Assembly: GCA_963746845.1 (NCBI GenBank)
Contig: CAVVCZ010000004.1
Span: 1,088,001-1,152,000, forward strand
Reading direction: 5' to 3'
DNA from: an uncultured Chloroflexia bacterium
GTDB taxonomy: Bacteria; Chloroflexota; Limnocylindria; Limnocylindrales; CSP1-4
DNA length: 64,000 nucleotides
Shown: piece by piece, positions 1-64,000 of the stretch
Layout: every line of letters begins with the position of its first letter
Numbering within the stretch: the first letter of the stretch is position 1
The notes under the pieces: generated by a model
What the model saw: only the letters and a program-made list of their open reading frames with translations
What the model was told of the DNA's origin: nothing
Database searches by the model: none
Position numbers and translations under genes: made by a program

Positions 1-95
1 ACTGCCACATAGCGGGTGAACTCGAAGCCGACATTGACGTTGAGGATGAGCCCGGCGGCGACACCCAACAGGAGACCCGCCAGGGGTAGGAACAC
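1..95 (-). CDS. sbp: Small basic protein Sbp (DUF1290)-like, 5' part only (runs off the window edge)
   Basis: Manual translation from GTG at 95: MFLPLAGLLLGVAAGLILNVNVGFEFTRYVAV, resembling the Sbp N-terminus; lies downstream of ftsQ as in Firmicute dcw clusters. Confidence 0.7.
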   Translation of the reverse strand, partial: MFLPLAGLLLGVAAGLILNVNVGFEFTRYVA

Positions 96-273
96 GCCTC
101 GCCGCCCTCTTCGTGCGTTTGGCCAAGGCTACCCGACCCGAGGCCCCGCTGCCACGTCGCCGGTCTCGCGCCCGGCACTCCGGCCGTCGCCGCCGGCGAG
201 GCTTGTGTCGCTCGCTGCGCGACCGACGAGGCCTCGCCTCTGGCGCAGCCTGCGGCCGGCCGCGGTCCCGGAA

Positions 274-1149
274 TCAAGGCCGGGGTGTCGTGGAGGGGCG
301 CGGCGTGGACGGACGAGGGGTGGCCTTGGGAATGTAGGTGCCGTCGCGATCGTCGCCGAGGACCATGCTCTGGACGGTGTCCTCGCGTCCGGCCAGCAGG
401 GCAGACAGAAGCTGGACCTGGCCCGGGATCAGCGCGGGCGTCCGGGTGCTCCGGCCGTAGAACCCGAAGACCGCCGACCAGCCCTTCGCGCCCGTGTCGA
501 GGGTGAAGCCCTGCTCGTCGGTGATCGCGACCCGGAGCGCCGGGGCGTGGCTGCCGATCTGCCCGGGCGTGAGCGACGCGAGACGCTTGGCGGCGTCGAG
601 GTCGACCGGGTCGAGGACCGACCGGATGCCGAGGGCGGCCGCGCTCGTCCGCTCGTCGTTGACGACCGGCAGTGACACGGCGCCCTCGGGGACCTCCTGG
701 GCCAGGTCGGCGAAGACGAAGCCACCGTCGTCCACGGCGAATCGGTGCGCCCCGACCGCCCACACGACGACCGGCTTGCGCTCCGTGACCGCGACCCGGA
801 GCACGTCCGGCAGCCCGACCGCGACCGACGCATCGCCGACCGACGGGATCCCGAGCAGCCGCTCGACGATCGGCCCGGTCGTGAGGGCCACGAGGTTCGT
901 CCCCGGGTCGACGTCGACCTGCTCGCGGATCCGGTCGTCCGGGGTGACGACGTTGCCGCTGATCTCGAGCCGCTCGAAGCCGACCGCCGACGTGGTCGCG
1001 AGCCCGTAGGTCGCGCCCGCCGTGACCAGCATCGCGAGGATCGCCCCGGCGCGGATCGGTGTGAGCCGGGTCGAGGCGCGCCGGACCCGCGGTCGTCGCC
1101 GCGGCGTGCCGGCGGCGGCCCGGTAGCGGCGGGTCGCGGGCGACGTCAT
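274..1149 (-). CDS. ftsQ: Cell division protein FtsQ/DivIB
   Basis: Basic N-terminal tail, one TM helix, POTRA-like segment (ISGN...GTNLV...LPDVLRVAVTERKP); follows ddl. Confidence 0.85.
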   Translation of the reverse strand: MTSPATRRYRAAAGTPRRRPRVRRASTRLTPIRAGAILAMLVTAGATYGLATTSAVGFERLEISGNVVTPDDRIREQVDVDPGTNLVALTTGPIVERLLGIPSVGDASVAVGLPDVLRVAVTERKPVVVWAVGAHRFAVDDGGFVFADLAQEVPEGAVSLPVVNDERTSAAALGIRSVLDPVDLDAAKRLASLTPGQIGSHAPALRVAITDEQGFTLDTGAKGWSAVFGFYGRSTRTPALIPGQVQLLSALLAGREDTVQSMVLGDDRDGTYIPKATPRPSTPRPSTTPRP

Positions 1150-1177
1150 CGGGCGCGATCCGCGCCGGCCATCGCCG

Positions 1178-2305
1178 TCATCGCGGCAGGTCCGCGATGC
1201 GCAACCGGCGCGCGGTCCGGTTCGCGTGTCGCTCGATCGCCAGATCGACGACCCGCGCGCAGACGTCGCCGAAGTCGTGGCCGCCGGCGGCGGGCATCGT
1301 CGGGAAGAGGCTGATCGGGGTGAAGCCCGGGATGGTGTTGATCTCCGACAGGAAGACGTCGTCGCCGCTCACGAGGAAGTCGATCCGGGCGAATCCCTCG
1401 GCGCCGATCGCCCGGTACGTGTCGCGGGCGATCTTCAGGATGGCCGCTCGCATCGGGGCCGGGACCTCCGCGCGGATCGACGTCTCGGACAGACCCGGCG
1501 TGTATTTCGCGGCATAGTCGTAGAACTCATGCCCGGCGAGGATCTCGCCCGGCCCGTACAGCTCGAGCCGGGCGTGGTCGTTCCCGATCACGCTGACCTC
1601 GAGATCGCGGGCTCCCGCGAGGTACGCCTCGGCCAGTGCGATCCGGTCATGGCGGAACGCCGTCTCCAGGGCGGCCGGGATCTCGGATGGCTCGTGGACG
1701 AGGGTGATCCCGACCGACGACCCGAGACCCGCTGGCTTGACCATCAGCCGGCCGGTCCCGGTCCCCCGCCCGAATGCCTCGAGCTCGGCCAGGACGGTAT
1801 CCGGCGCATCCCGCCAGCGGTCCGCCCGGACCTCAAGCCAGTCGACCACCGGAAGCCCGATCCCGCGGACCAGGCGCTTGAACACGGCCTTGTCCATGCC
1901 GATCGCCGATGCCGTGACCCCGGACCCGGTGTACGCCAGGTCGGCCGACTCGAGGAGCGCCTGGACCGTGCCGTCCTCGCCGAACGGGCCGTGCAGGGCG
2001 ATGAAGACGAGCGGCCGGGGCTCCTCCCCCGCCATCCGGTCGAGAGCCGCGCCCGCCGTCACGGGACCCGTGGCACCGAGGGCCACCGGGTCATCGTAGG
2101 CGGCCGGCGGGCGCTCGCCCCGTCGATGGTCCGCGGGCAGCCACCACCAGCGGCCGTTGAGGTCGATCAGGATCTGGCGGACGTCGTCGCCGCGCTCCCG
2201 CAATGCGTCCGCGATCGCCGTTCCCGACACGACCGACACGTCGTGCTCGGCGGACGGCCCACCCAGCAGCGCGACGATCGGCGGGTGGGCCGGCCGGTCC
2301 GTCAC
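1178..2305 (-). CDS. ddl: D-alanine--D-alanine ligase
   Basis: GGPSAEHDVS, LHGPFGEDG, GSSVG, YDYAAKY and EINTIPGFT motifs; GTG start overlaps the murB stop. Confidence 0.95.
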   Translation of the reverse strand: MTDRPAHPPIVALLGGPSAEHDVSVVSGTAIADALRERGDDVRQILIDLNGRWWWLPADHRRGERPPAAYDDPVALGATGPVTAGAALDRMAGEEPRPLVFIALHGPFGEDGTVQALLESADLAYTGSGVTASAIGMDKAVFKRLVRGIGLPVVDWLEVRADRWRDAPDTVLAELEAFGRGTGTGRLMVKPAGLGSSVGITLVHEPSEIPAALETAFRHDRIALAEAYLAGARDLEVSVIGNDHARLELYGPGEILAGHEFYDYAAKYTPGLSETSIRAEVPAPMRAAILKIARDTYRAIGAEGFARIDFLVSGDDVFLSEINTIPGFTPISLFPTMPAAGGHDFGDVCARVVDLAIERHANRTARRLRIADLPR

Positions 2306-3249
2306 GCGCCGCCCTCCGGACCCCAGTCGCCGAGGAAGACGACCTCCGGCTCGAGCCGGACACCGGTGGCGCCCTCGACGGCGGCCGCGACATCGTCGGC
2401 GAGGCCACGCACGTCGGCGGCCGTGCCGTGACGGTCGTTGACGATGAAGTTCGCGTGCTTCTCGGAGACGGTGGCCCCGCCCCGAGTCCGGCCCTTCCAT
2501 CCAATGGAATCGATCAGCCGCCCGGCCGAGTCGCCCGAAGGGTTGCGGAAGGTCGAGCCGGCCGACGGGATCCCGAGCGGCTGGTGCTCGCGCCGCCAAC
2601 GGCGGATCTCGTCGAGGCGACCGGCGATCACGTCCGGGTCAGCGGCCGCAAGCCCGAACGTCGCGGACAGGACGACCTCGTCGGCGTGCTTCAGGCGGCT
2701 GTCCCGGTAGCGGAGGTCGAGCTCCTCGGCGGTCACCCGGGCCTCGGTCCCGTCCGCGAGCAGCACCTGCGCCGACTCGAGGACCGCCGCGACGTCGTGG
2801 TCGTGCGCACCGGCGTTCGCCCAGACCGCCCCGCCGACCGTGCCCGGGATCGCCAGCCCGAACTCCAGGCCAGTCAGACCCGCCTTCTGGGTCTCGGTCG
2901 CGGCACGCGCCATCGGGACGCCGGACTCCGCGACATAGCGCTCGCCCTCGATCCGCGAGCCCTCCGCCCGGTTCTGGACGACGAGCCCACGGATGCCCGC
3001 GTCGGCGATGACGACGTCGCTCCCGCGGCCGAGGAGCGTCAGGGCGATCCCCTGGGCGCGGGCATACCGGACGATGGCCCGCAGCTCGTGGATGTTGTGG
3101 ACCGTCGCGAACAGGTCGGCCGGTCCCCCGACCCGCATCGTCGTGAACCGGGCGAGCGGCTCGTCGCGGGACGTCTTGACGCCGATCCGTCGCTGGATCG
3201 CGGTCCCGACGGCCGTCGCGTCGAACGTTGCCGCGGCGGCCGCCGTCAC
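2302..3249 (-). CDS. murB: UDP-N-acetylenolpyruvoylglucosamine reductase
   Basis: TTMRVGGPA, GRGSD, IPGTVGGAVWANAGA, SAGSTFRNP, SEKHANFIVN motifs. Confidence 0.95.
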   Translation of the reverse strand: MTAAAAATFDATAVGTAIQRRIGVKTSRDEPLARFTTMRVGGPADLFATVHNIHELRAIVRYARAQGIALTLLGRGSDVVIADAGIRGLVVQNRAEGSRIEGERYVAESGVPMARAATETQKAGLTGLEFGLAIPGTVGGAVWANAGAHDHDVAAVLESAQVLLADGTEARVTAEELDLRYRDSRLKHADEVVLSATFGLAAADPDVIAGRLDEIRRWRREHQPLGIPSAGSTFRNPSGDSAGRLIDSIGWKGRTRGGATVSEKHANFIVNDRHGTAADVRGLADDVAAAVEGATGVRLEPEVVFLGDWGPEGGA

Positions 3250-4406
3250 GCGTCGCCTCGCGCGATCGCCTCGATCGCCTCGACCGGCGGCAGGGGCAGC
3301 CGATCGGCGAGGGCGAGGGTCAGGGTCGCGACCGCGTCGGCGGCACCGGGCCGGCCCAGCGAGCGGGCGGCCGCGGCCATCGCCGCCCGGACCGGCTCGT
3401 CGAACAGGATGTCGGCGGCGGCGACGAGCGCGTCGGCTTCGAGCTGCTCGTCCGGGATCACCCGCGCGGCGCCCGCCTCGGCGAGCGTCCGCGCGTTGGC
3501 GCCCTGGTGGGCGCCGGCGTGCGGGTACGGGACGATGACCGACGGGACCCCGAGCGCGGTGACCTCCGCGAGGGTGGACGAGCCTGCCCGGCCCACGACG
3601 AGATCGGTCGCGACGAGCGCGGCCAGCATGTCCTCGCGGAGGAACGGGTAGGGCCGATAGCGCGGGCGCAGCTCGGGCGGGAGATGCTCGCGCTCGGCGA
3701 GTGCGGCCGCGTAGCCGGTCTCCCCGCTCACGTGGAGGACAACGACCCGCTGGACGAGCCGCGGCAGCGCCGCGGCGACCGCCGCATTGAACCGGCGCAC
3801 GGCCTGCGAGCCTCCGAAGATCAGGATCGCCGGAAGGTCCGCCGGAACCTCGAGCCGGGCACGCGCCGCCTCCCGGGTGATCGCCGTCACGTCGCGGATC
3901 GGGGTCCCGGTTCGATAGACCGGCACGCCGGCGGAGGCGAGCGCTCGTCCGGCAGCGTCGTACGTCACCGCGAGCGCGTCGGCCAGCCGGGCCGTCGCCC
4001 GGACCGCCCGCCCCGGGATCGCATTGCCCTCCCACAGGACCACCGGGATCCGGAGCGGGGCGGCGGCGAGGAGGACCGGGATCGCCACGTACCCGCCCGT
4101 GGTCAGGATGGCCGCGGGCCGTTCGGCCGCGAGGATCGCTCCGGCCTGCGGGATCGAGACGGCCAGCCGGACCGGATCGAGGACCGTGTTGACCGACAGG
4201 TCGACCGTCCGGAGGGAGCGCAGGGCGAGCCGCCGGACGCGGATGCCCGCGTCGCGGACGAGGTCGGCCTCGAGGCCACGATGTCCGCCAACCCAGACGA
4301 GGTCAATCGGGCTCGGACGATCGGGCCGTTCGCGGAGCGAGCGGGCCACGGCGAGGGCCGGGTAGATGTGCCCGCCCGTTCCGCCCCCCGCGATCAGCAG
4401 CCGCAT
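3246..4406 (-). CDS. murG: Lipid II GlcNAc transferase
   Basis: GGGTGGHIYP, GGYVA, GGSQA, RAGSST and HQxxNA motifs. Confidence 0.95.
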   Translation of the reverse strand: MRLLIAGGGTGGHIYPALAVARSLRERPDRPSPIDLVWVGGHRGLEADLVRDAGIRVRRLALRSLRTVDLSVNTVLDPVRLAVSIPQAGAILAAERPAAILTTGGYVAIPVLLAAAPLRIPVVLWEGNAIPGRAVRATARLADALAVTYDAAGRALASAGVPVYRTGTPIRDVTAITREAARARLEVPADLPAILIFGGSQAVRRFNAAVAAALPRLVQRVVVLHVSGETGYAAALAEREHLPPELRPRYRPYPFLREDMLAALVATDLVVGRAGSSTLAEVTALGVPSVIVPYPHAGAHQGANARTLAEAGAARVIPDEQLEADALVAAADILFDEPVRAAMAAAARSLGRPGAADAVATLTLALADRLPLPPVEAIEAIARGDA

Positions 4407-5655
4407 CGTTCCACGTCCCTCGTACGACGGTCTCGCGCGAGATCGACAACAGGATGCCGACCGCGGCGAGGCTGATGGTCAGCGACGAGCCCCCGGCGCT
4501 GATGAACGGCAGGGTGATGCCGGTCACCGGGATGAGCGCGACGACGACGCCGATGTTGATGAACGCCTGGATGCACAGCCAGGCCGTGATGCCCGCCGCG
4601 AGCAGCGCCCCGAACGTGTCGGGAGCCGCCAGCGAGACGCGGATGCCAGAGTAGGCCAGACCGACGAACAGGAGGATCACGATCCCGGCCCCCACGAGGC
4701 CGAACTCCTCCCCGATGATCGCGAAGATGTAGTCGTTGCTCGCGTTCGGGAGGAACAGCCCGCCGGCCAGGCGGCTCTCGCCCAGCCCCGCGCCGAGCAG
4801 CCCGCCCAGTCCGAGGGCGAGGAGCCCCTGGATCGTGTGGAAGCCGGTTCCGAGCGGGTCGGTCCACGGGTCGAGCCACGTCCGGATCCGCTCGAGCTGG
4901 TAGGCGCGCAGGCCGACCATGATCATCGCCCCGAGGGCGACCACGCCCATGATCGCGAGGTGGATCAGGCTGCCGCCGGCGACGAAGAACATCGTCAGCC
5001 CGGTGAGGCCGATGACCATCGTCGTGCCCAGGTCCGGCTCCTTGAAGACGAGCGCCACGATCGGCGCGAGGATGATGAGGAACGGGATCGTGCCGGCCCA
5101 GAAGCCCTTGATCCGGCCGCCGCGCTTCGCGAACCAGTGGGCGAGATAGACGATCAGGGCGAGCTTCGCGAACTCCGCGGGGTGGAGCGCGGGCAGGACC
5201 GGGAGCTTCAGCCAGCGAGCGGACCCGCCGACCACGATGTTCAGGCTCGGGACGAAGACGAGGATGAGGAGACCGAGGGCGATCACGTAGAGCGGGACCG
5301 AGACGAACCGGAGATAGCGATAGTCGACCCGCATCATCCCGGCCATCGCGACCATCCCGAGCGCAGCCCAGCCGATCTGGGGGCCGACGATCGAAAGCGT
5401 GTCGTCCGTGGCGATGTACGCCTTCATCGCCGAGCTCGAGTAGACCATCAGGATGCCGATCGCGGTCAGGGCGACGACGATCACGAGGATCGCGTAGTCC
5501 GCCTGGTGCCGTTCGCGGACGAGGGCCGTGGCCTTCTGCCGGGCGGGCGTCCGCGGGGTGGCGCCGGCGTCGGGCCGATCCACCCGGTCGTCCCCGTCGA
5601 TGGCGCCCCGCCGGCCGAGGCCGAGAGGCACGTGCCGCCGAAGGGCGTCGGTCAT
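4303..5655 (-). CDS. ftsW: SEDS peptidoglycan polymerase FtsW
   Basis: MVYSSS, PAEFAK, EPDLGT, DYIFAIIGEE, TGITLPFISAGGSS; multi-TM. Confidence 0.95.
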   Translation of the reverse strand: MTDALRRHVPLGLGRRGAIDGDDRVDRPDAGATPRTPARQKATALVRERHQADYAILVIVVALTAIGILMVYSSSAMKAYIATDDTLSIVGPQIGWAALGMVAMAGMMRVDYRYLRFVSVPLYVIALGLLILVFVPSLNIVVGGSARWLKLPVLPALHPAEFAKLALIVYLAHWFAKRGGRIKGFWAGTIPFLIILAPIVALVFKEPDLGTTMVIGLTGLTMFFVAGGSLIHLAIMGVVALGAMIMVGLRAYQLERIRTWLDPWTDPLGTGFHTIQGLLALGLGGLLGAGLGESRLAGGLFLPNASNDYIFAIIGEEFGLVGAGIVILLFVGLAYSGIRVSLAAPDTFGALLAAGITAWLCIQAFINIGVVVALIPVTGITLPFISAGGSSLTISLAAVGILLSISRETVVRGTWNDAAADRGGRNGRAHLPGPRRGPLAPRTARSSEPD

Positions 5656-7169
5656 GAGGTCCTCCCTCGCTCTCGCTCCGCGGCGATCGCGGCGACCGCC
5701 TCCTTGAACGCCCGTCCCCGGGCGGCGTAGTCCACGAACATGTCGAAGCTGGCCGCCGCCGGGCTGAGGAGCACGGTCGCTGGCGGTGTCGCACCCGCCG
5801 CGATCCGCTCGCGGGCGACGGCGTCGGCCTTCCGCACGGCCTCGTCGAGGCTGGTGGCACGCTCCGTCCGGGCGAGTCCGGCGGCGCGGAACCGGACCGC
5901 CAGGTTGGGGCCGCTCTCGCCGATCAGCACGGCGGCGACCGCGCGTTCGGCCACCACCGGTCCGAGCGCCGACAGGTCGACGCCCTTGTCCCGGCCGCCG
6001 GCGATCAGGACGACCGGCGGATCGAACGCCAGGAGCGCCGCGATCACGGCATCGGGCTGGGTGCCCTGCGAATCGTTGACGAACCGGACGCCGTCGACGA
6101 TCGCCACGGGCTCGAGACGATGCTCGACGCCGGTGAACGCCATGGCCGCCCGGCGGATCGATTCGGCCGGGATGCCGAAGCGGCGGGCGGTCGCAACGGC
6201 GGCCAGCGCGTTCGCGATGTTGTGCCGGCCGGGGATCGCCAGCTCGTCGGCCCGAAGGATGGCCTCGCCGCCATCCGCGACGATCCGGCCGTCGACCAGG
6301 CCGACACCGCCGGACCGTGGCGCCGCGAGCCCGTACCAGACCACCTGCGCACGGGCGTCGTCGGCGTACGCCGCAACGACCGGGTCGTCGGCGTTGAGGA
6401 CGAGCGCGCCGTTCGGGTCCACCAGCTCCGCGAGCCGGCGCTTCGCCGCCCGGTAGCCGTCGAGCGAGCCGTGGCGGTCCAGGTGGTCGGACGTCACGTT
6501 CGTGTAGACCGCGACCGTCGTGCCGCGGGTGAGTGTCGGGAGCTGGAGCTCGCTCAGCTCGATCACGACCCGGTGGTCAGGTGTCAGCTCGGGCAGCCGC
6601 TCGACGAGCGGGACCCCGATGTTCCCGCCGAGTACCGCGGGATGGCCCGGGTCCTCGGCGAGGAGGGCCGCGATCAGCGACGACGTCGTCGTCTTGCCCT
6701 TCGTCCCGGTGACGCCGATCGTCGGCGCCGGGCACAGCCTCAGGAACAGGTCCGCCTCCGAGACGAGGGACGGTGCGAGCGGATCGCCGGCGGCCCGGGC
6801 CGCGACGAGCGCCCGGAGTGCGTCGCGGAGCCGGGGCTCCGTCGTCGGATAGTCCGGGTTGATCGAGGGCGAGGTCGCGACGAGCGCGGCGCCGTCCCAG
6901 GCGCTCGCCGGATCGACGTCCGGACCCGCGACCAGGCGGATCGTCCGGCCCTCGAGGCGCTCGACCGCATCGGTGTGCGCATCTGCCGGTCGTCCGTCGT
7001 AGACCGTCACCGAGGCGCCGGCGTCGACGAGGAACCGGGCCAGGGCGATCCCGCTCCGGGCGAACCCGAGGACCGTCACGGATCGACCGCGAAGCGCGCC
7101 GTCGCGGACGTCGTCCATCGTCAGACGATCGAGGTCGATCGGGCGCTCGGTCGCCATCGTCGTGCTCAC
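5652..7169 (-). CDS. murD: UDP-MurNAc-L-Ala--D-Glu ligase
   Basis: GFARSG, TGTKGKTTT, ELSELQL, DHLDRH, EHRLE, NDSQGT, SPAAASFD; GTG start overlaps the mraY stop. Confidence 0.93.
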   Translation of the reverse strand: MSTTMATERPIDLDRLTMDDVRDGALRGRSVTVLGFARSGIALARFLVDAGASVTVYDGRPADAHTDAVERLEGRTIRLVAGPDVDPASAWDGAALVATSPSINPDYPTTEPRLRDALRALVAARAAGDPLAPSLVSEADLFLRLCPAPTIGVTGTKGKTTTSSLIAALLAEDPGHPAVLGGNIGVPLVERLPELTPDHRVVIELSELQLPTLTRGTTVAVYTNVTSDHLDRHGSLDGYRAAKRRLAELVDPNGALVLNADDPVVAAYADDARAQVVWYGLAAPRSGGVGLVDGRIVADGGEAILRADELAIPGRHNIANALAAVATARRFGIPAESIRRAAMAFTGVEHRLEPVAIVDGVRFVNDSQGTQPDAVIAALLAFDPPVVLIAGGRDKGVDLSALGPVVAERAVAAVLIGESGPNLAVRFRAAGLARTERATSLDEAVRKADAVARERIAAGATPPATVLLSPAAASFDMFVDYAARGRAFKEAVAAIAAERERGRTS

Positions 7170-8146
7170 GCCAGCTTCTGGATCGAGGCGAGGAACAACG
7201 TCACGCCGAGGAGACCGGCGAGGATCCCGACGATCCAGAACCGGAGCGTGATCTTCTCCTCGTCCCAGCCCGCCAGCTCGAAGTGGTGATGGAGCGGGGC
7301 CATCCGGAAGATCCGCTTGCCGCCGCTGAGCTTGAAGTAGCCGATCTGGATGATGTCGGAGGCCGTCTCGATCACGAAGATCAGCCCGATCAGGGGCAGG
7401 ACGAGGATCTGGCCGGTGATCAGGGCGATGACGGCCAGCGTGGCCCCGAGGGCGAGCGAGCCCGAGTCGCCCATGAAGATCTGGGCCGGGTGGACGTTGA
7501 ACCACAGGAACCCGAGCAGCGCCCCGATGATCAGGGCGCACAGGAACGCAAGGTTCGGCTGGGCCGGGACGTTCAGGAGCGCGACGAGCAGGAACGCCAC
7601 GAAGGCGAAGACGAGGGTCCCGCCCGCGAGCCCGTCGAGGCCGTCGGTGATGTTCACGCCGTTGCTGGCGGCGATGATCGCGAACGCGGCGAACAGGACG
7701 TAGACGACGGGGTCGATGTGGACGGCGCCGACGAACGGGACCGCGATCTGGTCGATCTGGTAGGTCCGCTGGATCAGGAACGCGGCCGCGAAGGCAAAGA
7801 CGACCTGCCAGAGCAGCTTCTGCATCACCCGGATGCCCTCGCCGGTCTTCGCGTTCAGGTAGTCGTCGAACGCGCCGAGGACCCCGACGCCGGCGAGCGC
7901 CGCCAGCGGGGCGAAGATGCCGCCCTCGGGCGGGAACCGCAGCAGCAGGTACAGGGCGAGGATCACGACGATCAGGAGCGCCCCGCCCATCGTCGGCGTG
8001 CCTTGCTTGATCTGGTGGCTGTCCGGACCCTCGATCCGGATCTGCTTCGTGAAGCCGGTGGCCCGGAGCAGCCGGATGTACGGCGGCATGAGGATCACGA
8101 CGATCGCGAACGCGAGCAGCAGGCCCTGGATCAGCTCGACCCTCAT
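7166..8146 (-). CDS. mraY: Phospho-MurNAc-pentapeptide transferase
   Basis: KQGTPTMGG, DD, NITDGLDGL, FMGDSGS, MAPLHHHFE. Confidence 0.97.
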   Translation of the reverse strand: MRVELIQGLLLAFAIVVILMPPYIRLLRATGFTKQIRIEGPDSHQIKQGTPTMGGALLIVVILALYLLLRFPPEGGIFAPLAALAGVGVLGAFDDYLNAKTGEGIRVMQKLLWQVVFAFAAAFLIQRTYQIDQIAVPFVGAVHIDPVVYVLFAAFAIIAASNGVNITDGLDGLAGGTLVFAFVAFLLVALLNVPAQPNLAFLCALIIGALLGFLWFNVHPAQIFMGDSGSLALGATLAVIALITGQILVLPLIGLIFVIETASDIIQIGYFKLSGGKRIFRMAPLHHHFELAGWDEEKITLRFWIVGILAGLLGVTLFLASIQKLA

Positions 8147-9615
8147 CGCGCGGCGTCGCCCGCGCCGAGGACGGAAGCCAGCTCGTCGACGAGGACGTCG
8201 AGAGCGATCCCGCGCGATGCCTTGACGAGGACGACGTCGCCCGGCTCCAGGATGTCGAGGAGGAGCGCGCGAGCGGCGTCCCGGTCCGGGACCCGCCTGA
8301 TCACCGTGGCGGCCATCCCGGCGTCGAGCGCCCCGGTCGCGATCCCGGCCGCTCCGTCGCCGATGACGACGAGCCGATCGGCGATCGCCGCAGCGGCCGC
8401 GCCGACGAGCCGGTGGCCGGCGTCGCTCCCCTCGCCGAGCTCGAGCATCTCGCCGAGGACGGCGATCCGCCGGCCGGGCAGCCCGGACAGCAGCTCCAGG
8501 CCCGCCTCGACCGACGCCGGAGAGGCGTTGTAGCTGTCGTCGACAATCACGACGTCGCCCGCCCGGATCAGCTGGGCGCGATGCGGCACGCTCCAGCCGG
8601 CGCGCAGCGAGGCGACGACATCGTCGAGCGCCAGACCGAACGCGAGGCCCGTCGCAGCGGCCGCGAGCGCGTTGTGCACCGCGAGCCGCCCGAGGGTCGG
8701 GATGACGACCCGTCGTCGACCCGCGTCAGTGACGGCGTCGAATGTCATCCCGTCGATGCCCCGGGAGGCGACCGCCTCCGCGCGCACGTCGGCGTCCGGC
8801 GCGAACCCGTAGGTCACCACCCGTGCGCGCGTCCGCGCCGCCATCCGCCGGACCCGCTCGTCGTCGGCGTTGAGGATCGCGACCCCGTCCGACGGGAGCG
8901 CCTCCACGAGCTCGCCCTTCGCCTGTTCGACCGCCTCGATCGACCCGATCCGCGACAGGTGGACCGGCTGGACGGCCGTCACGACCCCGATCTCGGGTCG
9001 CCCGATCCGGGCGAGGTCCGCGATCTCGCCGCCGACATACATCCCCATCTCGAGCACGGCGGCACGGTGCTCCGAGCGGAGCCGGAGGACGGTCAGCGGC
9101 AGCCCGATCTCGTTGTTCAGGTTGCCCTCGTTGCGGAGCGTCGGCAGCGCGGCCCCGAGGACCGTGGCAATGGCCTCCTTCGTCGAGGTCTTCGCGATCG
9201 ACCCGGTGACGCCGACCACGAGCGGGTCGAACCTGGAGCGCCACGCGGTCGCCACGGCCTGGAGCGCGCGCAGCGGATCGTCGACCAGGGCGATCGTCGC
9301 GTCGACGGTCGCCGGATCGATGTCGTCCGGCACGTGCGAGACGAGGACTCCCGCGGCGCCGGCGGCCAGGGCCCCGGCCATGAACCGGTGGCCGTCGGTC
9401 CGCTCGCCCGGCAGGGCCACGAACAGGTTGCCCGGCTTGACGGCGCGGGAGTCGACGGCGCCGTCGCGGATCGGTCGATCGGATCGGGCCACGAGCATGC
9501 CGCCGGTCGCGGCCGCGAGCTCGTCGGCGGTCAGCCCCCGATCGGGCCCGTCGGTTGTCGGTGACGGATCACGCCGATCGGTCACGCGGCGAAGGGTCGC
9601 ACAGGCCCCGCTCAC
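8143..9615 (-). CDS. murF: UDP-MurNAc-tripeptide--D-Ala-D-Ala ligase
   Basis: DSR, DGHRF, TGSIAKTSTK, NNEIGLP, DDSYNASP, GEMLELG, KASRG; alternative GTG start at 9585. Confidence 0.95.
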   Translation of the reverse strand: MSGACATLRRVTDRRDPSPTTDGPDRGLTADELAAATGGMLVARSDRPIRDGAVDSRAVKPGNLFVALPGERTDGHRFMAGALAAGAAGVLVSHVPDDIDPATVDATIALVDDPLRALQAVATAWRSRFDPLVVGVTGSIAKTSTKEAIATVLGAALPTLRNEGNLNNEIGLPLTVLRLRSEHRAAVLEMGMYVGGEIADLARIGRPEIGVVTAVQPVHLSRIGSIEAVEQAKGELVEALPSDGVAILNADDERVRRMAARTRARVVTYGFAPDADVRAEAVASRGIDGMTFDAVTDAGRRRVVIPTLGRLAVHNALAAAATGLAFGLALDDVVASLRAGWSVPHRAQLIRAGDVVIVDDSYNASPASVEAGLELLSGLPGRRIAVLGEMLELGEGSDAGHRLVGAAAAAIADRLVVIGDGAAGIATGALDAGMAATVIRRVPDRDAARALLLDILEPGDVVLVKASRGIALDVLVDELASVLGAGDAAR

Positions 9616-11444
9616 CGGCTCGCGGCCGTCGGCTGCGCGACGTCCGTGCTGTCCGGGAGGAGATCGGGCGTGGTGATGGCGTCGTGGGCGATCCGGCGGA
9701 ACAGCTCGAACGACATCACGGGCATCTCGAGCCGGCCCTGTTTGGCAACCGTGGGCGTGCCCTCCTCGATCCGGATCGCGACAACCAGATCCGGGTGGCC
9801 GGTCTCGCGCGCGATGTATCCGACGAACGAGTAATTGAAGATGTCTTGCTTCCAGGCGCCGCGTCCCTTGTTGGCCTTCGGATCCCAGATCTGGGCCGTA
9901 CCGGTCTTCCCGCCGACGTCATAGCCGTGGATGAGGGTGCGGTCGCGGTAGAACGGGACCGTTGTCACCACGTGGTTCATCATCCCGACCAGCGTTCTCG
10001 ACAGGTCGGGCGTGATCACCTGGCCACGCGGCGGGATCTCGCGCGCGTTGAGCCCGACCGACGCGACGACGTGCGGCTGGATCAGCTGGCCGCCGTTCAT
10101 CATCGCCGCGTAGGCCGTCGCGAGCTGCATCGGCGTCACGGCCACGCCCTGCCCGAACGAACCGTTCGCGAGGTCGATCTGGCGCCACGGCCGCGTCGCG
10201 GGGTCGCGAACGATCCCGTTGACCTCACCCGAGAGGTCGACGCCCGTCGGACTGCCGAACCCGAACCGCGTCCACGTCGAGTGGAGGAGGGTCGAGGCGG
10301 CGTTCGTGCTCTTGTCCAGCCCGATCGCGACCTTCGCCGCGACGACGTTGCGCGAGTAGGCGATCGCGTCCTGGAACGTGAGCCAGCCCATGGCCTTGTG
10401 GTCCGCATCGTCGACGTGGGTCTGGCCGCCGTCCAGCCTCAGGATTCCCGTGTCCTTCACCTTCGTCATCGTCGTGACCTCGCCCTTCTCGAGCGCGGCG
10501 ACGGTGGTGAGCATCTTGAACACGGAGCCCGGCTCGTAGACGGAGCTGACGATCGGGTCGATGAACCGCGACGGGTTGCTCGCGGCGATCGCCGCGTAGG
10601 CGTTGCCGTCGTAGGACGGATATGACGCCTCGGCGAGGATCTCGCCGGTGTACGGGTTCATCACGATGGCGGAGACCGACTTCGCCCGGTCCGCGGCCCA
10701 CGCGGCGAGGATCTCCTGCTCCACCGACAGCTGGAGGCCGGCGTCGATCGTGAGACGCAGGTCCTCGCCCGGCGCACCGGCATCCTCGACCACCGCCGTG
10801 TCGGGGATCTGGCGCGCGGCGATGTCCCGCTGGGCCTGGACGACCCTCGGCCGCCCGGCGAGCTGCTCCTGGTAGTACTGCTCGACGCCGTACTGGCCGA
10901 CGCCCTCGCGGTTGACGAAGCCGAGGAGCTTCGCAGCGAGCGTCGTGTTCGGCGCACCGCCCGGCTGCGGATAGACGCGGACCGGCTCCGGCTCGAGGCT
11001 GAGGCCCTTCAGGCGGCCGCCCGTGATCGCGGCCTGGATCTGGCCGGCCACGGTCGTGTCGAGCGCGTGGGCGAGGATGACGTACTTCCGCTCGGAGGTC
11101 TCACGATCGGTCAGCGTCTGGACATCCTCGCCGGTGAGGCCGAGGATCGAGACGAGGTCGGCGGCGACGGCCCGTCGGGTGACCGCGTCGATCTCGGACG
11201 GGGTGGAGACGAGGCGCTGTCGCTCGATCGTCGTGGCGAGGACGACGACCCCGGTCCGATCGTAGATGTCGCCCCGCCGGCTCGGTGTCGGCTCGCGCAT
11301 CGTGGTCTGCTGGAGGGCCTCGTCGGCGAGGCGGTCGCGCTGGCCCACCTGCCAGTACGCGAGGCGGGCGAGCAGCGCCGATCCGACCGTTGCGAAGACG
11401 ATCAGGAGGAACAGCGAGCGACGGCGCGAATCGGTGCGACCCAT
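9612..11444 (-). CDS. ftsI: Class B PBP (FtsI/PBP2)
   Basis: N-terminal TM helix, RGDIYDR, EPGSVFK (SxxK), SRN (SxN), KTGTAQ. Confidence 0.95.
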   Translation of the reverse strand: MGRTDSRRRSLFLLIVFATVGSALLARLAYWQVGQRDRLADEALQQTTMREPTPSRRGDIYDRTGVVVLATTIERQRLVSTPSEIDAVTRRAVAADLVSILGLTGEDVQTLTDRETSERKYVILAHALDTTVAGQIQAAITGGRLKGLSLEPEPVRVYPQPGGAPNTTLAAKLLGFVNREGVGQYGVEQYYQEQLAGRPRVVQAQRDIAARQIPDTAVVEDAGAPGEDLRLTIDAGLQLSVEQEILAAWAADRAKSVSAIVMNPYTGEILAEASYPSYDGNAYAAIAASNPSRFIDPIVSSVYEPGSVFKMLTTVAALEKGEVTTMTKVKDTGILRLDGGQTHVDDADHKAMGWLTFQDAIAYSRNVVAAKVAIGLDKSTNAASTLLHSTWTRFGFGSPTGVDLSGEVNGIVRDPATRPWRQIDLANGSFGQGVAVTPMQLATAYAAMMNGGQLIQPHVVASVGLNAREIPPRGQVITPDLSRTLVGMMNHVVTTVPFYRDRTLIHGYDVGGKTGTAQIWDPKANKGRGAWKQDIFNYSFVGYIARETGHPDLVVAIRIEEGTPTVAKQGRLEMPVMSFELFRRIAHDAITTPDLLPDSTDVAQPTAASR

Positions 11445-11462
11445 GGCTGATCCGTCGATGGC

Positions 11463-11846
11463 CTAGTGACTGCCGCCGACGACGACCGGCGCCGACAGCT
11501 GGGTCAGGCCGGCGTCGATCGCGAGCTTCTTGATCGCCGGCTCCTGGCTGAGCCGGTTGAGGTCGGTCATCAGCTCGGACTTGCGGACGAGGAGCGCGTC
11601 CCGCTCGGAGGTCAGGCGCTCCAGGTCGTAGCCCGTCGCCGACACCCGCATCGTCTGCGCCAGCGAGAAGAACGCGAGGACGAACGCGATGACGATCGCG
11701 CCGAGGATGACCGGGAACTGGTTCGCCCGGCGCTTCGCCCGGATCGCCCCACGGACCCGCCGCCGGGGCAGGGTCGGGACGTCGGCGACGCGGGAGCGTC
11801 GGGGCAGGAACGATGAGCGAGGGCGGGCCCCCGAGTAGACCGCCAC
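11463..11846 (-). CDS. ftsL: FtsL-like cell division protein
   Basis: Basic N-terminus, one TM helix, then coiled coil (LERLTSERDALL...ELMTDL); immediately upstream of ftsI; GTG overlaps the TAG of the 66-aa ORF. Confidence 0.7.
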   Translation of the reverse strand: MAVYSGARPRSSFLPRRSRVADVPTLPRRRVRGAIRAKRRANQFPVILGAIVIAFVLAFFSLAQTMRVSATGYDLERLTSERDALLVRKSELMTDLNRLSQEPAIKKLAIDAGLTQLSAPVVVGGSH

Positions 11847-12046
11847 TAGTCGCCCAGGAGGAAGCGAAGGCGCGGAGCCCGGGGATCGAGGAACGACAGC
11901 GGGTCGACTGGCTGGGCGATCCCGAACCCGTCGCCGTCGGGCTCGTCGGCGGCGGGGTTGTGGCGGGCGACGGCCTGACGCTCGTGGATCTCGTGCTGGC
12001 GCCGGCCGTACGACCTCCGTCGGCTGTTCTGATGACGCTTGCTCAC
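11846..12046 (-). CDS. Hypothetical 66-aa basic protein inside the dcw operon
   Basis: Strong SD (GAGAGGAGG) upstream of GTG; its TAG overlaps the ftsL GTG (TAGTG). Confidence 0.65.
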   Translation of the reverse strand: MSKRHQNSRRRSYGRRQHEIHERQAVARHNPAADEPDGDGFGIAQPVDPLSFLDPRAPRLRFLLGD

Positions 12047-12084
12047 GATGAGTCCTCCTCTCTCCGCTCGATGGATGGACGTGT

Positions 12085-13032
12085 TCAGGCAGCCAGGCGC
12101 TCGGCGGCCCGCAGACGGGCGCTCCGGGCACGCGGGTTGACGGCGATCTCCGTCGCCGTCGGGGTCAGGGATGGGCGGGTGACGAGCCGCAGCCGCGGGT
12201 TCCGGCCGCAGACGCAGACCGGCAGCTCGGGCGGGCAGATGCAGCCCCGGCGTTCGGCGGCGATGAACCGCTTGACGATTCGGTCCTCGAGCGAGTGGTA
12301 GCTGAGGACGACGAGCCGGCCGCCCGGCCGCAGGAGGTCGACCGCGGCGGCCAGCCCCTCCTGGAGCGCGTCCAGCTCCGCGTTGACGGCGATCCGGAGC
12401 GCCTGGAAGACGCGGGTCGCGGGATGGATCCGGCGACGGACGCGGGGATTGCCGGGCGCGACCCGCTCGACGAGGGCGGCGAGCTCCTCGGCCGTCGCGA
12501 CCGGGGCCGTCGCGCGCGCCGCGACGATCGACCGGGCGATCCGCGCCGCCTGCGGCTCCTCGCCGTAGCGACGGAAGAGCGCCGTCAGCTCCGCGGTGTC
12601 GAGCGTCGCGAGGAGCTCCGCGGCCGGGACGCCGCGCGACGTGTCGAACCGCATGTCCAGCGGTCCGCCGGTGCGGAACCCGAACCCGCGCTCGCGATCC
12701 GCGAGCTGGAAGCTCGACAGCCCGAGGTCGAACAGGAGGCCGTCGACGGCTTCGAACCCGGCATCCGGGGCCACGGTCCGCAGCTCGCGGAAGTTCGCCT
12801 GGCGCAGGACCAGGCGGTCGCCGAAGCGACGTTGGAGGCGACCGGCGACTCTGGCGATGGCCGCCTCATCGGCGTCGAGGCCGAGGAGGCGGCCATCAGG
12901 CTCGGTCGCCTCCAGGATCCGTTCGGTGTGCCCACCGCCGCCGAGGGTGGCGTCGATCTGCAGGCTGCCGGGAGCTGGAGCGAGCATCGACAAGACCTCC
13001 TCCACCAGCACCGGCATGTGCCCTTCCTGCAT
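12085..13032 (-). CDS. rsmH: 16S rRNA m4C1402 methyltransferase
   Basis: HMPVL, DATLGGGGH, DLGLSSFQL, LDMR, HPATRVFQALRI, YHSLEDR, NPRARSA. Confidence 0.97.
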   Translation of the reverse strand: MQEGHMPVLVEEVLSMLAPAPGSLQIDATLGGGGHTERILEATEPDGRLLGLDADEAAIARVAGRLQRRFGDRLVLRQANFRELRTVAPDAGFEAVDGLLFDLGLSSFQLADRERGFGFRTGGPLDMRFDTSRGVPAAELLATLDTAELTALFRRYGEEPQAARIARSIVAARATAPVATAEELAALVERVAPGNPRVRRRIHPATRVFQALRIAVNAELDALQEGLAAAVDLLRPGGRLVVLSYHSLEDRIVKRFIAAERRGCICPPELPVCVCGRNPRLRLVTRPSLTPTATEIAVNPRARSARLRAAERLAA

Positions 13033-13122
13033 CTCTCCTCCACCGTTCGACGATCGGATCCCGAGCGGACCCTGGAAGCGCATGTGGTTCGTCCGCCGGC
13101 AGGCTGCCGGTGGACGCTGCCC

Positions 13123-13551
13123 TCAGATCCCGAGGCCTCCGATGGCCTCGGCGAGGGCGGCCGGATCCTCGAGGCTCCGGCGATACGGCTCCCATCGATC
13201 GGGAGCCCAGATCTCGGCGTGGTCGCGGGTGCCGACGACCACGGCTTCCGAGCCGAGGCCCGCCATCTCCCGGAGATAGCCCGGGAGCAGGACGCGGCCC
13301 TGACCGTCGAGGGTCGTCTCGACCGCGCCGGCGAAGATGAAGCGCGAGAACCGGCGAGCGTTCTCGTCGGTGACCGGGAGGGTCGCGACCTTCTCCGCGA
13401 GGGCGTCCCAGCCGGTCCGGGTGTGGATCGCCAGGCACGCGTCGAGCCAGCGTGAGACGACGAGCCCCGCGTCCAACTGGGCGCGGAAGCGCGAAGGGAC
13501 GGCGAGCCGCCCCTTGTCGTCCACCGAGTGCCGGTACTCGCCGGTGAACAC
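13123..13551 (-). CDS. mraZ: Transcriptional regulator MraZ
   Basis: MFTGEYRHSVDDKGR and DGQGR motifs; first gene of the dcw operon. Confidence 0.97.
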   Translation of the reverse strand: MFTGEYRHSVDDKGRLAVPSRFRAQLDAGLVVSRWLDACLAIHTRTGWDALAEKVATLPVTDENARRFSRFIFAGAVETTLDGQGRVLLPGYLREMAGLGSEAVVVGTRDHAEIWAPDRWEPYRRSLEDPAALAEAIGGLGI

Positions 13552-13560
13552 CTGACGGGA

Positions 13561-13656
13561 TTCCCCACTTCGGGAGCAATGCCTGGTCGTGGCCTGCGTG
13601 GTCCGGGCCCAGGGTTCCTGTCGAGTTCCCCACTTTGGGCCACTTCACACCACTTC
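13561..13656 (-). promoter_or_regulatory. MraZ-binding direct repeats
   Basis: Minus strand AAGTGGTGTG-AAGTGGCCCA-AAGTGGGGAA with 10-bp period (about 13626-13655), plus AAGTGGGGAA at 13561-13570; matches the known GTGG(G) MraZ box arrangement. Confidence 0.85.
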
Positions 13657-13661
13657 CGGGC

Positions 13662-13689
13662 ATGATAGCGCTCCGAGTCACCCCGTCAA
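13662..13689 (-). promoter_or_regulatory. Sigma70-type promoter of the dcw operon
   Basis: TTGACG-16 nt-TATCAT directly upstream of the MraZ boxes. Confidence 0.7.
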
Positions 13690-13731
13690 CAGGGAAATCC
13701 GCACATCTCGGCCACGGGCCGGCTTCGGTTC

Positions 13732-13933
13732 GGCACGGCGGTCCGAGGTCCGCCCTCGTCCGGAGCGGAGCGGAGGACACACGCCGGCGCCGGAGTCGGG
13801 TCGGCCCGGACCGCCTATCGAGTCGGGGATTCGGTCGGGCACGGCGGTCGGAGGCCCGCCCTCGTCCGGAGCGAAGCGGAGGACACAAGGCGGCGCCGGA
13901 GACGGTCGGGCCGGACCGCCTATCGAGTGGGGG
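13732..13933. repeat. Tandem pair of about 100-bp palindromic REP-like units (period 106 bp)
   Basis: Units start at 13732 and 13838 (GGCACGGCGGTC...GTCCGGAGCG(G/A)AGCGGAGGACAC...CGGACCGCCTATCGAGT); each is closed by GGCGGTC/GACCGCC inverted arms. Confidence 0.85.
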
Positions 13934-14762
13934 TCGGGATCCTCAGCTCGTCGCCGGCGTGGATCGGGACGCGGAGCCTCGGGTTCATCTTCCGCACCTG
14001 GTCGTAGTCGACCCCGAAGTAGTTCGCGATGCTGACGAGGTTGTCGCCGGACCGGATGACGTAGATCCAGCAGTTCTTCGTCGAGGGGCACGGGGTGAGG
14101 AGGACGAACCGGTTGCTGCTCGGTCGCGGGGTCGGCGTCGGCTTCGGTGGCGGGCTCGATGTCGGCGTGAGGCTGGGTGTCGGCGCTGCCGATGGCTCCG
14201 GCGTCGACGACGGCCCGCTCGATGTCGCGGCGGACGCGTCCGCCGTCGGACCGGCCGATCCCGACGGAGACGCACCCGGCGTCGTCGTTGCCGGGGCGCT
14301 GGCCACGGCGACCTGTGATGGGGCCGGCGAGGCAACGCCCAGGGCGAAGCCGCCGCGGATCGCGAGGAAGCCGAACGAAGCCGCGAGGGCGGCCACGAAG
14401 ATCAGCGCCGCCGCGATCACCGCGGTCGAGACCGGTTCACGGACCGGGGTCGCGGGCGTCGCGCCCGCCAGCTGGACGCCGTGGAGGTAACGCGGGCAGT
14501 TGATGTGCGCAGCCGTCAGGCAGACCAGCTCCTGCTGCCGCGGAGACTGCGGGACGGGGCTGCCGAGAGCGACGCAGCGATGGTCCGGATCGACCGCGGG
14601 GATCGCCGGTCCGAGGACCCCTTCGGCACCTTCGCGCTCGAGGTATGGGCAGGTGGGGATCGCGTCGCCGGGAGCCGCGCGAGGGGCCGGACGGAACAGG
14701 GTCTGGCGCGTCGTCGACCGCGGGATGTCGCGGTCCGGCCCGGCCTCGTCGCCCTCCAGCAC
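13920..14762 (-). CDS. LysM-domain membrane protein with N-terminal Cys/His cluster
   Basis: CPYL..C..C..H..CP cluster, TM helix, Pro/Ser/Thr linker, C-terminal LysM (YVIRSGDNLVSIANYFGV...N...IHAGDELRIP); start approximate. Confidence 0.8.
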   Translation of the reverse strand: MLEGDEAGPDRDIPRSTTRQTLFRPAPRAAPGDAIPTCPYLEREGAEGVLGPAIPAVDPDHRCVALGSPVPQSPRQQELVCLTAAHINCPRYLHGVQLAGATPATPVREPVSTAVIAAALIFVAALAASFGFLAIRGGFALGVASPAPSQVAVASAPATTTPGASPSGSAGPTADASAATSSGPSSTPEPSAAPTPSLTPTSSPPPKPTPTPRPSSNRFVLLTPCPSTKNCWIYVIRSGDNLVSIANYFGVDYDQVRKMNPRLRVPIHAGDELRIPTPTR

Positions 14763-14891
14763 GCACCCTCCGTGAACGCCCCCGCCTTGGACGGCGCGGA
14801 GTCTAGTACGTTTGGGATGTTGCCGTTCGATGCGGGACGGTGCTATCGTCCGCCGCCAGATCGGCCGTGGACCGATCGTTCCGCGCGAGGC

Positions 14892-15146
14892 ATGCCACCC
14901 CCCATGGCTCTGCCCCTTCCGGTCGTGACCCCGGAGACCGATCCGTACCGGCTTGCGCCGCAGCGGATCAAGCGCTGCACCTTCCGTCGCCTGATCCAGC
15001 TCGAGAGTGGCCCGGATCGGCTGTACGACGTGGAATGCCTGCTGCCGGACCGTCGCGTGCCGATCCCCCTCGGCCACCTCGATGCGGCCACCCCGATCTG
15101 CAACGCCTGCACCGCGCCGCACACGTTCCGCCCCGACGAGGACTGA
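14892..15146 (+). CDS. Small Cys-rich hypothetical protein
   Basis: GC3-biased ORF with C..C..CxxC; GAGG before ATG; divergent from the LysM gene. Confidence 0.65.
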   Translation: MPPPMALPLPVVTPETDPYRLAPQRIKRCTFRRLIQLESGPDRLYDVECLLPDRRVPIPLGHLDAATPICNACTAPHTFRPDED

Positions 15147-15238
15147 AACCTCAGGCGGATGGGGTCGCGGAGCTCCCCCTCCGACCTCGGTGAGCGAGGG
15201 CCAGCTCGACGCCGAGGGTGCCGGCTCACGGTCGGTGC

Positions 15239-15609
15239 GTCAGCGAGGCCGTCTGTAAGCCGAGTTCTGTCGCGGCGGCTTGCGCCGTCGCGGATGGCCA
15301 TCCATCTGGGGCCGCCGGTTGCCCGACGGCTCATGCGGCCGACCCGAGGGCTGGGCAGCGCACCTCTCCCCCGACGGGTTGCCCCGCGGGTTGCGCCCTC
15401 CTATTTGGCCTTGCTCCGGGTGGAGTTTGCCTCGTTTCACTCCGCCGCCGGCTTGCGCCGACGACGGCATCGTCACTGTGGCACTGGTCCTCGTCTCACG
15501 ACGGACGGGCGTTACCCGCCACCCTGCGCTGCGGAGCTCGGACTTTCCTCACGCCGTTCAACGGGGTTGCCCCCGACGTGGCGCGCGGCCATCCGACGGC
15601 CTCGCTGAC
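15239..15609 (-). ncRNA. rnpB: RNase P RNA (type A)
   Basis: GAGGAAAGTCC, CAGTGCCACAG, GAGCAAGGCCAAATAG, ACAGAACTCGGCTTAC; terminal P1 stem GTCAGCGAGGCCGTC; TAGAAT -10 at 15616-15621. Confidence 0.97.
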
Positions 15610-15656
15610 TCGCTGATTCTAGCCCGGTCGGCCAGATCCACCCACCCGGACGAAGG

Positions 15657-16121
15657 TCAGCGCGCGACCGCCTTCGCCAGCACGATCTCCCCACCGGGCC
15701 CGGCGAGGTGCAGTCGGCCGTCCCCGTCGAGCGCGAGCTGGTTGGCCTGGGCCAGGGCCCCCGAGAAGGCCGTCTCGACGGCGCCGACCCGCTGGTCGAC
15801 GCAGGCCATCGCGGTCATCGCGAGCTGGTCGAAGGCAACCGCACCGGTCGCCTCGTCGTAGCGGAAGCCGCCGCTGAAGTGGTTGCAGCCCCCGCTGCCG
15901 TTGACGTTCCCACCGACGAACTGGATGGTCGGCTCGGACCCCGGGACCGGTGCCTGACCACGGATCGTGATCGCCGTCCAGTTCGGGCCGACGAAGGCCG
16001 ACGCCGACGGCCCGCCCGCCCCGGACGACGCCGGTGGCGTCGTGGTCCCACAGCCGCCGAGGACGGCGAACAGGGACATGACGATCGCGACGAGGCGGAG
16101 GTCGAGGACGGATGGACGCAT
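15657..16121 (-). CDS. META-domain (HslJ-like) lipoprotein
   Basis: Lipobox LGGC; GSGGCNHFSG and TAMAC motifs. Confidence 0.85.
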   Translation of the reverse strand: MRPSVLDLRLVAIVMSLFAVLGGCGTTTPPASSGAGGPSASAFVGPNWTAITIRGQAPVPGSEPTIQFVGGNVNGSGGCNHFSGGFRYDEATGAVAFDQLAMTAMACVDQRVGAVETAFSGALAQANQLALDGDGRLHLAGPGGEIVLAKAVAR

Positions 16122-16147
16122 CAGGCGCACGACGACGACGCGGGCCG

Positions 16148-16627
16148 TCAGGTTCCCGCGACCCGGTCCGGACGCCGAACGATGACCGCCGGTCCGCCGG
16201 CGGCGACCCGGTCGATCGCCTCGTTGCAGAGCGCGTCGGCGAGCGTGTTCTGGGCCCGCGGCACGTGGTCCGCGGACCACCGATCGAACCCGCGCAGGGT
16301 CCGCCGGGCGGCCTCCCAGAGCGGGATCAGCTTGGCGTCCTTGACCCGCCAACGGCCGGCCAGCTGCTCCACGATCAGCTTGGAGTCCAGGAGCATCACG
16401 ACCTCGCGGGCACCGAGGTCGGCGGCCAGGGCCAGGGCGCGCACCACGGCGGTGTACTCGGCGACGTTGTTCGTCTGGACCCCGAGGAACTCCGAGATCG
16501 TCGCGTCCGGCACCGCCCGCGGATGGCGGGCGTCGGGTCGGGCGAGGTCGATCAGGGCGGCTCCCGCGGAGGCCGGGCCGGGGTTGCCCCGCGCCGCGCC
16601 GTCGGTCCGGATGACGAAGCCGCTCAG
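16148..16627 (-). CDS. rnhA: Ribonuclease HI
   Basis: TDGAARGNPGPA, TNNVAEY, DSKLIVEQ, HVPRAQNTLADAL; probable CTG start overlapping the sdhB TGA. Confidence 0.92.
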   Translation of the reverse strand: MSGFVIRTDGAARGNPGPASAGAALIDLARPDARHPRAVPDATISEFLGVQTNNVAEYTAVVRALALAADLGAREVVMLLDSKLIVEQLAGRWRVKDAKLIPLWEAARRTLRGFDRWSADHVPRAQNTLADALCNEAIDRVAAGGPAVIVRRPDRVAGT

Positions 16628-17475
16628 GCGAGGTCTCCCTCGTCCGGGCCTGTGGCCGATGCCGGGCCGGCCGGCGCCGCGCCGGGCGTGCCGGACGGCA
16701 CCACCGGAAGCTGGGTCCCGGCCGCCCCGGAGCCACCACCCCGGATCCGACGCCACAGCATCTGGAGCGGGTCGTAGTGCTTGTCCGCGACCCGCTCCTT
16801 GAGCGGGATGATCGCGTTGTCCGTGATCTTGATGTGCTCCGGGCAGACCTCGGTGCAGCACTTCGTGATGTTGCAGTACCCGATCCCGCCCTCGTCCTTC
16901 AGCCAGGTCGTCCGATCGGCCCCGTCGGCGGGGTGCATCTCGAGGCCGGCAGACCGGACGAGGAACCTCGGCCCGAGGAACGGCCGCTCGATCTCGTGGT
17001 TGCGGAGGACATGACAGACGTCCTGGCACAGGAAGCACTCGATGCACTTCCGGAACTCCTGGACCCGCTCGATGTCCTGCTGCTGCCAGCGCCAATCCTC
17101 GACCGGGATGTCCGTCGGCGGCTGGAACGGCGGGATCGCCTTGTTGATCTCGTAGTTCCACGACACGTCGGTCACGAGGTCCCGGATCAGCGGGAACGCC
17201 CGCATCGGCTCCACGGTGATCGGCTCGGCTGGGTCGAAGTCGGACAGGCGCGTCTTGCACGTGAGGCTGGGCCGGCCGTTGACCTCGGCGCTGCACGACC
17301 CGCACTTGGCGGCCTTGCAGTTCCAGCGGACGGCGAGATCGGGGGCCGCGTGGGCCTGGATCCAGTGCAGGGCGTCGAGGACGACCATCCCCTCCTCGAC
17401 CGGCACCTCGAACTCCGCGAACGTGCCGGGCTCCCTGGGCGAGCCGCGGAAGATCCGCATCAGGATGTTCGGCAT
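16624..17475 (-). CDS. sdhB: Succinate dehydrogenase/fumarate reductase Fe-S subunit
   Basis: WNCKAAKCGSC, CIECFLCQDVC, CNITKCCTEVCP. Confidence 0.95.
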   Translation of the reverse strand: MPNILMRIFRGSPREPGTFAEFEVPVEEGMVVLDALHWIQAHAAPDLAVRWNCKAAKCGSCSAEVNGRPSLTCKTRLSDFDPAEPITVEPMRAFPLIRDLVTDVSWNYEINKAIPPFQPPTDIPVEDWRWQQQDIERVQEFRKCIECFLCQDVCHVLRNHEIERPFLGPRFLVRSAGLEMHPADGADRTTWLKDEGGIGYCNITKCCTEVCPEHIKITDNAIIPLKERVADKHYDPLQMLWRRIRGGGSGAAGTQLPVVPSGTPGAAPAGPASATGPDEGDLA

Positions 17476-19292
17476 CAGGCTCCCCCTCCGGCCTCGGCCA
17501 GGACCCGCAGTTCGTCGGACATCGGCGGGACCGGCGACGTCGTCACGGTCATCGCGTCGCCCTCCCGGCGGACGACGACGTTGAGCCTGCCCCATTTGGT
17601 ATCGGTCGACGGATGGTCGAGGCGGCTGTGGGCGCCACGGCTCTCCTTCCGCTTCAGTGCGCTCCGGGCGATCGCCTCCGAGATGTCGATCAGGTTGCGG
17701 AGCTCGAAGACGAGGTTCCAGCCGGGGTTGTAGGCCCGGCCGCCGGTCGCCCGGAGGTCCTTCGACCGCTCGCGGATGTCCGCGAGGCGGGTGATCGCCG
17801 TCTCGAGGTCCGCCTTGGTCCGGAAGATCCCGACGAGCGACTGCATCACCGCCTGGAGCTCCTCGCGGAGCCGGTACGGGTCGGTCCCCTCGGGGCGGGA
17901 CAGGGGCCCGTCCAGCTCGTCCTCGGCAGACCGAAGCTGGACCGGGTTCACGTACGGATCGTCGGCGATCGACGCCGCATGGGCCGTGGCGCCGGCGCCG
18001 GCCCGCTGCCCGAACACGAGCAGGTCCGACAGCGAGTTGCCGCCCAGCCGGTTCGCGCCGTGCATCCCGCCCGCCACCTCGCCCGCGGCGAACAGCCCGG
18101 GCACGGTCGTCGATCCGTTCTCCGCGTCGACGCGGATGCCGCCCATCACGTAGTGCGTCGTCGGGCCGACCTCCATCGGGCCGGCCGTGATGTCGACGTC
18201 GGCGAGCTCCTTGAACTGCTCGTACATCGAGGGGAGCTTGCGGCGGACGTGCTCGGCCGCCAGATAGCTGATATCGAGGAACACGCCGCCGTGGGGCGAG
18301 CCCCGGCCCTCCTTGACCTCGGTGTAGATCGCCCGGGCGACGTTGTCGCGGGTCGACAGCTCCGGTGGGCGCCGTGCGTCGGTCTGGCGCGATTCCGACA
18401 GCGCCTCGACCCAGGTCCGGGCCTCCTCGTCGGTCGCCGCGTACTCGTGTCGGCGGTCCTCCGGGAGGTACTCCCACATGAACCGCGTGCCGTCCTTGTT
18501 GCGGAGGATCCCGCCCTCGCCACGGACGGCCTCCGTCACGAGCAGCCCGCGGACGCCGGGCGGCCAGACCATCCCGGTCGGGTGGAACTGGACGAACTCC
18601 ATGTCGATCAGCTCGGCGCCGGCACGGAGCGCCAGCGCCTGGCCGTCGCCCGAGTACTCCCACGAATTCGACGTGATCTCGTACGCCTTGCCGATCCCGC
18701 CCGTCGCGAGGATGACCGCCTTCGCCGGGAAGACGATCGGCCGGCCGTCGATCCGGCGGTATCCGAACGCGCCGGTGACGCCCGCGCTGGTCGTCGTGAG
18801 GTGGGTGATCGTGTGTTCCATGTACACCGCGACGCCCATCGACACCACCCGGTCCTGGAGCGTCCGGATCATCTCGAGGCCGGTCCGGTCGCCGACATGG
18901 GCGAGCCGCGGGTACGAGTGGCCGCCGAACGGGCGCTGGAGGATCCGGCCGTCGCGCGTCCGATCGAAGACGGCGCCCCACTGCTCCAGCTCGCGCACCC
19001 GCTCGGGCGCCTCGAGGGCGTGGAGCTGGGCCATCCTGACGTTGTTCAGCATCTTCCCGCCGACCATCGTGTCCCGGAAGTGGGTCTGCCACGAGTCGCG
19101 ATCGTCGACGTGCCGGAGGGCCGCGGCGACGCCGCCCTCTGCCATCACGGTGTGGGCCTTGCCGAGGAGCGACTTGCAGACGAGCCCGACCGAGACGCCG
19201 GCCGCCGCGGCCTCGATCGCGGCCCGCAGCCCTGCCCCACCGGCGCCGATCACGAGGACGTCGTGCTGGTGGCGGTCCGCGGGGCTGATCAC
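17475..19292 (-). CDS. sdhA: Succinate dehydrogenase/fumarate reductase flavoprotein subunit
   Basis: GAGGAG, KAHTVMAEGG (covalent-FAD His), QFHPT, TEAVRGEG, HYVMGG, HGANRLGGNSL, ESRGAH. Confidence 0.95.
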   Translation of the reverse strand: MISPADRHQHDVLVIGAGGAGLRAAIEAAAAGVSVGLVCKSLLGKAHTVMAEGGVAAALRHVDDRDSWQTHFRDTMVGGKMLNNVRMAQLHALEAPERVRELEQWGAVFDRTRDGRILQRPFGGHSYPRLAHVGDRTGLEMIRTLQDRVVSMGVAVYMEHTITHLTTTSAGVTGAFGYRRIDGRPIVFPAKAVILATGGIGKAYEITSNSWEYSGDGQALALRAGAELIDMEFVQFHPTGMVWPPGVRGLLVTEAVRGEGGILRNKDGTRFMWEYLPEDRRHEYAATDEEARTWVEALSESRQTDARRPPELSTRDNVARAIYTEVKEGRGSPHGGVFLDISYLAAEHVRRKLPSMYEQFKELADVDITAGPMEVGPTTHYVMGGIRVDAENGSTTVPGLFAAGEVAGGMHGANRLGGNSLSDLLVFGQRAGAGATAHAASIADDPYVNPVQLRSAEDELDGPLSRPEGTDPYRLREELQAVMQSLVGIFRTKADLETAITRLADIRERSKDLRATGGRAYNPGWNLVFELRNLIDISEAIARSALKRKESRGAHSRLDHPSTDTKWGRLNVVVRREGDAMTVTTSPVPPMSDELRVLAEAGGGA

Positions 19293-20110
19293 AGGTGGAT
19301 GGCCGGGTCCGTGATGACCCCGAGGGCGAGAAGCCGGACGTACAGGTCCGCGAGGGTCACCGACAGGAGGCTCGCCCAGGCCCAGGCCATGTGGTGACGG
19401 TTCAGCGCGGTCAGCCGCTGCCACAGCCCGTACCGGACCCGCTGGCGACGGGTGCACGAGAAGCAGTCCATCCGCCCGCCGACGAAGTGGCGGGCCGAGT
19501 GGCATGACAGCGAGTACCCCGTCAGGAGGGTCACATTCACGAAGAAGACCACGACCCCGAGCCCGATCCGGATCCCGCCTTGCGGGCTGTTGAAGATCGA
19601 GGAGATCGCGTCCACCCACAGGAAGAACAGCGGGACGAACGCCAGGTACAGGAAGTAGCGGTGGATGTTCTGGAGGATGAACGGGAAGACCGTCTCCATC
19701 CGGTAGCCGCGATGGATCGTCGGCTCGCCGACCGCGCAGCCCGGCGGATCGGCGAAGTAGAACCGGTAGTAGGCCTTCCGGTAGTAGTAGCAGGTCGCCC
19801 GGAACCCGAGCGGGATCCAGAGGATCAGGATCGCAGGGCTGAACCACGACGGCAGCCAGCTGATGATGATCAACGGCGAGTAGAGCGGCGAGAGGTACCC
19901 GTCCACCTCGTACGGGAGCCCGGTCAGCGGCGTCCAGATGAGACCGCTGAAGAAGAGGTACGTGGCGCAGATCGTGAAGACGATCCCCTGGACGCCGGGG
20001 GCGACCCACCAGCGGTCGCGGCGGAGGGTGCGGCCGAGCCCGCGCGCCGCGGTCCCGGCCGGCTTGAGGACTGTCGATGGGGTCGGGATCGACTCCGGCG
20101 CCGCGGTCAT
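19289..20110 (-). CDS. Single-subunit SDH membrane anchor (Rv0249c-like)
   Basis: Multi-TM with [25 protein letters not shown] and SCHSARH motifs; directly upstream of sdhA. Confidence 0.85.
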
Positions 20111-21132
20111 CGGGCGGTCGCGGTCGCCGCGGTCAGCCGGTCGATGATCGCGTCGGCGAACTCGCTCGTGCCGGCGTCGCCGCCGAGGTCGGACGTCGTG
20201 CGGCGGCCCTCGGCGATGACCGCCCGGAGCGCCCCTTCGACCTGCTCGGCCGCGTCCTGCTCGCCGAGGTGACGGAGCATGAGGACCCCCGACAGGATCA
20301 GCGCGGTCGGGTTCGCCTTGTTCTGCCCCGCGTACTTCGGCGCGGACCCGTGGACCGGCTCGAAGACCGCCGCCTCGGTGCCGATGTTCGCGCCGGGCGC
20401 CACGCCCAGCCCGCCGACGAGGCCCGCGCACAGATCGCTCACGATGTCGCCGTACAGGTTCGGGAGGACGAGGACGTCGTACAGCTCCGGCTTCTGGACG
20501 AGCTGCATGCACATGTTGTCGACGATCCGGTCCTCGAACTCGATCCGGCCCGCGTACTGCTCCGCGATCGTCCGACAGCTCTCGAGGAACAGCCCGTCGG
20601 AGAGCTTCATGATGTTCGCCTTGTGGACGGCCGTGACCTTGTGCCGGCCGTTCGCGACCGCGTAGTCGAACGCGAACCGTGCGATCCGCTCCGAGGCAGC
20701 GCGGGTGATGATCTTGATGCTCTCGGCGGCGTCCGGGCCGACCATGTGCTCGATCCCGGCGTACAGGTCCTCGGTGTTCTCGCGGACGATCACGAGATCG
20801 ACGTCGTCGTAGCGGGTCTTCAGGCCCTCGATCGAGCGCGCAGGCCGGAGGTTCGCGTAGAGCCCGAGCGTCTGGCGAAGCGTGACATTGACGCTGCGGA
20901 AGCCTGCGCCGACCGGTGTGGTGATCGGGCCCTTGAGGGCCACCTTGTTGCGCCGGATCGACTCGAGGACGGGTTCCGGAAGCGGCGTGCCGTGGGTCGC
21001 GAGCTGGGCCTCGCCCGCCTCCTGGACCTCCCAGTCGAACGCGACGCCCGAGGCGTCGAGCACACGACGGGTCGCCTCCGCCAGCTCCGGTCCGATGCCG
21101 TCGCCGGGGATCAGGGTCACACGGTGGGCCAT
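20107..21132 (-). CDS. icd: Isocitrate/isopropylmalate dehydrogenase family, probably isocitrate dehydrogenase
   Basis: [50 protein letters not shown]; TCA context. Confidence 0.85.
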
Positions 21133-21317
21133 GGCCCCGATTGTACCGACGGGGCGGGCAGCCCGACGGACGCGGCCGGCTTCAACTGGGGCCGGAGCGG
21201 GCGATGGCAACCGTGCCGTCTCCGCGACGCGGTACCATCGCGTCCCCCGGAGCCCGCCTGTCCGCCCGGGTCCCGATCGCTCAGACGACTGCCCTCCCGA
21301 TCCGGAGTCTGCCGCGC

Positions 21318-22499
21318 GTGAAGATCCAGGAAGCCGACGCCAAGTCGCTGCTCGTCGCCCAGGGCCTGCCGGTTCCTCCGTGGGAGGTCGCCACGACCGC
21401 CGCCGCGGCTCGCACGGCCGCCGAGCGGTTCCTCGCCGACGGGGCCGTGGGCGCAACGGTCGTGATCAAGGCGCAGGTGCTCGTCGGCGGCCGAGGCAAG
21501 GCCGGGGGCGTGAAGCTGGCCGGCTCGCCGGACGAGGCCGAGGCCGTCGCGGCGGCGATCCTTGCGCTCGAGATCAAGGGCATCCCCGTCCGGAAGGTCC
21601 TCGTGGGGCCGGCGGCGGACATCGTGAAGGAGTACTACCTGTCCGCGGTCCTCGACCGGGCCGGGCGGCAGATTCTCCTGATGGGCTCGGCCGAGGGCGG
21701 CGTGGAGATCGAGGCGGTCGCCGCAGAACGACCAGAGGCGATCGTCACGATCCCGGCGGACCCGTTCCTGGGCCTGCTCCCGTACCAGGCGCGAGAGATG
21801 GCCTTCCGGCTGGGGCTCGGGGCGCACCTGAAGGACGCCGTCGCGATCGCGACAGGACTGGTCCGGACGATGCGCGCCTACGACGCGGACCTGGTCGAGA
21901 TCAACCCCCTCGCGATCGTCCGCGAGACCGGCATCGACGGGCTCGTCAACGAACGGCTGCAGGGCCTCGACGCGAAGATCACGCTCGACGACTCCGCCCT
22001 GGAGCGACACCCCGGCCTCGAGGACCTCCGCGACCCCGACGACGAGGACCCGACCGACCGGGCCGCGCGCGAGGCCGGCCTGACGTTCATCAAGCTCGAC
22101 GGGACGATCGGCTGCATGGTCAACGGCGCGGGGCTGGCGATGACGACGATGGACCTCGTGAAGCGCGCCGGCGGCGAGCCCGCGAACTTCCTCGACATCG
22201 GGGGAGGCGCGCGGGCCGACAAGGTCGCCGTGGCGATGCGGCTGATCCTGGCCGACCCGAAGGTCAACGCGATCCTCGTGAACATCTTCGGCGGGATCAC
22301 CCGCGGCGACGAGGTGGCCCGGGGCCTGATCGAGGCCCGCGCCCAGCAGGAGCGGGACGTGCCGATGGTTGTCCGGATCGTCGGGACGAACGCGGTGGAG
22401 GCGGCGGTCCTGCTCCGCGACGCGGAGTTCCACACGGCGGACACGCTCGACGACGCCGCCGCCCAGGCCGTGGCCGCGTCGAAGGGGGCGGCCGCGTGA
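21318..22499 (+). CDS. sucC: Succinyl-CoA ligase beta subunit
   Basis: [42 protein letters not shown]. Confidence 0.97.
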
Positions 22500-23380
22500 G
22501 CATCCTGATCGATCGGGCGAGCCGGGTCGTCGTCCACGGCCTCACCGGCCGCGAGGGCTCGTTCCACGGCGCCGCGATGCTCGAGTACGGCACCCAGGTC
22601 GTCGCGGGGATGACGCCGGGCAAGGGCGGCCAGACGGCGCTGGACGGGAAGGTCCCGGTCTTCGACACGGTCGCCGACGCGGTCCGCGAGACGGGCGCCG
22701 ACACGTCCTGCATCTTCGTCCCGGCGGCGGGCGCCCCGGACGCGGTGATGGAGGCGGCGGCCGCGGGGGTCAGGACCATCTTCTGCATCACCGAGGGGAT
22801 CCCGGCGCTCGACATGATCCCGGCCGTCGAGCGCGTGCGGGCGGCCGGCGCGCGCCTGATCGGCCCGAACTGCCCGGGCGCGACGTCGCCCGGGCGGGCG
22901 AAGGTCGGGATCATCCCCGGCTCCATCCACCGCGAGGGCCGGGTCGGGGTCGTGTCGCGATCCGGCACGCTGACGTACGAGGCGGTCCAGGCCATGACCG
23001 ACGCCGGGATCGGCCAGTCGACGTGCGTCGGGATCGGCGGGGACCCGATCATCGGGACGACGTTCCTCGACGTGCTCCAGCTCTTCGCCGCAGACCCCGA
23101 GACCGAGGCGATCGTCCTGATCGGCGAGATCGGCGGGGCGGCCGAGGAGACGGCCGCCGCGTGGGCCGCGGAGCACCTCCGGGACGTCCCGAAGGCGGCG
23201 TTCATCGCGGGCCGAACGGCACCCGAGGGCAAGCGGATGGGCCACGCCGGGGCGATCATCTCGGGCGGCGCGGGGACGGCCGCGTCAAAGGTCGCGGCCC
23301 TGGAGGCGGCCGGGTTCCGGGTCGCCGGCTCGCCGACCGAGCTGCCGGCGCTCCTGCGCGACGCGGGGTACCAGGGCTAG
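22496..23380 (+). CDS. sucD: Succinyl-CoA ligase alpha subunit
   Basis: [27 protein letters not shown] (phospho-His). Confidence 0.97.
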
Positions 23381-23396
23381 GGCGGCCGGGGACGTC

Positions 23397-23924
23397 ATGA
23401 CGATCGACGACATCCGCGATCTGTTCGCCTACGACCGCTGGGCGACCGGCCGGCTGCTCGCGGTCCTGCCGGGGATCGACGAGGCCACCTGGTCCGCCGC
23501 GAACGTCATCGACGAGCGCGGCCTCGGCGGGATCCTCGTCCACCAGCTCGGGGCGTACCAGCGCTGGCGCCACGGCCTCGTCGAGGACGGCGAGACCCCG
23601 CGGCCCGAGCGTGAGCCGCTCCCGACACCCGGGGACCTGACCGCCCGCTGGGAGCGAGAGTGGCCGGCGATGGACGCCTGGCTCGCGACGCTCGACGACG
23701 CCTGGCTGGCACGGGACGACGAGGGCGTCGGGTTCGCGCGGATGCTCCAGCACGTCGCGAACCACGGGACGCAGCACCGCTCGGAAGCGGCCGCGCTGCT
23801 CACGCAGGCCGGGCGCTCCCCCGGCGACCTGGACATGATCGTCTGGCTCGAGGAGCGAGCCGGCTGGGTCGACGGGGTGCCGCCCTCGCAGCAGGGCGCC
23901 GGAGGGGCGGCGGGCGGCGGATGA
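23397..23924 (+). CDS. DinB family protein
   Basis: YDRWAT, ILVH and HVANHGTQHRSE metal-binding His pattern. Confidence 0.88.
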   Translation: MTIDDIRDLFAYDRWATGRLLAVLPGIDEATWSAANVIDERGLGGILVHQLGAYQRWRHGLVEDGETPRPEREPLPTPGDLTARWEREWPAMDAWLATLDDAWLARDDEGVGFARMLQHVANHGTQHRSEAAALLTQAGRSPGDLDMIVWLEERAGWVDGVPPSQQGAGGAAGGG

Positions 23925-24391
23925 GCGCCCTGATGGACCTGATCGCGGGCGACGAGCGATCGATCCTGCTCGCGATCTCCGTCGACGACTGGGAGGGCTT
24001 CGACGACCCGTCCCGGTTCGACGCCCACCTGTCGCTCGGAGGCGGTCTCGATCCCACCTGGCTCGACCTCTTCTCGGAGGCGGTCCGGAGCACGACCGGG
24101 GACGACGCGCCGGCCGACTTCCTCGACGCCCGGCGGGAGCTGGACGGATCGAGCGAGGGCGGCGATCGTGTCCTCGAACGGGTCGATCCAGGATGGGTGG
24201 GGGCGATCGCCCGGCTCGCCGACCAGCACGTCGACGCGGTGGCGGGTCGCTGGATCGACCTCGTCGAGGAGGAGCTGGGCATGCTGCCGCGCGAGGAGAA
24301 GCCCTGGATCCGCCAGCTCGCCGGCGACATCGTCGAGTTCTGCCGGGCGGCGGACCGCTCGCAGGACGTCCTGTTCGCCTGGTCGCTGTGA
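23921..24391 (+). CDS. Acidic hypothetical protein
   Basis: ATGA overlap with the dinB-family gene; strong GC3 bias. Confidence 0.75.
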   Translation: MSALMDLIAGDERSILLAISVDDWEGFDDPSRFDAHLSLGGGLDPTWLDLFSEAVRSTTGDDAPADFLDARRELDGSSEGGDRVLERVDPGWVGAIARLADQHVDAVAGRWIDLVEEELGMLPREEKPWIRQLAGDIVEFCRAADRSQDVLFAWSL

Positions 24392-24398
24392 AGGTCTG

Positions 24399-25022
24399 AT
24401 GGCCACATTCGACGAGCGCGCGAAGGATTGGGACACGCCGGAGCGGATCGCGCGGGCCGTCGAGGTCGCCGGGGCGATCCGCGCGGCCGTCCCGCTCACC
24501 CGGAGCGATCGCCTGATCGACGTCGGGGCGGGCACCGGGCTGCTCGGACTCGCGCTCGCGGAAGACGTCGGCTCGGTCGTCCTCGCCGATCCGTCGAGCG
24601 GGATGATCGAGGTCGCGACCGAGAAGCTGCGCGACGGCGCCTTCCCGACGGCGACCGCGGTCCGGCTCGACCTCGTCGCCGATCCGTCCCCGGCCGAGCC
24701 GTTCGACGTCGCGGTGTCGTCGCTCGTGCTGCACCACATCGAGGACACGGCCGCCGCGCTCGCCGCGGTCCGGCGGCTCGTCCGGACGGGCGGCTGGATC
24801 GGCCTCGCCGACCTCGACACGGAAGACGGCACCTTCCACACCCCGGAAGCCGAGGGGATCCATCATCTCGGCTTCGACCGCGCCGCGATCGAGGCCCTCG
24901 CCCGGGACGCGGGCTTCGTCGACGTCTCGACCCGGACGGCGATGACGATCGACGAAGGCGGCCGGTTTCCCGTGTTCCTCCTGACCGGCCGCGGCGGAAC
25001 GGGGGCTCCGGGGGGTCAGTAG
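24399..25022 (+). CDS. Class I SAM-dependent methyltransferase
   Basis: FDERAKDWD, DVGAGTG, SLVLHHI, HHLGF. Confidence 0.9.
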   Translation: MATFDERAKDWDTPERIARAVEVAGAIRAAVPLTRSDRLIDVGAGTGLLGLALAEDVGSVVLADPSSGMIEVATEKLRDGAFPTATAVRLDLVADPSPAEPFDVAVSSLVLHHIEDTAAALAAVRRLVRTGGWIGLADLDTEDGTFHTPEAEGIHHLGFDRAAIEALARDAGFVDVSTRTAMTIDEGGRFPVFLLTGRGGTGAPGGQ

Positions 25023-25498
25023 CCGAGGCTCTTCCAGGAGGGGCCGCCGGGGGCCTCGATGAGCTCGACGAGCACGCCGTGGCACGAGCGCGGGTGGATG
25101 AACGCCACGGGTCCCTCGGCGCCGCGTCGCGGGGCGCTGTCGATCAGCTCGAGGCCGTCGATCTCGAGGTGGAGCAGGGTCTCGGCGAGGTTTGGGACCT
25201 CGAAGCAGATGTGGTGGAAGCCCTCGCCCTTCGTCTCGAGGAATCGGGCGACGCCGGTCGTATCGTCGGTCGGCTCGACCAGCTCCACCTTCGACTCGCC
25301 GACCGGGAGGAACGCGATCCGGACCCGGTCCTGTGGGATGTCCATGACCTCCTCGAGCGGGAGGCCCAGCGTGTCGTGCCAGAACCGACCGGCGTCCTCC
25401 ATCGAGCGGACGATCAGCGCGACGTGATGGATCTTGCCGAGGCCGCGGAGCCGCGGCGGGACCCGATCGACGCGAGACGGCATGGCGTTCCCCTTCAC
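25016..25498 (-). CDS. mce: Methylmalonyl-CoA epimerase
   Basis: [29 protein letters not shown]; follows the mutase gene. Confidence 0.92.
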
Positions 25499-27174
25499 AC
25501 GGTGATCAGCTCGCGATGGACGCCGAACGCGCTCCGGAGCCGATCGCTGATCTCGCCGACGGTGGCGTGGGCCTTGACGGCGTCGATGATCGGCGGCAGC
25601 AGGTTGTCCGTGCCCCGGGCGGCGGCCTCGAGACGGTCGAGCGACGCCCCCCAGGCCGCCGCATCCCGCTCGGCGCGAACACGACGGACCCGTTCGACCT
25701 GGCGGCGCTCCCCTTCGGGATCGATCCGCTGGATCGGCGCCTTCGCCTCACCGGCCCCGTCGTCGCGGAACGTGTTGACCCCGACGACGACGAGATCGCC
25801 CCGCTCGATCGCCTGCTGGACCCGGTAGGCCGACTCCTGGATCTGGCGCTGCTGGAAGCCGCCCTCGATCGCGGCGAGGGTTCCGCCCATCGCGTCGATC
25901 TCCTCCAGGTAATCGAGGGCCGCGCGCTCGAGCTGCGTCGTCAGCGTCTCGACGAAGTACGAGCCGGCCAGCGGATCCGGCGTCTCGGTCACGCCGCTCT
26001 CGTGGGCGAGGATCTGCTGGGTGCGGAGCGCCAGCCGGGCCGAGGCCTCCGTCGGAAGGGCAAGGGCCTCGTCGCGGGCGTTCGTGTGGAGGCTCTGGGC
26101 GCCGCCGAGCACGGCCGCGAGCGCCTGGACGGTCGTCCGCACGACGTTGTTGTCGATCGACTGAGCCGTGAGGCTGGAGCCGGCCGTCTGGACGTGGAAC
26201 CGGCACGCCATCGAACGTTCGTTCGAACTGCCGAAGCGATCCCGCACGATCCGGGCCCACAGCCGACGGGCGGCCCGGAACTTCGCGACCTCCTCGAACA
26301 GCTCCGACCAGGCCGCGAAGAAGAAGCTCAGGCGGGGGGCGAACTCGTCGATGTGCAGGCCCCGGGCCACCGCGGCCTCGGAGTAGGCGATCGCGTCGGC
26401 GAGGGTGAACGCGAGCTCCTGCGCGGCGGTCGCCCCCGCCTCCCGCATGTGGTAGCCCGAGATCGAGATCGTGTTCCAGCGGGGCAGCTCGCGCGAGCAG
26501 AACTCGAAGATGTCAGTCACGAGGCGCATCGACGCCGCCGGCGGGTAGATCCACGTCCCGCGGGCGATGTACTCCTTGAGGATGTCGTTCTGGGTCGTGC
26601 CCGCGATCCGGTCACGGGCGACCCCCTGCCCCTCGGCCGCGGCGACGTACAGGGCGAGGAGGATCGGCGCCGTCGCGTTGATCGTCATCGACGTGCTGAC
26701 CTCGTCGAGCGGCAGGCCCGCGAGGAGGATCTCCATGTCCGCGAGGCTGCTGATCGGCACCCCGACCCGGCCGACCTCGCCCGACGCCTCGGGCGCGTCC
26801 GAGTCGTAGCCCATCTGGGTCGGGAGGTCGAACGCGACCGACAGCCCGGTCTGGCCCTGCTCGAGGAGGTATCGGAAGCGCTGGTTCGTCTCCTCGGCCG
26901 TCGCGAAGCCCGCGTACTGGCGCATCGTCCAGAGGCGGCTGCGGTACATCGTCGGCTGGACGCCGCGCGTGAACGGCGGCTCCCCGGGGAAGCCGAGGTC
27001 GCGATCGGAGTCGAACTCGATCGCCTCGAGGTCCGCCGCGGTGTACAGGTCGGCGATCTCCAGGTCGGAGCTGGTCGCGAACCGGTCGCGCCGCTCCGGG
27101 GCGGCCTTGAGCGCCCGCGCGCGGGCCGTCGAGCGCCAGCGCTCGAGGGCGTCGCCCGGCCGCTCCTCGGTCAC
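25495..27174 (-). CDS. Methylmalonyl-CoA mutase, stand-alone catalytic subunit
   Basis: WTMRQYAGF (Tyr), [12 protein letters not shown] (Arg), SISGYH; no B12-binding domain. Confidence 0.93.
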
Positions 27175-27184
27175 GCGGCCGCCC

Positions 27185-27721
27185 TCATGTCAGCACGACC
27201 AGCAGGTCGCCGCGCTCGATCGTCTGGCCCTCCCCGACCGCGACACGCTCGACCGTGCCCGATCGCGGGGCGCGCAGCTCGTTCTGCATCTTCATCGCCT
27301 CCACGACGAGGAGGGTCTCTCCGGCCTGGACGATCTCACCGGCCGTGACCCGGACGGCCGCGATCCGCCCGGGAATGATCGCGCGGATGTCCGCGGGCCC
27401 GCTCGCCGTCGTCGCATCGGCCGTCCGGGTCGCCCACCGGCGGATCCTCGCGCGCCGGGCATCCTCGACCTCGAGCTCGAAGCGCCAGCCGTCGACGACC
27501 ACCTCCAGCCGCCGCGGCGCGCCGGAGGACGACGGCGCGGACGCCACCGTGCCATCGTGGTTCGCTCGGGCATCGTCGGCCGCGCGGGCGAGCCGGACAC
27601 GCCCGCGCCCGAGATCCGTGACCGTCGGCGCGTCCGCACCTCGCGGATCGAGGTCCCGGGCCTCGGCCTCCGCCGGGTGACCCGTGACGTTCAGGGGGAC
27701 GACGCGAACGATGTCGCTCAC
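27185..27721 (-). CDS. Biotin carboxyl carrier protein
   Basis: EAMKMQNE biotinylation motif; GTG start overlaps the upstream TGA. Confidence 0.9.
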
Positions 27722-29340
27722 CGGGGCCACCGATCGAGGCCCCGGATCCGACCGGCCCGGGTCCATGACGAGGGGGCGGCGACGCGCCGTGAGGGCGAGG
27801 CGCCGGCCGAGCCGTCGGGGACATCCGCGCCATGGGTCGGGACGAACCCGCCGCCGGCCGCTGCGGCCATCCACCGGGCCGCGTCGAGCGCCGCCTCTCG
27901 GGCCGGGACGAGGGCCGCCGACCACGTCTCGTCCACCCAGTCGGTCGACGGCGGTCCCGCGCGGAACGCGGCATCGTGGGCGATGAAGCGGTGGAACGGC
28001 AGGGTTGTCTGGATCCCGCCGACAGACGTCTCGTCGAGCGCCCGGGCGAGGCGGTCGAGCGCCCGATCTCGATCGGCGTCCACGACCATGATCTTCGCGA
28101 CCAGCGGGTCGTAGTCGGGCGGCACTCGGTCGCCCACCTCGACGCCTGCGTCGACCCGGATCCCCGGCCCGGCCGGCATCTCCCAGCGCGTGATCCGCCC
28201 GGGTGCCGGGGTGAAGTCCCGACCGGGGTCCTCCGCGGACAGCCGGACCTCGATCGCGTGGCGGACCGGTGTGGCAGCCTCCTCGGCGGCCCGGAGGATC
28301 CCGGCCGACAGCGGCCGGCCCGCCGCGACGCCGAGCTGCTCGCGGACGATATCGACGTCCGCGACGAGCTCGGTCACGCCGTGCTCGACCTGGAGACGCG
28401 TGTTGACCTCGAGGAACCAGAACCTGCGGTCCTCGTCGAACAGGAACTCGGCGGTCGCGGCGTTCTCCAGCCCGGCCGCCCGTGCCGCCCGGATCGCCAG
28501 GTCGTGCAGCCCGTGGCGTTCGTCCGTCGACAGCCCCGGCGCCGGCGCTTCCTCGACGAGCTTCTGGTGTCGTCGCTGGAGCGTGCAGTCGCGTTCGCCG
28601 AGCGCCACGATCGTCCCGTACCGGTCGCCGATCAGCTGGACCTCGATGTGGCGGGCCGGCCGGATCTCGCGCTCGAGGTAGACGGTCCCGTCGCCGAAGG
28701 CCGACCGCGCCTCGGCGGCCGCCGCAAGGAGAGCCGCGGGCAGCTCGGCGACGGTCGTCACTCGGCGCATCCCCCGCCCTCCCCCTCCGGCCGCGGCCTT
28801 GACGAGGAGTGGATAGCCCGTTCGCTCGGCATCGGCGACCACGGCGTCAATCTCGTCCGGGCGGTCGACCGGGGCGGGCTCGAGCGTCCCGGGCACGACC
28901 GGGACACCCACCGCCGACGCCGACCGACGGGCCGCCAGCTTGTCGCCGAGCGCCGCGATCGATGCGCTGGACGGCCCGACGAAGACGAGACCGGCGTCCT
29001 CGACGGCCCGGGCGAACCAGGCCCGCTCGGCCAGGAAGCCGTATCCCGGGTGGACGGCTCCGGCGCCGGCCGCCCGGGCCGCCTCCACGATCGCCTCGCC
29101 GCGAAGGTAGCTCTCGGTCGCCGGAGCCGGGCCGATCCGGACGGCCGCGTCGGCGGCTCGGACATGAGCGGCACGCTCGTCCGCGTCGCTGTAGACGGCA
29201 ACGGTCTCGATCCCGAGCTCGCGGCACGCGCGGATGATCCGGAGCGCGATCTCCCCGCGGTTGGCGATCAGCAGCCGGTCGAACGGTCGCTCGCCGCCGT
29301 TGTCTTTGCGTAAAGACGGCCGCGTCGTGACGTCCGTCAA
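27718..29340 (-). CDS. Biotin carboxylase subunit of an acyl-CoA carboxylase
   Basis: [40 protein letters not shown]. Confidence 0.95.
29302..29317. promoter_or_regulatory. Candidate parS palindrome, copy 1 (GTCTTTGCGTAAAGAC)
   Basis: One mismatch from the perfect palindrome GTCTTTGCGCAAAGAC; recurs at 30906 and 32449. Confidence 0.6.
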
Positions 29341-30884
29341 AGCGGGATGTTCCCGTGCTTCTTCGGCGGATTGGTATCCCGCTTGCCGGCGAAGACCTCA
29401 AGGCCGGCGATCAGCCGTGGTCTCGTCTCCGACGGCAGGATGACGTCGTCGATGTAACCGCGCGACGCGGCGATGTACGGGTTCGCGAACCGCGCCTGGT
29501 AGTCGGCGACGAGCCGGGCGTGTTCCGCGGCGGGGTCGTCGGCCCCGTCGATCTGGTCGCGGTAGATGACGTTGACCGCGCCCGCCGGACCCATGACGGC
29601 GATCTCCGCCGTCGGCCAGGCGATGTTCAGGTCGCCGCGGATGTGCTTGCTGCTCATGACGTCGTAAGCGCCGCCGTACGCCTTGCGCGTGATGACCGTG
29701 AGCTTCGGCACGGTCGCTTCGCAATACGCGAAGAGCAGCTTCGCGCCGTGGCGGATGATCCCCCCGTGCTCCTGGTCGACGCCGGGCAGGAATCCCGGGA
29801 CATCCACGAGCGTGACGAGCGGGACGTTGAAGCAGTCACAGGTGCGGACGAACCGCGCGGCCTTGGTCGACGCGGCGATGTCCAGCGCACCCGCGAGGAC
29901 CGACGGCTGCTGCGCGACGATCCCGACGCTGCGCCCCGCGAGGCGGGCGAACCCGACGATGACGTTCTGCGCCCAGTCCGGCTGGATCTCGAGGAACTCG
30001 CCGTCATCGACGACGTGCCCGATGACCTCGTGCATGTCGTATGGCTGGGCGGGATCGTCCGGGATGATCCGGTCCAGCTCGGCGTCTCGGCGATCCACGG
30101 GATCCGTCGAGGCCACCCGCGGTGGATCGTCGAGATTGTTCTGCGGCAGGAACGTCAGGATCCGCCGGGTCGTCGCGAGCGCCGACGCCTCGTCCGGTGC
30201 GGCGATGTGGGCGACCCCGCTGATCGTCGTGTGGGTCGTCGCGCCGCCGAGGCGCTCGGCATCGACGTCCTCGTGCGTCACCGCCCGGACGACGTTTGGC
30301 CCGGTGACGAACATGTAGCTCGTTCCCTCGACCATCACCGTGAAGTCCGTGATCGCGGGTGAGTAGACCGCTCCCCCGGCGCACGGCCCCATCACGACCG
30401 ACAGCTGCGGTACGACGCCGGACGCGAGCGTGTTGCGGAGGAAGATGTCGGCGTAGCCACCGAGCGACACGACGCCTTCCTGGATGCGGGCGCCACCGGA
30501 ATCGTTCAGACCGATGATCGGTGCGCCGACCTTCAATGCGAGGTCCATCACCTTGCAGACCTTGGTCGCGTACGCCTCCGACAGTGACCCGCCGAAGACC
30601 GTGAAGTCCTGGCTGAAGACGAAGACAGCTCGACCGTCGATCTGGCCATGGCCCGTTACGACACCGTCGCCGAGGATCGCGTCCGGGTCGTGATCGTCGC
30701 CGCGCGCCGTCACGTACGCGTCGATCTCCACGAACGATCCCGAATCCAGCAGCAGCTCGATCCGCTCTCGGGCCGTGAGCTTTCCCCGCGCGTGTTGCTG
30801 GTCGATCCTCGTCTGACCGCCGCCGAGAATCGCGCGCTCGCGCATCGCACCGAGCCGGGTGATACGTTCGTCGTTCGTCGACAC
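29337..30884 (-). CDS. pccB: Propionyl-CoA carboxylase carboxyltransferase subunit
   Basis: [46 protein letters not shown]. Confidence 0.92.
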
Positions 30885-30905
30885 GGGCTCGCTCCCCTCT
30901 CGGCC

Positions 30906-30921
30906 GTCTTTGCGCAAGGAC
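30906..30921. promoter_or_regulatory. Candidate parS palindrome, copy 2 (GTCTTTGCGCAAGGAC)
   Basis: In the pccB/parA intergenic region; one mismatch from consensus. Confidence 0.6.
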
Positions 30922-30988
30922 AGGGCCGTCGGGCTGGGTCGGCGGGCACCTCGCGCAATGATACGGGCGCCGGACGGCGGCGATCGAC

Positions 30989-31030
30989 ATATCCACAAAA
31001 TGGTGAACAACTCGCCTGATCTGTGGATAA
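30989..31030. promoter_or_regulatory. DnaA box cluster
   Basis: ATATCCACA (30989-30997, one mismatch), degenerate GGTGAACAA (31002-31010), perfect TGTGGATAA (31022-31030). Confidence 0.7.
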
Positions 31031-31134
31031 CCTCGGCACTCGCCCACTGGGCCGCTGGAGTAGCATCACAGGGTCCCACCCGCCACGTCGACCGTCCCGA
31101 CGCCGCAGGGAATCAGATTCGAGGTGATGCCCCG

Positions 31135-31905
31135 GTGACCCAGGTGATCGCGATCGCGAATCAGAAGGGGGGCGTCGGGAAGACGACGACGGCCATCAAC
31201 CTCGCCGGCGCGCTCGAGGAACAGGGCTTTCGCGTCCTCTGCATCGACATGGACCCGCAGGCGAATCTGACCGCGGGACTCGGGATCAACCTCAACACGG
31301 TCGATCGCTCGATGGCCGACGTCCTCGCCGATGGACGTGCGACCCTCGCCGACGTCGTCCGCCCGACCGACGGCGCCGGCATCGACATCGCGCCGGCGAA
31401 CATCGATCTCGCGAGCACCGAGGGCGAGCTGTTCACGGCGCTCGGTCGCGAGCAGGTGCTCCGCGACGCGCTGGAAGGCCAGATCGATGCCTACGACTAC
31501 GTCCTGATCGACTGCCCGCCGAACCTCGGCCTCCTGACGGTCAACGGACTCGTCGCGGCCAACAGCGTGATCATCCCGGTCCAGACGCAGTACTACGCGA
31601 TGAAGGGGCTGAACAATCTCGTCAAGGTCATCAACATGATCCGGATGAAGCTGAACCGCGACCTCCGGATCCTCGGCCTGCTGCCGACGTTCTTCGACAG
31701 CCGGACGAATCTCGCGCGCGACATGCTCGACGAGCTGCGCGTCGTCGGAGATCATCACGTCTTCAGCAGCATCGTTCGCAACACCGTGAAGCTCGGCGAA
31801 GCGCCCCTGGCCGGTCGGCCGATCACCTCCTATGCAAGCTCGTCGGAGGCGGCACGGACGTATCGGGAGCTCGCCCGGGAGGTGATCGAACTTGGCCAGG
31901 CCTGA
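31135..31905 (+). CDS. parA: ParA/Soj ATPase
   Basis: NQKGGVGKTT, DMDPQANLT, IDCPPNLG, VKLGEAP; SD GAGGTG. Confidence 0.96.
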   Translation: MTQVIAIANQKGGVGKTTTAINLAGALEEQGFRVLCIDMDPQANLTAGLGINLNTVDRSMADVLADGRATLADVVRPTDGAGIDIAPANIDLASTEGELFTALGREQVLRDALEGQIDAYDYVLIDCPPNLGLLTVNGLVAANSVIIPVQTQYYAMKGLNNLVKVINMIRMKLNRDLRILGLLPTFFDSRTNLARDMLDELRVVGDHHVFSSIVRNTVKLGEAPLAGRPITSYASSSEAARTYRELAREVIELGQA

Positions 31906-32902
31906 CTTCCGCGCAGCGGCCGCCCGTCGCCTGTCCGAAGATCGCGAGCTGTCGCCCTCGATCATCAGCCTGCTGACGTCCGACAACGTCGGCCGGAGCG
32001 TCGGCGTCAAGGTCATCCCCGTCGACCGGATCGAATCCAACCCCCAGCAGCCGCGGATGGTCTTCGACGAGACGGCAATGCACGAGCTCGCCGGGTCGAT
32101 CCGCGAACATGGCGTCCTCCAGCCGATCCTCGTCCGGCCACTCGGTGAGAACCGGTTCCAGCTCATCGCCGGGGAGCGTCGGTGGCGCGCGTCGAAGGAA
32201 GCGGGGCTCGCGACGATCCCTGCCCTCGTCGAGGAGATCGACGACGACACGGCCCTGGAGATCTCGATCATCGAGAACCTCCAGCGGGAGGACCTGTCGC
32301 CGCTCGAAGAAGCGACGATGTACGACCGGATGATCCACGAGCACGGCTACTCCATCCGGAAGCTCGCCGACAAGCTCGGCAAGGACAAGGGCTATCTCGA
32401 GAACCGGCTGCGACTCGCCGACGCACCCGAGGAGATCCGCGAGCTGGTGTCCTTGCGCAAAGACACCCTGTCCCATGCCTACGAGCTGCTGAAGGTCCAG
32501 GACCCGAAGAAGCGGCGGAAGCTCGCGAGTCAGGTCGCGGCCGGGGAGCTGTCGCTCGTCAAGCTCCGGGAGCGGATCGAGGGCCGGCGGCCTCGAGCGG
32601 CGGTGGCCGCCGACGTCGAAACCGACGATCCGGCGCCGCGTTCGACGCCGGCGCCCGAGCCGGACGAGTCGGACGACTGGGTCTCCACGCGCCAGCGCGG
32701 TCCCCTCTCCGACGACTCCCTCCAGCAGGCCCGGCACCAGTTGAACGACGCCGTCGAAGACCTCGTCTCGGTGCTTCGATCGCCGGACGTCGTCCGGTCG
32801 ATCCCGGAGGTCGACCGGGCGAACCTCGCGAAGTACCTGACGATCGCCAAGCTCAAGCTCGAGAACGCGATCGCGGTCGTCCGATCCGGGACATCCGAGT
32901 AG
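31892..32902 (+). CDS. parB: ParB/Spo0J CTPase DNA-binding protein
   Basis: NPQQPR, GVLQPI, AGERRWRA, IIENLQREDL, HTH; TTG start with GGAGG. Confidence 0.95.
   Translation: MARPDFRAAAARRLSEDRELSPSIISLLTSDNVGRSVGVKVIPVDRIESNPQQPRMVFDETAMHELAGSIREHGVLQPILVRPLGENRFQLIAGERRWRASKEAGLATIPALVEEIDDDTALEISIIENLQREDLSPLEEATMYDRMIHEHGYSIRKLADKLGKDKGYLENRLRLADAPEEIRELVSLRKDTLSHAYELLKVQDPKKRRKLASQVAAGELSLVKLRERIEGRRPRAAVAADVETDDPAPRSTPAPEPDESDDWVSTRQRGPLSDDSLQQARHQLNDAVEDLVSVLRSPDVVRSIPEVDRANLAKYLTIAKLKLENAIAVVRSGTSE
32449..32464. promoter_or_regulatory. Candidate parS palindrome, copy 3, inside parB (GTCCTTGCGCAAAGAC)
   Basis: Extends to the 22-bp near-palindrome GGTGTCCTTGCGCAAAGACACC (32446-32467). 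Confidence 0.6.
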
Positions 32903-32924
32903 CCGATCCCCCACCCGGGGTCCA

Positions 32925-32951
32925 GAAGCCGGCGCCACGGGCGCCGGCTTC
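32925..32951. terminator. Hairpin between convergent parB and UbiA-family genes
   Basis: GAAGCCGGCGCC-ACG-GGCGCCGGCTTC, perfect 12-bp stem. Confidence 0.7.
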
Positions 32952-32970
32952 GTCGTCGAGGGGCCGAGGA

Positions 32971-33825
32971 TCAGACGACGACGGCCACCCACAGGACGCC
33001 GAGCACCGCGAGCGCGACGGCCTCGACCTGCCACGCTCGCTCGCGGGCCGGGCTGGACCGGCGGCCTCCGGACCAGACGGCGGCGGCGACGGGGATGATC
33101 CCCGCGACGGCGATGGCCGCGAGCGCCGCCGACCCGGCACCGGCGATCGAGGCCGACACCCCCGCGATGACCGCGACCGCTCCGTAGAGGACGGCCATGA
33201 CCCGGGCCGCCCGCCCCGGCCCAAGCTCAGCAGCGACGGACGTACGGCCGGCTGCCCGATCGCGCTCGACGTCCACGAGGCTGTTGCCGATCGCGAGCGC
33301 CGCGCCCGCCGCGACGGCCGCCGGAACCAGGGCCGCGAAGGCCGCCGGGAGCCCGCCGGTCGCTCCCAGCCAGCCGTAGACCGGGAGGATCGGGATCCCC
33401 ACCGCGAACGGCAGCCACGACCAGGCCGTTCCCTTCAGCCACAGGTCATACGCCAGCCCGATCCCGATCACGACGATCGAGAGGGCGGCGATCGCCGGGC
33501 TGACGCTCGCCCCGAGCACGACGCCCGTGGCGAACAGGACGGTGGCGACGATCCGCGCCATGGTGGGATCGACGAGGCCGTCCGGGATCGGCTTGCCCCC
33601 CTTGCGACCGGCATCGGCCGGCGCGTCGACGATGTCGTTCACGACCCCGATCCCGAGCTGGAGCAGCGTCATCGCCAGACCCAGCCGGATCGCCAACCCC
33701 GGCCCTGCCCCGGCCACGAGCGCGACGGCGGCACACACGACGCCGTCGAGCACGGACGGGAAGGGGTGGCTGAGCCGGACCCAGCCCAGGAGACGCGTCC
33801 CGGCCGGCCGGCCGTCGGCCGGCAC
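32971..33825 (-). CDS. UbiA family prenyltransferase
   Basis: RLSHPFP, NDIVDAPAD..KPIP, YDLWLK, NSLVDVERD; multi-TM; start approximate. Confidence 0.85.
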   Translation of the reverse strand: MPADGRPAGTRLLGWVRLSHPFPSVLDGVVCAAVALVAGAGPGLAIRLGLAMTLLQLGIGVVNDIVDAPADAGRKGGKPIPDGLVDPTMARIVATVLFATGVVLGASVSPAIAALSIVVIGIGLAYDLWLKGTAWSWLPFAVGIPILPVYGWLGATGGLPAAFAALVPAAVAAGAALAIGNSLVDVERDRAAGRTSVAAELGPGRAARVMAVLYGAVAVIAGVSASIAGAGSAALAAIAVAGIIPVAAAVWSGGRRSSPARERAWQVEAVALAVLGVLWVAVVV

Positions 33826-33829
33826 GGGG

Positions 33830-34195
33830 TCAGACGTAGACGAGCTCGTTGAAGTTCGCGACGAGGTACTCGATGAGCCGATCGCGGCCATCCTTGACCT
33901 GCGAGCGGATCCCCGGCACGAGCACGAACAAGGTGATCGCGGGGACCATCAGGCTGCCGTCCCGGTCCCGCCCGACCACGGCCGGAGCGCCACCACCAGA
34001 AGCGAACACCCGTTCGAAACCTGCCTCGTCCAACCGGGCGGCTCGGCGGAAGTCCCCGACCACCTGCCGGACGCCACGGCGGATCGCGACGTCGCGCATC
34101 AGCTCGGCGGCCCAGGCGTCGATCTGCTCGTCGCTCTGCTCAGCGAGACGGGCTCGATACTCCTTGGGATCGGCGGACAGGCCGGACGTCGCCAC
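33830..34195 (-). CDS. Hypothetical protein (about 121 aa)
   Basis: SD AGGAGAG before GTG; globular-looking sequence ending NFNELVYV. Confidence 0.75.
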   Translation of the reverse strand: MATSGLSADPKEYRARLAEQSDEQIDAWAAELMRDVAIRRGVRQVVGDFRRAARLDEAGFERVFASGGGAPAVVGRDRDGSLMVPAITLFVLVPGIRSQVKDGRDRLIEYLVANFNELVYV

Positions 34196-34245
34196 GGGCT
34201 CTCCTGGGGTTCGGATCGCCGGCAGTATGCCAGAGATCGAGGCCG

Positions 34246-35814
34246 TCAGGCCCCGTCGGAGGGGGTCGGGCCGGGTGCCGAGCGGGCCACCGGAAGCGCG
34301 GCCCAGCGCGCCAGCTCGGCGGTCTGGGCGGCTTCCCGGCTGCCCTCCGGCCACTCGTTGAACAGGTCCGTCAACCTCCGGCCCAACGGCCCCGGCCGAC
34401 CGATCTCGGGCTGCTCCGCGACCATCGCCCCGAGCGCGGCCTCGCAGGTCGCGGTCAGCGCCTGGATGCCGTCCCGGTTGGGCCGCCCGGTCGTGGGGAT
34501 CGGGTCGCCGACCCGGACCGTGATCCGCCGGCCGAACCCCAGCCACGACGTCCCCGCGATCGCGAGCGGGACGAGCGGCACGCCCTCACGAAGCGCGAAG
34601 TACGCCGGCCCATCCTCGAGCGGGCGCAGGTGCGACTCGAACGGCTGGATCCTGCCCTCCCCCGCGATCGCGATCACCCGCCCCGCAGCGATCGACCAGT
34701 GCACGCGCCGGGTGGCCTCGAGCAGGTCGCCCTTGCCCGGTCGATACGGGATCGTGGCGCCGGTCCAGTTCATCAGACGGTTCCGGCCACCCACCGTCAT
34801 GTCCTCCTCGCGCGGTCCGAAGAACATCAGGCGGGGGCGGATCGGGAGCGTCGCCATGAGGACGAACGGGTCGATCCAGCTCAGGTGGTTGAAGCAGTAG
34901 ATGGCCGGCGTGCCCGGCAGACGCTCACGTCCGACGAGCCGTGGCCGGAACAGCGCGCGACAGACCACCCAGGCGCCGGCCCGGCTGACCATCGTGCGGA
35001 TCCAGCGACGCCACGGGTGGATGGTGTCGGCCGGGGGAGCGGGGGCCGCGGCGGCACGGCCCGCGGACGAGGGTGGCGACGAGCGTGACGACGAGCGTGA
35101 CGGCTGGACACGGGGTCGTCCGGCGGCGGTGACCTGCGCCGGATCGAGGTCCGCCAGGCGATCGAGAACGAGGTCGGCATGCTCGGCCGCCCCGGGCGCC
35201 GGCGGCACGGAGTCGTTCGGCACGAGGACGGTCGTCATCCCGGCCGCCTGGCCGGCCCGAAGGCCGTTGAGCGAGTCCTCGACGACCAGGGTGCACTCCG
35301 GATCGGCCGACAGGCGACGGGCGGCCTCCAGGAACACGTCCGGCGCCGGCTTGCCGTGCTCGACCTCGTCGGACGAGACGATCACCCCGAACGTGTCGGT
35401 CAGCCCGGTCGCGGCGAGGGCTGCGTCGATCACGGCCCGATGCGACGACGACGCCAGCGCGACCGGGAGCGTCGCGGCGATGCGCCGGACCGCGGGCACA
35501 GCCCCGTCGATGACCGGTGGCCCCTCGTGCGCGTACCGCTCGATCATCCCGTCCACGATCGCCCGCTCGATCTCGCCCGCCGGCAGGTCGAGGCCGAGGC
35601 GGCGGCGCATGGTCTCGGACCACTGGCGAGAGTTGGCGCCCATGACGGCGTGCCGGTCGTCGACAGTCCACGTCCGTCCATGATCGGCGGCGAATGCCCG
35701 GCGGACCTCGTCCCACCAGATCTCCGAGTCGACGATCACGCCGTCGAGATCGAAGACCACCGCCTCGATCGAGTGCCGCTCCGGGGGGTCCGCGGCTGGC
35801 GCAGGCGCGCTCAG
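34246..35814 (-). CDS. HAD-IA hydrolase / PlsC-type acyltransferase fusion
   Basis: FDLDGVIVDSE, GKPAPDVF and VEDSLNG, then NHLSWID (HX4D) and GEGR in one frame; start uncertain (CTG 35814 or GTG near 35760). Confidence 0.85.
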   Translation of the reverse strand: MSAPAPAADPPERHSIEAVVFDLDGVIVDSEIWWDEVRRAFAADHGRTWTVDDRHAVMGANSRQWSETMRRRLGLDLPAGEIERAIVDGMIERYAHEGPPVIDGAVPAVRRIAATLPVALASSSHRAVIDAALAATGLTDTFGVIVSSDEVEHGKPAPDVFLEAARRLSADPECTLVVEDSLNGLRAGQAAGMTTVLVPNDSVPPAPGAAEHADLVLDRLADLDPAQVTAAGRPRVQPSRSSSRSSPPSSAGRAAAAPAPPADTIHPWRRWIRTMVSRAGAWVVCRALFRPRLVGRERLPGTPAIYCFNHLSWIDPFVLMATLPIRPRLMFFGPREEDMTVGGRNRLMNWTGATIPYRPGKGDLLEATRRVHWSIAAGRVIAIAGEGRIQPFESHLRPLEDGPAYFALREGVPLVPLAIAGTSWLGFGRRITVRVGDPIPTTGRPNRDGIQALTATCEAALGAMVAEQPEIGRPGPLGRRLTDLFNEWPEGSREAAQTAELARWAALPVARSAPGPTPSDGA

Positions 35815-36395
35815 CGTGACGCCTTGCGGGTGGACGCGGGCTTCACGGGAACGACGGCCGAGCTCGTGGAGCCCGGGGCCGCCCTGGTCGCCGTGGATCG
35901 CCCGGCCGCCGGCCGCTTCGTCGCGGTCCCGGTCTTCGATCCTGCCGCGCGCGAGCGGCGGCGGGCCGTCTCCTCGACCGGCGGCAGGGGCCGGCCGTCG
36001 ATCGCGGCGATCACCCGAAGGGCGAACGCCGCCACCCGGTCGGCCTCGTCGTCGATGCCGCGCAGGATCTGGCCCTCGATCTGGAAGCTCAGGAGCCGGC
36101 GGCCACCCTGCGTCTCGACCGCCAGCTCGCCGATCGCCACGCGCTGCCAGCGGACGAGCTTCGTCGTGGCCCGCGGTCCCTCGCCGGGGACGATCCGGAC
36201 GAAGCATGAGATCAACCCGGGGTCCGTGGGAGCGAGGATCGTGAAGCGGGCGGTCGGCTCGTCCCCCCAGGCAACCCAGCAGTGCGGATCCGGATCCGCC
36301 CCGAACGCCACCATCACCGGATCGACGACGGCCGCGATCCGCGACGACTCCGCGTTCTTGTGGGGGGCACGGGCGCGCCACTCGCTGAGTCGCAT
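35811..36395 (-). CDS. Hypothetical protein
   Basis: SD GGAGGG before ATG; structured N-terminal region and low-complexity basic tail. Confidence 0.7.
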   Translation of the reverse strand: MRLSEWRARAPHKNAESSRIAAVVDPVMVAFGADPDPHCWVAWGDEPTARFTILAPTDPGLISCFVRIVPGEGPRATTKLVRWQRVAIGELAVETQGGRRLLSFQIEGQILRGIDDEADRVAAFALRVIAAIDGRPLPPVEETARRRSRAAGSKTGTATKRPAAGRSTATRAAPGSTSSAVVPVKPASTRKASR

Positions 36396-36544
36396 CGTTC
36401 CCTCCGATCCCAGACCGCCGCGAGCCCGGTCGTGGACCGGTCAGCCCGAGGCTAGCACAGTCCTGTACCGTTCCCGTCGCCCCTCCGTCGAGGCGTCGAC
36501 GGAGGTGGACGCCGACCAGGGGGCACTGTGACGGGGACGATCTC

Positions 36545-37696
36545 GTGAGCACGATCGCCGGGATGATCGCGATGGCCGCGGGCCTGCCCGCGGTCGTCGT
36601 CGCGTCCGGCGCCGTTCTGCCTGACGTCCGGGTGCTGGTCGTCCTCGCGGGCGGGATCGGGGGCGGCCTCTTCCTGCTCGTCCGCGGCCTGGCCGATTAC
36701 CGCGCGAGCGGCCAGATCAGCGGCATCTCGACCTCCCGGATCGCGTCGATCGCGGTCGGCGAGGTCCTGGTGAGCGGGACCGCCGAGCCGATCGAGCTGA
36801 CGCTCGTCTCGCCGCTCCAGAGCGCCACCTGCCTGTACTACCGCTCCCGGGTCACCGACACCGGGGACGACGAGGGCGAGGTTTTCCGGGAGGAGCGTGC
36901 GGTCGGGTTCCGCGTCCGCGACGACAGTGGGGCGGTCCGCGTCTTTCCGCGTGGCGCACGGTTCGACGTTCCGGATCGGTTCGACGAGCAGAGCGGCCGC
37001 TGGGACGGCGACCCGCCCGGCCTCCTGCCCCGGACGGGCTCCGCGTTCGGCCCGGGTGTGGACCGCGACGCCCAGATCGCGGCGCTGCTGACCGTGCGCG
37101 ACCCGGGGCGGGACGCGTGGAACCGGCCGCTGCCGTCACCGACGATCCTCGGCGGCTCGTCGCGGCTCGTCGCCGGATCGAGCCATCGCCACTACACCGA
37201 GGCGCGGATCGAACCGGGCGACGTCGTCACGGTCGTCGGGCGCGTCCTGCCGTTCGGCGACCTCGCCGACCCGACCGCGGCGAACCTCCTCGAGGAGGGG
37301 ATGGTCCCCGCCGGCGATCCCGAGGTCGCAGCCGACGTCGCGGCCGCGCGGGCATCGGGACAGCTCGCGGCGACGCCTGAGGAGGCGTGGGGCAACGCCG
37401 CGATCGAGGGCTTCGGGATCGGGAAGCCCGTCCGGGCACCGGAGCTCGATCCGGATGCCACGCCGCCGCCCCCGCCGGACCCGGCGCTGGCGAAGCGCGC
37501 GAGCGACGCGTTCGACATCCCGCCGGAGGCCCTCGTCCTCGCGAGCTCGTCGGAGTCCTCGCTCCTCGTGTCCCTCGGTGCGCCGGTCGCGATCGCCGGG
37601 CGCCACCAGGGCCGGATCGTGCTCGGGTTGTTCGGCGGGGTCGTGGCGATCTTGTCGGCGATGACCCTGGCGATCCTGGTCACGGGCCCGTCCTGA
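36545..37696 (+). CDS. GIDE-domain membrane protein
   Basis: N- and C-terminal TM helices; TSRIASIAVGEV, SPLQSATCLYY, FRVRDDSG, YTEARIEPGD; coupled to lemA. Confidence 0.7.
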   Translation: MSTIAGMIAMAAGLPAVVVASGAVLPDVRVLVVLAGGIGGGLFLLVRGLADYRASGQISGISTSRIASIAVGEVLVSGTAEPIELTLVSPLQSATCLYYRSRVTDTGDDEGEVFREERAVGFRVRDDSGAVRVFPRGARFDVPDRFDEQSGRWDGDPPGLLPRTGSAFGPGVDRDAQIAALLTVRDPGRDAWNRPLPSPTILGGSSRLVAGSSHRHYTEARIEPGDVVTVVGRVLPFGDLADPTAANLLEEGMVPAGDPEVAADVAAARASGQLAATPEEAWGNAAIEGFGIGKPVRAPELDPDATPPPPPDPALAKRASDAFDIPPEALVLASSSESSLLVSLGAPVAIAGRHQGRIVLGLFGGVVAILSAMTLAILVTGPS

Positions 37697-38286
37697 TGCC
37701 GATGGCCCTCGCCGCGGCGTTCGCGATCGGACTCCTCGTCGCGATCGTCTTCTTCTTCGTCGTCGTGACCTACAACGACGTAATCGCGATGGAGCGGCGG
37801 ATCGACAAGGCGTGGGCCAACATCGAGGTCGTCCTCCAGCAGCGGCACGACCAGCTGCCGGCGCTCATCGATGCCGTTCGAGGCCTGATGCAGTACGAGC
37901 GCGGCGTGCTGACCGCGGTGACGGCCGCCCGGGCCGCGTTCTCCCCCACCGCCCCGATCCCGCGCCAGGCGACGACCGCCGCCGAGACCACTCGCGCCAT
38001 CCGGACCCTGTTCGCGACCGTGGAGCAATACCCACAGATCCGCTCGGGGGAGAACGTCCTGTCGCTGCAGGGCGAGATCGAGCGGCTGGAGGGGATGCTC
38101 GCCGACCGGCGCGAGCTGTACAACGATCAGGTCTACCGGCTCAATGCCCGGATCGCGCAGGTGCCTGCGGTTATCCTCGCCGGCCTCTTCGGCTGGCGGG
38201 CGCGGCCGTTCTTCGACGCCGAGCCCGGTGCCGACGCACCCCCGCCGAGCCTCACCGACGCCATGGGCGGCCCACCGCCGTCGTGA
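37696..38286 (+). CDS. lemA: LemA family protein
   Basis: TM-YN...AWANIEVVLQQRHD...VEQYPQI...RRELYNDQV. Confidence 0.92.
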   Translation: MPMALAAAFAIGLLVAIVFFFVVVTYNDVIAMERRIDKAWANIEVVLQQRHDQLPALIDAVRGLMQYERGVLTAVTAARAAFSPTAPIPRQATTAAETTRAIRTLFATVEQYPQIRSGENVLSLQGEIERLEGMLADRRELYNDQVYRLNARIAQVPAVILAGLFGWRARPFFDAEPGADAPPPSLTDAMGGPPPS

Positions 38287-38882
38287 CCGCAGCCCCGCCC
38301 ACCCCGACCCGGCTCGTCCTCGTCCGCCACGGCGAGACCGACTGGTCGAAGGCCGGTCGCCACACCGGCCGGACGGACATCCCGCTGAACACACGCGGCC
38401 GTGCCGAGGCCCGCGGCCTCGGCCGGGTCCTCGCGGGCCGCGCCTTCACGCGCGTCCTCGCCAGCCCCCTCGCCCGAGCGGCCGAGACGGCCCGCCTCGC
38501 TGGATTCGGCGATCGCGTGGAGCTCGACGACGATCTGCGGGAGTGGGACTACGGCGTGTTCGAGGGCCGGACGCGAGCCGAGATCGCCCGGGAGATTCCT
38601 GGCTGGACCGTGTGGAGCGTGCCGATCGTCGGCGGCGAGACGCTTGACGAGCTCGGTGCCCGGGCGGACCGGGTGATCGGCTCGCTGCTGCCCACCGGGG
38701 GTGATGTCCTCGTCTTCTCCCACGGCCACATCCTTCGCGTCCTCGCCGCCCGCTGGATCGAGGCCGCGCCCGTGACGGCGAGCCGGCTGGAGCTGTGGAC
38801 CGCCACCGTGTCCGAGCTCGGCTGGGAGCAGGAGCGACGCGTGGTGGAGGTCTGGAACGCGGGGCCGGCCGGAAGCCGCTGA
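38283..38882 (+). CDS. Histidine phosphatase family protein
   Basis: RHGETDWS, SPLARA, EWDYG, SHGH. Confidence 0.92.
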   Translation: MTAAPPTPTRLVLVRHGETDWSKAGRHTGRTDIPLNTRGRAEARGLGRVLAGRAFTRVLASPLARAAETARLAGFGDRVELDDDLREWDYGVFEGRTRAEIAREIPGWTVWSVPIVGGETLDELGARADRVIGSLLPTGGDVLVFSHGHILRVLAARWIEAAPVTASRLELWTATVSELGWEQERRVVEVWNAGPAGSR

Positions 38883-39041
38883 GCGCGCCCTCGAGGCGCG
38901 CAACGGCCCGTTTCGGCGTGGGTGGGCTCGTTCGCGGTAGAATGAGCGTACGCGCCCCCACGCGACCCGTCCCCGCTAGGTCGTCGGCCCTCCCGGACCG
39001 GCCTGCGTCGGCCGATCGATCTTCGAGGAGTACCACGCCCA

Positions 39042-39242
39042 ATGGCCAGCGGAACGATGCGCCCCTCCCGACCGTCGGCTCAGCCCACGACCGAGCCGCT
39101 GAAGCACGTGATCGCCGAGTACAAGCACCAGGCCCAGACGATCACCTGCGTCTGCGGCTGGCACGGCAAGAGCTCGTCGCCCGACGGCCGCACCTCGGAG
39201 TGGACTGCGCACCTCGCCGCGAACCGGACGAAGCCCCGCTGA
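39042..39242 (+). CDS. Small putative zinc-binding protein (66 aa)
   Basis: CVCGWHG...WTAH; SD GAGGAG; TAGAAT at 38938-38943. Confidence 0.65.
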   Translation: MASGTMRPSRPSAQPTTEPLKHVIAEYKHQAQTITCVCGWHGKSSSPDGRTSEWTAHLAANRTKPR

Positions 39243-39256
39243 CCCCCCGCGGCCGC

Positions 39257-39643
39257 TCAGGCGGTCGCCGATGTCCGGATCCCGCGGGCGAACATCCAGG
39301 CCGACAGCGCGAAGATGACGATTGCGTTCGCCGGATGCAGCGCCGCCAGCATCGGTGACGAGCCGGCCAGGGTCGGCAGCAGCGTCTGGACGATGTACAG
39401 CACGAACAGGGCGAGCGAGCCCCAGATCTGCGAGCGGTCCCTCCGTCCGAGACCTGCGGCGATGAGCACCGCCAGCGCGATCAGCCCGAGCCCCGTATAG
39501 CCAAGGTCGCGGTGCGCCCCGAAGTCACCGGAGCCGCCGAGCTGCGGCAGGGCGGCACCGGCGAGGAACGCCTGGACGAGCACCCCGAGCGCGAACAGCC
39601 CGCTGAGCCATGGATGAAGACGTTGCGCGGTCGTCCGAACCAT
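39257..39643 (-). CDS. Four-TM membrane protein (DUF6220-like)
   Basis: VQAFLAG, H, Q and ALHPANA motifs. Confidence 0.75.
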   Translation of the reverse strand: MVRTTAQRLHPWLSGLFALGVLVQAFLAGAALPQLGGSGDFGAHRDLGYTGLGLIALAVLIAAGLGRRDRSQIWGSLALFVLYIVQTLLPTLAGSSPMLAALHPANAIVIFALSAWMFARGIRTSATA

Positions 39644-39664
39644 CTGGACCTCCGTTCCCACCAC

Positions 39665-40573
39665 TCAGCTGAAGGCTGCGACCGCCAACCGCGCGGCGAC
39701 GTCGAGGGTCCGCTCCGCGTCGCCGCCCGTTGCGAAGTTCATCGCCGTCGCGCCATAGCCGACGACCGGCATCGCCGCCGCGAGGATCCCGACGGCGTCG
39801 ATCGCGACCGCGGCGGGCACACCGGCCGCCTCGGGCATGGTGACAGACCAGCGCGCCTCGTCCGCGTCGAGGACGTCGTGGTCGACCGCGATGTACAGCC
39901 CGTCGACCTCGCCGGCGACCCGATCGACCCACGCCCCGAGTGCGGCCATCCCCGCAGGCCTTCGGAGCATCCCCGCACCGAAGTGCGCCAGGGGTGATGC
40001 CGACACCCAGCGTGACTCCGGCTCGTCGAGGACCTGGCCGCCGATCAGGGCGGCGTGCGCGAGCTCGACCGTGGGTCCATCGACGGCCCGGACGAGGTCG
40101 TCCGCGCCGCGGCCCAGGAGCATGGCGAACGGCATCCCCCAGACGTGGCCGGACGGCGTGGTGTCCGGCGTGTTGGAGTCGCCGTGGGCATCGAACCAGG
40201 CGATCGCGAGCCGTCGGTCCGGACGCGCCCGGCGGAGACCGGCCATCGCGCCCGCGTGCGCGCAACAGTCGCCGCCGAGGACGAGCAGCCGCTCTCCGCG
40301 GGCGACGGCGCCCGCGACCATCGCGGCCTCGCGTGGCAGGAAGGCCGCGATCTCGGCTCGGTTTTTCGCACGCGGGTCCGGATCGTCCCGGACCTCCGGG
40401 TCGATCACCAGGTCGCCGTCGTCGCGGAGCTCGAGCCCCGACGCCATCAGCCGGTCCAGGAGACCGAGCCGTCGCAGGTCCCGTGGCGCCTCCGCCATGC
40501 CGACGTGGCGGCCACCGGGCAGCTGGCCGCCGAGGGCGGTGGGGACGCCGACGACGGCGATGGATCCGGGCAC
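39665..40573 (-). CDS. Arginase/ureohydrolase family protein
   Basis: GGDCC, FDAHGDSNTPDTTPSG..GMP, VDHDVLD. Confidence 0.88.
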   Translation of the reverse strand: MPGSIAVVGVPTALGGQLPGGRHVGMAEAPRDLRRLGLLDRLMASGLELRDDGDLVIDPEVRDDPDPRAKNRAEIAAFLPREAAMVAGAVARGERLLVLGGDCCAHAGAMAGLRRARPDRRLAIAWFDAHGDSNTPDTTPSGHVWGMPFAMLLGRGADDLVRAVDGPTVELAHAALIGGQVLDEPESRWVSASPLAHFGAGMLRRPAGMAALGAWVDRVAGEVDGLYIAVDHDVLDADEARWSVTMPEAAGVPAAVAIDAVGILAAAMPVVGYGATAMNFATGGDAERTLDVAARLAVAAFS

Positions 40574-40690
40574 CCGCCGAGCATAGGTCGCGATCGGGGC
40601 CGGTGCGTGCCGCTCCGGCGGGCGTCGACGCCGTGGCCTGACCGCCCGTTCTCATGGGTTGCGAAGGATCGCCCGGCCATCCTTCGTCGC

Positions 40691-41137
40691 ATGACCAGCC
40701 TCGACCGGCCCGCCGCCGGCCTCTTCGCGGGCCGCACGCTGGGGACCCAGCTCCGATCGTTCGTCGCGATCGGCATCGCGAGCACCCTGGTCTGGGCCGG
40801 GCTGTACACGCTGCTGCGGACCTGGCTGAGCCCCGTGAGCGCCAACGCGGTCGCCCTGATCGTATCGGCGGTCGGCAACACGGCCGCCAACCGGCGGCTG
40901 ACCTTCGGCGTTCGGGGTCGGGCCGGGCTGATCCGCGATCACGGCGCCGGGCTCCTCGCCTTCGCCCTCGCGCTTGCGCTCACGACCATCGCCTCGGCCG
41001 GACTCGCGGCGTTCGCACCCCATGCCGGCCGGCTCGTCGAGCTGGCGATCCTCGTCGGCGCCAGCGCGGTGGCGACGGCCGGTCGGTTCGCCCTCCTCCG
41101 CGCGTGGCTCGGCCGCCGGGGATCCGAGCCCGCCTGA
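40691..41137 (+). CDS. GtrA family membrane protein
   Basis: Four TM helices; NTAANRRLTFG; RFALLR. Confidence 0.85.
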   Translation: MTSLDRPAAGLFAGRTLGTQLRSFVAIGIASTLVWAGLYTLLRTWLSPVSANAVALIVSAVGNTAANRRLTFGVRGRAGLIRDHGAGLLAFALALALTTIASAGLAAFAPHAGRLVELAILVGASAVATAGRFALLRAWLGRRGSEPA

Positions 41138-41171
41138 CCGCACTGTCCCGGCCCCCACCGAACGGCCTGTG

Positions 41172-43127
41172 ATGACGACCCTGCTCGAGACACCTGCCGT
41201 CCCCGCCGCCCACGCGGTCGAGCGCAGTCGCGCCTTCGCCGCGTCGTGGACCGGTGTCGCGCAGGCCGGCGTCGCGGGGCTCGCCGTCATCCTGTACGTC
41301 GTCAACCTGACGGTCAGCGGCTTCGCCAACACCTACTACTCCGCGGCCGCGCTCGCCGCGTCCCGGAGCTGGTCGGCGTGGTTCTTCGGCTCGATCGACG
41401 CGAGCAACTTCATCACGGTCGACAAGCCACCGCTTTCGACGATGGTGATGGGCCTGTCGGTCCGGCTGTTCGGGCTCAACTCCTGGAGCGTGCTCCTTCC
41501 CGAGGCCCTGATGGGTGTTGCGACCGTCGTCCTCGTGATGGCGATCGTGCGCCGGACGATGGGCTCGCCGGCCGCCGTGGTCGCCGGTCTCGTGACCGCG
41601 CTGACACCCGCGGCGGTCCTGATCTTCCGCTTCAACAACCCCGATGCCCTGCTGACCCTGTTGCTGACCGGCGCCGCGTACGCATTCATCCGATCGCTCG
41701 AGCACGGCCGGCTCCGCTGGGTCACCCTGGCGGCCGTCCTCGTCGGGCTGGCGTTCAACACGAAGTACCTCCAGGGCTGGCTCGTCCTGCCCGCGTTCGC
41801 GGTGGTCTGGACGATCGCCGCGCCGGGCTCGTGGGCCCATCGGGTCCGCGGCCTCCTCGTGGCGTTCGCGACGGTCGTGCTGGCAAGCGGCTGGTGGATC
41901 CTCGTGATGGAGCTCCTGCCGGCGTCGGCCCGGCCGTTCGTCGGCGGATCCACGAACGGCACCGCCCTCGACCTCGTGCTCGGCTATGACGGACTCGGCC
42001 GGATCTTCGGCGGGGGCGGCGGCCCGGGCGGCGGCGGACCGGGCGGCGGCGGGTTCTCCGGCACGCCCGGCTTGTTCCGACTGTTCAATTCGCTGCTGGG
42101 GGGCCAGGTGGCCTGGCTGCTCCCCCTCGCGTTCCTCGGCCTGGCCGTCGGCCTGTGGGCGCGCCGATCCGCGCCGCGGACCGACCTGCGCCGCGCTGCC
42201 TACCTGATGTGGGGCCTGTGGCTCGTCGTCCATGCCGTGGTCTTCAGCTTCATGTCCGGGATCATCCACTCCTACTACGTCGTCGCGATGGCGCCGGCCA
42301 TCGGCGCCCTCGTCGGCGGCGGCCTGGCCGAGCTGTGGCGGATGCGGCTTGCGGCCCCACGCCGGCCGTTCGCCGGGATCGTCCTCGCGGGCGGCCTGAC
42401 CGCGTCGGCGGCCATGGCCTGGGTCCTGCTCGACCGGACACCCGACTTTGCGCCGGGACTCGCGATCGGCCTGGCCGCGCTGACGGCGGCCGTCGCACTG
42501 CTCCTCGCCCTGCCGACGGTCGTCGTCGACCGGCGGATCCAGCTGGCGGCGATCGGGCTGGCCGTGGCGACCCTGCTGGCCGGACCGACCGCCTACGCCA
42601 TCCGGACGATGCAGACCTCGTACGGCGGCGGCGACCCCTCGGCCGGGCCGCAGGTCGCCAACGCGGGCGGACCCGGTGGCGGCTTCGCCGGCGGTCCGGG
42701 GCGGTTCGGCACCCAGGGCGCTGGCGGCACGGGCGGGGACGGGCCGACGTCGGCCGCCGGTGGGCCGGGCGGCGTGGGCGGCGACGCGGTCAGCTCGTCG
42801 CTGGCCGACTACCTCGTCGCGAACCGCGGCGACGCCCGCTGGATCGTGGCCGTGTCCTCGGCCAACCAGGCCGGCTCGATCGAGCTCGCGACGGGCCAGC
42901 CGGTCATGGCGATGGGCGGCTTCACGGGCAGCGACCCGACGCCGACCCTCCAGGAGCTCCAGGCGTACCTCGCGTCCGGGCAGCTCCGGTTCGTGATCGT
43001 CGGCGGAGGCGGGGGACCGGACGGCGGCTCGAGCGAGGTGACGTCGTGGGTGACGTCGACCTGCACCGTCGTCAGCGACGTCAGCTCGACGCTGTACGAC
43101 TGCTCCGCGGCGGCCGCCGGCAGCTGA
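41172..43127 (+). CDS. GT-C glycosyltransferase (family 39/ArnT, YkcB-like)
   Basis: ANTYYSAA, ITVDKPP, RFNNPDA, FNTKYLQ, GGSTNG, HSYY, MAMGGF; Gly-rich loops. Confidence 0.9.
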   Translation: MTTLLETPAVPAAHAVERSRAFAASWTGVAQAGVAGLAVILYVVNLTVSGFANTYYSAAALAASRSWSAWFFGSIDASNFITVDKPPLSTMVMGLSVRLFGLNSWSVLLPEALMGVATVVLVMAIVRRTMGSPAAVVAGLVTALTPAAVLIFRFNNPDALLTLLLTGAAYAFIRSLEHGRLRWVTLAAVLVGLAFNTKYLQGWLVLPAFAVVWTIAAPGSWAHRVRGLLVAFATVVLASGWWILVMELLPASARPFVGGSTNGTALDLVLGYDGLGRIFGGGGGPGGGGPGGGGFSGTPGLFRLFNSLLGGQVAWLLPLAFLGLAVGLWARRSAPRTDLRRAAYLMWGLWLVVHAVVFSFMSGIIHSYYVVAMAPAIGALVGGGLAELWRMRLAAPRRPFAGIVLAGGLTASAAMAWVLLDRTPDFAPGLAIGLAALTAAVALLLALPTVVVDRRIQLAAIGLAVATLLAGPTAYAIRTMQTSYGGGDPSAGPQVANAGGPGGGFAGGPGRFGTQGAGGTGGDGPTSAAGGPGGVGGDAVSSSLADYLVANRGDARWIVAVSSANQAGSIELATGQPVMAMGGFTGSDPTPTLQELQAYLASGQLRFVIVGGGGGPDGGSSEVTSWVTSTCTVVSDVSSTLYDCSAAAAGS

Positions 43128-43141
43128 TCTCCGGACATGCG

Positions 43142-43170
43142 TCGTGCCAGCCGCGTTGCAGCTGGCACGA
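43142..43170. terminator. Hairpin between convergent genes
   Basis: TCGTGCCAGC-9 nt-GCTGGCACGA. Confidence 0.6.
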
Positions 43171-43215
43171 GTGCGGATCTGGGTGCGGTGGCGCGGTTCG
43201 CGCCGCCGCGTCGGG

Positions 43216-44580
43216 TCAGGGCAGCTGGATCAGCTTCGTCCCCGCGGCGAGCTGGTTCGCGGCCTGCTTGAAGAGCGCGGCCAGGTTGGTGCTCGCGCCG
43301 GCCGACTTCGGGACGCAGAAGAAGTGATCGCCGTCGTCGTTCGAGGTGCCGGGGCATCCGCCGTCGACGGAGTTGGTGGCCATCGAGGCGAGCAGCGTCC
43401 GCGCCGTCTTGCCCTTCCATGCGCCCGACGTGTCGGGGCAGGCGATGTCGTTGGTCCCGTCGAGACCGAAACCGATCGTGAAGAGCTCGATCCCGCTGTT
43501 CTTGACCGCGGTGGCGGCCGTGCTCGACAGGGCACAGTAGTTGGGCCCGGCCTTCGTCGACGCGTTCGGCTGACCGTCGGTCATCAGGATGATGCCCTTG
43601 ATCACGCCGGACCGGCCGTTGTTGAGCAGGTCGTATGCCGCGGCGGTGATCGGGTCGTTCAGGTCGGTCCCCGTGCTCGAGTTGACGTAGCAGGCGACGG
43701 CCTTGGCGAACGAGCTGCTGGATTGCGTGTAGTCCTCGTTGACCGGTGCGCCGAGCCCGCTCAGGCCGACCGGCACCCAGCGTCGGAGATCGGTGGGCAT
43801 GTTCGCCGACCCGATCGAGCCGGCCGGTGTCACGACGCACCCGCCGCCGTTCGTGCTCGGACCGAGCATCCCGAACGCCATCCACTGCCGGACCGGGTCG
43901 TACGCCTTGCGGACGGCGTCCGCCGCGTTGCGGGCGTTCGTGGTGTCAACGCCGCTCATGCTCGACGTCCGGTCGACGACGACCTCGAGATCGACCGGGG
44001 TGATCGGCTCCTGGCCGCACGGGCCCCTGCACGCGGCGGAGGTCACGGCCCCGGTCGTGCCGCTGTCGACTCCGACCGCGACGCCGAAGTTGTACTTGAC
44101 CGTGGCGGCGGCCTGAAGAACGATCGTGTTGCAGGTGTCGCCATTGGCGGGCTCGCACACGGCGACGCAGATCGCCGTGTTGCAGGTCCACGTCACGCCA
44201 CCGCCCGGATCGCAGACGGCCGGGACGTCGGACAGACGAGGGGTGCTGCCGAGGCTTCCGACGACGCACCGGAAGGTGACGGTCGTTCCGGCGGGCAGGC
44301 CGCCCGGATAGTTCGTGGCGGCGTACTGCCGCGCGATGGCGTCGGCGTTCGTGCCGTCGGCGGGAAGCTGCGAGGCTCCCGCGAGGGCGCCGGCGTCGAG
44401 CGCGTTCCAGAGATTCTGGTTGGCGTTGCGGAGGACGCCGATGTCGATGGCCAGCGACGCGAAGCCCATGATCACGACGAGCGCAAGGACGAACAGGATG
44501 ATGATCTGTCCTCGCTCGTCCTCTCGCCGGCGACGCGACTTCGACATGCTGGTGCTCCTGGAGGCGGGCAGTGGCTTCAT
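43216..44580 (-). CDS. TadG-like pilus protein with vWA domain
   Basis: ERGQ-TM-IDIG...LDAGALAGA Tad motif; MIDAS DRTSSM, MTDG, FTIGFG; Cys-rich. Confidence 0.85.
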   Translation of the reverse strand: MKPLPASRSTSMSKSRRRREDERGQIIILFVLALVVIMGFASLAIDIGVLRNANQNLWNALDAGALAGASQLPADGTNADAIARQYAATNYPGGLPAGTTVTFRCVVGSLGSTPRLSDVPAVCDPGGGVTWTCNTAICVAVCEPANGDTCNTIVLQAAATVKYNFGVAVGVDSGTTGAVTSAACRGPCGQEPITPVDLEVVVDRTSSMSGVDTTNARNAADAVRKAYDPVRQWMAFGMLGPSTNGGGCVVTPAGSIGSANMPTDLRRWVPVGLSGLGAPVNEDYTQSSSSFAKAVACYVNSSTGTDLNDPITAAAYDLLNNGRSGVIKGIILMTDGQPNASTKAGPNYCALSSTAATAVKNSGIELFTIGFGLDGTNDIACPDTSGAWKGKTARTLLASMATNSVDGGCPGTSNDDGDHFFCVPKSAGASTNLAALFKQAANQLAAGTKLIQLP

Positions 44581-44590
44581 CTCCGCGTCC

Positions 44591-45070
44591 CTACTCGATC
44601 CGCATCTGGACGGTGGACGTGAGATTCAGGATGTTTCCCATGGCGAGCGGCCAGATCATCGAGTAGGCGTAGTCGACCTTGACCACGACCGCATCGCCGG
44701 CCTGCCATGAGGGGCTGGAGCAGGCGACGAAGGACGTTCCCGACGGCCGCTCGCAGCTGATCGCGACGTTCAGCTTCGAGAGGTCGAGGCTGGTGGACAT
44801 CGCCTTGACCCGGGCATCGATGCCGGCCACGTTGCCGGGCTCGACGACGCCGAGACGCGCCCCCTCGCGGGAGGCGTTGATGATCGTCATCTGGGAGTAC
44901 AGACCCAGGCCGAAGTCGAGGATCCCGGCCAGGATCAGCAGGAAGACCGGGAGGACCACGGCGAACTCGACGAGGGACTGACCACGAGCCTTGCGGTTCG
45001 TGAGGCGTCGAGTCCCCGTGCGTCGTTCATCGACACGGGCCGAACGGTTCGTCAAGCGCTCCGGATGCAT
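44591..45070 (-). CDS. TadE-like pseudopilin
   Basis: RGQSLVEFAVVLP...DFG...ASREGAR. Confidence 0.9.
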   Translation of the reverse strand: MHPERLTNRSARVDERRTGTRRLTNRKARGQSLVEFAVVLPVFLLILAGILDFGLGLYSQMTIINASREGARLGVVEPGNVAGIDARVKAMSTSLDLSKLNVAISCERPSGTSFVACSSPSWQAGDAVVVKVDYAYSMIWPLAMGNILNLTSTVQMRIE

Positions 45071-45506
45071 TCCGAGAAGCACCCCCGGTTACCCGCTGGG
45101 GCCTGCGCCAAGGTCGACGTCACGCACCAGCTGACCCGGACTTTCGGATCGGGACTTTGCCGTGTTCCTTGCGTTGGTGCGTGGGCGCATAGCCCAATAG
45201 TCCCGATCGGAGTGCGGAGAAGCCCGGCGCGGGACGGCGGGGTGCGGTCCGGGCATGTGACCTCGACGGCGGCGATCGCCGGCGACCCGGTCGGTTCGAC
45301 GGACTTCGCCGCCGAACGCCTTCATGATTTCGCGGCTGCGCGTGAATCACTTGACCCATGCCCGAGCATCCGTGGGGCATGACGTCGACCGCCGGCGGTC
45401 CGCGTGATGGGGGCGACATGGACCGGCCGGAACGGTAGGTCCGGCACTGGTGCCCGACCCGAGGCATGGGACAACCTCCAATGGAAGGAGGGCCGACGTC
45501 CTGGGT

Positions 45507-45881
45507 ATGTCTCGCCGGATGATCCGATACGGTGCGGCTGCCGTGGCAGCCATCATGGCCGTCATCTACTTCCTGATCGGCCTCGGCGTGTTGAACGTGG
45601 GCGGATCGGACAGCGACAGGGCTTTCCTGTGGGTCTTCGGGGCGCTGGCGGGTGGGGCGTTCTTGCTCGGCGCGCTGCTGCTCGTGACCGTCGACCGGCG
45701 CTGGGTATGGGTCGCGGGCCTGATCTTCCAGGTGTTCGTCTACTGGGCGTATGTGGACGTCTCGAAAACCCGAACGCCACCGTTCGAGACGTGGGGCATC
45801 ACCCTGCGCGTCATCCAGCTCCCACTTCTCCTCGCCCTCGGGTACCTGGCCGTTCGCGGCTCCAGACTCGTCCCACGTTGA
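45507..45881 (+). CDS. Small four-TM membrane protein
   Basis: Hydrophobic ORF with upstream AAGGAGG. Confidence 0.7.
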   Translation: MSRRMIRYGAAAVAAIMAVIYFLIGLGVLNVGGSDSDRAFLWVFGALAGGAFLLGALLLVTVDRRWVWVAGLIFQVFVYWAYVDVSKTRTPPFETWGITLRVIQLPLLLALGYLAVRGSRLVPR

Positions 45882-46040
45882 CGACGATCAGATCGAGAGC
45901 ACGGTCGGGGCGAGGATGCCCGCGTCTCGGGAGTCACAGAGCCATCGCGACGGCCGCGAGGGGTCCGGTCTCGTGACTTCCGGCTCTGGCCCCAAGGCCT
46001 GCCGGTGGGCACGCTGACTCCACGCAGAGGAGCCCCCCAG

Positions 46041-46574
46041 ATGCACGTCCTGATCGTCTACGAATCGATGTACGGCAACACCCACGCGATCGCCGAGTCG
46101 ATCGCCGAGGGCCTCCGACCGGCCGGCGAGGTCCGAGTCGTCCCGGTCGGCGATGCGCTGCCCGACCTCGTCGAGTGGGCAGACCTCCTCGTCGTCGGTG
46201 GCCCGACCCACATCCACGGGATGACCCGCGCGTCGTCGCGGGAGAACGCCCGCAAGCGGATCGCGGCGACCGAGACCGACCTCGCCCTCGACCCGGCGGC
46301 GACAGGACCTGGCGTCCGAGAGTGGCTCGGGACCCTGCCGCACGTAGAAGACGTGCCAGCTGCGGCATTCGACACACGGGTGCAGGCCCGGCCGCTGCTG
46401 ACCGGCCGAGCCTCCGGCGGGATTGCCAAGAGCCTCCGCAATCGCGGCTACCGGCTCGTCGCCGAGCCGGCGAGCTTCCTCGTCGACATGGAAACCCATC
46501 TCGTCACCGGCGAGCTCGCCCGGGCCAGGGTGTGGGCCACGGGCCTTGTGGCAGAGCTCGTGCCGGCGGGCTAG
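46041..46574 (+). CDS. Flavodoxin-like protein
   Basis: YESMYGNT, VGGPTH, AAFDTR; SD GAGGAG. Confidence 0.88.
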   Translation: MHVLIVYESMYGNTHAIAESIAEGLRPAGEVRVVPVGDALPDLVEWADLLVVGGPTHIHGMTRASSRENARKRIAATETDLALDPAATGPGVREWLGTLPHVEDVPAAAFDTRVQARPLLTGRASGGIAKSLRNRGYRLVAEPASFLVDMETHLVTGELARARVWATGLVAELVPAG

Positions 46575-46647
46575 CCGGACGGGTCGCCCGTCGCGCGAAG
46601 CCGCTTCGTCCGTCGGGTGTCGCATCGCGGCAACCAGGAGGTCGATC

Positions 46648-47305
46648 ATGACGATCGCCACGCCTTCGCGAGTCGAGTTCGAACGCCCGACCGACTACCG
46701 CCACGAGATCACGGCACGCGATGCCCGGGTGCGGATGCTCGTCATCCCGGACCGGCGCTACCTCATGATCGATGGGAAGGCGCTTCCCGGCAGCCCGGAC
46801 TTCGCCGCGGCGATCGGCACGCTGTTCCCCGTCGCGTACACCCTCCACTTCGCACTCAAGCGACGCGGCCGTCGAGGGGCCGGTCGGGGTGCTCGAGGGG
46901 CTGTACTGGACCGATGACGAGCGCCCGATCGCCCCGGAGCAGTTCCGGGCGCAGCCCGGCGCTGGGGTCCTATGGAGCTGGCGGTTGCTCATGCCAGTGC
47001 CTGACGCCGCCACAGGCGAGGACCTCACCAGCGCGATCGAAGACGTGCGGGCGAAGCGCGAGCCAGCCCTGCTCCGCCAGCTGCATGTCGAGCGGTGGGA
47101 GGAGGGCCAGGTCGCGCAGGTCATGCATGTCGGTCCGTACGCGACCGAGCCGGCCACGCTCGATCGACTCCACGCGGCGATCGTCGCGGCGGGCCTGCGG
47201 CCGCGCGGCTGCCACCACGAGATCTACATCAGCGATCCGAACCGGGCGAAGCCGGAACGGCTCAAGACTCTGCTCCGCCAACCGGTCGAGCCCGCCGGCG
47301 ACTGA
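46648..47305 (+). pseudogene. GyrI-like domain protein with a one-base frameshift near 46870
   Basis: N-half (YLMIDG...VAYTLHFALKRRG) and C-half (LEGLYW...HVGPY...HHEIYISDP...TLLRQP) are in different frames; one extra C in GGCCGTC. Confidence 0.75.
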
Positions 47306-47567
47306 GGTCATGCGGGCTCGACGTTCCGGGTGCCGAACATCGCGAACGCCCCGATCGCGACCGCCATGTCCATCCGACCCACCCTCCGAACCGATCTCAG
47401 CGGTCGGACAAGACCGGCGCGGAACGGCACGCCTAGTGGATGGTGCAGCCGAGCGGATTCGGTCGTCACTGCCACTCGTCACCATCATTCGGGCCGTTGC
47501 ACACGACCGACGAGCCCCGTACGGGCGTCGGCAGCCGACGACCGACCTCGTTGTTAGTCTTTGGGCC

Positions 47568-47957
47568 ATGGCGGAACCCAAGAGGCATACGAGCGCGGCT
47601 GACCTGCTCGCCGACTGGCGGTCTGCTGGGCGGGACACCGCTGCCGCTCATGCCGCAGATAGGGTTGCCGAGATGGCGCTCGTTGCGGCCGCCCACGCGG
47701 AGGAAGCGGCCGACGAGGTCGCGATTGCCGCGGCCGCTGCGTTGGAAGCGGTCGATCGAGCACAGATCGCCGCGAATCGGGCTCGATCTGCCGCTCTCCA
47801 GGCAGGTGAGGCAGCCCACCTCGCGCTCACCATTGCCGAGGGCGACCGGGTTCGCGCCAGCGAAGATGTGCAAGACGCGGAAGCGGCAGAGGCAGAAGCG
47901 GAGGAGCGATACCGCGGCGCGTCCGAGAAGGGATTCCCACGCGGCCGCTCAGGCTAG
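47568..47957 (+). CDS. Ala/Glu-rich helical hypothetical protein
   Basis: Extended -10 TGtTAGTCT 7 nt before ATG; coiled-coil-like composition. Confidence 0.6.
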   Translation: MAEPKRHTSAADLLADWRSAGRDTAAAHAADRVAEMALVAAAHAEEAADEVAIAAAAALEAVDRAQIAANRARSAALQAGEAAHLALTIAEGDRVRASEDVQDAEAAEAEAEERYRGASEKGFPRGRSG

Positions 47958-48143
47958 GTCAACGGTCGCTCGACCTCGTCGAGGGCAGCCATCGCCTGGT
48001 TCATGCCACCCGACATCCTCGGGGCGAGCTGGACCGCCGAGCCGACGCGGCGACAGGCGCATGCGTCGTTCGTGCTTGGCGACATTGGGCTCGGGATCGG
48101 CGTCGGGGCGCTCGTCGTGACAGCGTTGAATTCGTAGGGAAAC

Positions 48144-48218
48144 TGGCTCCGGCGGTAGGATTCGAACCTACGACCAAGCGGTTAACAGCCGCCCGCTCTA
48201 CCACTGAGCTACGCCGGA
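48144..48218 (-). tRNA. tRNA-Asn (GTT)
   Basis: TCCGGCG-TAGCTCAGTGGTAGAGC...CTGTTAA...GGTTCGAATCC...CGCCGGAGCCA cloverleaf with encoded CCA. Confidence 0.97.
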
Positions 48219-48362
48219 GCGAGGGCCGACCGATCTCGGCGGTTGGTCGGCGCGCGGCCGCACCGGGGCGCGGACCGGGCGACAGGATACCAGACGTCCT
48301 TCGCCCGGCTCGACGGGCAGTTCCGGCGGGGATTCGACCTCCGGATCGGCGACGATGGTCCG

Positions 48363-49166
48363 GTGATCCAGTTGACCCAGATCGCGCGCCGAGGGCGCAG
48401 CCCCGACTCGGCCGCCTTCCCGTTCGGTGTCCCGGCGATCGCGACCCTGCCGACCGTCGTCCTCGATCGGCCGGTCACGATCCTCGTCGGGGAGAACGGG
48501 TCCGGGAAGTCGACGCTCCTCGAGGCGCTGGCCATCGCGGCCCGCGCGACGACGGCCGGGACGACCGACGCCGCCGACGACACGACCCTGGCCGGCGTCC
48601 GGGCGCTCGCGGACGACCTCCGCCTGTCGTGGTCGACGCGCCGCCATCGCGGCTTCTTCCTCCGCGCCGAGGATTTCTTCGGGTTCGCCCGTCGGATCGC
48701 GGCCATGCGCGCGGATCTCGAGGCCGGGGTGGCGACGGTCGAGGCCGAGTTCGCCGACCGCGACGCCTACGCGCGCGGGCTCGCGCTGTCGCCGTACCTC
48801 AAGGAGCTCGGCGAGCTTCGGCGTCGATACGGTGACGGGATCGACACGCAGTCCCACGGCGAGGCGTTCCTCGCCTTCTTCCGCGACCGGTTCGTCCCCG
48901 GCGGGATCTACTTCCTCGACGAGCCGGAGGCGCCCCTGTCGCCGTTCCGCCAGCTGGCGTTCCTGGCCCTGGTCCGTGAGGCGGTCGCCGCCGACTGCCA
49001 GATCGTCATGGCGACCCACTCGCCGATCCTGCTGGCCTGTCCCGATGCGGCGATCTGGTCGTTCGACACCGCCCCGATCGGGCGTGTCGCGTACGAGGAC
49101 CTCGAGCACGTGACGCTGACCCGGGACTTCCTGAACGACCCGGACGCGTTCGTGCGGCATCTCTGA
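48363..49166 (+). CDS. Stand-alone ABC/AAA ATPase (COG3910-like)
   Basis: GENGSGKS, FFLRAE, SHGE, LDEPEAPLS, ATHSP. Confidence 0.88.
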   Translation: MIQLTQIARRGRSPDSAAFPFGVPAIATLPTVVLDRPVTILVGENGSGKSTLLEALAIAARATTAGTTDAADDTTLAGVRALADDLRLSWSTRRHRGFFLRAEDFFGFARRIAAMRADLEAGVATVEAEFADRDAYARGLALSPYLKELGELRRRYGDGIDTQSHGEAFLAFFRDRFVPGGIYFLDEPEAPLSPFRQLAFLALVREAVAADCQIVMATHSPILLACPDAAIWSFDTAPIGRVAYEDLEHVTLTRDFLNDPDAFVRHL

Positions 49167-49183
49167 CCGGTATCCTCCGGGTC

Positions 49184-50092
49184 GTGCCTGCCGCTGGTTC
49201 CGCCGCCCGTCCATCTGCGCGCCCGAGCCCGTTGATCTCCGCCGACGAGCTGCTCGGGCTGCTGTCCGGGGACCCCGATCACGTCCGGATCGTCGACTGC
49301 CGCTGGTATCTCGGTCGGCCGGGCGACGGGCGGGCGGCCTGGGCGGCTGGACATCTGCCCGGGTCGATCCATCTCGACCTCGACGACGACCTCGCGGACC
49401 TCGCGGGGTTCGGGGCTCCGGGCCGGCATCCCCTCCCCTCGCCCTCGGCATTCGCGACCCGGCTGGGTCGGGCGGGCATCGGCGACGAGCACCTGGTCGT
49501 CGCGTATGACGACGTCGGCGGCTGGGTCGCGGCGCGGCTCTGGTGGATGCTCGACACCATGGGGCACCGGGAGGTCGCGGTCCTCGACGGCGGCATCGAG
49601 GCGTGGACGGCGGCGGGCGGTGCGCTCACGACGCGCGATCCGGTCCTGCCGGCGGCGTCGCTCCACCTCGCCGACGCGTGGTCCGGCGTGATCTCGCGCG
49701 AGGAGCTGAAGGCGCGGCTGGGCTCGGTCGTGCTGCTCGACGCCCGCGCCGCCCCGCGGTATCGCGGCGAGACCGAGCCGATCGACCCCGTCGCGGGCCA
49801 CATCCCGACCGCCCGGAACGCCCCGGTCGACGGGAACCTGGTGGACGGCCACTTCCGTCCGGCCGCGGAGCTCGCGGAGCGGTTCCGCGCTCTCCGGGCC
49901 GACGGGTCGGAGGGCGAGGTCGTGACCTCGTGCGGAAGCGGGACATCCGCGCTCCACCACGCGATCGCGATGCGGCTCGCGGGCCTGCCGGACCCGATCC
50001 TGTATGTGGGCTCCTACAGCGACTGGTCCCGCTCGGGCGAACCGGTCGCCACGGGCCCGGAGCCCGGTGAGCCCCCGCGAACCGCCGGATAA
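49184..50092 (+). CDS. Tandem-rhodanese sulfurtransferase (SseA-like)
   Basis: GHLPG, GRHPLP, LDGG, GHIP, SCGSG, YVGSYSDW. Confidence 0.92.
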   Translation: MPAAGSAARPSARPSPLISADELLGLLSGDPDHVRIVDCRWYLGRPGDGRAAWAAGHLPGSIHLDLDDDLADLAGFGAPGRHPLPSPSAFATRLGRAGIGDEHLVVAYDDVGGWVAARLWWMLDTMGHREVAVLDGGIEAWTAAGGALTTRDPVLPAASLHLADAWSGVISREELKARLGSVVLLDARAAPRYRGETEPIDPVAGHIPTARNAPVDGNLVDGHFRPAAELAERFRALRADGSEGEVVTSCGSGTSALHHAIAMRLAGLPDPILYVGSYSDWSRSGEPVATGPEPGEPPRTAG

Positions 50093-50115
50093 GTCGGCCC
50101 GCCGATCATGCACCG

Positions 50116-50769
50116 ATGGCGACCAGACGGAGACCCGCGGACATCGGGATCGAACGTGGCAGATTCCTCCTCGGCGGTCTGACCCGCGAGGAGACCCTCG
50201 CCCGGCGCGACCGCGGACTCACGATCGCCGACGTAACTCGGGCGATTGGCCTGTCTCCGTCCATGGGCAGCCGGATCGAGCGCGGTCGTGTTCCCGATGT
50301 CGGGATCGTCCGGTTGTCGGCCATGCTTGCCGTCGTCGGCCTGGAGCTCTCTGCACGGGCGTTTCCGGGCGGCTCACCGATGCGTGACGCAGCCCACGCG
50401 TCGTTGTTGACTCGATTCCGGGCGTCCCTTCATCCGGGCATCCGATGGAGCCTGGAGGTTCCGCTGCCGGGACGCGGCGACCAGCGGGCCTGGGACGGGC
50501 TGATCCGCGGCGATGGTTGGATGTACGGCATCGAGGCCGAGACGCACCCCACCGACGCGCAGGCCCTCCTGAGGAGGGTCGAGCTCAAGGTCCGCGACAG
50601 CGGGATCGACGGCGCCTTCCTCGTGGTCCCGCCGACCCGCCACGTCCGCGCTTTCCTCGCGGCCGCCGGCGACGTCCTCGAGCCAGCCTTCCCGGTGCCC
50701 GGACGGCGTGCTGTCGAGCTGCTCCGGGCGGGGGTGAACCCTGCTGGCGGGGCGGTCGTCGTGATCTGA
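50116..50769 (+). CDS. XRE-HTH protein fused to a putative PD-(D/E)XK-like domain
   Basis: GLTIADVTRAIGLSPSMGSRIERG HTH; C-terminal E..WDG..IEAET..D pattern. Confidence 0.7.
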   Translation: MATRRRPADIGIERGRFLLGGLTREETLARRDRGLTIADVTRAIGLSPSMGSRIERGRVPDVGIVRLSAMLAVVGLELSARAFPGGSPMRDAAHASLLTRFRASLHPGIRWSLEVPLPGRGDQRAWDGLIRGDGWMYGIEAETHPTDAQALLRRVELKVRDSGIDGAFLVVPPTRHVRAFLAAAGDVLEPAFPVPGRRAVELLRAGVNPAGGAVVVI

Positions 50770-50781
50770 GGACGGTCGCGG

Positions 50782-50975
50782 CGTTTGCATCCCATGCACA
50801 CGTCGGTGGCCGGACTCCCCGGCGCCCTCATCGCCCGGCCCGATCGTTGCGTGGGGCGAACGAACCCGACCGAATTCGCGGCGAACCCACGGCACGCGTC
50901 GGCATCGTGCATCGGTAGCACGTCCAGTTGCGGGCTAGCGGCTCCGGCCCCCGACGTTTGCACCTGGTGCATGCG
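50782..50975. repeat. REP/REPIN-like inverted doublet
   Basis: About 33-bp imperfect inverted repeats at 50782-50814 and 50943-50975, each with a TGCA-N5-TGCA core; third related core near 50908. Confidence 0.65.
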
Positions 50976-51043
50976 TAACCGGCGGCGCGCCGCGGGGCGA
51001 CGCCCGGCACCGGCGCCGCACTACCGCGGCTGCGGCGGGGACC

Positions 51044-52780
<1,737 letters not shown>

Positions 52781-52856
52781 CAGTGCCCTCCAGGTTCGAG
52801 GTTGAGAAGGAACGTCGTGGAGAAGAGACGATCACTGCGTTCGTCGCGCATGGATG

Positions 52857-54764
52857 TCATGCACGCACGAGGACGGTTGCCTGTTCGATCTGGCGATCGA
52901 CGGCCCGTCGTGATTCGTTGGTCTGACGCTGGAGATCGAGCAGACGGGTCACGTTCTCGCGATCGCCACGGCCCTCGGCCGAGAGGATCTCGGCGGCGAC
53001 CCAGTCGGCCCGCTCGTCGAGCCGGAGACGCTCGAGGCGCATCAGGCAGCGGTCGACCGCATAGGTGATCCGGTCCGCCCCGATGACGCCGAGGTCCGGC
53101 GACGGGCGGGCGAGGATCGCCTGGGCGAGGGCGCGGATCTCGTCGTCCAGGCCGGCCATCAATGCCGACATCGAGAACGGCGGATGGATGCCCTGGTCGT
53201 TCGAATCGCGCTGGAGGACGATCGCCCGGTACAGCTCCCGGGCCGGGGTCGACGGCAGCTGGTCGGGACCGAGCTCGTCGGCGACGCGGAGCTGCTGGTC
53301 CGGGACGAGCAGGATCAGGCGGAGCAGCTCCTCCTCGACGGGCGTGATCGCCGCGAGGATCCGGTCGACCGGGAGCGCGTCCGCAGCGCCGATGACCGCG
53401 TCGGCGGTGATCCGGCCCTGGACGGCGGCGGCCTGCGGGCTCCGGTGCAGAACCTCGAGCACCGACCGCTCCTCCACCCCGGACACGCGGTGGATCGTCT
53501 GGAGGTACGCGTCGCGCATCACCGGGTTCGGGATGGCCCGGAGCGTCGGCACGATCGCGTCGACGAAGCGGGCCTTGCCGCCGGGCGTCTTCAGGTCGAC
53601 GGCGCGGGCGTGCTGGTCGATCAGGTAGTCGACGATCGGCTGGGCCGTCCGGACCTCCTCGCGCCACCGGTCGGGTGTCTCGCGCAGGACCTCGTCGGGG
53701 TCCTTGCCGTCCGGCAGCCGGACCACCCGGACCTCGTCGAGCTCGACCCCCGTGTCGGCGGCGGCCAGTTGCGGAATGATCGACTCCAGGGCGTTGACCC
53801 CGAAGGTGCCCGCCTTCTCGCCGGCGGCATCGACGTCGTACGCCAGCGCGATCTTCTTCGCGTACCGCGTGATCACGGCGACCTGGCCGGGCGTCAGCGC
53901 CGTGCCGAGCGACGCGACGACGTTGTCGAAGCCGACCTGGTGGGCCATCAGCGCGTCCGTGTAGCCCTCGACGATCACCGCCTGGTTGGTCTTCCGCATC
54001 GGTCCCTTCGCGCGGTCGATCAGGTATAGCGTCCGGCTCTTGTCGAAGAGCGGCGTCGCGGGCGAGTTCAGGTACTTCGGGCCATGATCGCGGCCGTCGT
54101 CGGCCGACGCGAGGATCCGGCCACCGAGCCCGACGGCGGAGCCGTTCATGTCCCGGATCGGGAAGATCACCCGCTCGCGGAAGCGGTCGTAGACACCGCC
54201 GCGCGCCGACTGGCGCGGCTGGGCGAGACCCGCCTCGACCAGGTCATCCGCGCCGATCTGTCGCTTCGTCGCGAGCGTCCGCGCGAGAGTGTCCCAGCCG
54301 CCGGGCGCGTAGCCGAGCTGATGGGTCGTGATCGTGTCGTCCGTGAACCCGCGGCCACGGAGATAGTCGAGCGCCTCCTGACCCGCCTTCGAGCCGGTCA
54401 GGACCGCGTGATAGAAGGCGATCGCCGACTCCATGACCGTGCGGAGCCGCGCCCGCCGGGCGTCCTCGCGCGTCGTCCGCTCGTCGAGCTCGACGCCGGC
54501 CTTGGCGGCGAGGACCTTGAGCGCCTCCGGGAAGGTCAGCGAGTCGCGCTTCATGACGAAGTTGAAGACGTCGCCGCCCTCGCCGCAGCCGAAGCACTTC
54601 CACGACTCCCGGGCCGGGGTCACCGTGAACGACGGGGTCTTCTCGCCGTGGAACGGGCAGAGGCCCTTGTAGGTCGAGCCCGCCTTCTTCAGCTGGACCG
54701 TCTCGCCGACAACGTCGACGACGCTCAGCTTGCTCTTGATCTCGGCGGTGACCCCGACCGACAA
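52857..54764 (-). CDS. dnaG: DNA primase
   Basis: CPFH...CFGC zinc finger, KYLNSP, VEGYTD, YDVD, KDPD; SD AGGAGG before TTG. Confidence 0.97.
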   Translation of the reverse strand: MSVGVTAEIKSKLSVVDVVGETVQLKKAGSTYKGLCPFHGEKTPSFTVTPARESWKCFGCGEGGDVFNFVMKRDSLTFPEALKVLAAKAGVELDERTTREDARRARLRTVMESAIAFYHAVLTGSKAGQEALDYLRGRGFTDDTITTHQLGYAPGGWDTLARTLATKRQIGADDLVEAGLAQPRQSARGGVYDRFRERVIFPIRDMNGSAVGLGGRILASADDGRDHGPKYLNSPATPLFDKSRTLYLIDRAKGPMRKTNQAVIVEGYTDALMAHQVGFDNVVASLGTALTPGQVAVITRYAKKIALAYDVDAAGEKAGTFGVNALESIIPQLAAADTGVELDEVRVVRLPDGKDPDEVLRETPDRWREEVRTAQPIVDYLIDQHARAVDLKTPGGKARFVDAIVPTLRAIPNPVMRDAYLQTIHRVSGVEERSVLEVLHRSPQAAAVQGRITADAVIGAADALPVDRILAAITPVEEELLRLILLVPDQQLRVADELGPDQLPSTPARELYRAIVLQRDSNDQGIHPPFSMSALMAGLDDEIRALAQAILARPSPDLGVIGADRITYAVDRCLMRLERLRLDERADWVAAEILSAEGRGDRENVTRLLDLQRQTNESRRAVDRQIEQATVLVRA

Positions 54765-54842
54765 GCCGTCCTCCTGCCCTCGCGGGCTCGCCCCGGACCT
54801 CGTCGCGTCATGCAGCGCGGCCCGGCGCCGGACATGACTGTG

Positions 54843-54917
54843 GGCTTGTCAAGACTTGACAAGCCACTCGAGCGGATCATACCACCCGGTTGTCAATACT
54901 GGTGGAGGGTATTGACA
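54843..54917. promoter_or_regulatory. Two operator-like inverted repeats flanking an extended -10 of dnaG
   Basis: GGCTTGTCAAG-A-CTTGACAAGCC and TGTCAATAC-N9-GTATTGACA; TGgTATGAT on the minus strand at 54876-54884. Confidence 0.6.
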
Positions 54918-55068
54918 GGTTCAGTCCGAGTGCCGAGGCCGTCGTGGGGCGGAAGACACACCACTGCCGTGTCTCGAGGTCCGTGGCGGACGTATCGTTG
55001 ACGCCCAGCTCGGCGCACCACGGACTTCACCGGGCAGGTTCATCGCGGCGCGGGCAACTGAGGCGACG

Positions 55069-56361
55069 ATGGAGACGGAACTGGCGCTCCTCGCGTTGCT
55101 GGTCGCCGGCTATGCGCTCATCGCGGCCCGCCTCGACCGACTGTCGGTTGGGCCGGCGCTCGCCTTCATGGCCATCGGCATCCTTCTGGCCGATGACGTT
55201 CTTGGGCCGATCTCGTTCGAGCCCCAGGCCGAACCGCTCAGGGTCCTCGCCGAGGCGACACTGACGCTGATCTTGTTCGCCGACGCCTCCACGATCCGGG
55301 CACGGGCCTTGCGTCATGATGCTGCCCCCGTCGCGCGACTGCTGATCATCGGGTTGTTGCTCACGATCACGCTCGGGACCGTTGCCGCGCTCCTGTTGTT
55401 TCCCGGCACTCCATTGGGCATCGCCATGCTCATCGGCGCCGCCCTGGCGCCGACCGACGCGGCCCTCGGCCAACCGGTCGTCACGAACCCGGTCGTGCCC
55501 GCGCGGATCCGACGCCTGTTGAACGTCGAGAGTGGCCTCAACGACGGGATCGCGACTCCGTTCGTGTTCCTGGCGCTTGCCCTGTCGACCACGGAAGGGA
55601 CAGGTGGCTCTGGCTGGCTGGTCGAGGCGCTGACCGAGACGACGGTCGGCATCGTCATCGGCGTCGCCGCCGGTTTCGCCGGTGGGTCCCTGCTGCGCAT
55701 CGCCGATCGGCTGCGATGGACATCCGGTGTCTCGCGTCAACTCTTCGTGCTTGCCTTGGCGGTTGCGTGTTACCTGGTGGCCGTCAGCGTCGGCGGGAAC
55801 GGGTTCATCGCCGCGTTCGTCGGCGGCCTGGCCTTCGCTGGAGGCAGCCTATGGCGCGAGGAGAGCGCTGTGGAGTTCACCGAGACGCAGGGATCGCTGC
55901 TCGCGATCGGCGTGTGGATCGCGTTCGGCCTCACCCTCGCCGGCAGGCTCCTGACCGATCTGTGGGACCCGGCCGCGATCGCATATGCGGTCCTCAGCCT
56001 CACCGTCATCCGCCTGCTGCCGGTCGGGATCGCCCTCGTGGGCACGCGCTTCAGGCCATCGACCGTCCTGTTCATCGGTTGGTTCGGCCCGCGCGGCCTG
56101 GCCTCGATCGTGTTCCTCATCGTCGGCCTCGAAGGCCTGCAGGAGGCCGGCGTCGAGCCCGGCCCATTCGGTGCCGCGGTGGCGTGGACCGTGCTTCTGT
56201 CGGTCATCGCGCACGGGCTCAGCGCGGGGCCGCTCGCCGAGCGGTACGGCCGGCGCGCGACGGAGCTGCCGCCGGACGCGCCCGAGCGCGAAGACGCGAT
56301 CGAACCGAAACCGGCGCGCGTCCCGTGGGCCGGCGAGCGGCCGATGGGACCGCTGGCGTAA
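55069..56361 (+). CDS. Cation:proton antiporter (CPA1/NhaP family)
   Basis: LAPTDAALG, ESGLNDG, GWFGPRGLAS. Confidence 0.92.
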   Translation: METELALLALLVAGYALIAARLDRLSVGPALAFMAIGILLADDVLGPISFEPQAEPLRVLAEATLTLILFADASTIRARALRHDAAPVARLLIIGLLLTITLGTVAALLLFPGTPLGIAMLIGAALAPTDAALGQPVVTNPVVPARIRRLLNVESGLNDGIATPFVFLALALSTTEGTGGSGWLVEALTETTVGIVIGVAAGFAGGSLLRIADRLRWTSGVSRQLFVLALAVACYLVAVSVGGNGFIAAFVGGLAFAGGSLWREESAVEFTETQGSLLAIGVWIAFGLTLAGRLLTDLWDPAAIAYAVLSLTVIRLLPVGIALVGTRFRPSTVLFIGWFGPRGLASIVFLIVGLEGLQEAGVEPGPFGAAVAWTVLLSVIAHGLSAGPLAERYGRRATELPPDAPEREDAIEPKPARVPWAGERPMGPLA

Positions 56362-56492
56362 CGGCCCGCGCACTCCCTCGAGAGCATCGCTGCCGCTTCA
56401 CGCTCGAGATCAACGTACGGCTCGCCGCTGACATCCAGCGCGCACCCGACCACGACGCGCCCCGGCCCCCCGCGGGGCGGCACAATGCCGCG

Positions 56493-58130
56493 ATGGGAGG
56501 AACGCGCACCCAGACAGTCGCCCGGCGGATGCCCGCGTTCCTGAGCGACCTGTGGGCCGAGCCGGAAGCCTTCCGGACCCTGCTCGTCGCCGCCGCATCA
56601 CTCGGCGCCGTCGGCCTGAATCCTCCGGTCACGTCGCCCGCGCTGCCGAACATCCAGGCGACGATCCGCGCCCAACCCGAGGTCAACACCCTCGTCCTGC
56701 TGATGACGCTCGTCGCCGCGGGCCTGCTCTTCGTCGGAGGCATCCTGGGCGACACCGACGGGCGGCGCAGGATCCTGCTCGGCGCCCTCGGTGTACTCGC
56801 GATCGCGAACGCCGTCGGCCCGATCGTCCCGGACGGCGTGCCGTTCATGCTCGACCGCCTGGCGAGCGCCGCGGCGGCGTACACCGCGCTGCCGTTCGCG
56901 CTGGCCCTCGTTGCGACGACCTATCAGGGTCTGCTCCGGGCGACGGCGATCGGGGTGGCCTACGCCGCCTACGCCGGCGGGACCGCCATTGCCCCGGTCC
57001 TCGTGACGATCCTCGGACCGGGTGGCCCGATGTGGCCCGCGTTCCTCATCGGCGCAGCGGCGGCCGCCCTCGCGTTCTGGTTCGCGCGGCCGCGGGCCCG
57101 GAACCTGGCCGCGATCGCCCACGACGATCGACGGTACGTGGTCACGACGGCGATCTGGGCCTTCGCGATCGTCATGGTCACCGCGGGCCTCGTGGATCTC
57201 GGGAACCGAGCCGGCGCCGCTGTCCGGATCGGGCTCGTCGCGATGGGTCTGGCGTTGGCCGTTGCCGTCATCCTCTGGGAGCGCCGGCACCATGTCGGAC
57301 CGTCCGGCAATCGCGTGCTCCGCCGCCCGGTGGCCGTCGCGATCGCGGTCGGCGTCGTCGTCAGCTTCGCCCAGGCGGCCCCGCTCTTCCAGCTGCCGAT
57401 CTTCTTCTATCTCGTGCTCCGCTACGGGTCCGTCCTCGCCGCGCTCGCCACGGCGCCATTCATCATCGCGCTCGTGATCGCAGGCCCCGTGGCGGGCGTG
57501 CTGCTGACGAGGTTCGGGCCGCGCACGCTTGTCGCCGGCGGCGCCGCGGCGGTCGGGCTCGGCAATGTCTTCGCGGCAACCGTCCTTGGACGGGACGTCG
57601 CCTACGCGGCGATGATCGTGCCGCTGGTCCTGATCGGGGCGGGGTTCGTGATCGCGACGACGGTCCGAACGGCGATCATCTTCGCGAGCGTGTCACGCGG
57701 CCTCCCGGCGACCGCGGCGGCCCTGAATGAGGCATCCGTGCTGGTCGGCAGCCGGATCGGGCTCGCCGCGCTGACCGCCCTGATCACCCAGCGGGCCCTC
57801 GACGTCTACGCGAGCACCCTGACAGGCCTCGATCCTGCCCAGCAGCAGAGCGCGATCGGAGCCTTCCGGGACGTCCTCGTCGCGATCGGGATGCCGGGCT
57901 TCTACCAGATCGCGAGCTCGCTGAGCCCGGTGGACGTGGCGTCCTACATCGCCGCCATCGTGGAGGCGTACCGGGAGAGCCTGTTCGGCACCGGCCTGTT
58001 GGCGCTGGCCGCCGCCCCGATCGCGTGGATCGCCCTCGGCCGGCGCGACCCGCTGACGACCGTCTGGGACCACCTCGACGAGCGGCCGGAGGGCGCGCCG
58101 GCGGCCCCGGCCGCCGCCGCCTCCGACTGA
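56493..58130 (+). CDS. MFS transporter (DHA2-like)
   Basis: GILGDTDGRRR motif A, RFGPR repeat, many TM helices. Confidence 0.8.
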   Translation: MGGTRTQTVARRMPAFLSDLWAEPEAFRTLLVAAASLGAVGLNPPVTSPALPNIQATIRAQPEVNTLVLLMTLVAAGLLFVGGILGDTDGRRRILLGALGVLAIANAVGPIVPDGVPFMLDRLASAAAAYTALPFALALVATTYQGLLRATAIGVAYAAYAGGTAIAPVLVTILGPGGPMWPAFLIGAAAAALAFWFARPRARNLAAIAHDDRRYVVTTAIWAFAIVMVTAGLVDLGNRAGAAVRIGLVAMGLALAVAVILWERRHHVGPSGNRVLRRPVAVAIAVGVVVSFAQAAPLFQLPIFFYLVLRYGSVLAALATAPFIIALVIAGPVAGVLLTRFGPRTLVAGGAAAVGLGNVFAATVLGRDVAYAAMIVPLVLIGAGFVIATTVRTAIIFASVSRGLPATAAALNEASVLVGSRIGLAALTALITQRALDVYASTLTGLDPAQQQSAIGAFRDVLVAIGMPGFYQIASSLSPVDVASYIAAIVEAYRESLFGTGLLALAAAPIAWIALGRRDPLTTVWDHLDERPEGAPAAPAAAASD

Positions 58131-58155
58131 CCTTGCGCGGTCGGGGACGGCCGCG

Positions 58156-58638
58156 CTACGACGTTGCGCGGACGAACGTCAGCGACGTTGGCTGAGTCCC
58201 GGGCGCATTCATGACCAGGGTGTCGCCGGTGACGGTGTACTGGCTCGCCAGGGCGAGCGCCTGGAGGTATGCGGCCTCGATCGTGGAGCCGGGCTCGGGG
58301 CACTGGACCTTCGTCGACTGGACCTGGTCGAAGTGGATCGTCTTGTCGGTGATGACGGCGATGGCGGTGAACGTGTTGCAGCCGGCATTCCCGCGTGCGG
58401 CGTTCCCATCGAACGTGATGTCCGGAAGGATGGCCGCCGGGACGTTCTGCTGCACGCCACCGGGCCCCGTATAGCTCGTGAGGATCCACCGGCCGTCGAG
58501 GGCGGACCCGCCGCTCGCCCCGGCTGACGGCGAGGGCGTGGCCGAGCTGCCGCACGCCATCACGAGCATGGCGACGATCAGGCCGAGGGCCACGATCATC
58601 GCTGCGCCCGGCCGGCGCTTCGGCATCTGAGCCATCAC
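58156..58638 (-). CDS. META-domain lipoprotein
   Basis: Lipobox VMAC; GNAGCNTF, STKVQC; SD AAGGAGG. Confidence 0.85.
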   Translation of the reverse strand: MMAQMPKRRPGAAMIVALGLIVAMLVMACGSSATPSPSAGASGGSALDGRWILTSYTGPGGVQQNVPAAILPDITFDGNAARGNAGCNTFTAIAVITDKTIHFDQVQSTKVQCPEPGSTIEAAYLQALALASQYTVTGDTLVMNAPGTQPTSLTFVRATS

Positions 58639-58779
58639 TCACGTCCCTCCTTTGCGAGCGCGCCGCGCGGGCGCCGAGCGGATCGTACCGCGCCGCGCCA
58701 GTCGCGCGTCCCCGTGCCGGCCAACGGCCTGCCCAAATCGGGCCATTCGGCAGGTGGCGCAACGAGCCGTCCGACCGGA

Positions 58780-58804
58780 AACTCGTATCAACTTGATATG
58801 AGTT
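58780..58804. promoter_or_regulatory. Probable Rrf2-family operator upstream of nirK
   Basis: AACTCGTATCAA-C-TTGATATGAGTT, 12-1-12 inverted repeat with one mismatch; AT-rich in a GC-rich background. Confidence 0.7.
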
Positions 58805-58845
58805 CCTGCAGTGGCTCCGGCCCGACCGGAGCAAGGAGCGCTCCG

Positions 58846-60297
58846 ATGAGTCGCCAACGAATCCTTTCCGTCGTCCTCGGCCTCGGTCTGCTCGCCGGCT
58901 GTGCCGCCCCGGCCCGTCAGGCGCCGAACGGGATCCCGAACGCTACACCCTTGCCGCAGGGCGCAGCCGTCGACGCCGCAGCCCCGACCGGCAGCGACAT
59001 GGCCGGCATGGCCGGCATGGGCGGGGGAACCGGCACGACGGGGTCGTCCGGAGCGGGGGCTGTTGCCGCGGTGGCCGAAGGCGGGACAATCGCGGTCGAG
59101 GCCTTCGATCTCGGGTTCACGCCCGCGAAGCTCGACGTCGCGAAGCCCGGGACCTATCCGGTGACGTTCAAGAACACCGGATCGACGACCCACGACATGA
59201 CGTTCGCCGACGGGACGAAGCTGACGGCGGAGGCCGGCGCGACCGTCACGGGAACGGTCGCGGTGCCCGCCCAGGGGATCACGTTCCTGTGCTCGATCCC
59301 CGGTCACGCGGCTGCCGGCATGACCGGGTCGGTCCTCGTGTCGGGGTCGGCCCCGGCAACCGCGACCGCCTCGGGCGCCCCATCGACCGCGACGTCAGGC
59401 GCGGCGCCCGTCGAGGACCCGAGTGCTCCGCCATCCATCCTCCGAGACCCTGCCGCACCGCCCGTCCTGTCGGGCACCACCCATGACGTCACGCTGCCGA
59501 TCGTCGAGCGCGACGTGACGGTCGCGAAGGGCTTCGTCGTCCACGCCTGGACGTTCGGCGGCACCGTCCCCGGACCCACCATCCGGGTCCACCTCGGGGA
59601 CACCGTGCGGGTCCACCTCACGAACGAGGGGACCATGAGCCACTCGATCGACTTCCATGCGAGCCAGACGGCGATGAACGATCAGATGGTCGAGATCAAG
59701 CCCGGCGACAGCTTCACCTACACGTTCAAGGCGGACTACGCCGGCGTCTGGATGTATCACTGCGGCACGGCGCCCGCCCTGCATCACATCGCGAACGGGA
59801 TGTTCGGCATGGTGATCGTCGAGCCGAAGGGCGGGTTCACACCGGTGGACCAGGAGGTCGCGCTCGTCCAGAGCGAGTGGTACCTCGGCGCGCAGGGGCA
59901 GCCCGTCGACTACGCCAAGGCCAGCGTTGGCGCGCCGGCACCCGACTTCGTGGTGTTCAACGGCATCGCCAACCAGTACAAGGACCACCCGGTCCAGGTC
60001 ACCACGAAGGGACGCGTGCGGGTCTTCGTCCTCGACGCCGGGCCGAACATCGACAGCTCGTTCCACGTGGTCGGCACGATCTTCGACACGGTCGTCAAGG
60101 AGGGGATCGTCCTCGCGAAGGGGAACCCCGAAGGCTGGGGCAGCCAGGCGGTCGACCTGGCGCCGGCCCAGGGTGCGATCATCGAGTTCAGCCCACGCGA
60201 GGACGGGATGTACCCCTTCGTCACCCACGCGTTCAACTTCGTCGGGCGCGGCGCCGTCGGCCTGTTCATGGCCGGCGACGGCGACCCGAAGAACTGA
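58846..60297 (+). CDS. nirK: Copper nitrite reductase, lipoprotein with an extra N-terminal cupredoxin
   Basis: LAGC lipobox; cupredoxin H..CSIPGH..GM; core HSIDFH, YHC, H..GM, SSFHVVG, VTH (type 1/type 2 Cu ligands and catalytic Asp/His). Confidence 0.88.
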   Translation: MSRQRILSVVLGLGLLAGCAAPARQAPNGIPNATPLPQGAAVDAAAPTGSDMAGMAGMGGGTGTTGSSGAGAVAAVAEGGTIAVEAFDLGFTPAKLDVAKPGTYPVTFKNTGSTTHDMTFADGTKLTAEAGATVTGTVAVPAQGITFLCSIPGHAAAGMTGSVLVSGSAPATATASGAPSTATSGAAPVEDPSAPPSILRDPAAPPVLSGTTHDVTLPIVERDVTVAKGFVVHAWTFGGTVPGPTIRVHLGDTVRVHLTNEGTMSHSIDFHASQTAMNDQMVEIKPGDSFTYTFKADYAGVWMYHCGTAPALHHIANGMFGMVIVEPKGGFTPVDQEVALVQSEWYLGAQGQPVDYAKASVGAPAPDFVVFNGIANQYKDHPVQVTTKGRVRVFVLDAGPNIDSSFHVVGTIFDTVVKEGIVLAKGNPEGWGSQAVDLAPAQGAIIEFSPREDGMYPFVTHAFNFVGRGAVGLFMAGDGDPKN

Positions 60298-60300
60298 GCG

Positions 60301-60735
60301 ATGCGGCTCGAGCTCACCAAGCGGGCGGATTACGCGATCCGGGCCGTCGTCGCCCTCGGCGGGGCCGGCCCGGACGAACGCCTGAGCGTCCGCCGGATCG
60401 CGACCGACCGGGCGATCCCGGTCCGGTTTCTGTCCCGGGTGATGGCCGACCTCGTCGGTGCCGGGCTCGTCGAGGGGACCGAGGGCCGAGGCGGCGGCTA
60501 TCGACTCGCTCGCCCGGCGTCGTCGATCTCGCTCCTCGAGGTGATCGAGGCGGTCGAGGGCGACAGCCGTCGCCGGGTGTGCATCCTGCGGGGTGGCCCG
60601 TGCCAGCTGGCCGGCGTGTGCGACGTGCACGCAGTGTTCGCCGCCGCCGAGGAGGACACCCTGCGGGAGCTCTCGGCGGCGACGATCGGTGGGATCGTGG
60701 CCCGGCGGTCCGACGGTCGGGCGCGGGCCGGCTAG
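60301..60735 (+). CDS. Rrf2 family Fe-S transcriptional regulator
   Basis: DYAIRA, GRGGGYRLAR, ISLLEVIEAVEG, C-x6-C-x5-C-x2-H. Confidence 0.92.
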   Translation: MRLELTKRADYAIRAVVALGGAGPDERLSVRRIATDRAIPVRFLSRVMADLVGAGLVEGTEGRGGGYRLARPASSISLLEVIEAVEGDSRRRVCILRGGPCQLAGVCDVHAVFAAAEEDTLRELSAATIGGIVARRSDGRARAG

Positions 60736-61130
60736 ATCGTCGCGTCCGTGAGGGCGAAGCGAAGGCCGGCCACGAGCACGACGACATCCACGATCGCAGC
60801 CGCGATCGTGCTGGTCGTCGGGAACGCCATCGGGAAGAGCAGCAGCCCGGCCAGCGACGCGAGGCTCGCCCCGATCGCCAGCGGCGGCCACCACTCCGCC
60901 GGCAGCCAACCGACGGTGACCGCGGCGAGGGCCGCGAAGCCGACGATCGAGGCCGACCAGAGGGCGATGCCGACGGCCTGGCTGGGACCGATCCCCATGA
61001 GGCCGGAGAGCAGCCACGACTCGCCGCCCCACTCCGGGTTTACCGTCGCGACCTTGAAGACCTGGAGCATGCCGAGAATGTGACCAATTCCGTGGGCCAG
61101 CAGGACCACGGCGATCACGACCTTGATCAT
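60732..61130 (-). CDS. Membrane protein with HGxxH motif
   Basis: LAHGIGH, four TM helices; SD GGAGG. Confidence 0.7.
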   Translation of the reverse strand: MIKVVIAVVLLAHGIGHILGMLQVFKVATVNPEWGGESWLLSGLMGIGPSQAVGIALWSASIVGFAALAAVTVGWLPAEWWPPLAIGASLASLAGLLLFPMAFPTTSTIAAAIVDVVVLVAGLRFALTDATI

Positions 61131-61365
61131 CGCGTGACCTCCATGCATCGGGTGTCTTGCGGGCTCCACGGTCGGGCCGGGGGGTCCGGCGACGCGAGAG
61201 CCGTTGGACCCGTTCGCCCGGACCACTCGGACCATGCCGGGCAGAACCGGCCGGTGCGCCCGTCCGATCCGGGCCGATCGGCCCTGCCGCCCTGCGGCGC
61301 ACACCGGTACGGTCGATGCGGCACCGACGAGGACCTGCGAGGTGCCGATGCGAAGGGATGCCACG

Positions 61366-62202
61366 ATGGAACTCGTCCGCTCGACCACGATCTCCCAGCG
61401 CCTCGCGGCGCTTGCCGGGCTCGTGGCCGGCATCACCGCGCTCGCGGGCTTCCTCCCGGGCGCCTACCGCGACTCCCACCCGCTCGTCGTCCAGTCGCAC
61501 GGCCAGGACCTGGCGACGCTCGTGATCGCGCTGCCCGTCCTCGCGCTCGCGCTGCGGGGCGCCGTGCGTGGCTCCGTGCGGAGCCGGCTGGTCATGATCG
61601 GCGCGCTCGGGTATCTCCTGTACACGTACGCGGTCTACGCGTTCGTGTCGATCCTCGGGCCACTCACCGCGCTCGACATCGCCGTCGTCGGGCTCGCCGC
61701 GTGGGCGATCGTGTTCTCGGGTCCGGACGTGCCCGACGATCGAGTCGAGGCCGCCGTCGGGTCCCACCTCCGGGCCCGCGCCACCGGCGTGTTCCTCCTC
61801 GTCGTCGCCGCGCTGTTCGCGCTGCTCTGGACGAGCCAGATCGCGTCCGCCTCGATGAGCGGCCACTCGCCCCAGGCCCTCGTGGACGCCGGCTGGCCGA
61901 CGAGCCCGATCTACGTCCTCGACCTCGCCTTCGCGCTGCCGCTCGCGGTCATCACCGCCCGCCGGCTGCTCACCGGACGGCCCGGCGGCGTCCGGCTCGC
62001 GGTGCCGTATCTCGTGTTCGTCCCGCTCCTCGCCTCGGGCATCCTCGTGATGAGCCTCGTCGCGGGCGGCGACGGCCAGGCGCTCGACGCGGTCCAGATC
62101 GTCCTGTTCGGCCTGATGACCCTCGTCGGGGCAACGCTCGCCGCGATGGCCCTCGATCCGCGGTCGGCATCCGTCCGGACGACGCACTCGTTCGCCGGCT
62201 GA
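61366..62202 (+). CDS. Multi-TM hypothetical membrane protein
   Basis: GQDLATL, YLLYTYA, YVLDLAF; about 7-8 TM helices. Confidence 0.75.
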   Translation: MELVRSTTISQRLAALAGLVAGITALAGFLPGAYRDSHPLVVQSHGQDLATLVIALPVLALALRGAVRGSVRSRLVMIGALGYLLYTYAVYAFVSILGPLTALDIAVVGLAAWAIVFSGPDVPDDRVEAAVGSHLRARATGVFLLVVAALFALLWTSQIASASMSGHSPQALVDAGWPTSPIYVLDLAFALPLAVITARRLLTGRPGGVRLAVPYLVFVPLLASGILVMSLVAGGDGQALDAVQIVLFGLMTLVGATLAAMALDPRSASVRTTHSFAG

Positions 62203-62272
62203 GGGAGCGCTCGCGGAGCCCCGGCGCCCCGGAACCCGGGCGCCCCGGCGACGCCTGGACTACCCTCCGCTC

Positions 62273-62695
62273 ATGGCCGTCGAGCGCTTCCCGATCCGGG
62301 TCGGACGACGATCCCGCGGGTTGCTCCGGGTCCTGTTCGGGGTCCGTCCCGAGAACGCCTGGGTCGAGGTCGGCGACGCGCCGGACGGAGCGGTCACGGT
62401 CGCGTTCGGCCGGTCGACGTTCCGAACGCCCCTCGCGAACATCGTCCACTGGCAGATCGAGGGGCCGTGGTCGTGGATCACCGCGATCGGCATTCGCATG
62501 AGCATCCGCCATCGCGACGTGAGCTTCGACGGCAGCCCGCACGGCGGGGTCCGGATGGACTTCCGGACCCGTGTTCCGTGGTTGCTGTTCAAGGTGCCGG
62601 CGATCTACGTCTCGGCGGACGACCTCGAAGCGCTCGCGAGGGCACTCGCGGCGCGCGGGATCCCGGGCGCCGACGCGCGCTCGGTCAGGGGGTGA
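62273..62695 (+). CDS. Hypothetical protein
   Basis: GC3-biased ORF; TACCCT 6 nt before ATG. Confidence 0.7.
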   Translation: MAVERFPIRVGRRSRGLLRVLFGVRPENAWVEVGDAPDGAVTVAFGRSTFRTPLANIVHWQIEGPWSWITAIGIRMSIRHRDVSFDGSPHGGVRMDFRTRVPWLLFKVPAIYVSADDLEALARALAARGIPGADARSVRG

Positions 62696-62698
62696 CGG

Positions 62699-63151
62699 TC
62701 ACGGGCTGACGGTCAGGAACCCCGACGCGATCGGCCGGCCGCTCGCCCCCTTGAACTCGATCACCCACGTGCCCGGAGACAGCTTCAAGGGCGTCAGGTC
62801 CAGGGCGAACAGGTCGGCGTTGTCTGGTGGCGTGGACGCGGTCACCGGGCTCGGGCCGAAGGTCGTCGCACCGGAACTCACCGACACCGTCACCTCGGCC
62901 GGGGGACGCGGCGTGAATGCCCGGCCCACCGCGACCATCGGCGTCCCGGTCTTCAGGGTCTTCGACGTGCCGGTCACTCCCAGGGAGGCCGGGTCGTAGG
63001 CAGTCCCGAAGATCACGGTGCTGCCGGCCGGCAGGTCGCCGCCGCCACCGCCGCCGCCCCCGCCTCCCCCGCCGCCGCCGGCGTCGGCGCCGCCGCCACA
63101 CCCGGCGACCATCGCCGTCACCACCAGGAGCGCGCTCAGAAGACGCCGCAT
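62699..63151 (-). CDS. Lipoprotein with poly-Gly linker
   Basis: MRRLL...VAGC lipobox, Gly run, beta-rich C-terminal domain. Confidence 0.75.
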   Translation of the reverse strand: MRRLLSALLVVTAMVAGCGGGADAGGGGGGGGGGGGGGDLPAGSTVIFGTAYDPASLGVTGTSKTLKTGTPMVAVGRAFTPRPPAEVTVSVSSGATTFGPSPVTASTPPDNADLFALDLTPLKLSPGTWVIEFKGASGRPIASGFLTVSP

Positions 63152-63272
63152 CTCAGTCTCCCTGCAAAGGCTGACACGCGCAGTATCCACGGCGGAACAG
63201 GTTGATGGGTCGACATCGCGCACCGCACTCGGACCGTGCCCCGGCCCGCGCGCGGCGACGGGCGCCCCACGC

Positions 63273-64000
63273 TCAAGGCTGGGCGGTCGACGCACCGACG
63301 GCGGGCAGCCGCCCCGCCCGGAAGGCCCCGAACAGCTCGTCGTAGCCCGTGAGGCCGCGCTCGTAGCCGACGGCCCACAGACCGGCGCCCGCAAGACCGC
63401 GCTGGTCGGCGAGGGCCAGCTTCGGCGTCAGGCTCTGGGGCGTGTCGAAGTAGATTGCCGTCCAGGCATCGCCGACGGGCACCGACAGGAACGCGACCGA
63501 CTCGAGCTGGTCATACACCGGCACCAGCGCCTTGTTCCGGAGCGTGTCGAGATGCTGGCGCGGGACCCAGACCACGCCCTTGCCGGTCGACGGCGCCCCG
63601 AGGTCGCCCGAGGCCGCGGGCCATGCGACGCCGTACAGCGGAAGGCCGAGCAGGGTCTTCTCGGGGGGGACGCCGGCCCCGAGGTACAGGTCCAGCGACC
63701 ACGACAGGGTCCGCTCGTCGCCGTCGCGGCGCCCCATCGGGGCCGTCGCTCCCGGCTGGCTGGCACCGATCCGGTAGTCGTAGCCCATCAGGAACACCCG
63801 GTCCGCGCCGTTGTCGCTGGCCGCCTTCGCGAGCGTCGACCCCTGCCGGCCGGCCCCGGTCGCGACCGTCACCGTCGCGTCCGGGTGATCCGCGCGGAGC
63901 GCCGTCCGGAGCCGCCCGATGAACGCGCCGTACGCCGGAATGTCCTCGTCGTCGATCTGTTCGACGTCGACGGCGATGCCGTCGACCTTCAGGTCCGCGG
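63273..64000 (-). CDS. Glycoside hydrolase family 18-like protein, C-terminal part (5' end outside the window)
   Basis: DGIAVDVE, LMGYDY, LGLPLYG, YFDTPQSL, GAGLWAVGYE. Confidence 0.82.
   Translation of the reverse strand, partial: ADLKVDGIAVDVEQIDDEDIPAYGAFIGRLRTALRADHPDATVTVATGAGRQGSTLAKAASDNGADRVFLMGYDYRIGASQPGATAPMGRRDGDERTLSWSLDLYLGAGVPPEKTLLGLPLYGVAWPAASGDLGAPSTGKGVVWVPRQHLDTLRNKALVPVYDQLESVAFLSVPVGDAWTAIYFDTPQSLTPKLALADQRGLAGAGLWAVGYERGLTGYDELFGAFRAGRLPAVGASTAQP

Follow-up and report, generated by a model that had tools for sequence, protein, structure and literature searches.

A second, non-canonical ParAB pair with putative private parS sites on the chromosome of Limnocylindria

The locus described here, lying in a window of 64,000 nucleotides (the whole stretch of DNA analysed) from the genome of a soil Chloroflexota bacterium, raises the question of what three 16-bp near-perfect palindromes are doing around a parAB operon. 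The original prediction took them for half of a lineage-specific ParB-parS pair that standard parS scans would miss. Comparison with related genomes supports such a pairing, but the system is a paralogous second one (ParAB2) and not the sole ParABS of the cell. On the sequence evidence we consider it probable that the palindromes are cognate loading sites of ParB2, a private parS ("parS2"), in a second partition-type system on a chromosome that also carries an origin-proximal ParAB1/parS. The features concerned are collected in Table 1.

Table 1. Features of the parAB2 locus, in window positions
Feature	Position	Strand	Remarks
accA, biotin carboxylase gene	27718-29340	minus	
accA leader	29284-29340	-	~19 codons, host of site 1
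Site 1, GTCTTTGCGTAAAGAC	29302-29317	.	inside the variable N-terminal accA leader, just after the pccB stop/accA start overlap
pccB, carboxyltransferase	29337-30884	-	neighbour gene outside the system; Pfam Carboxyl_trans 6.3e-195
Site 2, GTCTTTGCGCAAGGAC	30906-30921	.	non-coding, divergent pccB/parA2 intergenic region
Inverted DnaA-box-like 9-mer pair (ATATCCACA ... TGTGGATAA) around conserved GGTGAACAACTC	30989-31030	.	
parA2, 256-aa Walker-type ParA/Soj-like ATPase (KGGVGKTT)	31135-31905	+	Pfam AAA_31 1.6e-61, CbiA 3.2e-28
parB2, 336 aa	31892-32902	+	Pfam ParB_N 4.1e-37, HTH_ParB 3.7e-19
Site 3, GTCCTTGCGCAAAGAC	32449-32464	.	inside parB2, codons 186-191 (V-S-L-R-K-D), helix after the recognition helix

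The three sites, each one mismatch away from the 16-base consensus palindrome GTCTTTGCGCAAAGAC, are exactly the matches that the window holds at two mismatches or fewer; 0.02 matches were expected from 100 shuffles of the window, and 0/100 shuffles reached three. The prediction that no full copy stands elsewhere in the window extends to the whole assembly (3,564,506 bases), where at ≤1 and at ≤2 mismatches the three are the sole matches, all within 3.2 kb around parAB2 and one of them inside parB2, as foreseen; a fourth (C1:158588) appears only at 3 mismatches. Per genome, composition leads one to expect 0.011 matches at ≤1 mismatch and 0.31 at ≤2, against 3 observed. Although such a palindrome could form a short hairpin, this excess leaves a vanishingly small probability to chance or generic repeat DNA (a REP-like element, a terminator hairpin or an RNA motif), against which also stand the conservation of the positions over two families, the location of two sites in coding sequence, the lack of dispersal in the genome and the absence of any Rfam match (E≤0.1) in 27000-35000.

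ParB2 joins an N-terminal CTPase-type domain (GERRWRA, ENLQRE) to an HTH whose diverged recognition helix reads, as predicted, GKDKGYLENRLRL, and its TIGR00180 score of 173 bits exceeds the cut-off of 58. Its PDB sequence matches are confined to residues 37-235, the best being Noc (7NG0, the top match), Caulobacter ParB and Spo0J (1e-43 to 1e-32), and for the conserved C-terminal region the Pfam and PDB sequence searches gave no family match and none to the canonical ParB dimerisation domain.

No canonical parS occurs in the window at ≤3 mismatches, in agreement with the original prediction. A near-canonical parS does occur elsewhere, with a second, canonical parAB (ParAB1) that stands on another contig, 40 kb away from dnaA, and whose ParA1 (contig C1) is 47% identical to ParA2. 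In 4/4 genomes checked, canonical parS stands directly upstream of parA1; ParAB1 thus has its own site, distinct from those of ParAB2. Between dnaA and the parAB2 locus lies ~38-42% of the chromosome; the locus is hence not origin-proximal, an unusual position for a chromosomal centromere. In 4 genomes a single contig carries both par systems. Identities to orthologues, taken in turn from the same genus, the same family and f4, are 83, 65 and 54% for ParB2 (ParB1: 92, 65, 52%) and 95, 77 and 68% for ParA2 (ParA1: 81, 67, 58%), so that ParAB2 is as well conserved as ParAB1, and ParA2 better than ParA1.

Two of the sites lie in unrelated coding frames, both reading SLRKD (codons 9-13 of accA in the case of site 1), which had been taken as a sign of selection on the DNA itself, and the codons confirm this. 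Over 24 parB2 genes of the genus, site 3 is written with GTG (24/24), TCC or TCT only, TTG (16/16), CGC (24/24), AAA (24/24) and GAC (24/24), whereas in the rest of parB2 Leu is encoded by TTG in 42 of 884 cases and Lys by AAA in 19 of 303; these frozen and rare codons are, to judge from such counts, held by selection on the DNA. The position of site 1 is kept in 10/10 long loci of the genus, with a perfect palindrome in 9/10, while the accA leader around it varies in length and sequence across 11 loci, its sole constant part being SLRKD (SLHKD in one locus). In family f3, a site 1-like palindrome is absent from accA in 3/3 loci, and in 2/3 the gene starts only a few codons ahead of the conserved LVANRGEIA core; the leader hosting site 1 is thus dispensable.

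The ParAB2 paralogue is found in 146/151 Limnocylindria genomes and in 0/268 of the other Chloroflexota searched, and ParB2 is retained even in the streamlined 1.1-Mb genomes of the class. Such retention, together with conservation equal to or above that of ParAB1, frozen site codons, intact catalytic motifs and the absence of an integrase, replication initiator or transposase among 22 ORFs around the locus, makes it improbable that genes and sites are an inert relic, left functionless by a plasmid or secondary replicon that once integrated. That idea draws on the nearest relatives outside the class, which are patchy (6/41 genomes of family f15) and are found on short contigs along with tandem arrays of the site, a pattern expected of plasmid partition modules, and on the tRNA-Met gene that abuts parA2 in families f3 and f4.

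The palindrome, as the original prediction would have it, is conserved near orthologous parAB and is not dispersed. Matches occur in 44/44 genomes of family f1 and in 48/50 of family f4, in 2-5 copies clustered at parAB2. Within the genus, 23/24 genomes carry matches (exactly three in 19/24), and those listed all lie at the parAB2 locus, barring two in one genome (G013); a reversed-pattern control gave 0 matches in 23/24. The 21 long loci hold 61 sites, 2-5 per locus over a span of 1.6-7.8 kb, and positions 1-3 and 6 of the half-site are invariant in 122/122 half-sites. Families f2 (6 loci) and f3 (3 loci) show no palindrome at ≤3 mismatches within the parAB2 genes and their immediate flanks, and a search for a replacement motif there found none, yet their ParB2 helix is unchanged (GKDKGYxENRLRL). 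The expected co-occurrence of site and KDKGY helix is thus seen in f1 and f4 but not everywhere, and ParB2 may have a site-independent function.

Of the three sites, two border metabolic genes in f1 and f4, where they are found at the 5' ends of pccB and accA, so that a regulatory role is possible. One might then suppose that an unrelated transcription factor, controlling the propionyl-CoA carboxylase/methylmalonyl-CoA operon, uses the palindromes as its operators and that they lie near parAB2 merely through inherited synteny, and the f2 and f3 loci, where pccB and accA are not adjacent and no sites were found, would agree with this. Genus g6 is at odds with it: its locus runs mcm, parA2, parB2, ubiA, without pccB and accA, and a search for a pccB orthologue (E≤1e-100) came up empty in 4/4 genomes, but perfect or near-perfect palindromes persist, one upstream of parA2 (between mcm and parA2, as site 2) and one in parB2. 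Conversely, the f3 pccB, located elsewhere, has no site at ≤3 mismatches, and in f4 a tRNA-Met gene stands between pccB and site 2, which lies between that gene and parA2. Since, in addition, rare codons maintain one site inside parB2, variant palindromes accompany related parB genes whose examined contigs lack any pcc gene, and parB2 is the only conserved regulator gene of the locus, we regard an unrelated factor as very improbable.

A regulatory role for ParB2 itself deserves more weight. Site 2 precedes the GTG start of pccB (30884) by 21 bases and parA2 by 214 bases, and it is among the few conserved blocks of a spacer that is otherwise divergent across 11 loci. Downstream of the DnaA-box-like pair in the same region, TAGCAT forms a -10-like element of parA2; within the pair, TGTGGATAA, invariant in 11/11 genus loci, is one of only two perfect genome matches to TTATCCACA, which we take to be the DnaA box, and TGTGGATAAC is found in 2/3 f4 loci too. 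ParB2 could accordingly be chiefly a KorB-like site-specific transcriptional regulator, in which case its palindromes would be operators for the divergent promoters of parAB2 and of mcm/pcc, and partition would be secondary or lost. Agreeing with this are the place of site 2 in a divergent promoter region, where in several relatives it adjoins a -10-like element of pccB, the parB2-mcm linkage kept even in the 1.1-Mb f2 genomes, the absence of an adjacent parA2 from 3/6 f2 loci, and KorB matches in Pfam (weak, 6.2e-05) and among PDB sequences (1.5e-15). The matches to chromosomal ParB and Noc far exceed the latter, however, sites 1 and 3 are embedded in coding sequence well away from promoters (the start of accA overlapping the stop of pccB), g6 retains its sites with no pcc genes at the locus, ParA2 is better conserved than ParA1, and relatives have tandem centromere-like arrays. 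We therefore hold a chiefly regulatory ParB2 to be unlikely, though worth keeping in mind, and the regulator and partition roles are not mutually exclusive.

Those relatives also connect site and protein. In other Chloroflexota, ParBs with the helix GK(S)KGYxxNRxRL have symmetric versions of the palindrome arrayed within their own gene or next to it: at one locus (L154) the parB linker holds GTCCTTACGTAAGGAC, at three (L164-L166) GTTTTTGC(G/A)CAAAAAC occurs in 1-3 linker copies and one downstream, and at another (L162) GTATTTCCAGAAATAC occurs seven times, among them a 72-bp tandem array next to parB that counts 4.3 copies. Across these few, related lineages the changes are symmetric over both half-sites and follow a helix residue, E or M going with a GCGC centre and Q with a CCAG centre.

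Returning to a partition-type ParAB2 with sites of its own, we infer its mechanism from the ParB family. ParB2 would be the DNA- and CTP-binding partner of ParA2, and its diverged HTH would let dimers recognise the consensus half-sites GTC(T/c)(T/g)TGC and GCA(A/c)(A/g)GAC. It would then close as a CTP-dependent clamp and spread across the ~3-kb locus into one nucleoprotein complex, which ParA2 would position or segregate without involvement of ParAB1. Given the place of site 2 in the divergent promoter region, autoregulation of parAB2 by the complex is probable as well, and the complex may dampen the neighbouring mcm/pcc operon. In origin, ParAB2 resembles a plasmid or secondary-replicon partition module that may have become a fixed part of the class ancestor's chromosome.

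Among known systems, chromosomal ParABS (Spo0J/ParB) offers the closest frame: its canonical parS is TGTTNCACGTGAAACA, and B. subtilis has a parS inside spo0J. ParAB2 shares the parA-then-parB operon, the GERRWRA, ENLQRE and HTH elements, and 16-bp palindromes clustered at the operon with one within parB, but it differs in its non-canonical palindrome, in a C-terminal region without family match, in lacking the N-terminal peptide LGRGL of ParB1, and in standing far from dnaA, on a chromosome that has a canonical system too. KorB of plasmid RK2 is a ParB-family CTP-dependent clamp that acts as both partition protein and global repressor; palindromes in or near promoters make a similar dual role possible for ParB2, whereas no KorA-like partner was seen here and the 2-5 sites are restricted to one locus. 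Noc, the nucleoid occlusion protein with its NBS sites, is likewise a chromosomal ParB paralogue, but ParB2 scores 197 bits against TIGR04285 (cut-off 315), has its own ParA partner, and has sites clustered at one locus where Noc-type sites are scattered. According to the excerpt of Jalal et al. 2020 (PMC7383237), S172 and R204 are conserved parS-contacting residues, R173 and G201 are invariant across ParB orthologues, and substitutions at 173, 179, 184 and 201 changed specificity to that of Noc. ParB2, aligned through ParB1 with numbering transferred by that alignment, has D172, K173, S201 and Y204 in place of S, R, G and R, and K173, R179, D184 and S201 against Q, K, K and R in Noc. Replicon-specific ParABS pairs are described in the excerpts of PMC6284228, PMC5603330 and PMC12219848 for Vibrio cholerae (ParAB2/parS2), Burkholderia and Deinococcus, together with V. 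cholerae strains with fused chromosomes. As far as these excerpts go, multipartite genomes likewise have two orthogonal ParB/site pairs per cell, the second with plasmid-like relatives, and the fused strains have two partition systems on one chromosome. No second replication initiator was seen here among the 22 ORFs near parAB2, both systems share a single contig in 4 genomes, and, in contrast to those sporadic isolates, the arrangement is class-wide.

The window holds exactly three matches to the 16-bp palindrome GTCTTTGCGCAAAGAC at up to two mismatches (sites 1-3, listed in the table), each one base away from this consensus, and we regard them as candidate centromere sites, parS2, of the parA2-parB2 pair (ParAB2) that they surround. 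Shuffling the window left 0.02 matches expected, and three were reached in 0 of 100 shuffles, which bears out the original prediction of three near-perfect palindromes around parAB. It had further claimed that no full copy lies elsewhere in the window, and this extends to the whole assembly (12 contigs, 3,564,506 bases), where nothing beyond sites 1-3 matched at up to two mismatches; from base composition, 0.011 matches per genome are expected at up to one mismatch. Canonical parS, described as missing, indeed had no match in the window at up to three mismatches, and an Rfam search returned no match.

Coordinates and setting of the palindromes and of other features at the parAB2 region and at related loci (positions without a prefix are those of the window)
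Feature	Position	Sequence	Setting
Site 1	29302		early codons of accA (biotin carboxylase; 27718-29340, minus)
Site 2	30906		intergenic, between pccB (start 30884, minus) and parA2 (start 31135)
Site 3	32449		within parB2 (31892-32902)
parA2	31135-31905		overlaps the start of parB2
Inverted DnaA-box-like 9-mers	30989-31030	ATATCCACA, 24 bases, TGTGGATAA	upstream of parA2, around conserved GGTGAACAACTC
Start of division/cell-wall cluster	8143-13551, minus		mraZ, rsmH (MraW), PBP transpeptidase, Mur ligase; about 18 kb from parAB2
Second inverted box-like pair	C1:280809-280849	TTATCCACG ... TGTGGACAA	source genome (G000); third box-like AATCCACG between them; 73 kb from dnaA
Extra palindrome matches	G013:C21:9442, G013:C12:355251		off the parAB2 contig of that genome
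tRNA-Met (CAT)	L063:8745-8820, L064:9070-9143, L060:6168-6241, L062:9054-9127		directly upstream of parA2 in f4 and f3
Degenerate cluster of genus g24	L055:1462-6519, L056:7078-10184		contigs other than that of parAB2
Palindrome of L154	L154	GTCCTTACGTAAGGAC, perfect	metagenome contig with parA-parB; in parB linker, coding SLRKD
Palindromes of L164, L165, L166	L164, L165, L166	GTTTTTGC(G/A)CAAAAAC	1-3 copies in linker and one about 1.3 kb downstream
Palindromes of L155, L162	L155, L162	GTATTTCCAGAAATAC	in linker; seven copies in all in L162
Palindrome of L163	L163	GTATGTCCAGACATAC	in linker
72-bp tandem array	L162:2660-2970		4.3 copies between parA and parB, palindrome in each unit
57-bp in-frame array	L165:2254-2451		3.5 copies inside parB linker, coding ESFL(H/R)KND repeats, palindrome in each unit

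The sites are conserved together with the pair. Within the genus of the source organism, 23 of the 24 genomes carry matches at up to two mismatches, 19 of them exactly three, and the listed matches sit at the parAB2 locus save the two extra ones of a single genome (G013), which may be genuine additional sites or come from a strain duplicated in its bin (contamination 3%). All ten long loci of the genus present the same order, with mcm, accA and pccB followed by parA2-parB2 on the opposite strand and then ubiA, and all ten keep the positions of the three sites. Across the class Limnocylindria, matches occur in 44/44 genomes of family f1 and 48/50 of family f4, and the palindromes stay near orthologous parAB in these two families; those of f1 all lie on the parB2 contig, at most 8 kb from the gene (among the matches listed, 150 of 654). 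Across 21 long loci there are 61 sites, 2-5 per locus; none of their 122 half-sites varies at positions 1-3 or 6, and variation falls mostly at positions 4 and 5.

Selection on the DNA itself, suspected from the two coding copies, is well supported by codon choice. Site 3 is spelled in 24 genes, one of them from G010 (locus L025), as GTG, TCC/TCT, TTG, CGC, AAA and GAC without exception, with TTG in 16 of the 16 genes encoding Leu there; in the rest of parB2, TTG makes up 4.8% of Leu codons and AAA 6.3% of Lys codons. Site 1 lies in an accA leader of about 19 codons, variable in length and sequence among 11 loci except for the site codons, and the accA of family f3 has no site in 3/3 loci and starts just before the conserved core in two of these. 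Genomes flagged as unpublished (G010, G102, G126, G131, G140, G146 and G157) are included in the tallies, and no conclusion rests on them.

The pair in the window is not the only one of its genome. Searches of the source genome gave two matches to ParB_N and a pair of close ParA homologues; contig C1 carries, 40 kb from dnaA, a parA1-parB1 pair followed by gyrB, and its ParB1 is of the usual kind at both termini, with LGRGL at the N-terminus. The genome's two near-canonical parS sites both belong to this contig, one of them (GGTTTCACGTGAAACC) 177 bases upstream of parA1 and the other 20 kb off; 3/3 relatives checked are arranged alike, the parS upstream of their parA1 being perfect or nearly so. 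The pair in the window is therefore a paralogue, ParAB2, and a standard parS scan would be blind to it, as foreseen, the near-canonical sites of the genome pointing to parAB1. ParAB2 is as conserved as ParAB1, and ParB2 shares 39-47% identity with ParB1 over the N-terminal and helix-turn-helix parts. The lineage-specific ParB-parS pair of the original prediction is accordingly supported, but as a second, non-origin system beside the canonical one.

As a protein, ParB2 has an N-terminal ParB domain (Pfam ParB_N, 4.1e-37; TIGR00180, 173 bits over a cut-off of 58) with intact GERRWRA and ENLQR (ENLQRE) boxes, conserved in all four families, and a central helix-turn-helix (Pfam HTH_ParB, 3.7e-19, residues 133-229). 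Past residue 235 its C-terminus gave no Pfam or PDB sequence match; the canonical C-terminal dimerisation domain was not recognised, and the usual C-terminus of ParB1 does not align with it. ParA2 is a Walker-type ATPase (AAA_31, 1.6e-61) whose gene adjoins parB2 in 10/10 loci of the genus, 3/3 of f4, 3/3 of f3 and 3/6 of f2. Jalal et al. 2020 (PMC7383237) give Q162, G170, K171, S172, N178 and R204 of Caulobacter ParB as parS-contacting residues conserved in both ParB and Noc, and R173 and G201 as absolutely conserved among ParB orthologues. We infer the corresponding residues of ParB2 by carrying the numbering over through the gap-free ParB1/ParB2 alignment, and they read G170, K171, D172, K173, N178, R179, D184, S201 and Y204; therefore, four contact positions differ. 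With K and S aligned to R173 and G201, the residues for canonical TGTTNCACGTGAAACA recognition are replaced, and ParB2 is altered in its predicted specificity residues relative to canonical ParB.

Two of the three sites lie at genes of propionyl-CoA metabolism, and the palindromes could then be operators by which an unrelated regulator controls pcc and mcm. The sites do not follow these genes. In genus g6 the order is mcm, parA2, parB2 and ubiA, with neither pccB nor accA at the locus, and a perfect or near-perfect site is kept upstream of parA2 and another in parB2, so that the sites are not confined to the upstream regions of metabolic genes, the outcome that had been named as speaking against a centromere. 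No pccB orthologue was found in 4/4 g6 genomes (E<=1e-100), with a query that detects its orthologues in f3 at E-values of about 1e-240. Family f3 has its pccB away from the parAB2 locus, and no site accompanies that gene at up to three mismatches. Furthermore, site 2 of f4 is parted from pccB by a tRNA-Met gene and adjoins the parA2 promoter elements.

The proposed co-occurrence of the palindrome with the KDKGY helix held in part: it stands in f1 and f4, and fails in f2 and f3, which keep the helix without sites at the locus. Clustered, system-specific palindromes at the operon, as in a ParABS system, are thus present in f1 and f4 and absent from f2 and f3. In the latter two families the ParB2 helix is the same and the helix after it differs, with ERSD or QRYD in place of SLRKD, and SAAY in f3. 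The palindrome was not found at their parAB2 loci, nor did de novo palindrome scans of these loci yield a common or substitute motif, and the degenerate GTCNNTGCGCANNGAC (at most one mismatch) occurred at control level in five f2 and five f3 genomes. The two-mismatch matches of f2 fall inside an ORF resembling isoleucyl-tRNA synthetase and within an unrelated spacer and therefore look like chance, and GAACYTCGCGARGTTC in the parB2 of f3 is accounted for by NLAKF codons, with no more copies seen in the loci. Three of the six f2 loci lack an adjacent parA2; in L044, L045 and L049, from f2 genomes of 1.1-1.4 Mb, parB2 stands alone and divergent from mcm. All six f2 loci share a conserved GATTCTCCCACACC in their upstream spacer. 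In g24, a genus of f3, 3-4 degenerate copies (GTCNNTGCGCANNGAC, 0-1 mismatch) gather at a locus of pepA, an AddA-like helicase-nuclease and an MFS transporter, and G044 and G052 have single degenerate copies where the helicase and MFS genes meet; in the source genome the helicase orthologue, 650 kb away from parAB2, is without a site. The g24 grouping may represent sites that have been displaced, or coincidence.

Close homologues carry source names that assign the organism to Chloroflexota, Candidatus Limnocylindrales. Full-length ParB2 orthologues (E<=1e-45) occur in 146/151 genomes of the class (f1 44/44, f2 6/6, f3 47/49, f4 47/50 and f5 1/1). A draw of 301 Chloroflexota (E<=1e-50) gave ParB2 in 33 genomes, all of f1, f2 or f4, and in none of the 268 others. 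Against 1.84 billion protein representatives, full-length alignment including the C-terminal region was limited to a small set of clusters, and the other matches aligned to about residue 260 at most (both among the matches listed).

ParBs matched from immediately beyond the class show helices such as GKSKGYVQNRLRL and linkers with repeated short peptides, and their loci carry variants of the palindrome, which differ from the window motif symmetrically in both half-sites. Apart from the metagenome contig L154, the loci with variants in the table belong to f15, another Chloroflexota family, in which this ParB type was found in 6 of the 41 genomes searched, on short contigs in four of the six. 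A helix residue E or M goes with a GCGC centre of the site, and Q with a CCAG centre. As the lineages are few and related, this co-variation of helix and site is suggestive rather than statistical. When genome contigs were searched with the outgroup alignment, most loci obtained were generic ParBs, and Limnocylindria ParB2 again took the first six places; in PLSDB the outgroup ParB had no close relative (<42% identity, among the matches listed). Additionally, three more ParB relatives among protein representatives (P0155, P0156 and P0158) have the helix GKGKGYxExRLRL and a VSGRPDT peptide repeated in their linkers, which would fit another embedded palindrome. ParB2 appears to belong to an undescribed ParB subfamily with putative centromere palindromes inside parB.

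As to chromosomal position, both ParBs lie on a single contig in G016, G125, G182 and G077, and on two single contigs of unconfirmed circularity dnaA and parB2 are separated by 801,787 of 2,086,592 bases (38.4%, G125) and 1,234,526 of 3,116,973 bases (39.6%, G182); parB2 is accordingly not origin-proximal. In the source genome, the five largest contigs show a flat GC skew, so that neither origin nor terminus can be placed, and no cluster of at least three DnaA boxes (up to one mismatch) within 600 bp exists anywhere, so that the parAB2 locus cannot be called an origin. It is surrounded by housekeeping genes (sucC, methylmalonyl-CoA epimerase, mcm, BCCP, accA, pccB and ubiA), and a scan of 22 ORFs around it revealed neither an integrase nor a replication initiator. 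Upstream of parA2 there is an inverted pair of DnaA-box-like 9-mers, of which TGTGGATAA matches the DnaA box perfectly, as just one other 9-mer of the genome does, and is invariant in 11/11 loci of the genus; TGTGGATAAC is present too in two of three f4 loci. The pair may point to regulation of parAB2 by DnaA or to the remnant of an origin. The box-like pair on C1 has the same 32-33 base spacing. The tRNA-Met gene beside parA2 in f4 and f3, which has no counterpart there in the window, is compatible, at a guess, with a tRNA gene having been the target of an ancient integration.

We tentatively propose, though we think it rather unlikely, that these chromosomes have two orthogonal centromeres, parS with ParAB1 at the origin and parS2 with ParAB2 at some 140-150 degrees from it and 18 kb off the mraZ-dcw cluster. 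Under such a layout, parS2 would derive from a plasmid-type partition module with palindromes inside parB, it would actively position a non-origin region or mark a fused former second replicon, and DnaA, acting on the conserved pair of boxes by the promoter of parA2, would possibly set its timing. To our knowledge, a layout of this kind has not been described for any cultivated model, and it raises the question of what role a centromere distant from the origin would play on one chromosome. In the searchable literature, we found none of the four 16-mers GTCTTTGCGCAAAGAC, GTTTTTGCGCAAAAAC, GTATTTCCAGAAATAC and GTCCTTACGTAAGGAC, no work on chromosome segregation in Limnocylindria, and nothing relevant on ParB/parS in Chloroflexi or on a second or paralogous ParABS. 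Should ParB2 and its relatives bind these 16-mers, they would make up natural orthogonal ParB/site pairs, useful for studying the evolution of ParB specificity and for labelling DNA loci. The Limnocylindria are abundant Chloroflexota of soil and freshwater, and standard parS scans together with the generic annotation 'ParB/RepB/Spo0J' would miss their class-wide two ParAB pairs on one chromosome, and would also hide the second pair's changed specificity residues and its candidate centromere of new sequence, along with the ParB subfamily with palindromes as in-frame linker repeats.

By sequence, the closest solved relatives of ParB2 are Noc, Caulobacter ParB and Spo0J (residues 37-235), KorB being much weaker. 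ParB2 might then be a Noc, and with TIGR04285 it scores 197 bits, below the cut-off of 315; unlike Noc, which has many dispersed NBS sites and no ParA of its own, ParB2 has its sites confined to one locus and is accompanied by its own ParA. The locus in the window is thus supported as a ParABS system in kind, with a candidate ParB/site pair, and is new in detail: in the site, the specificity residues, the C-terminus and the class-wide coexistence with a canonical system on one chromosome.
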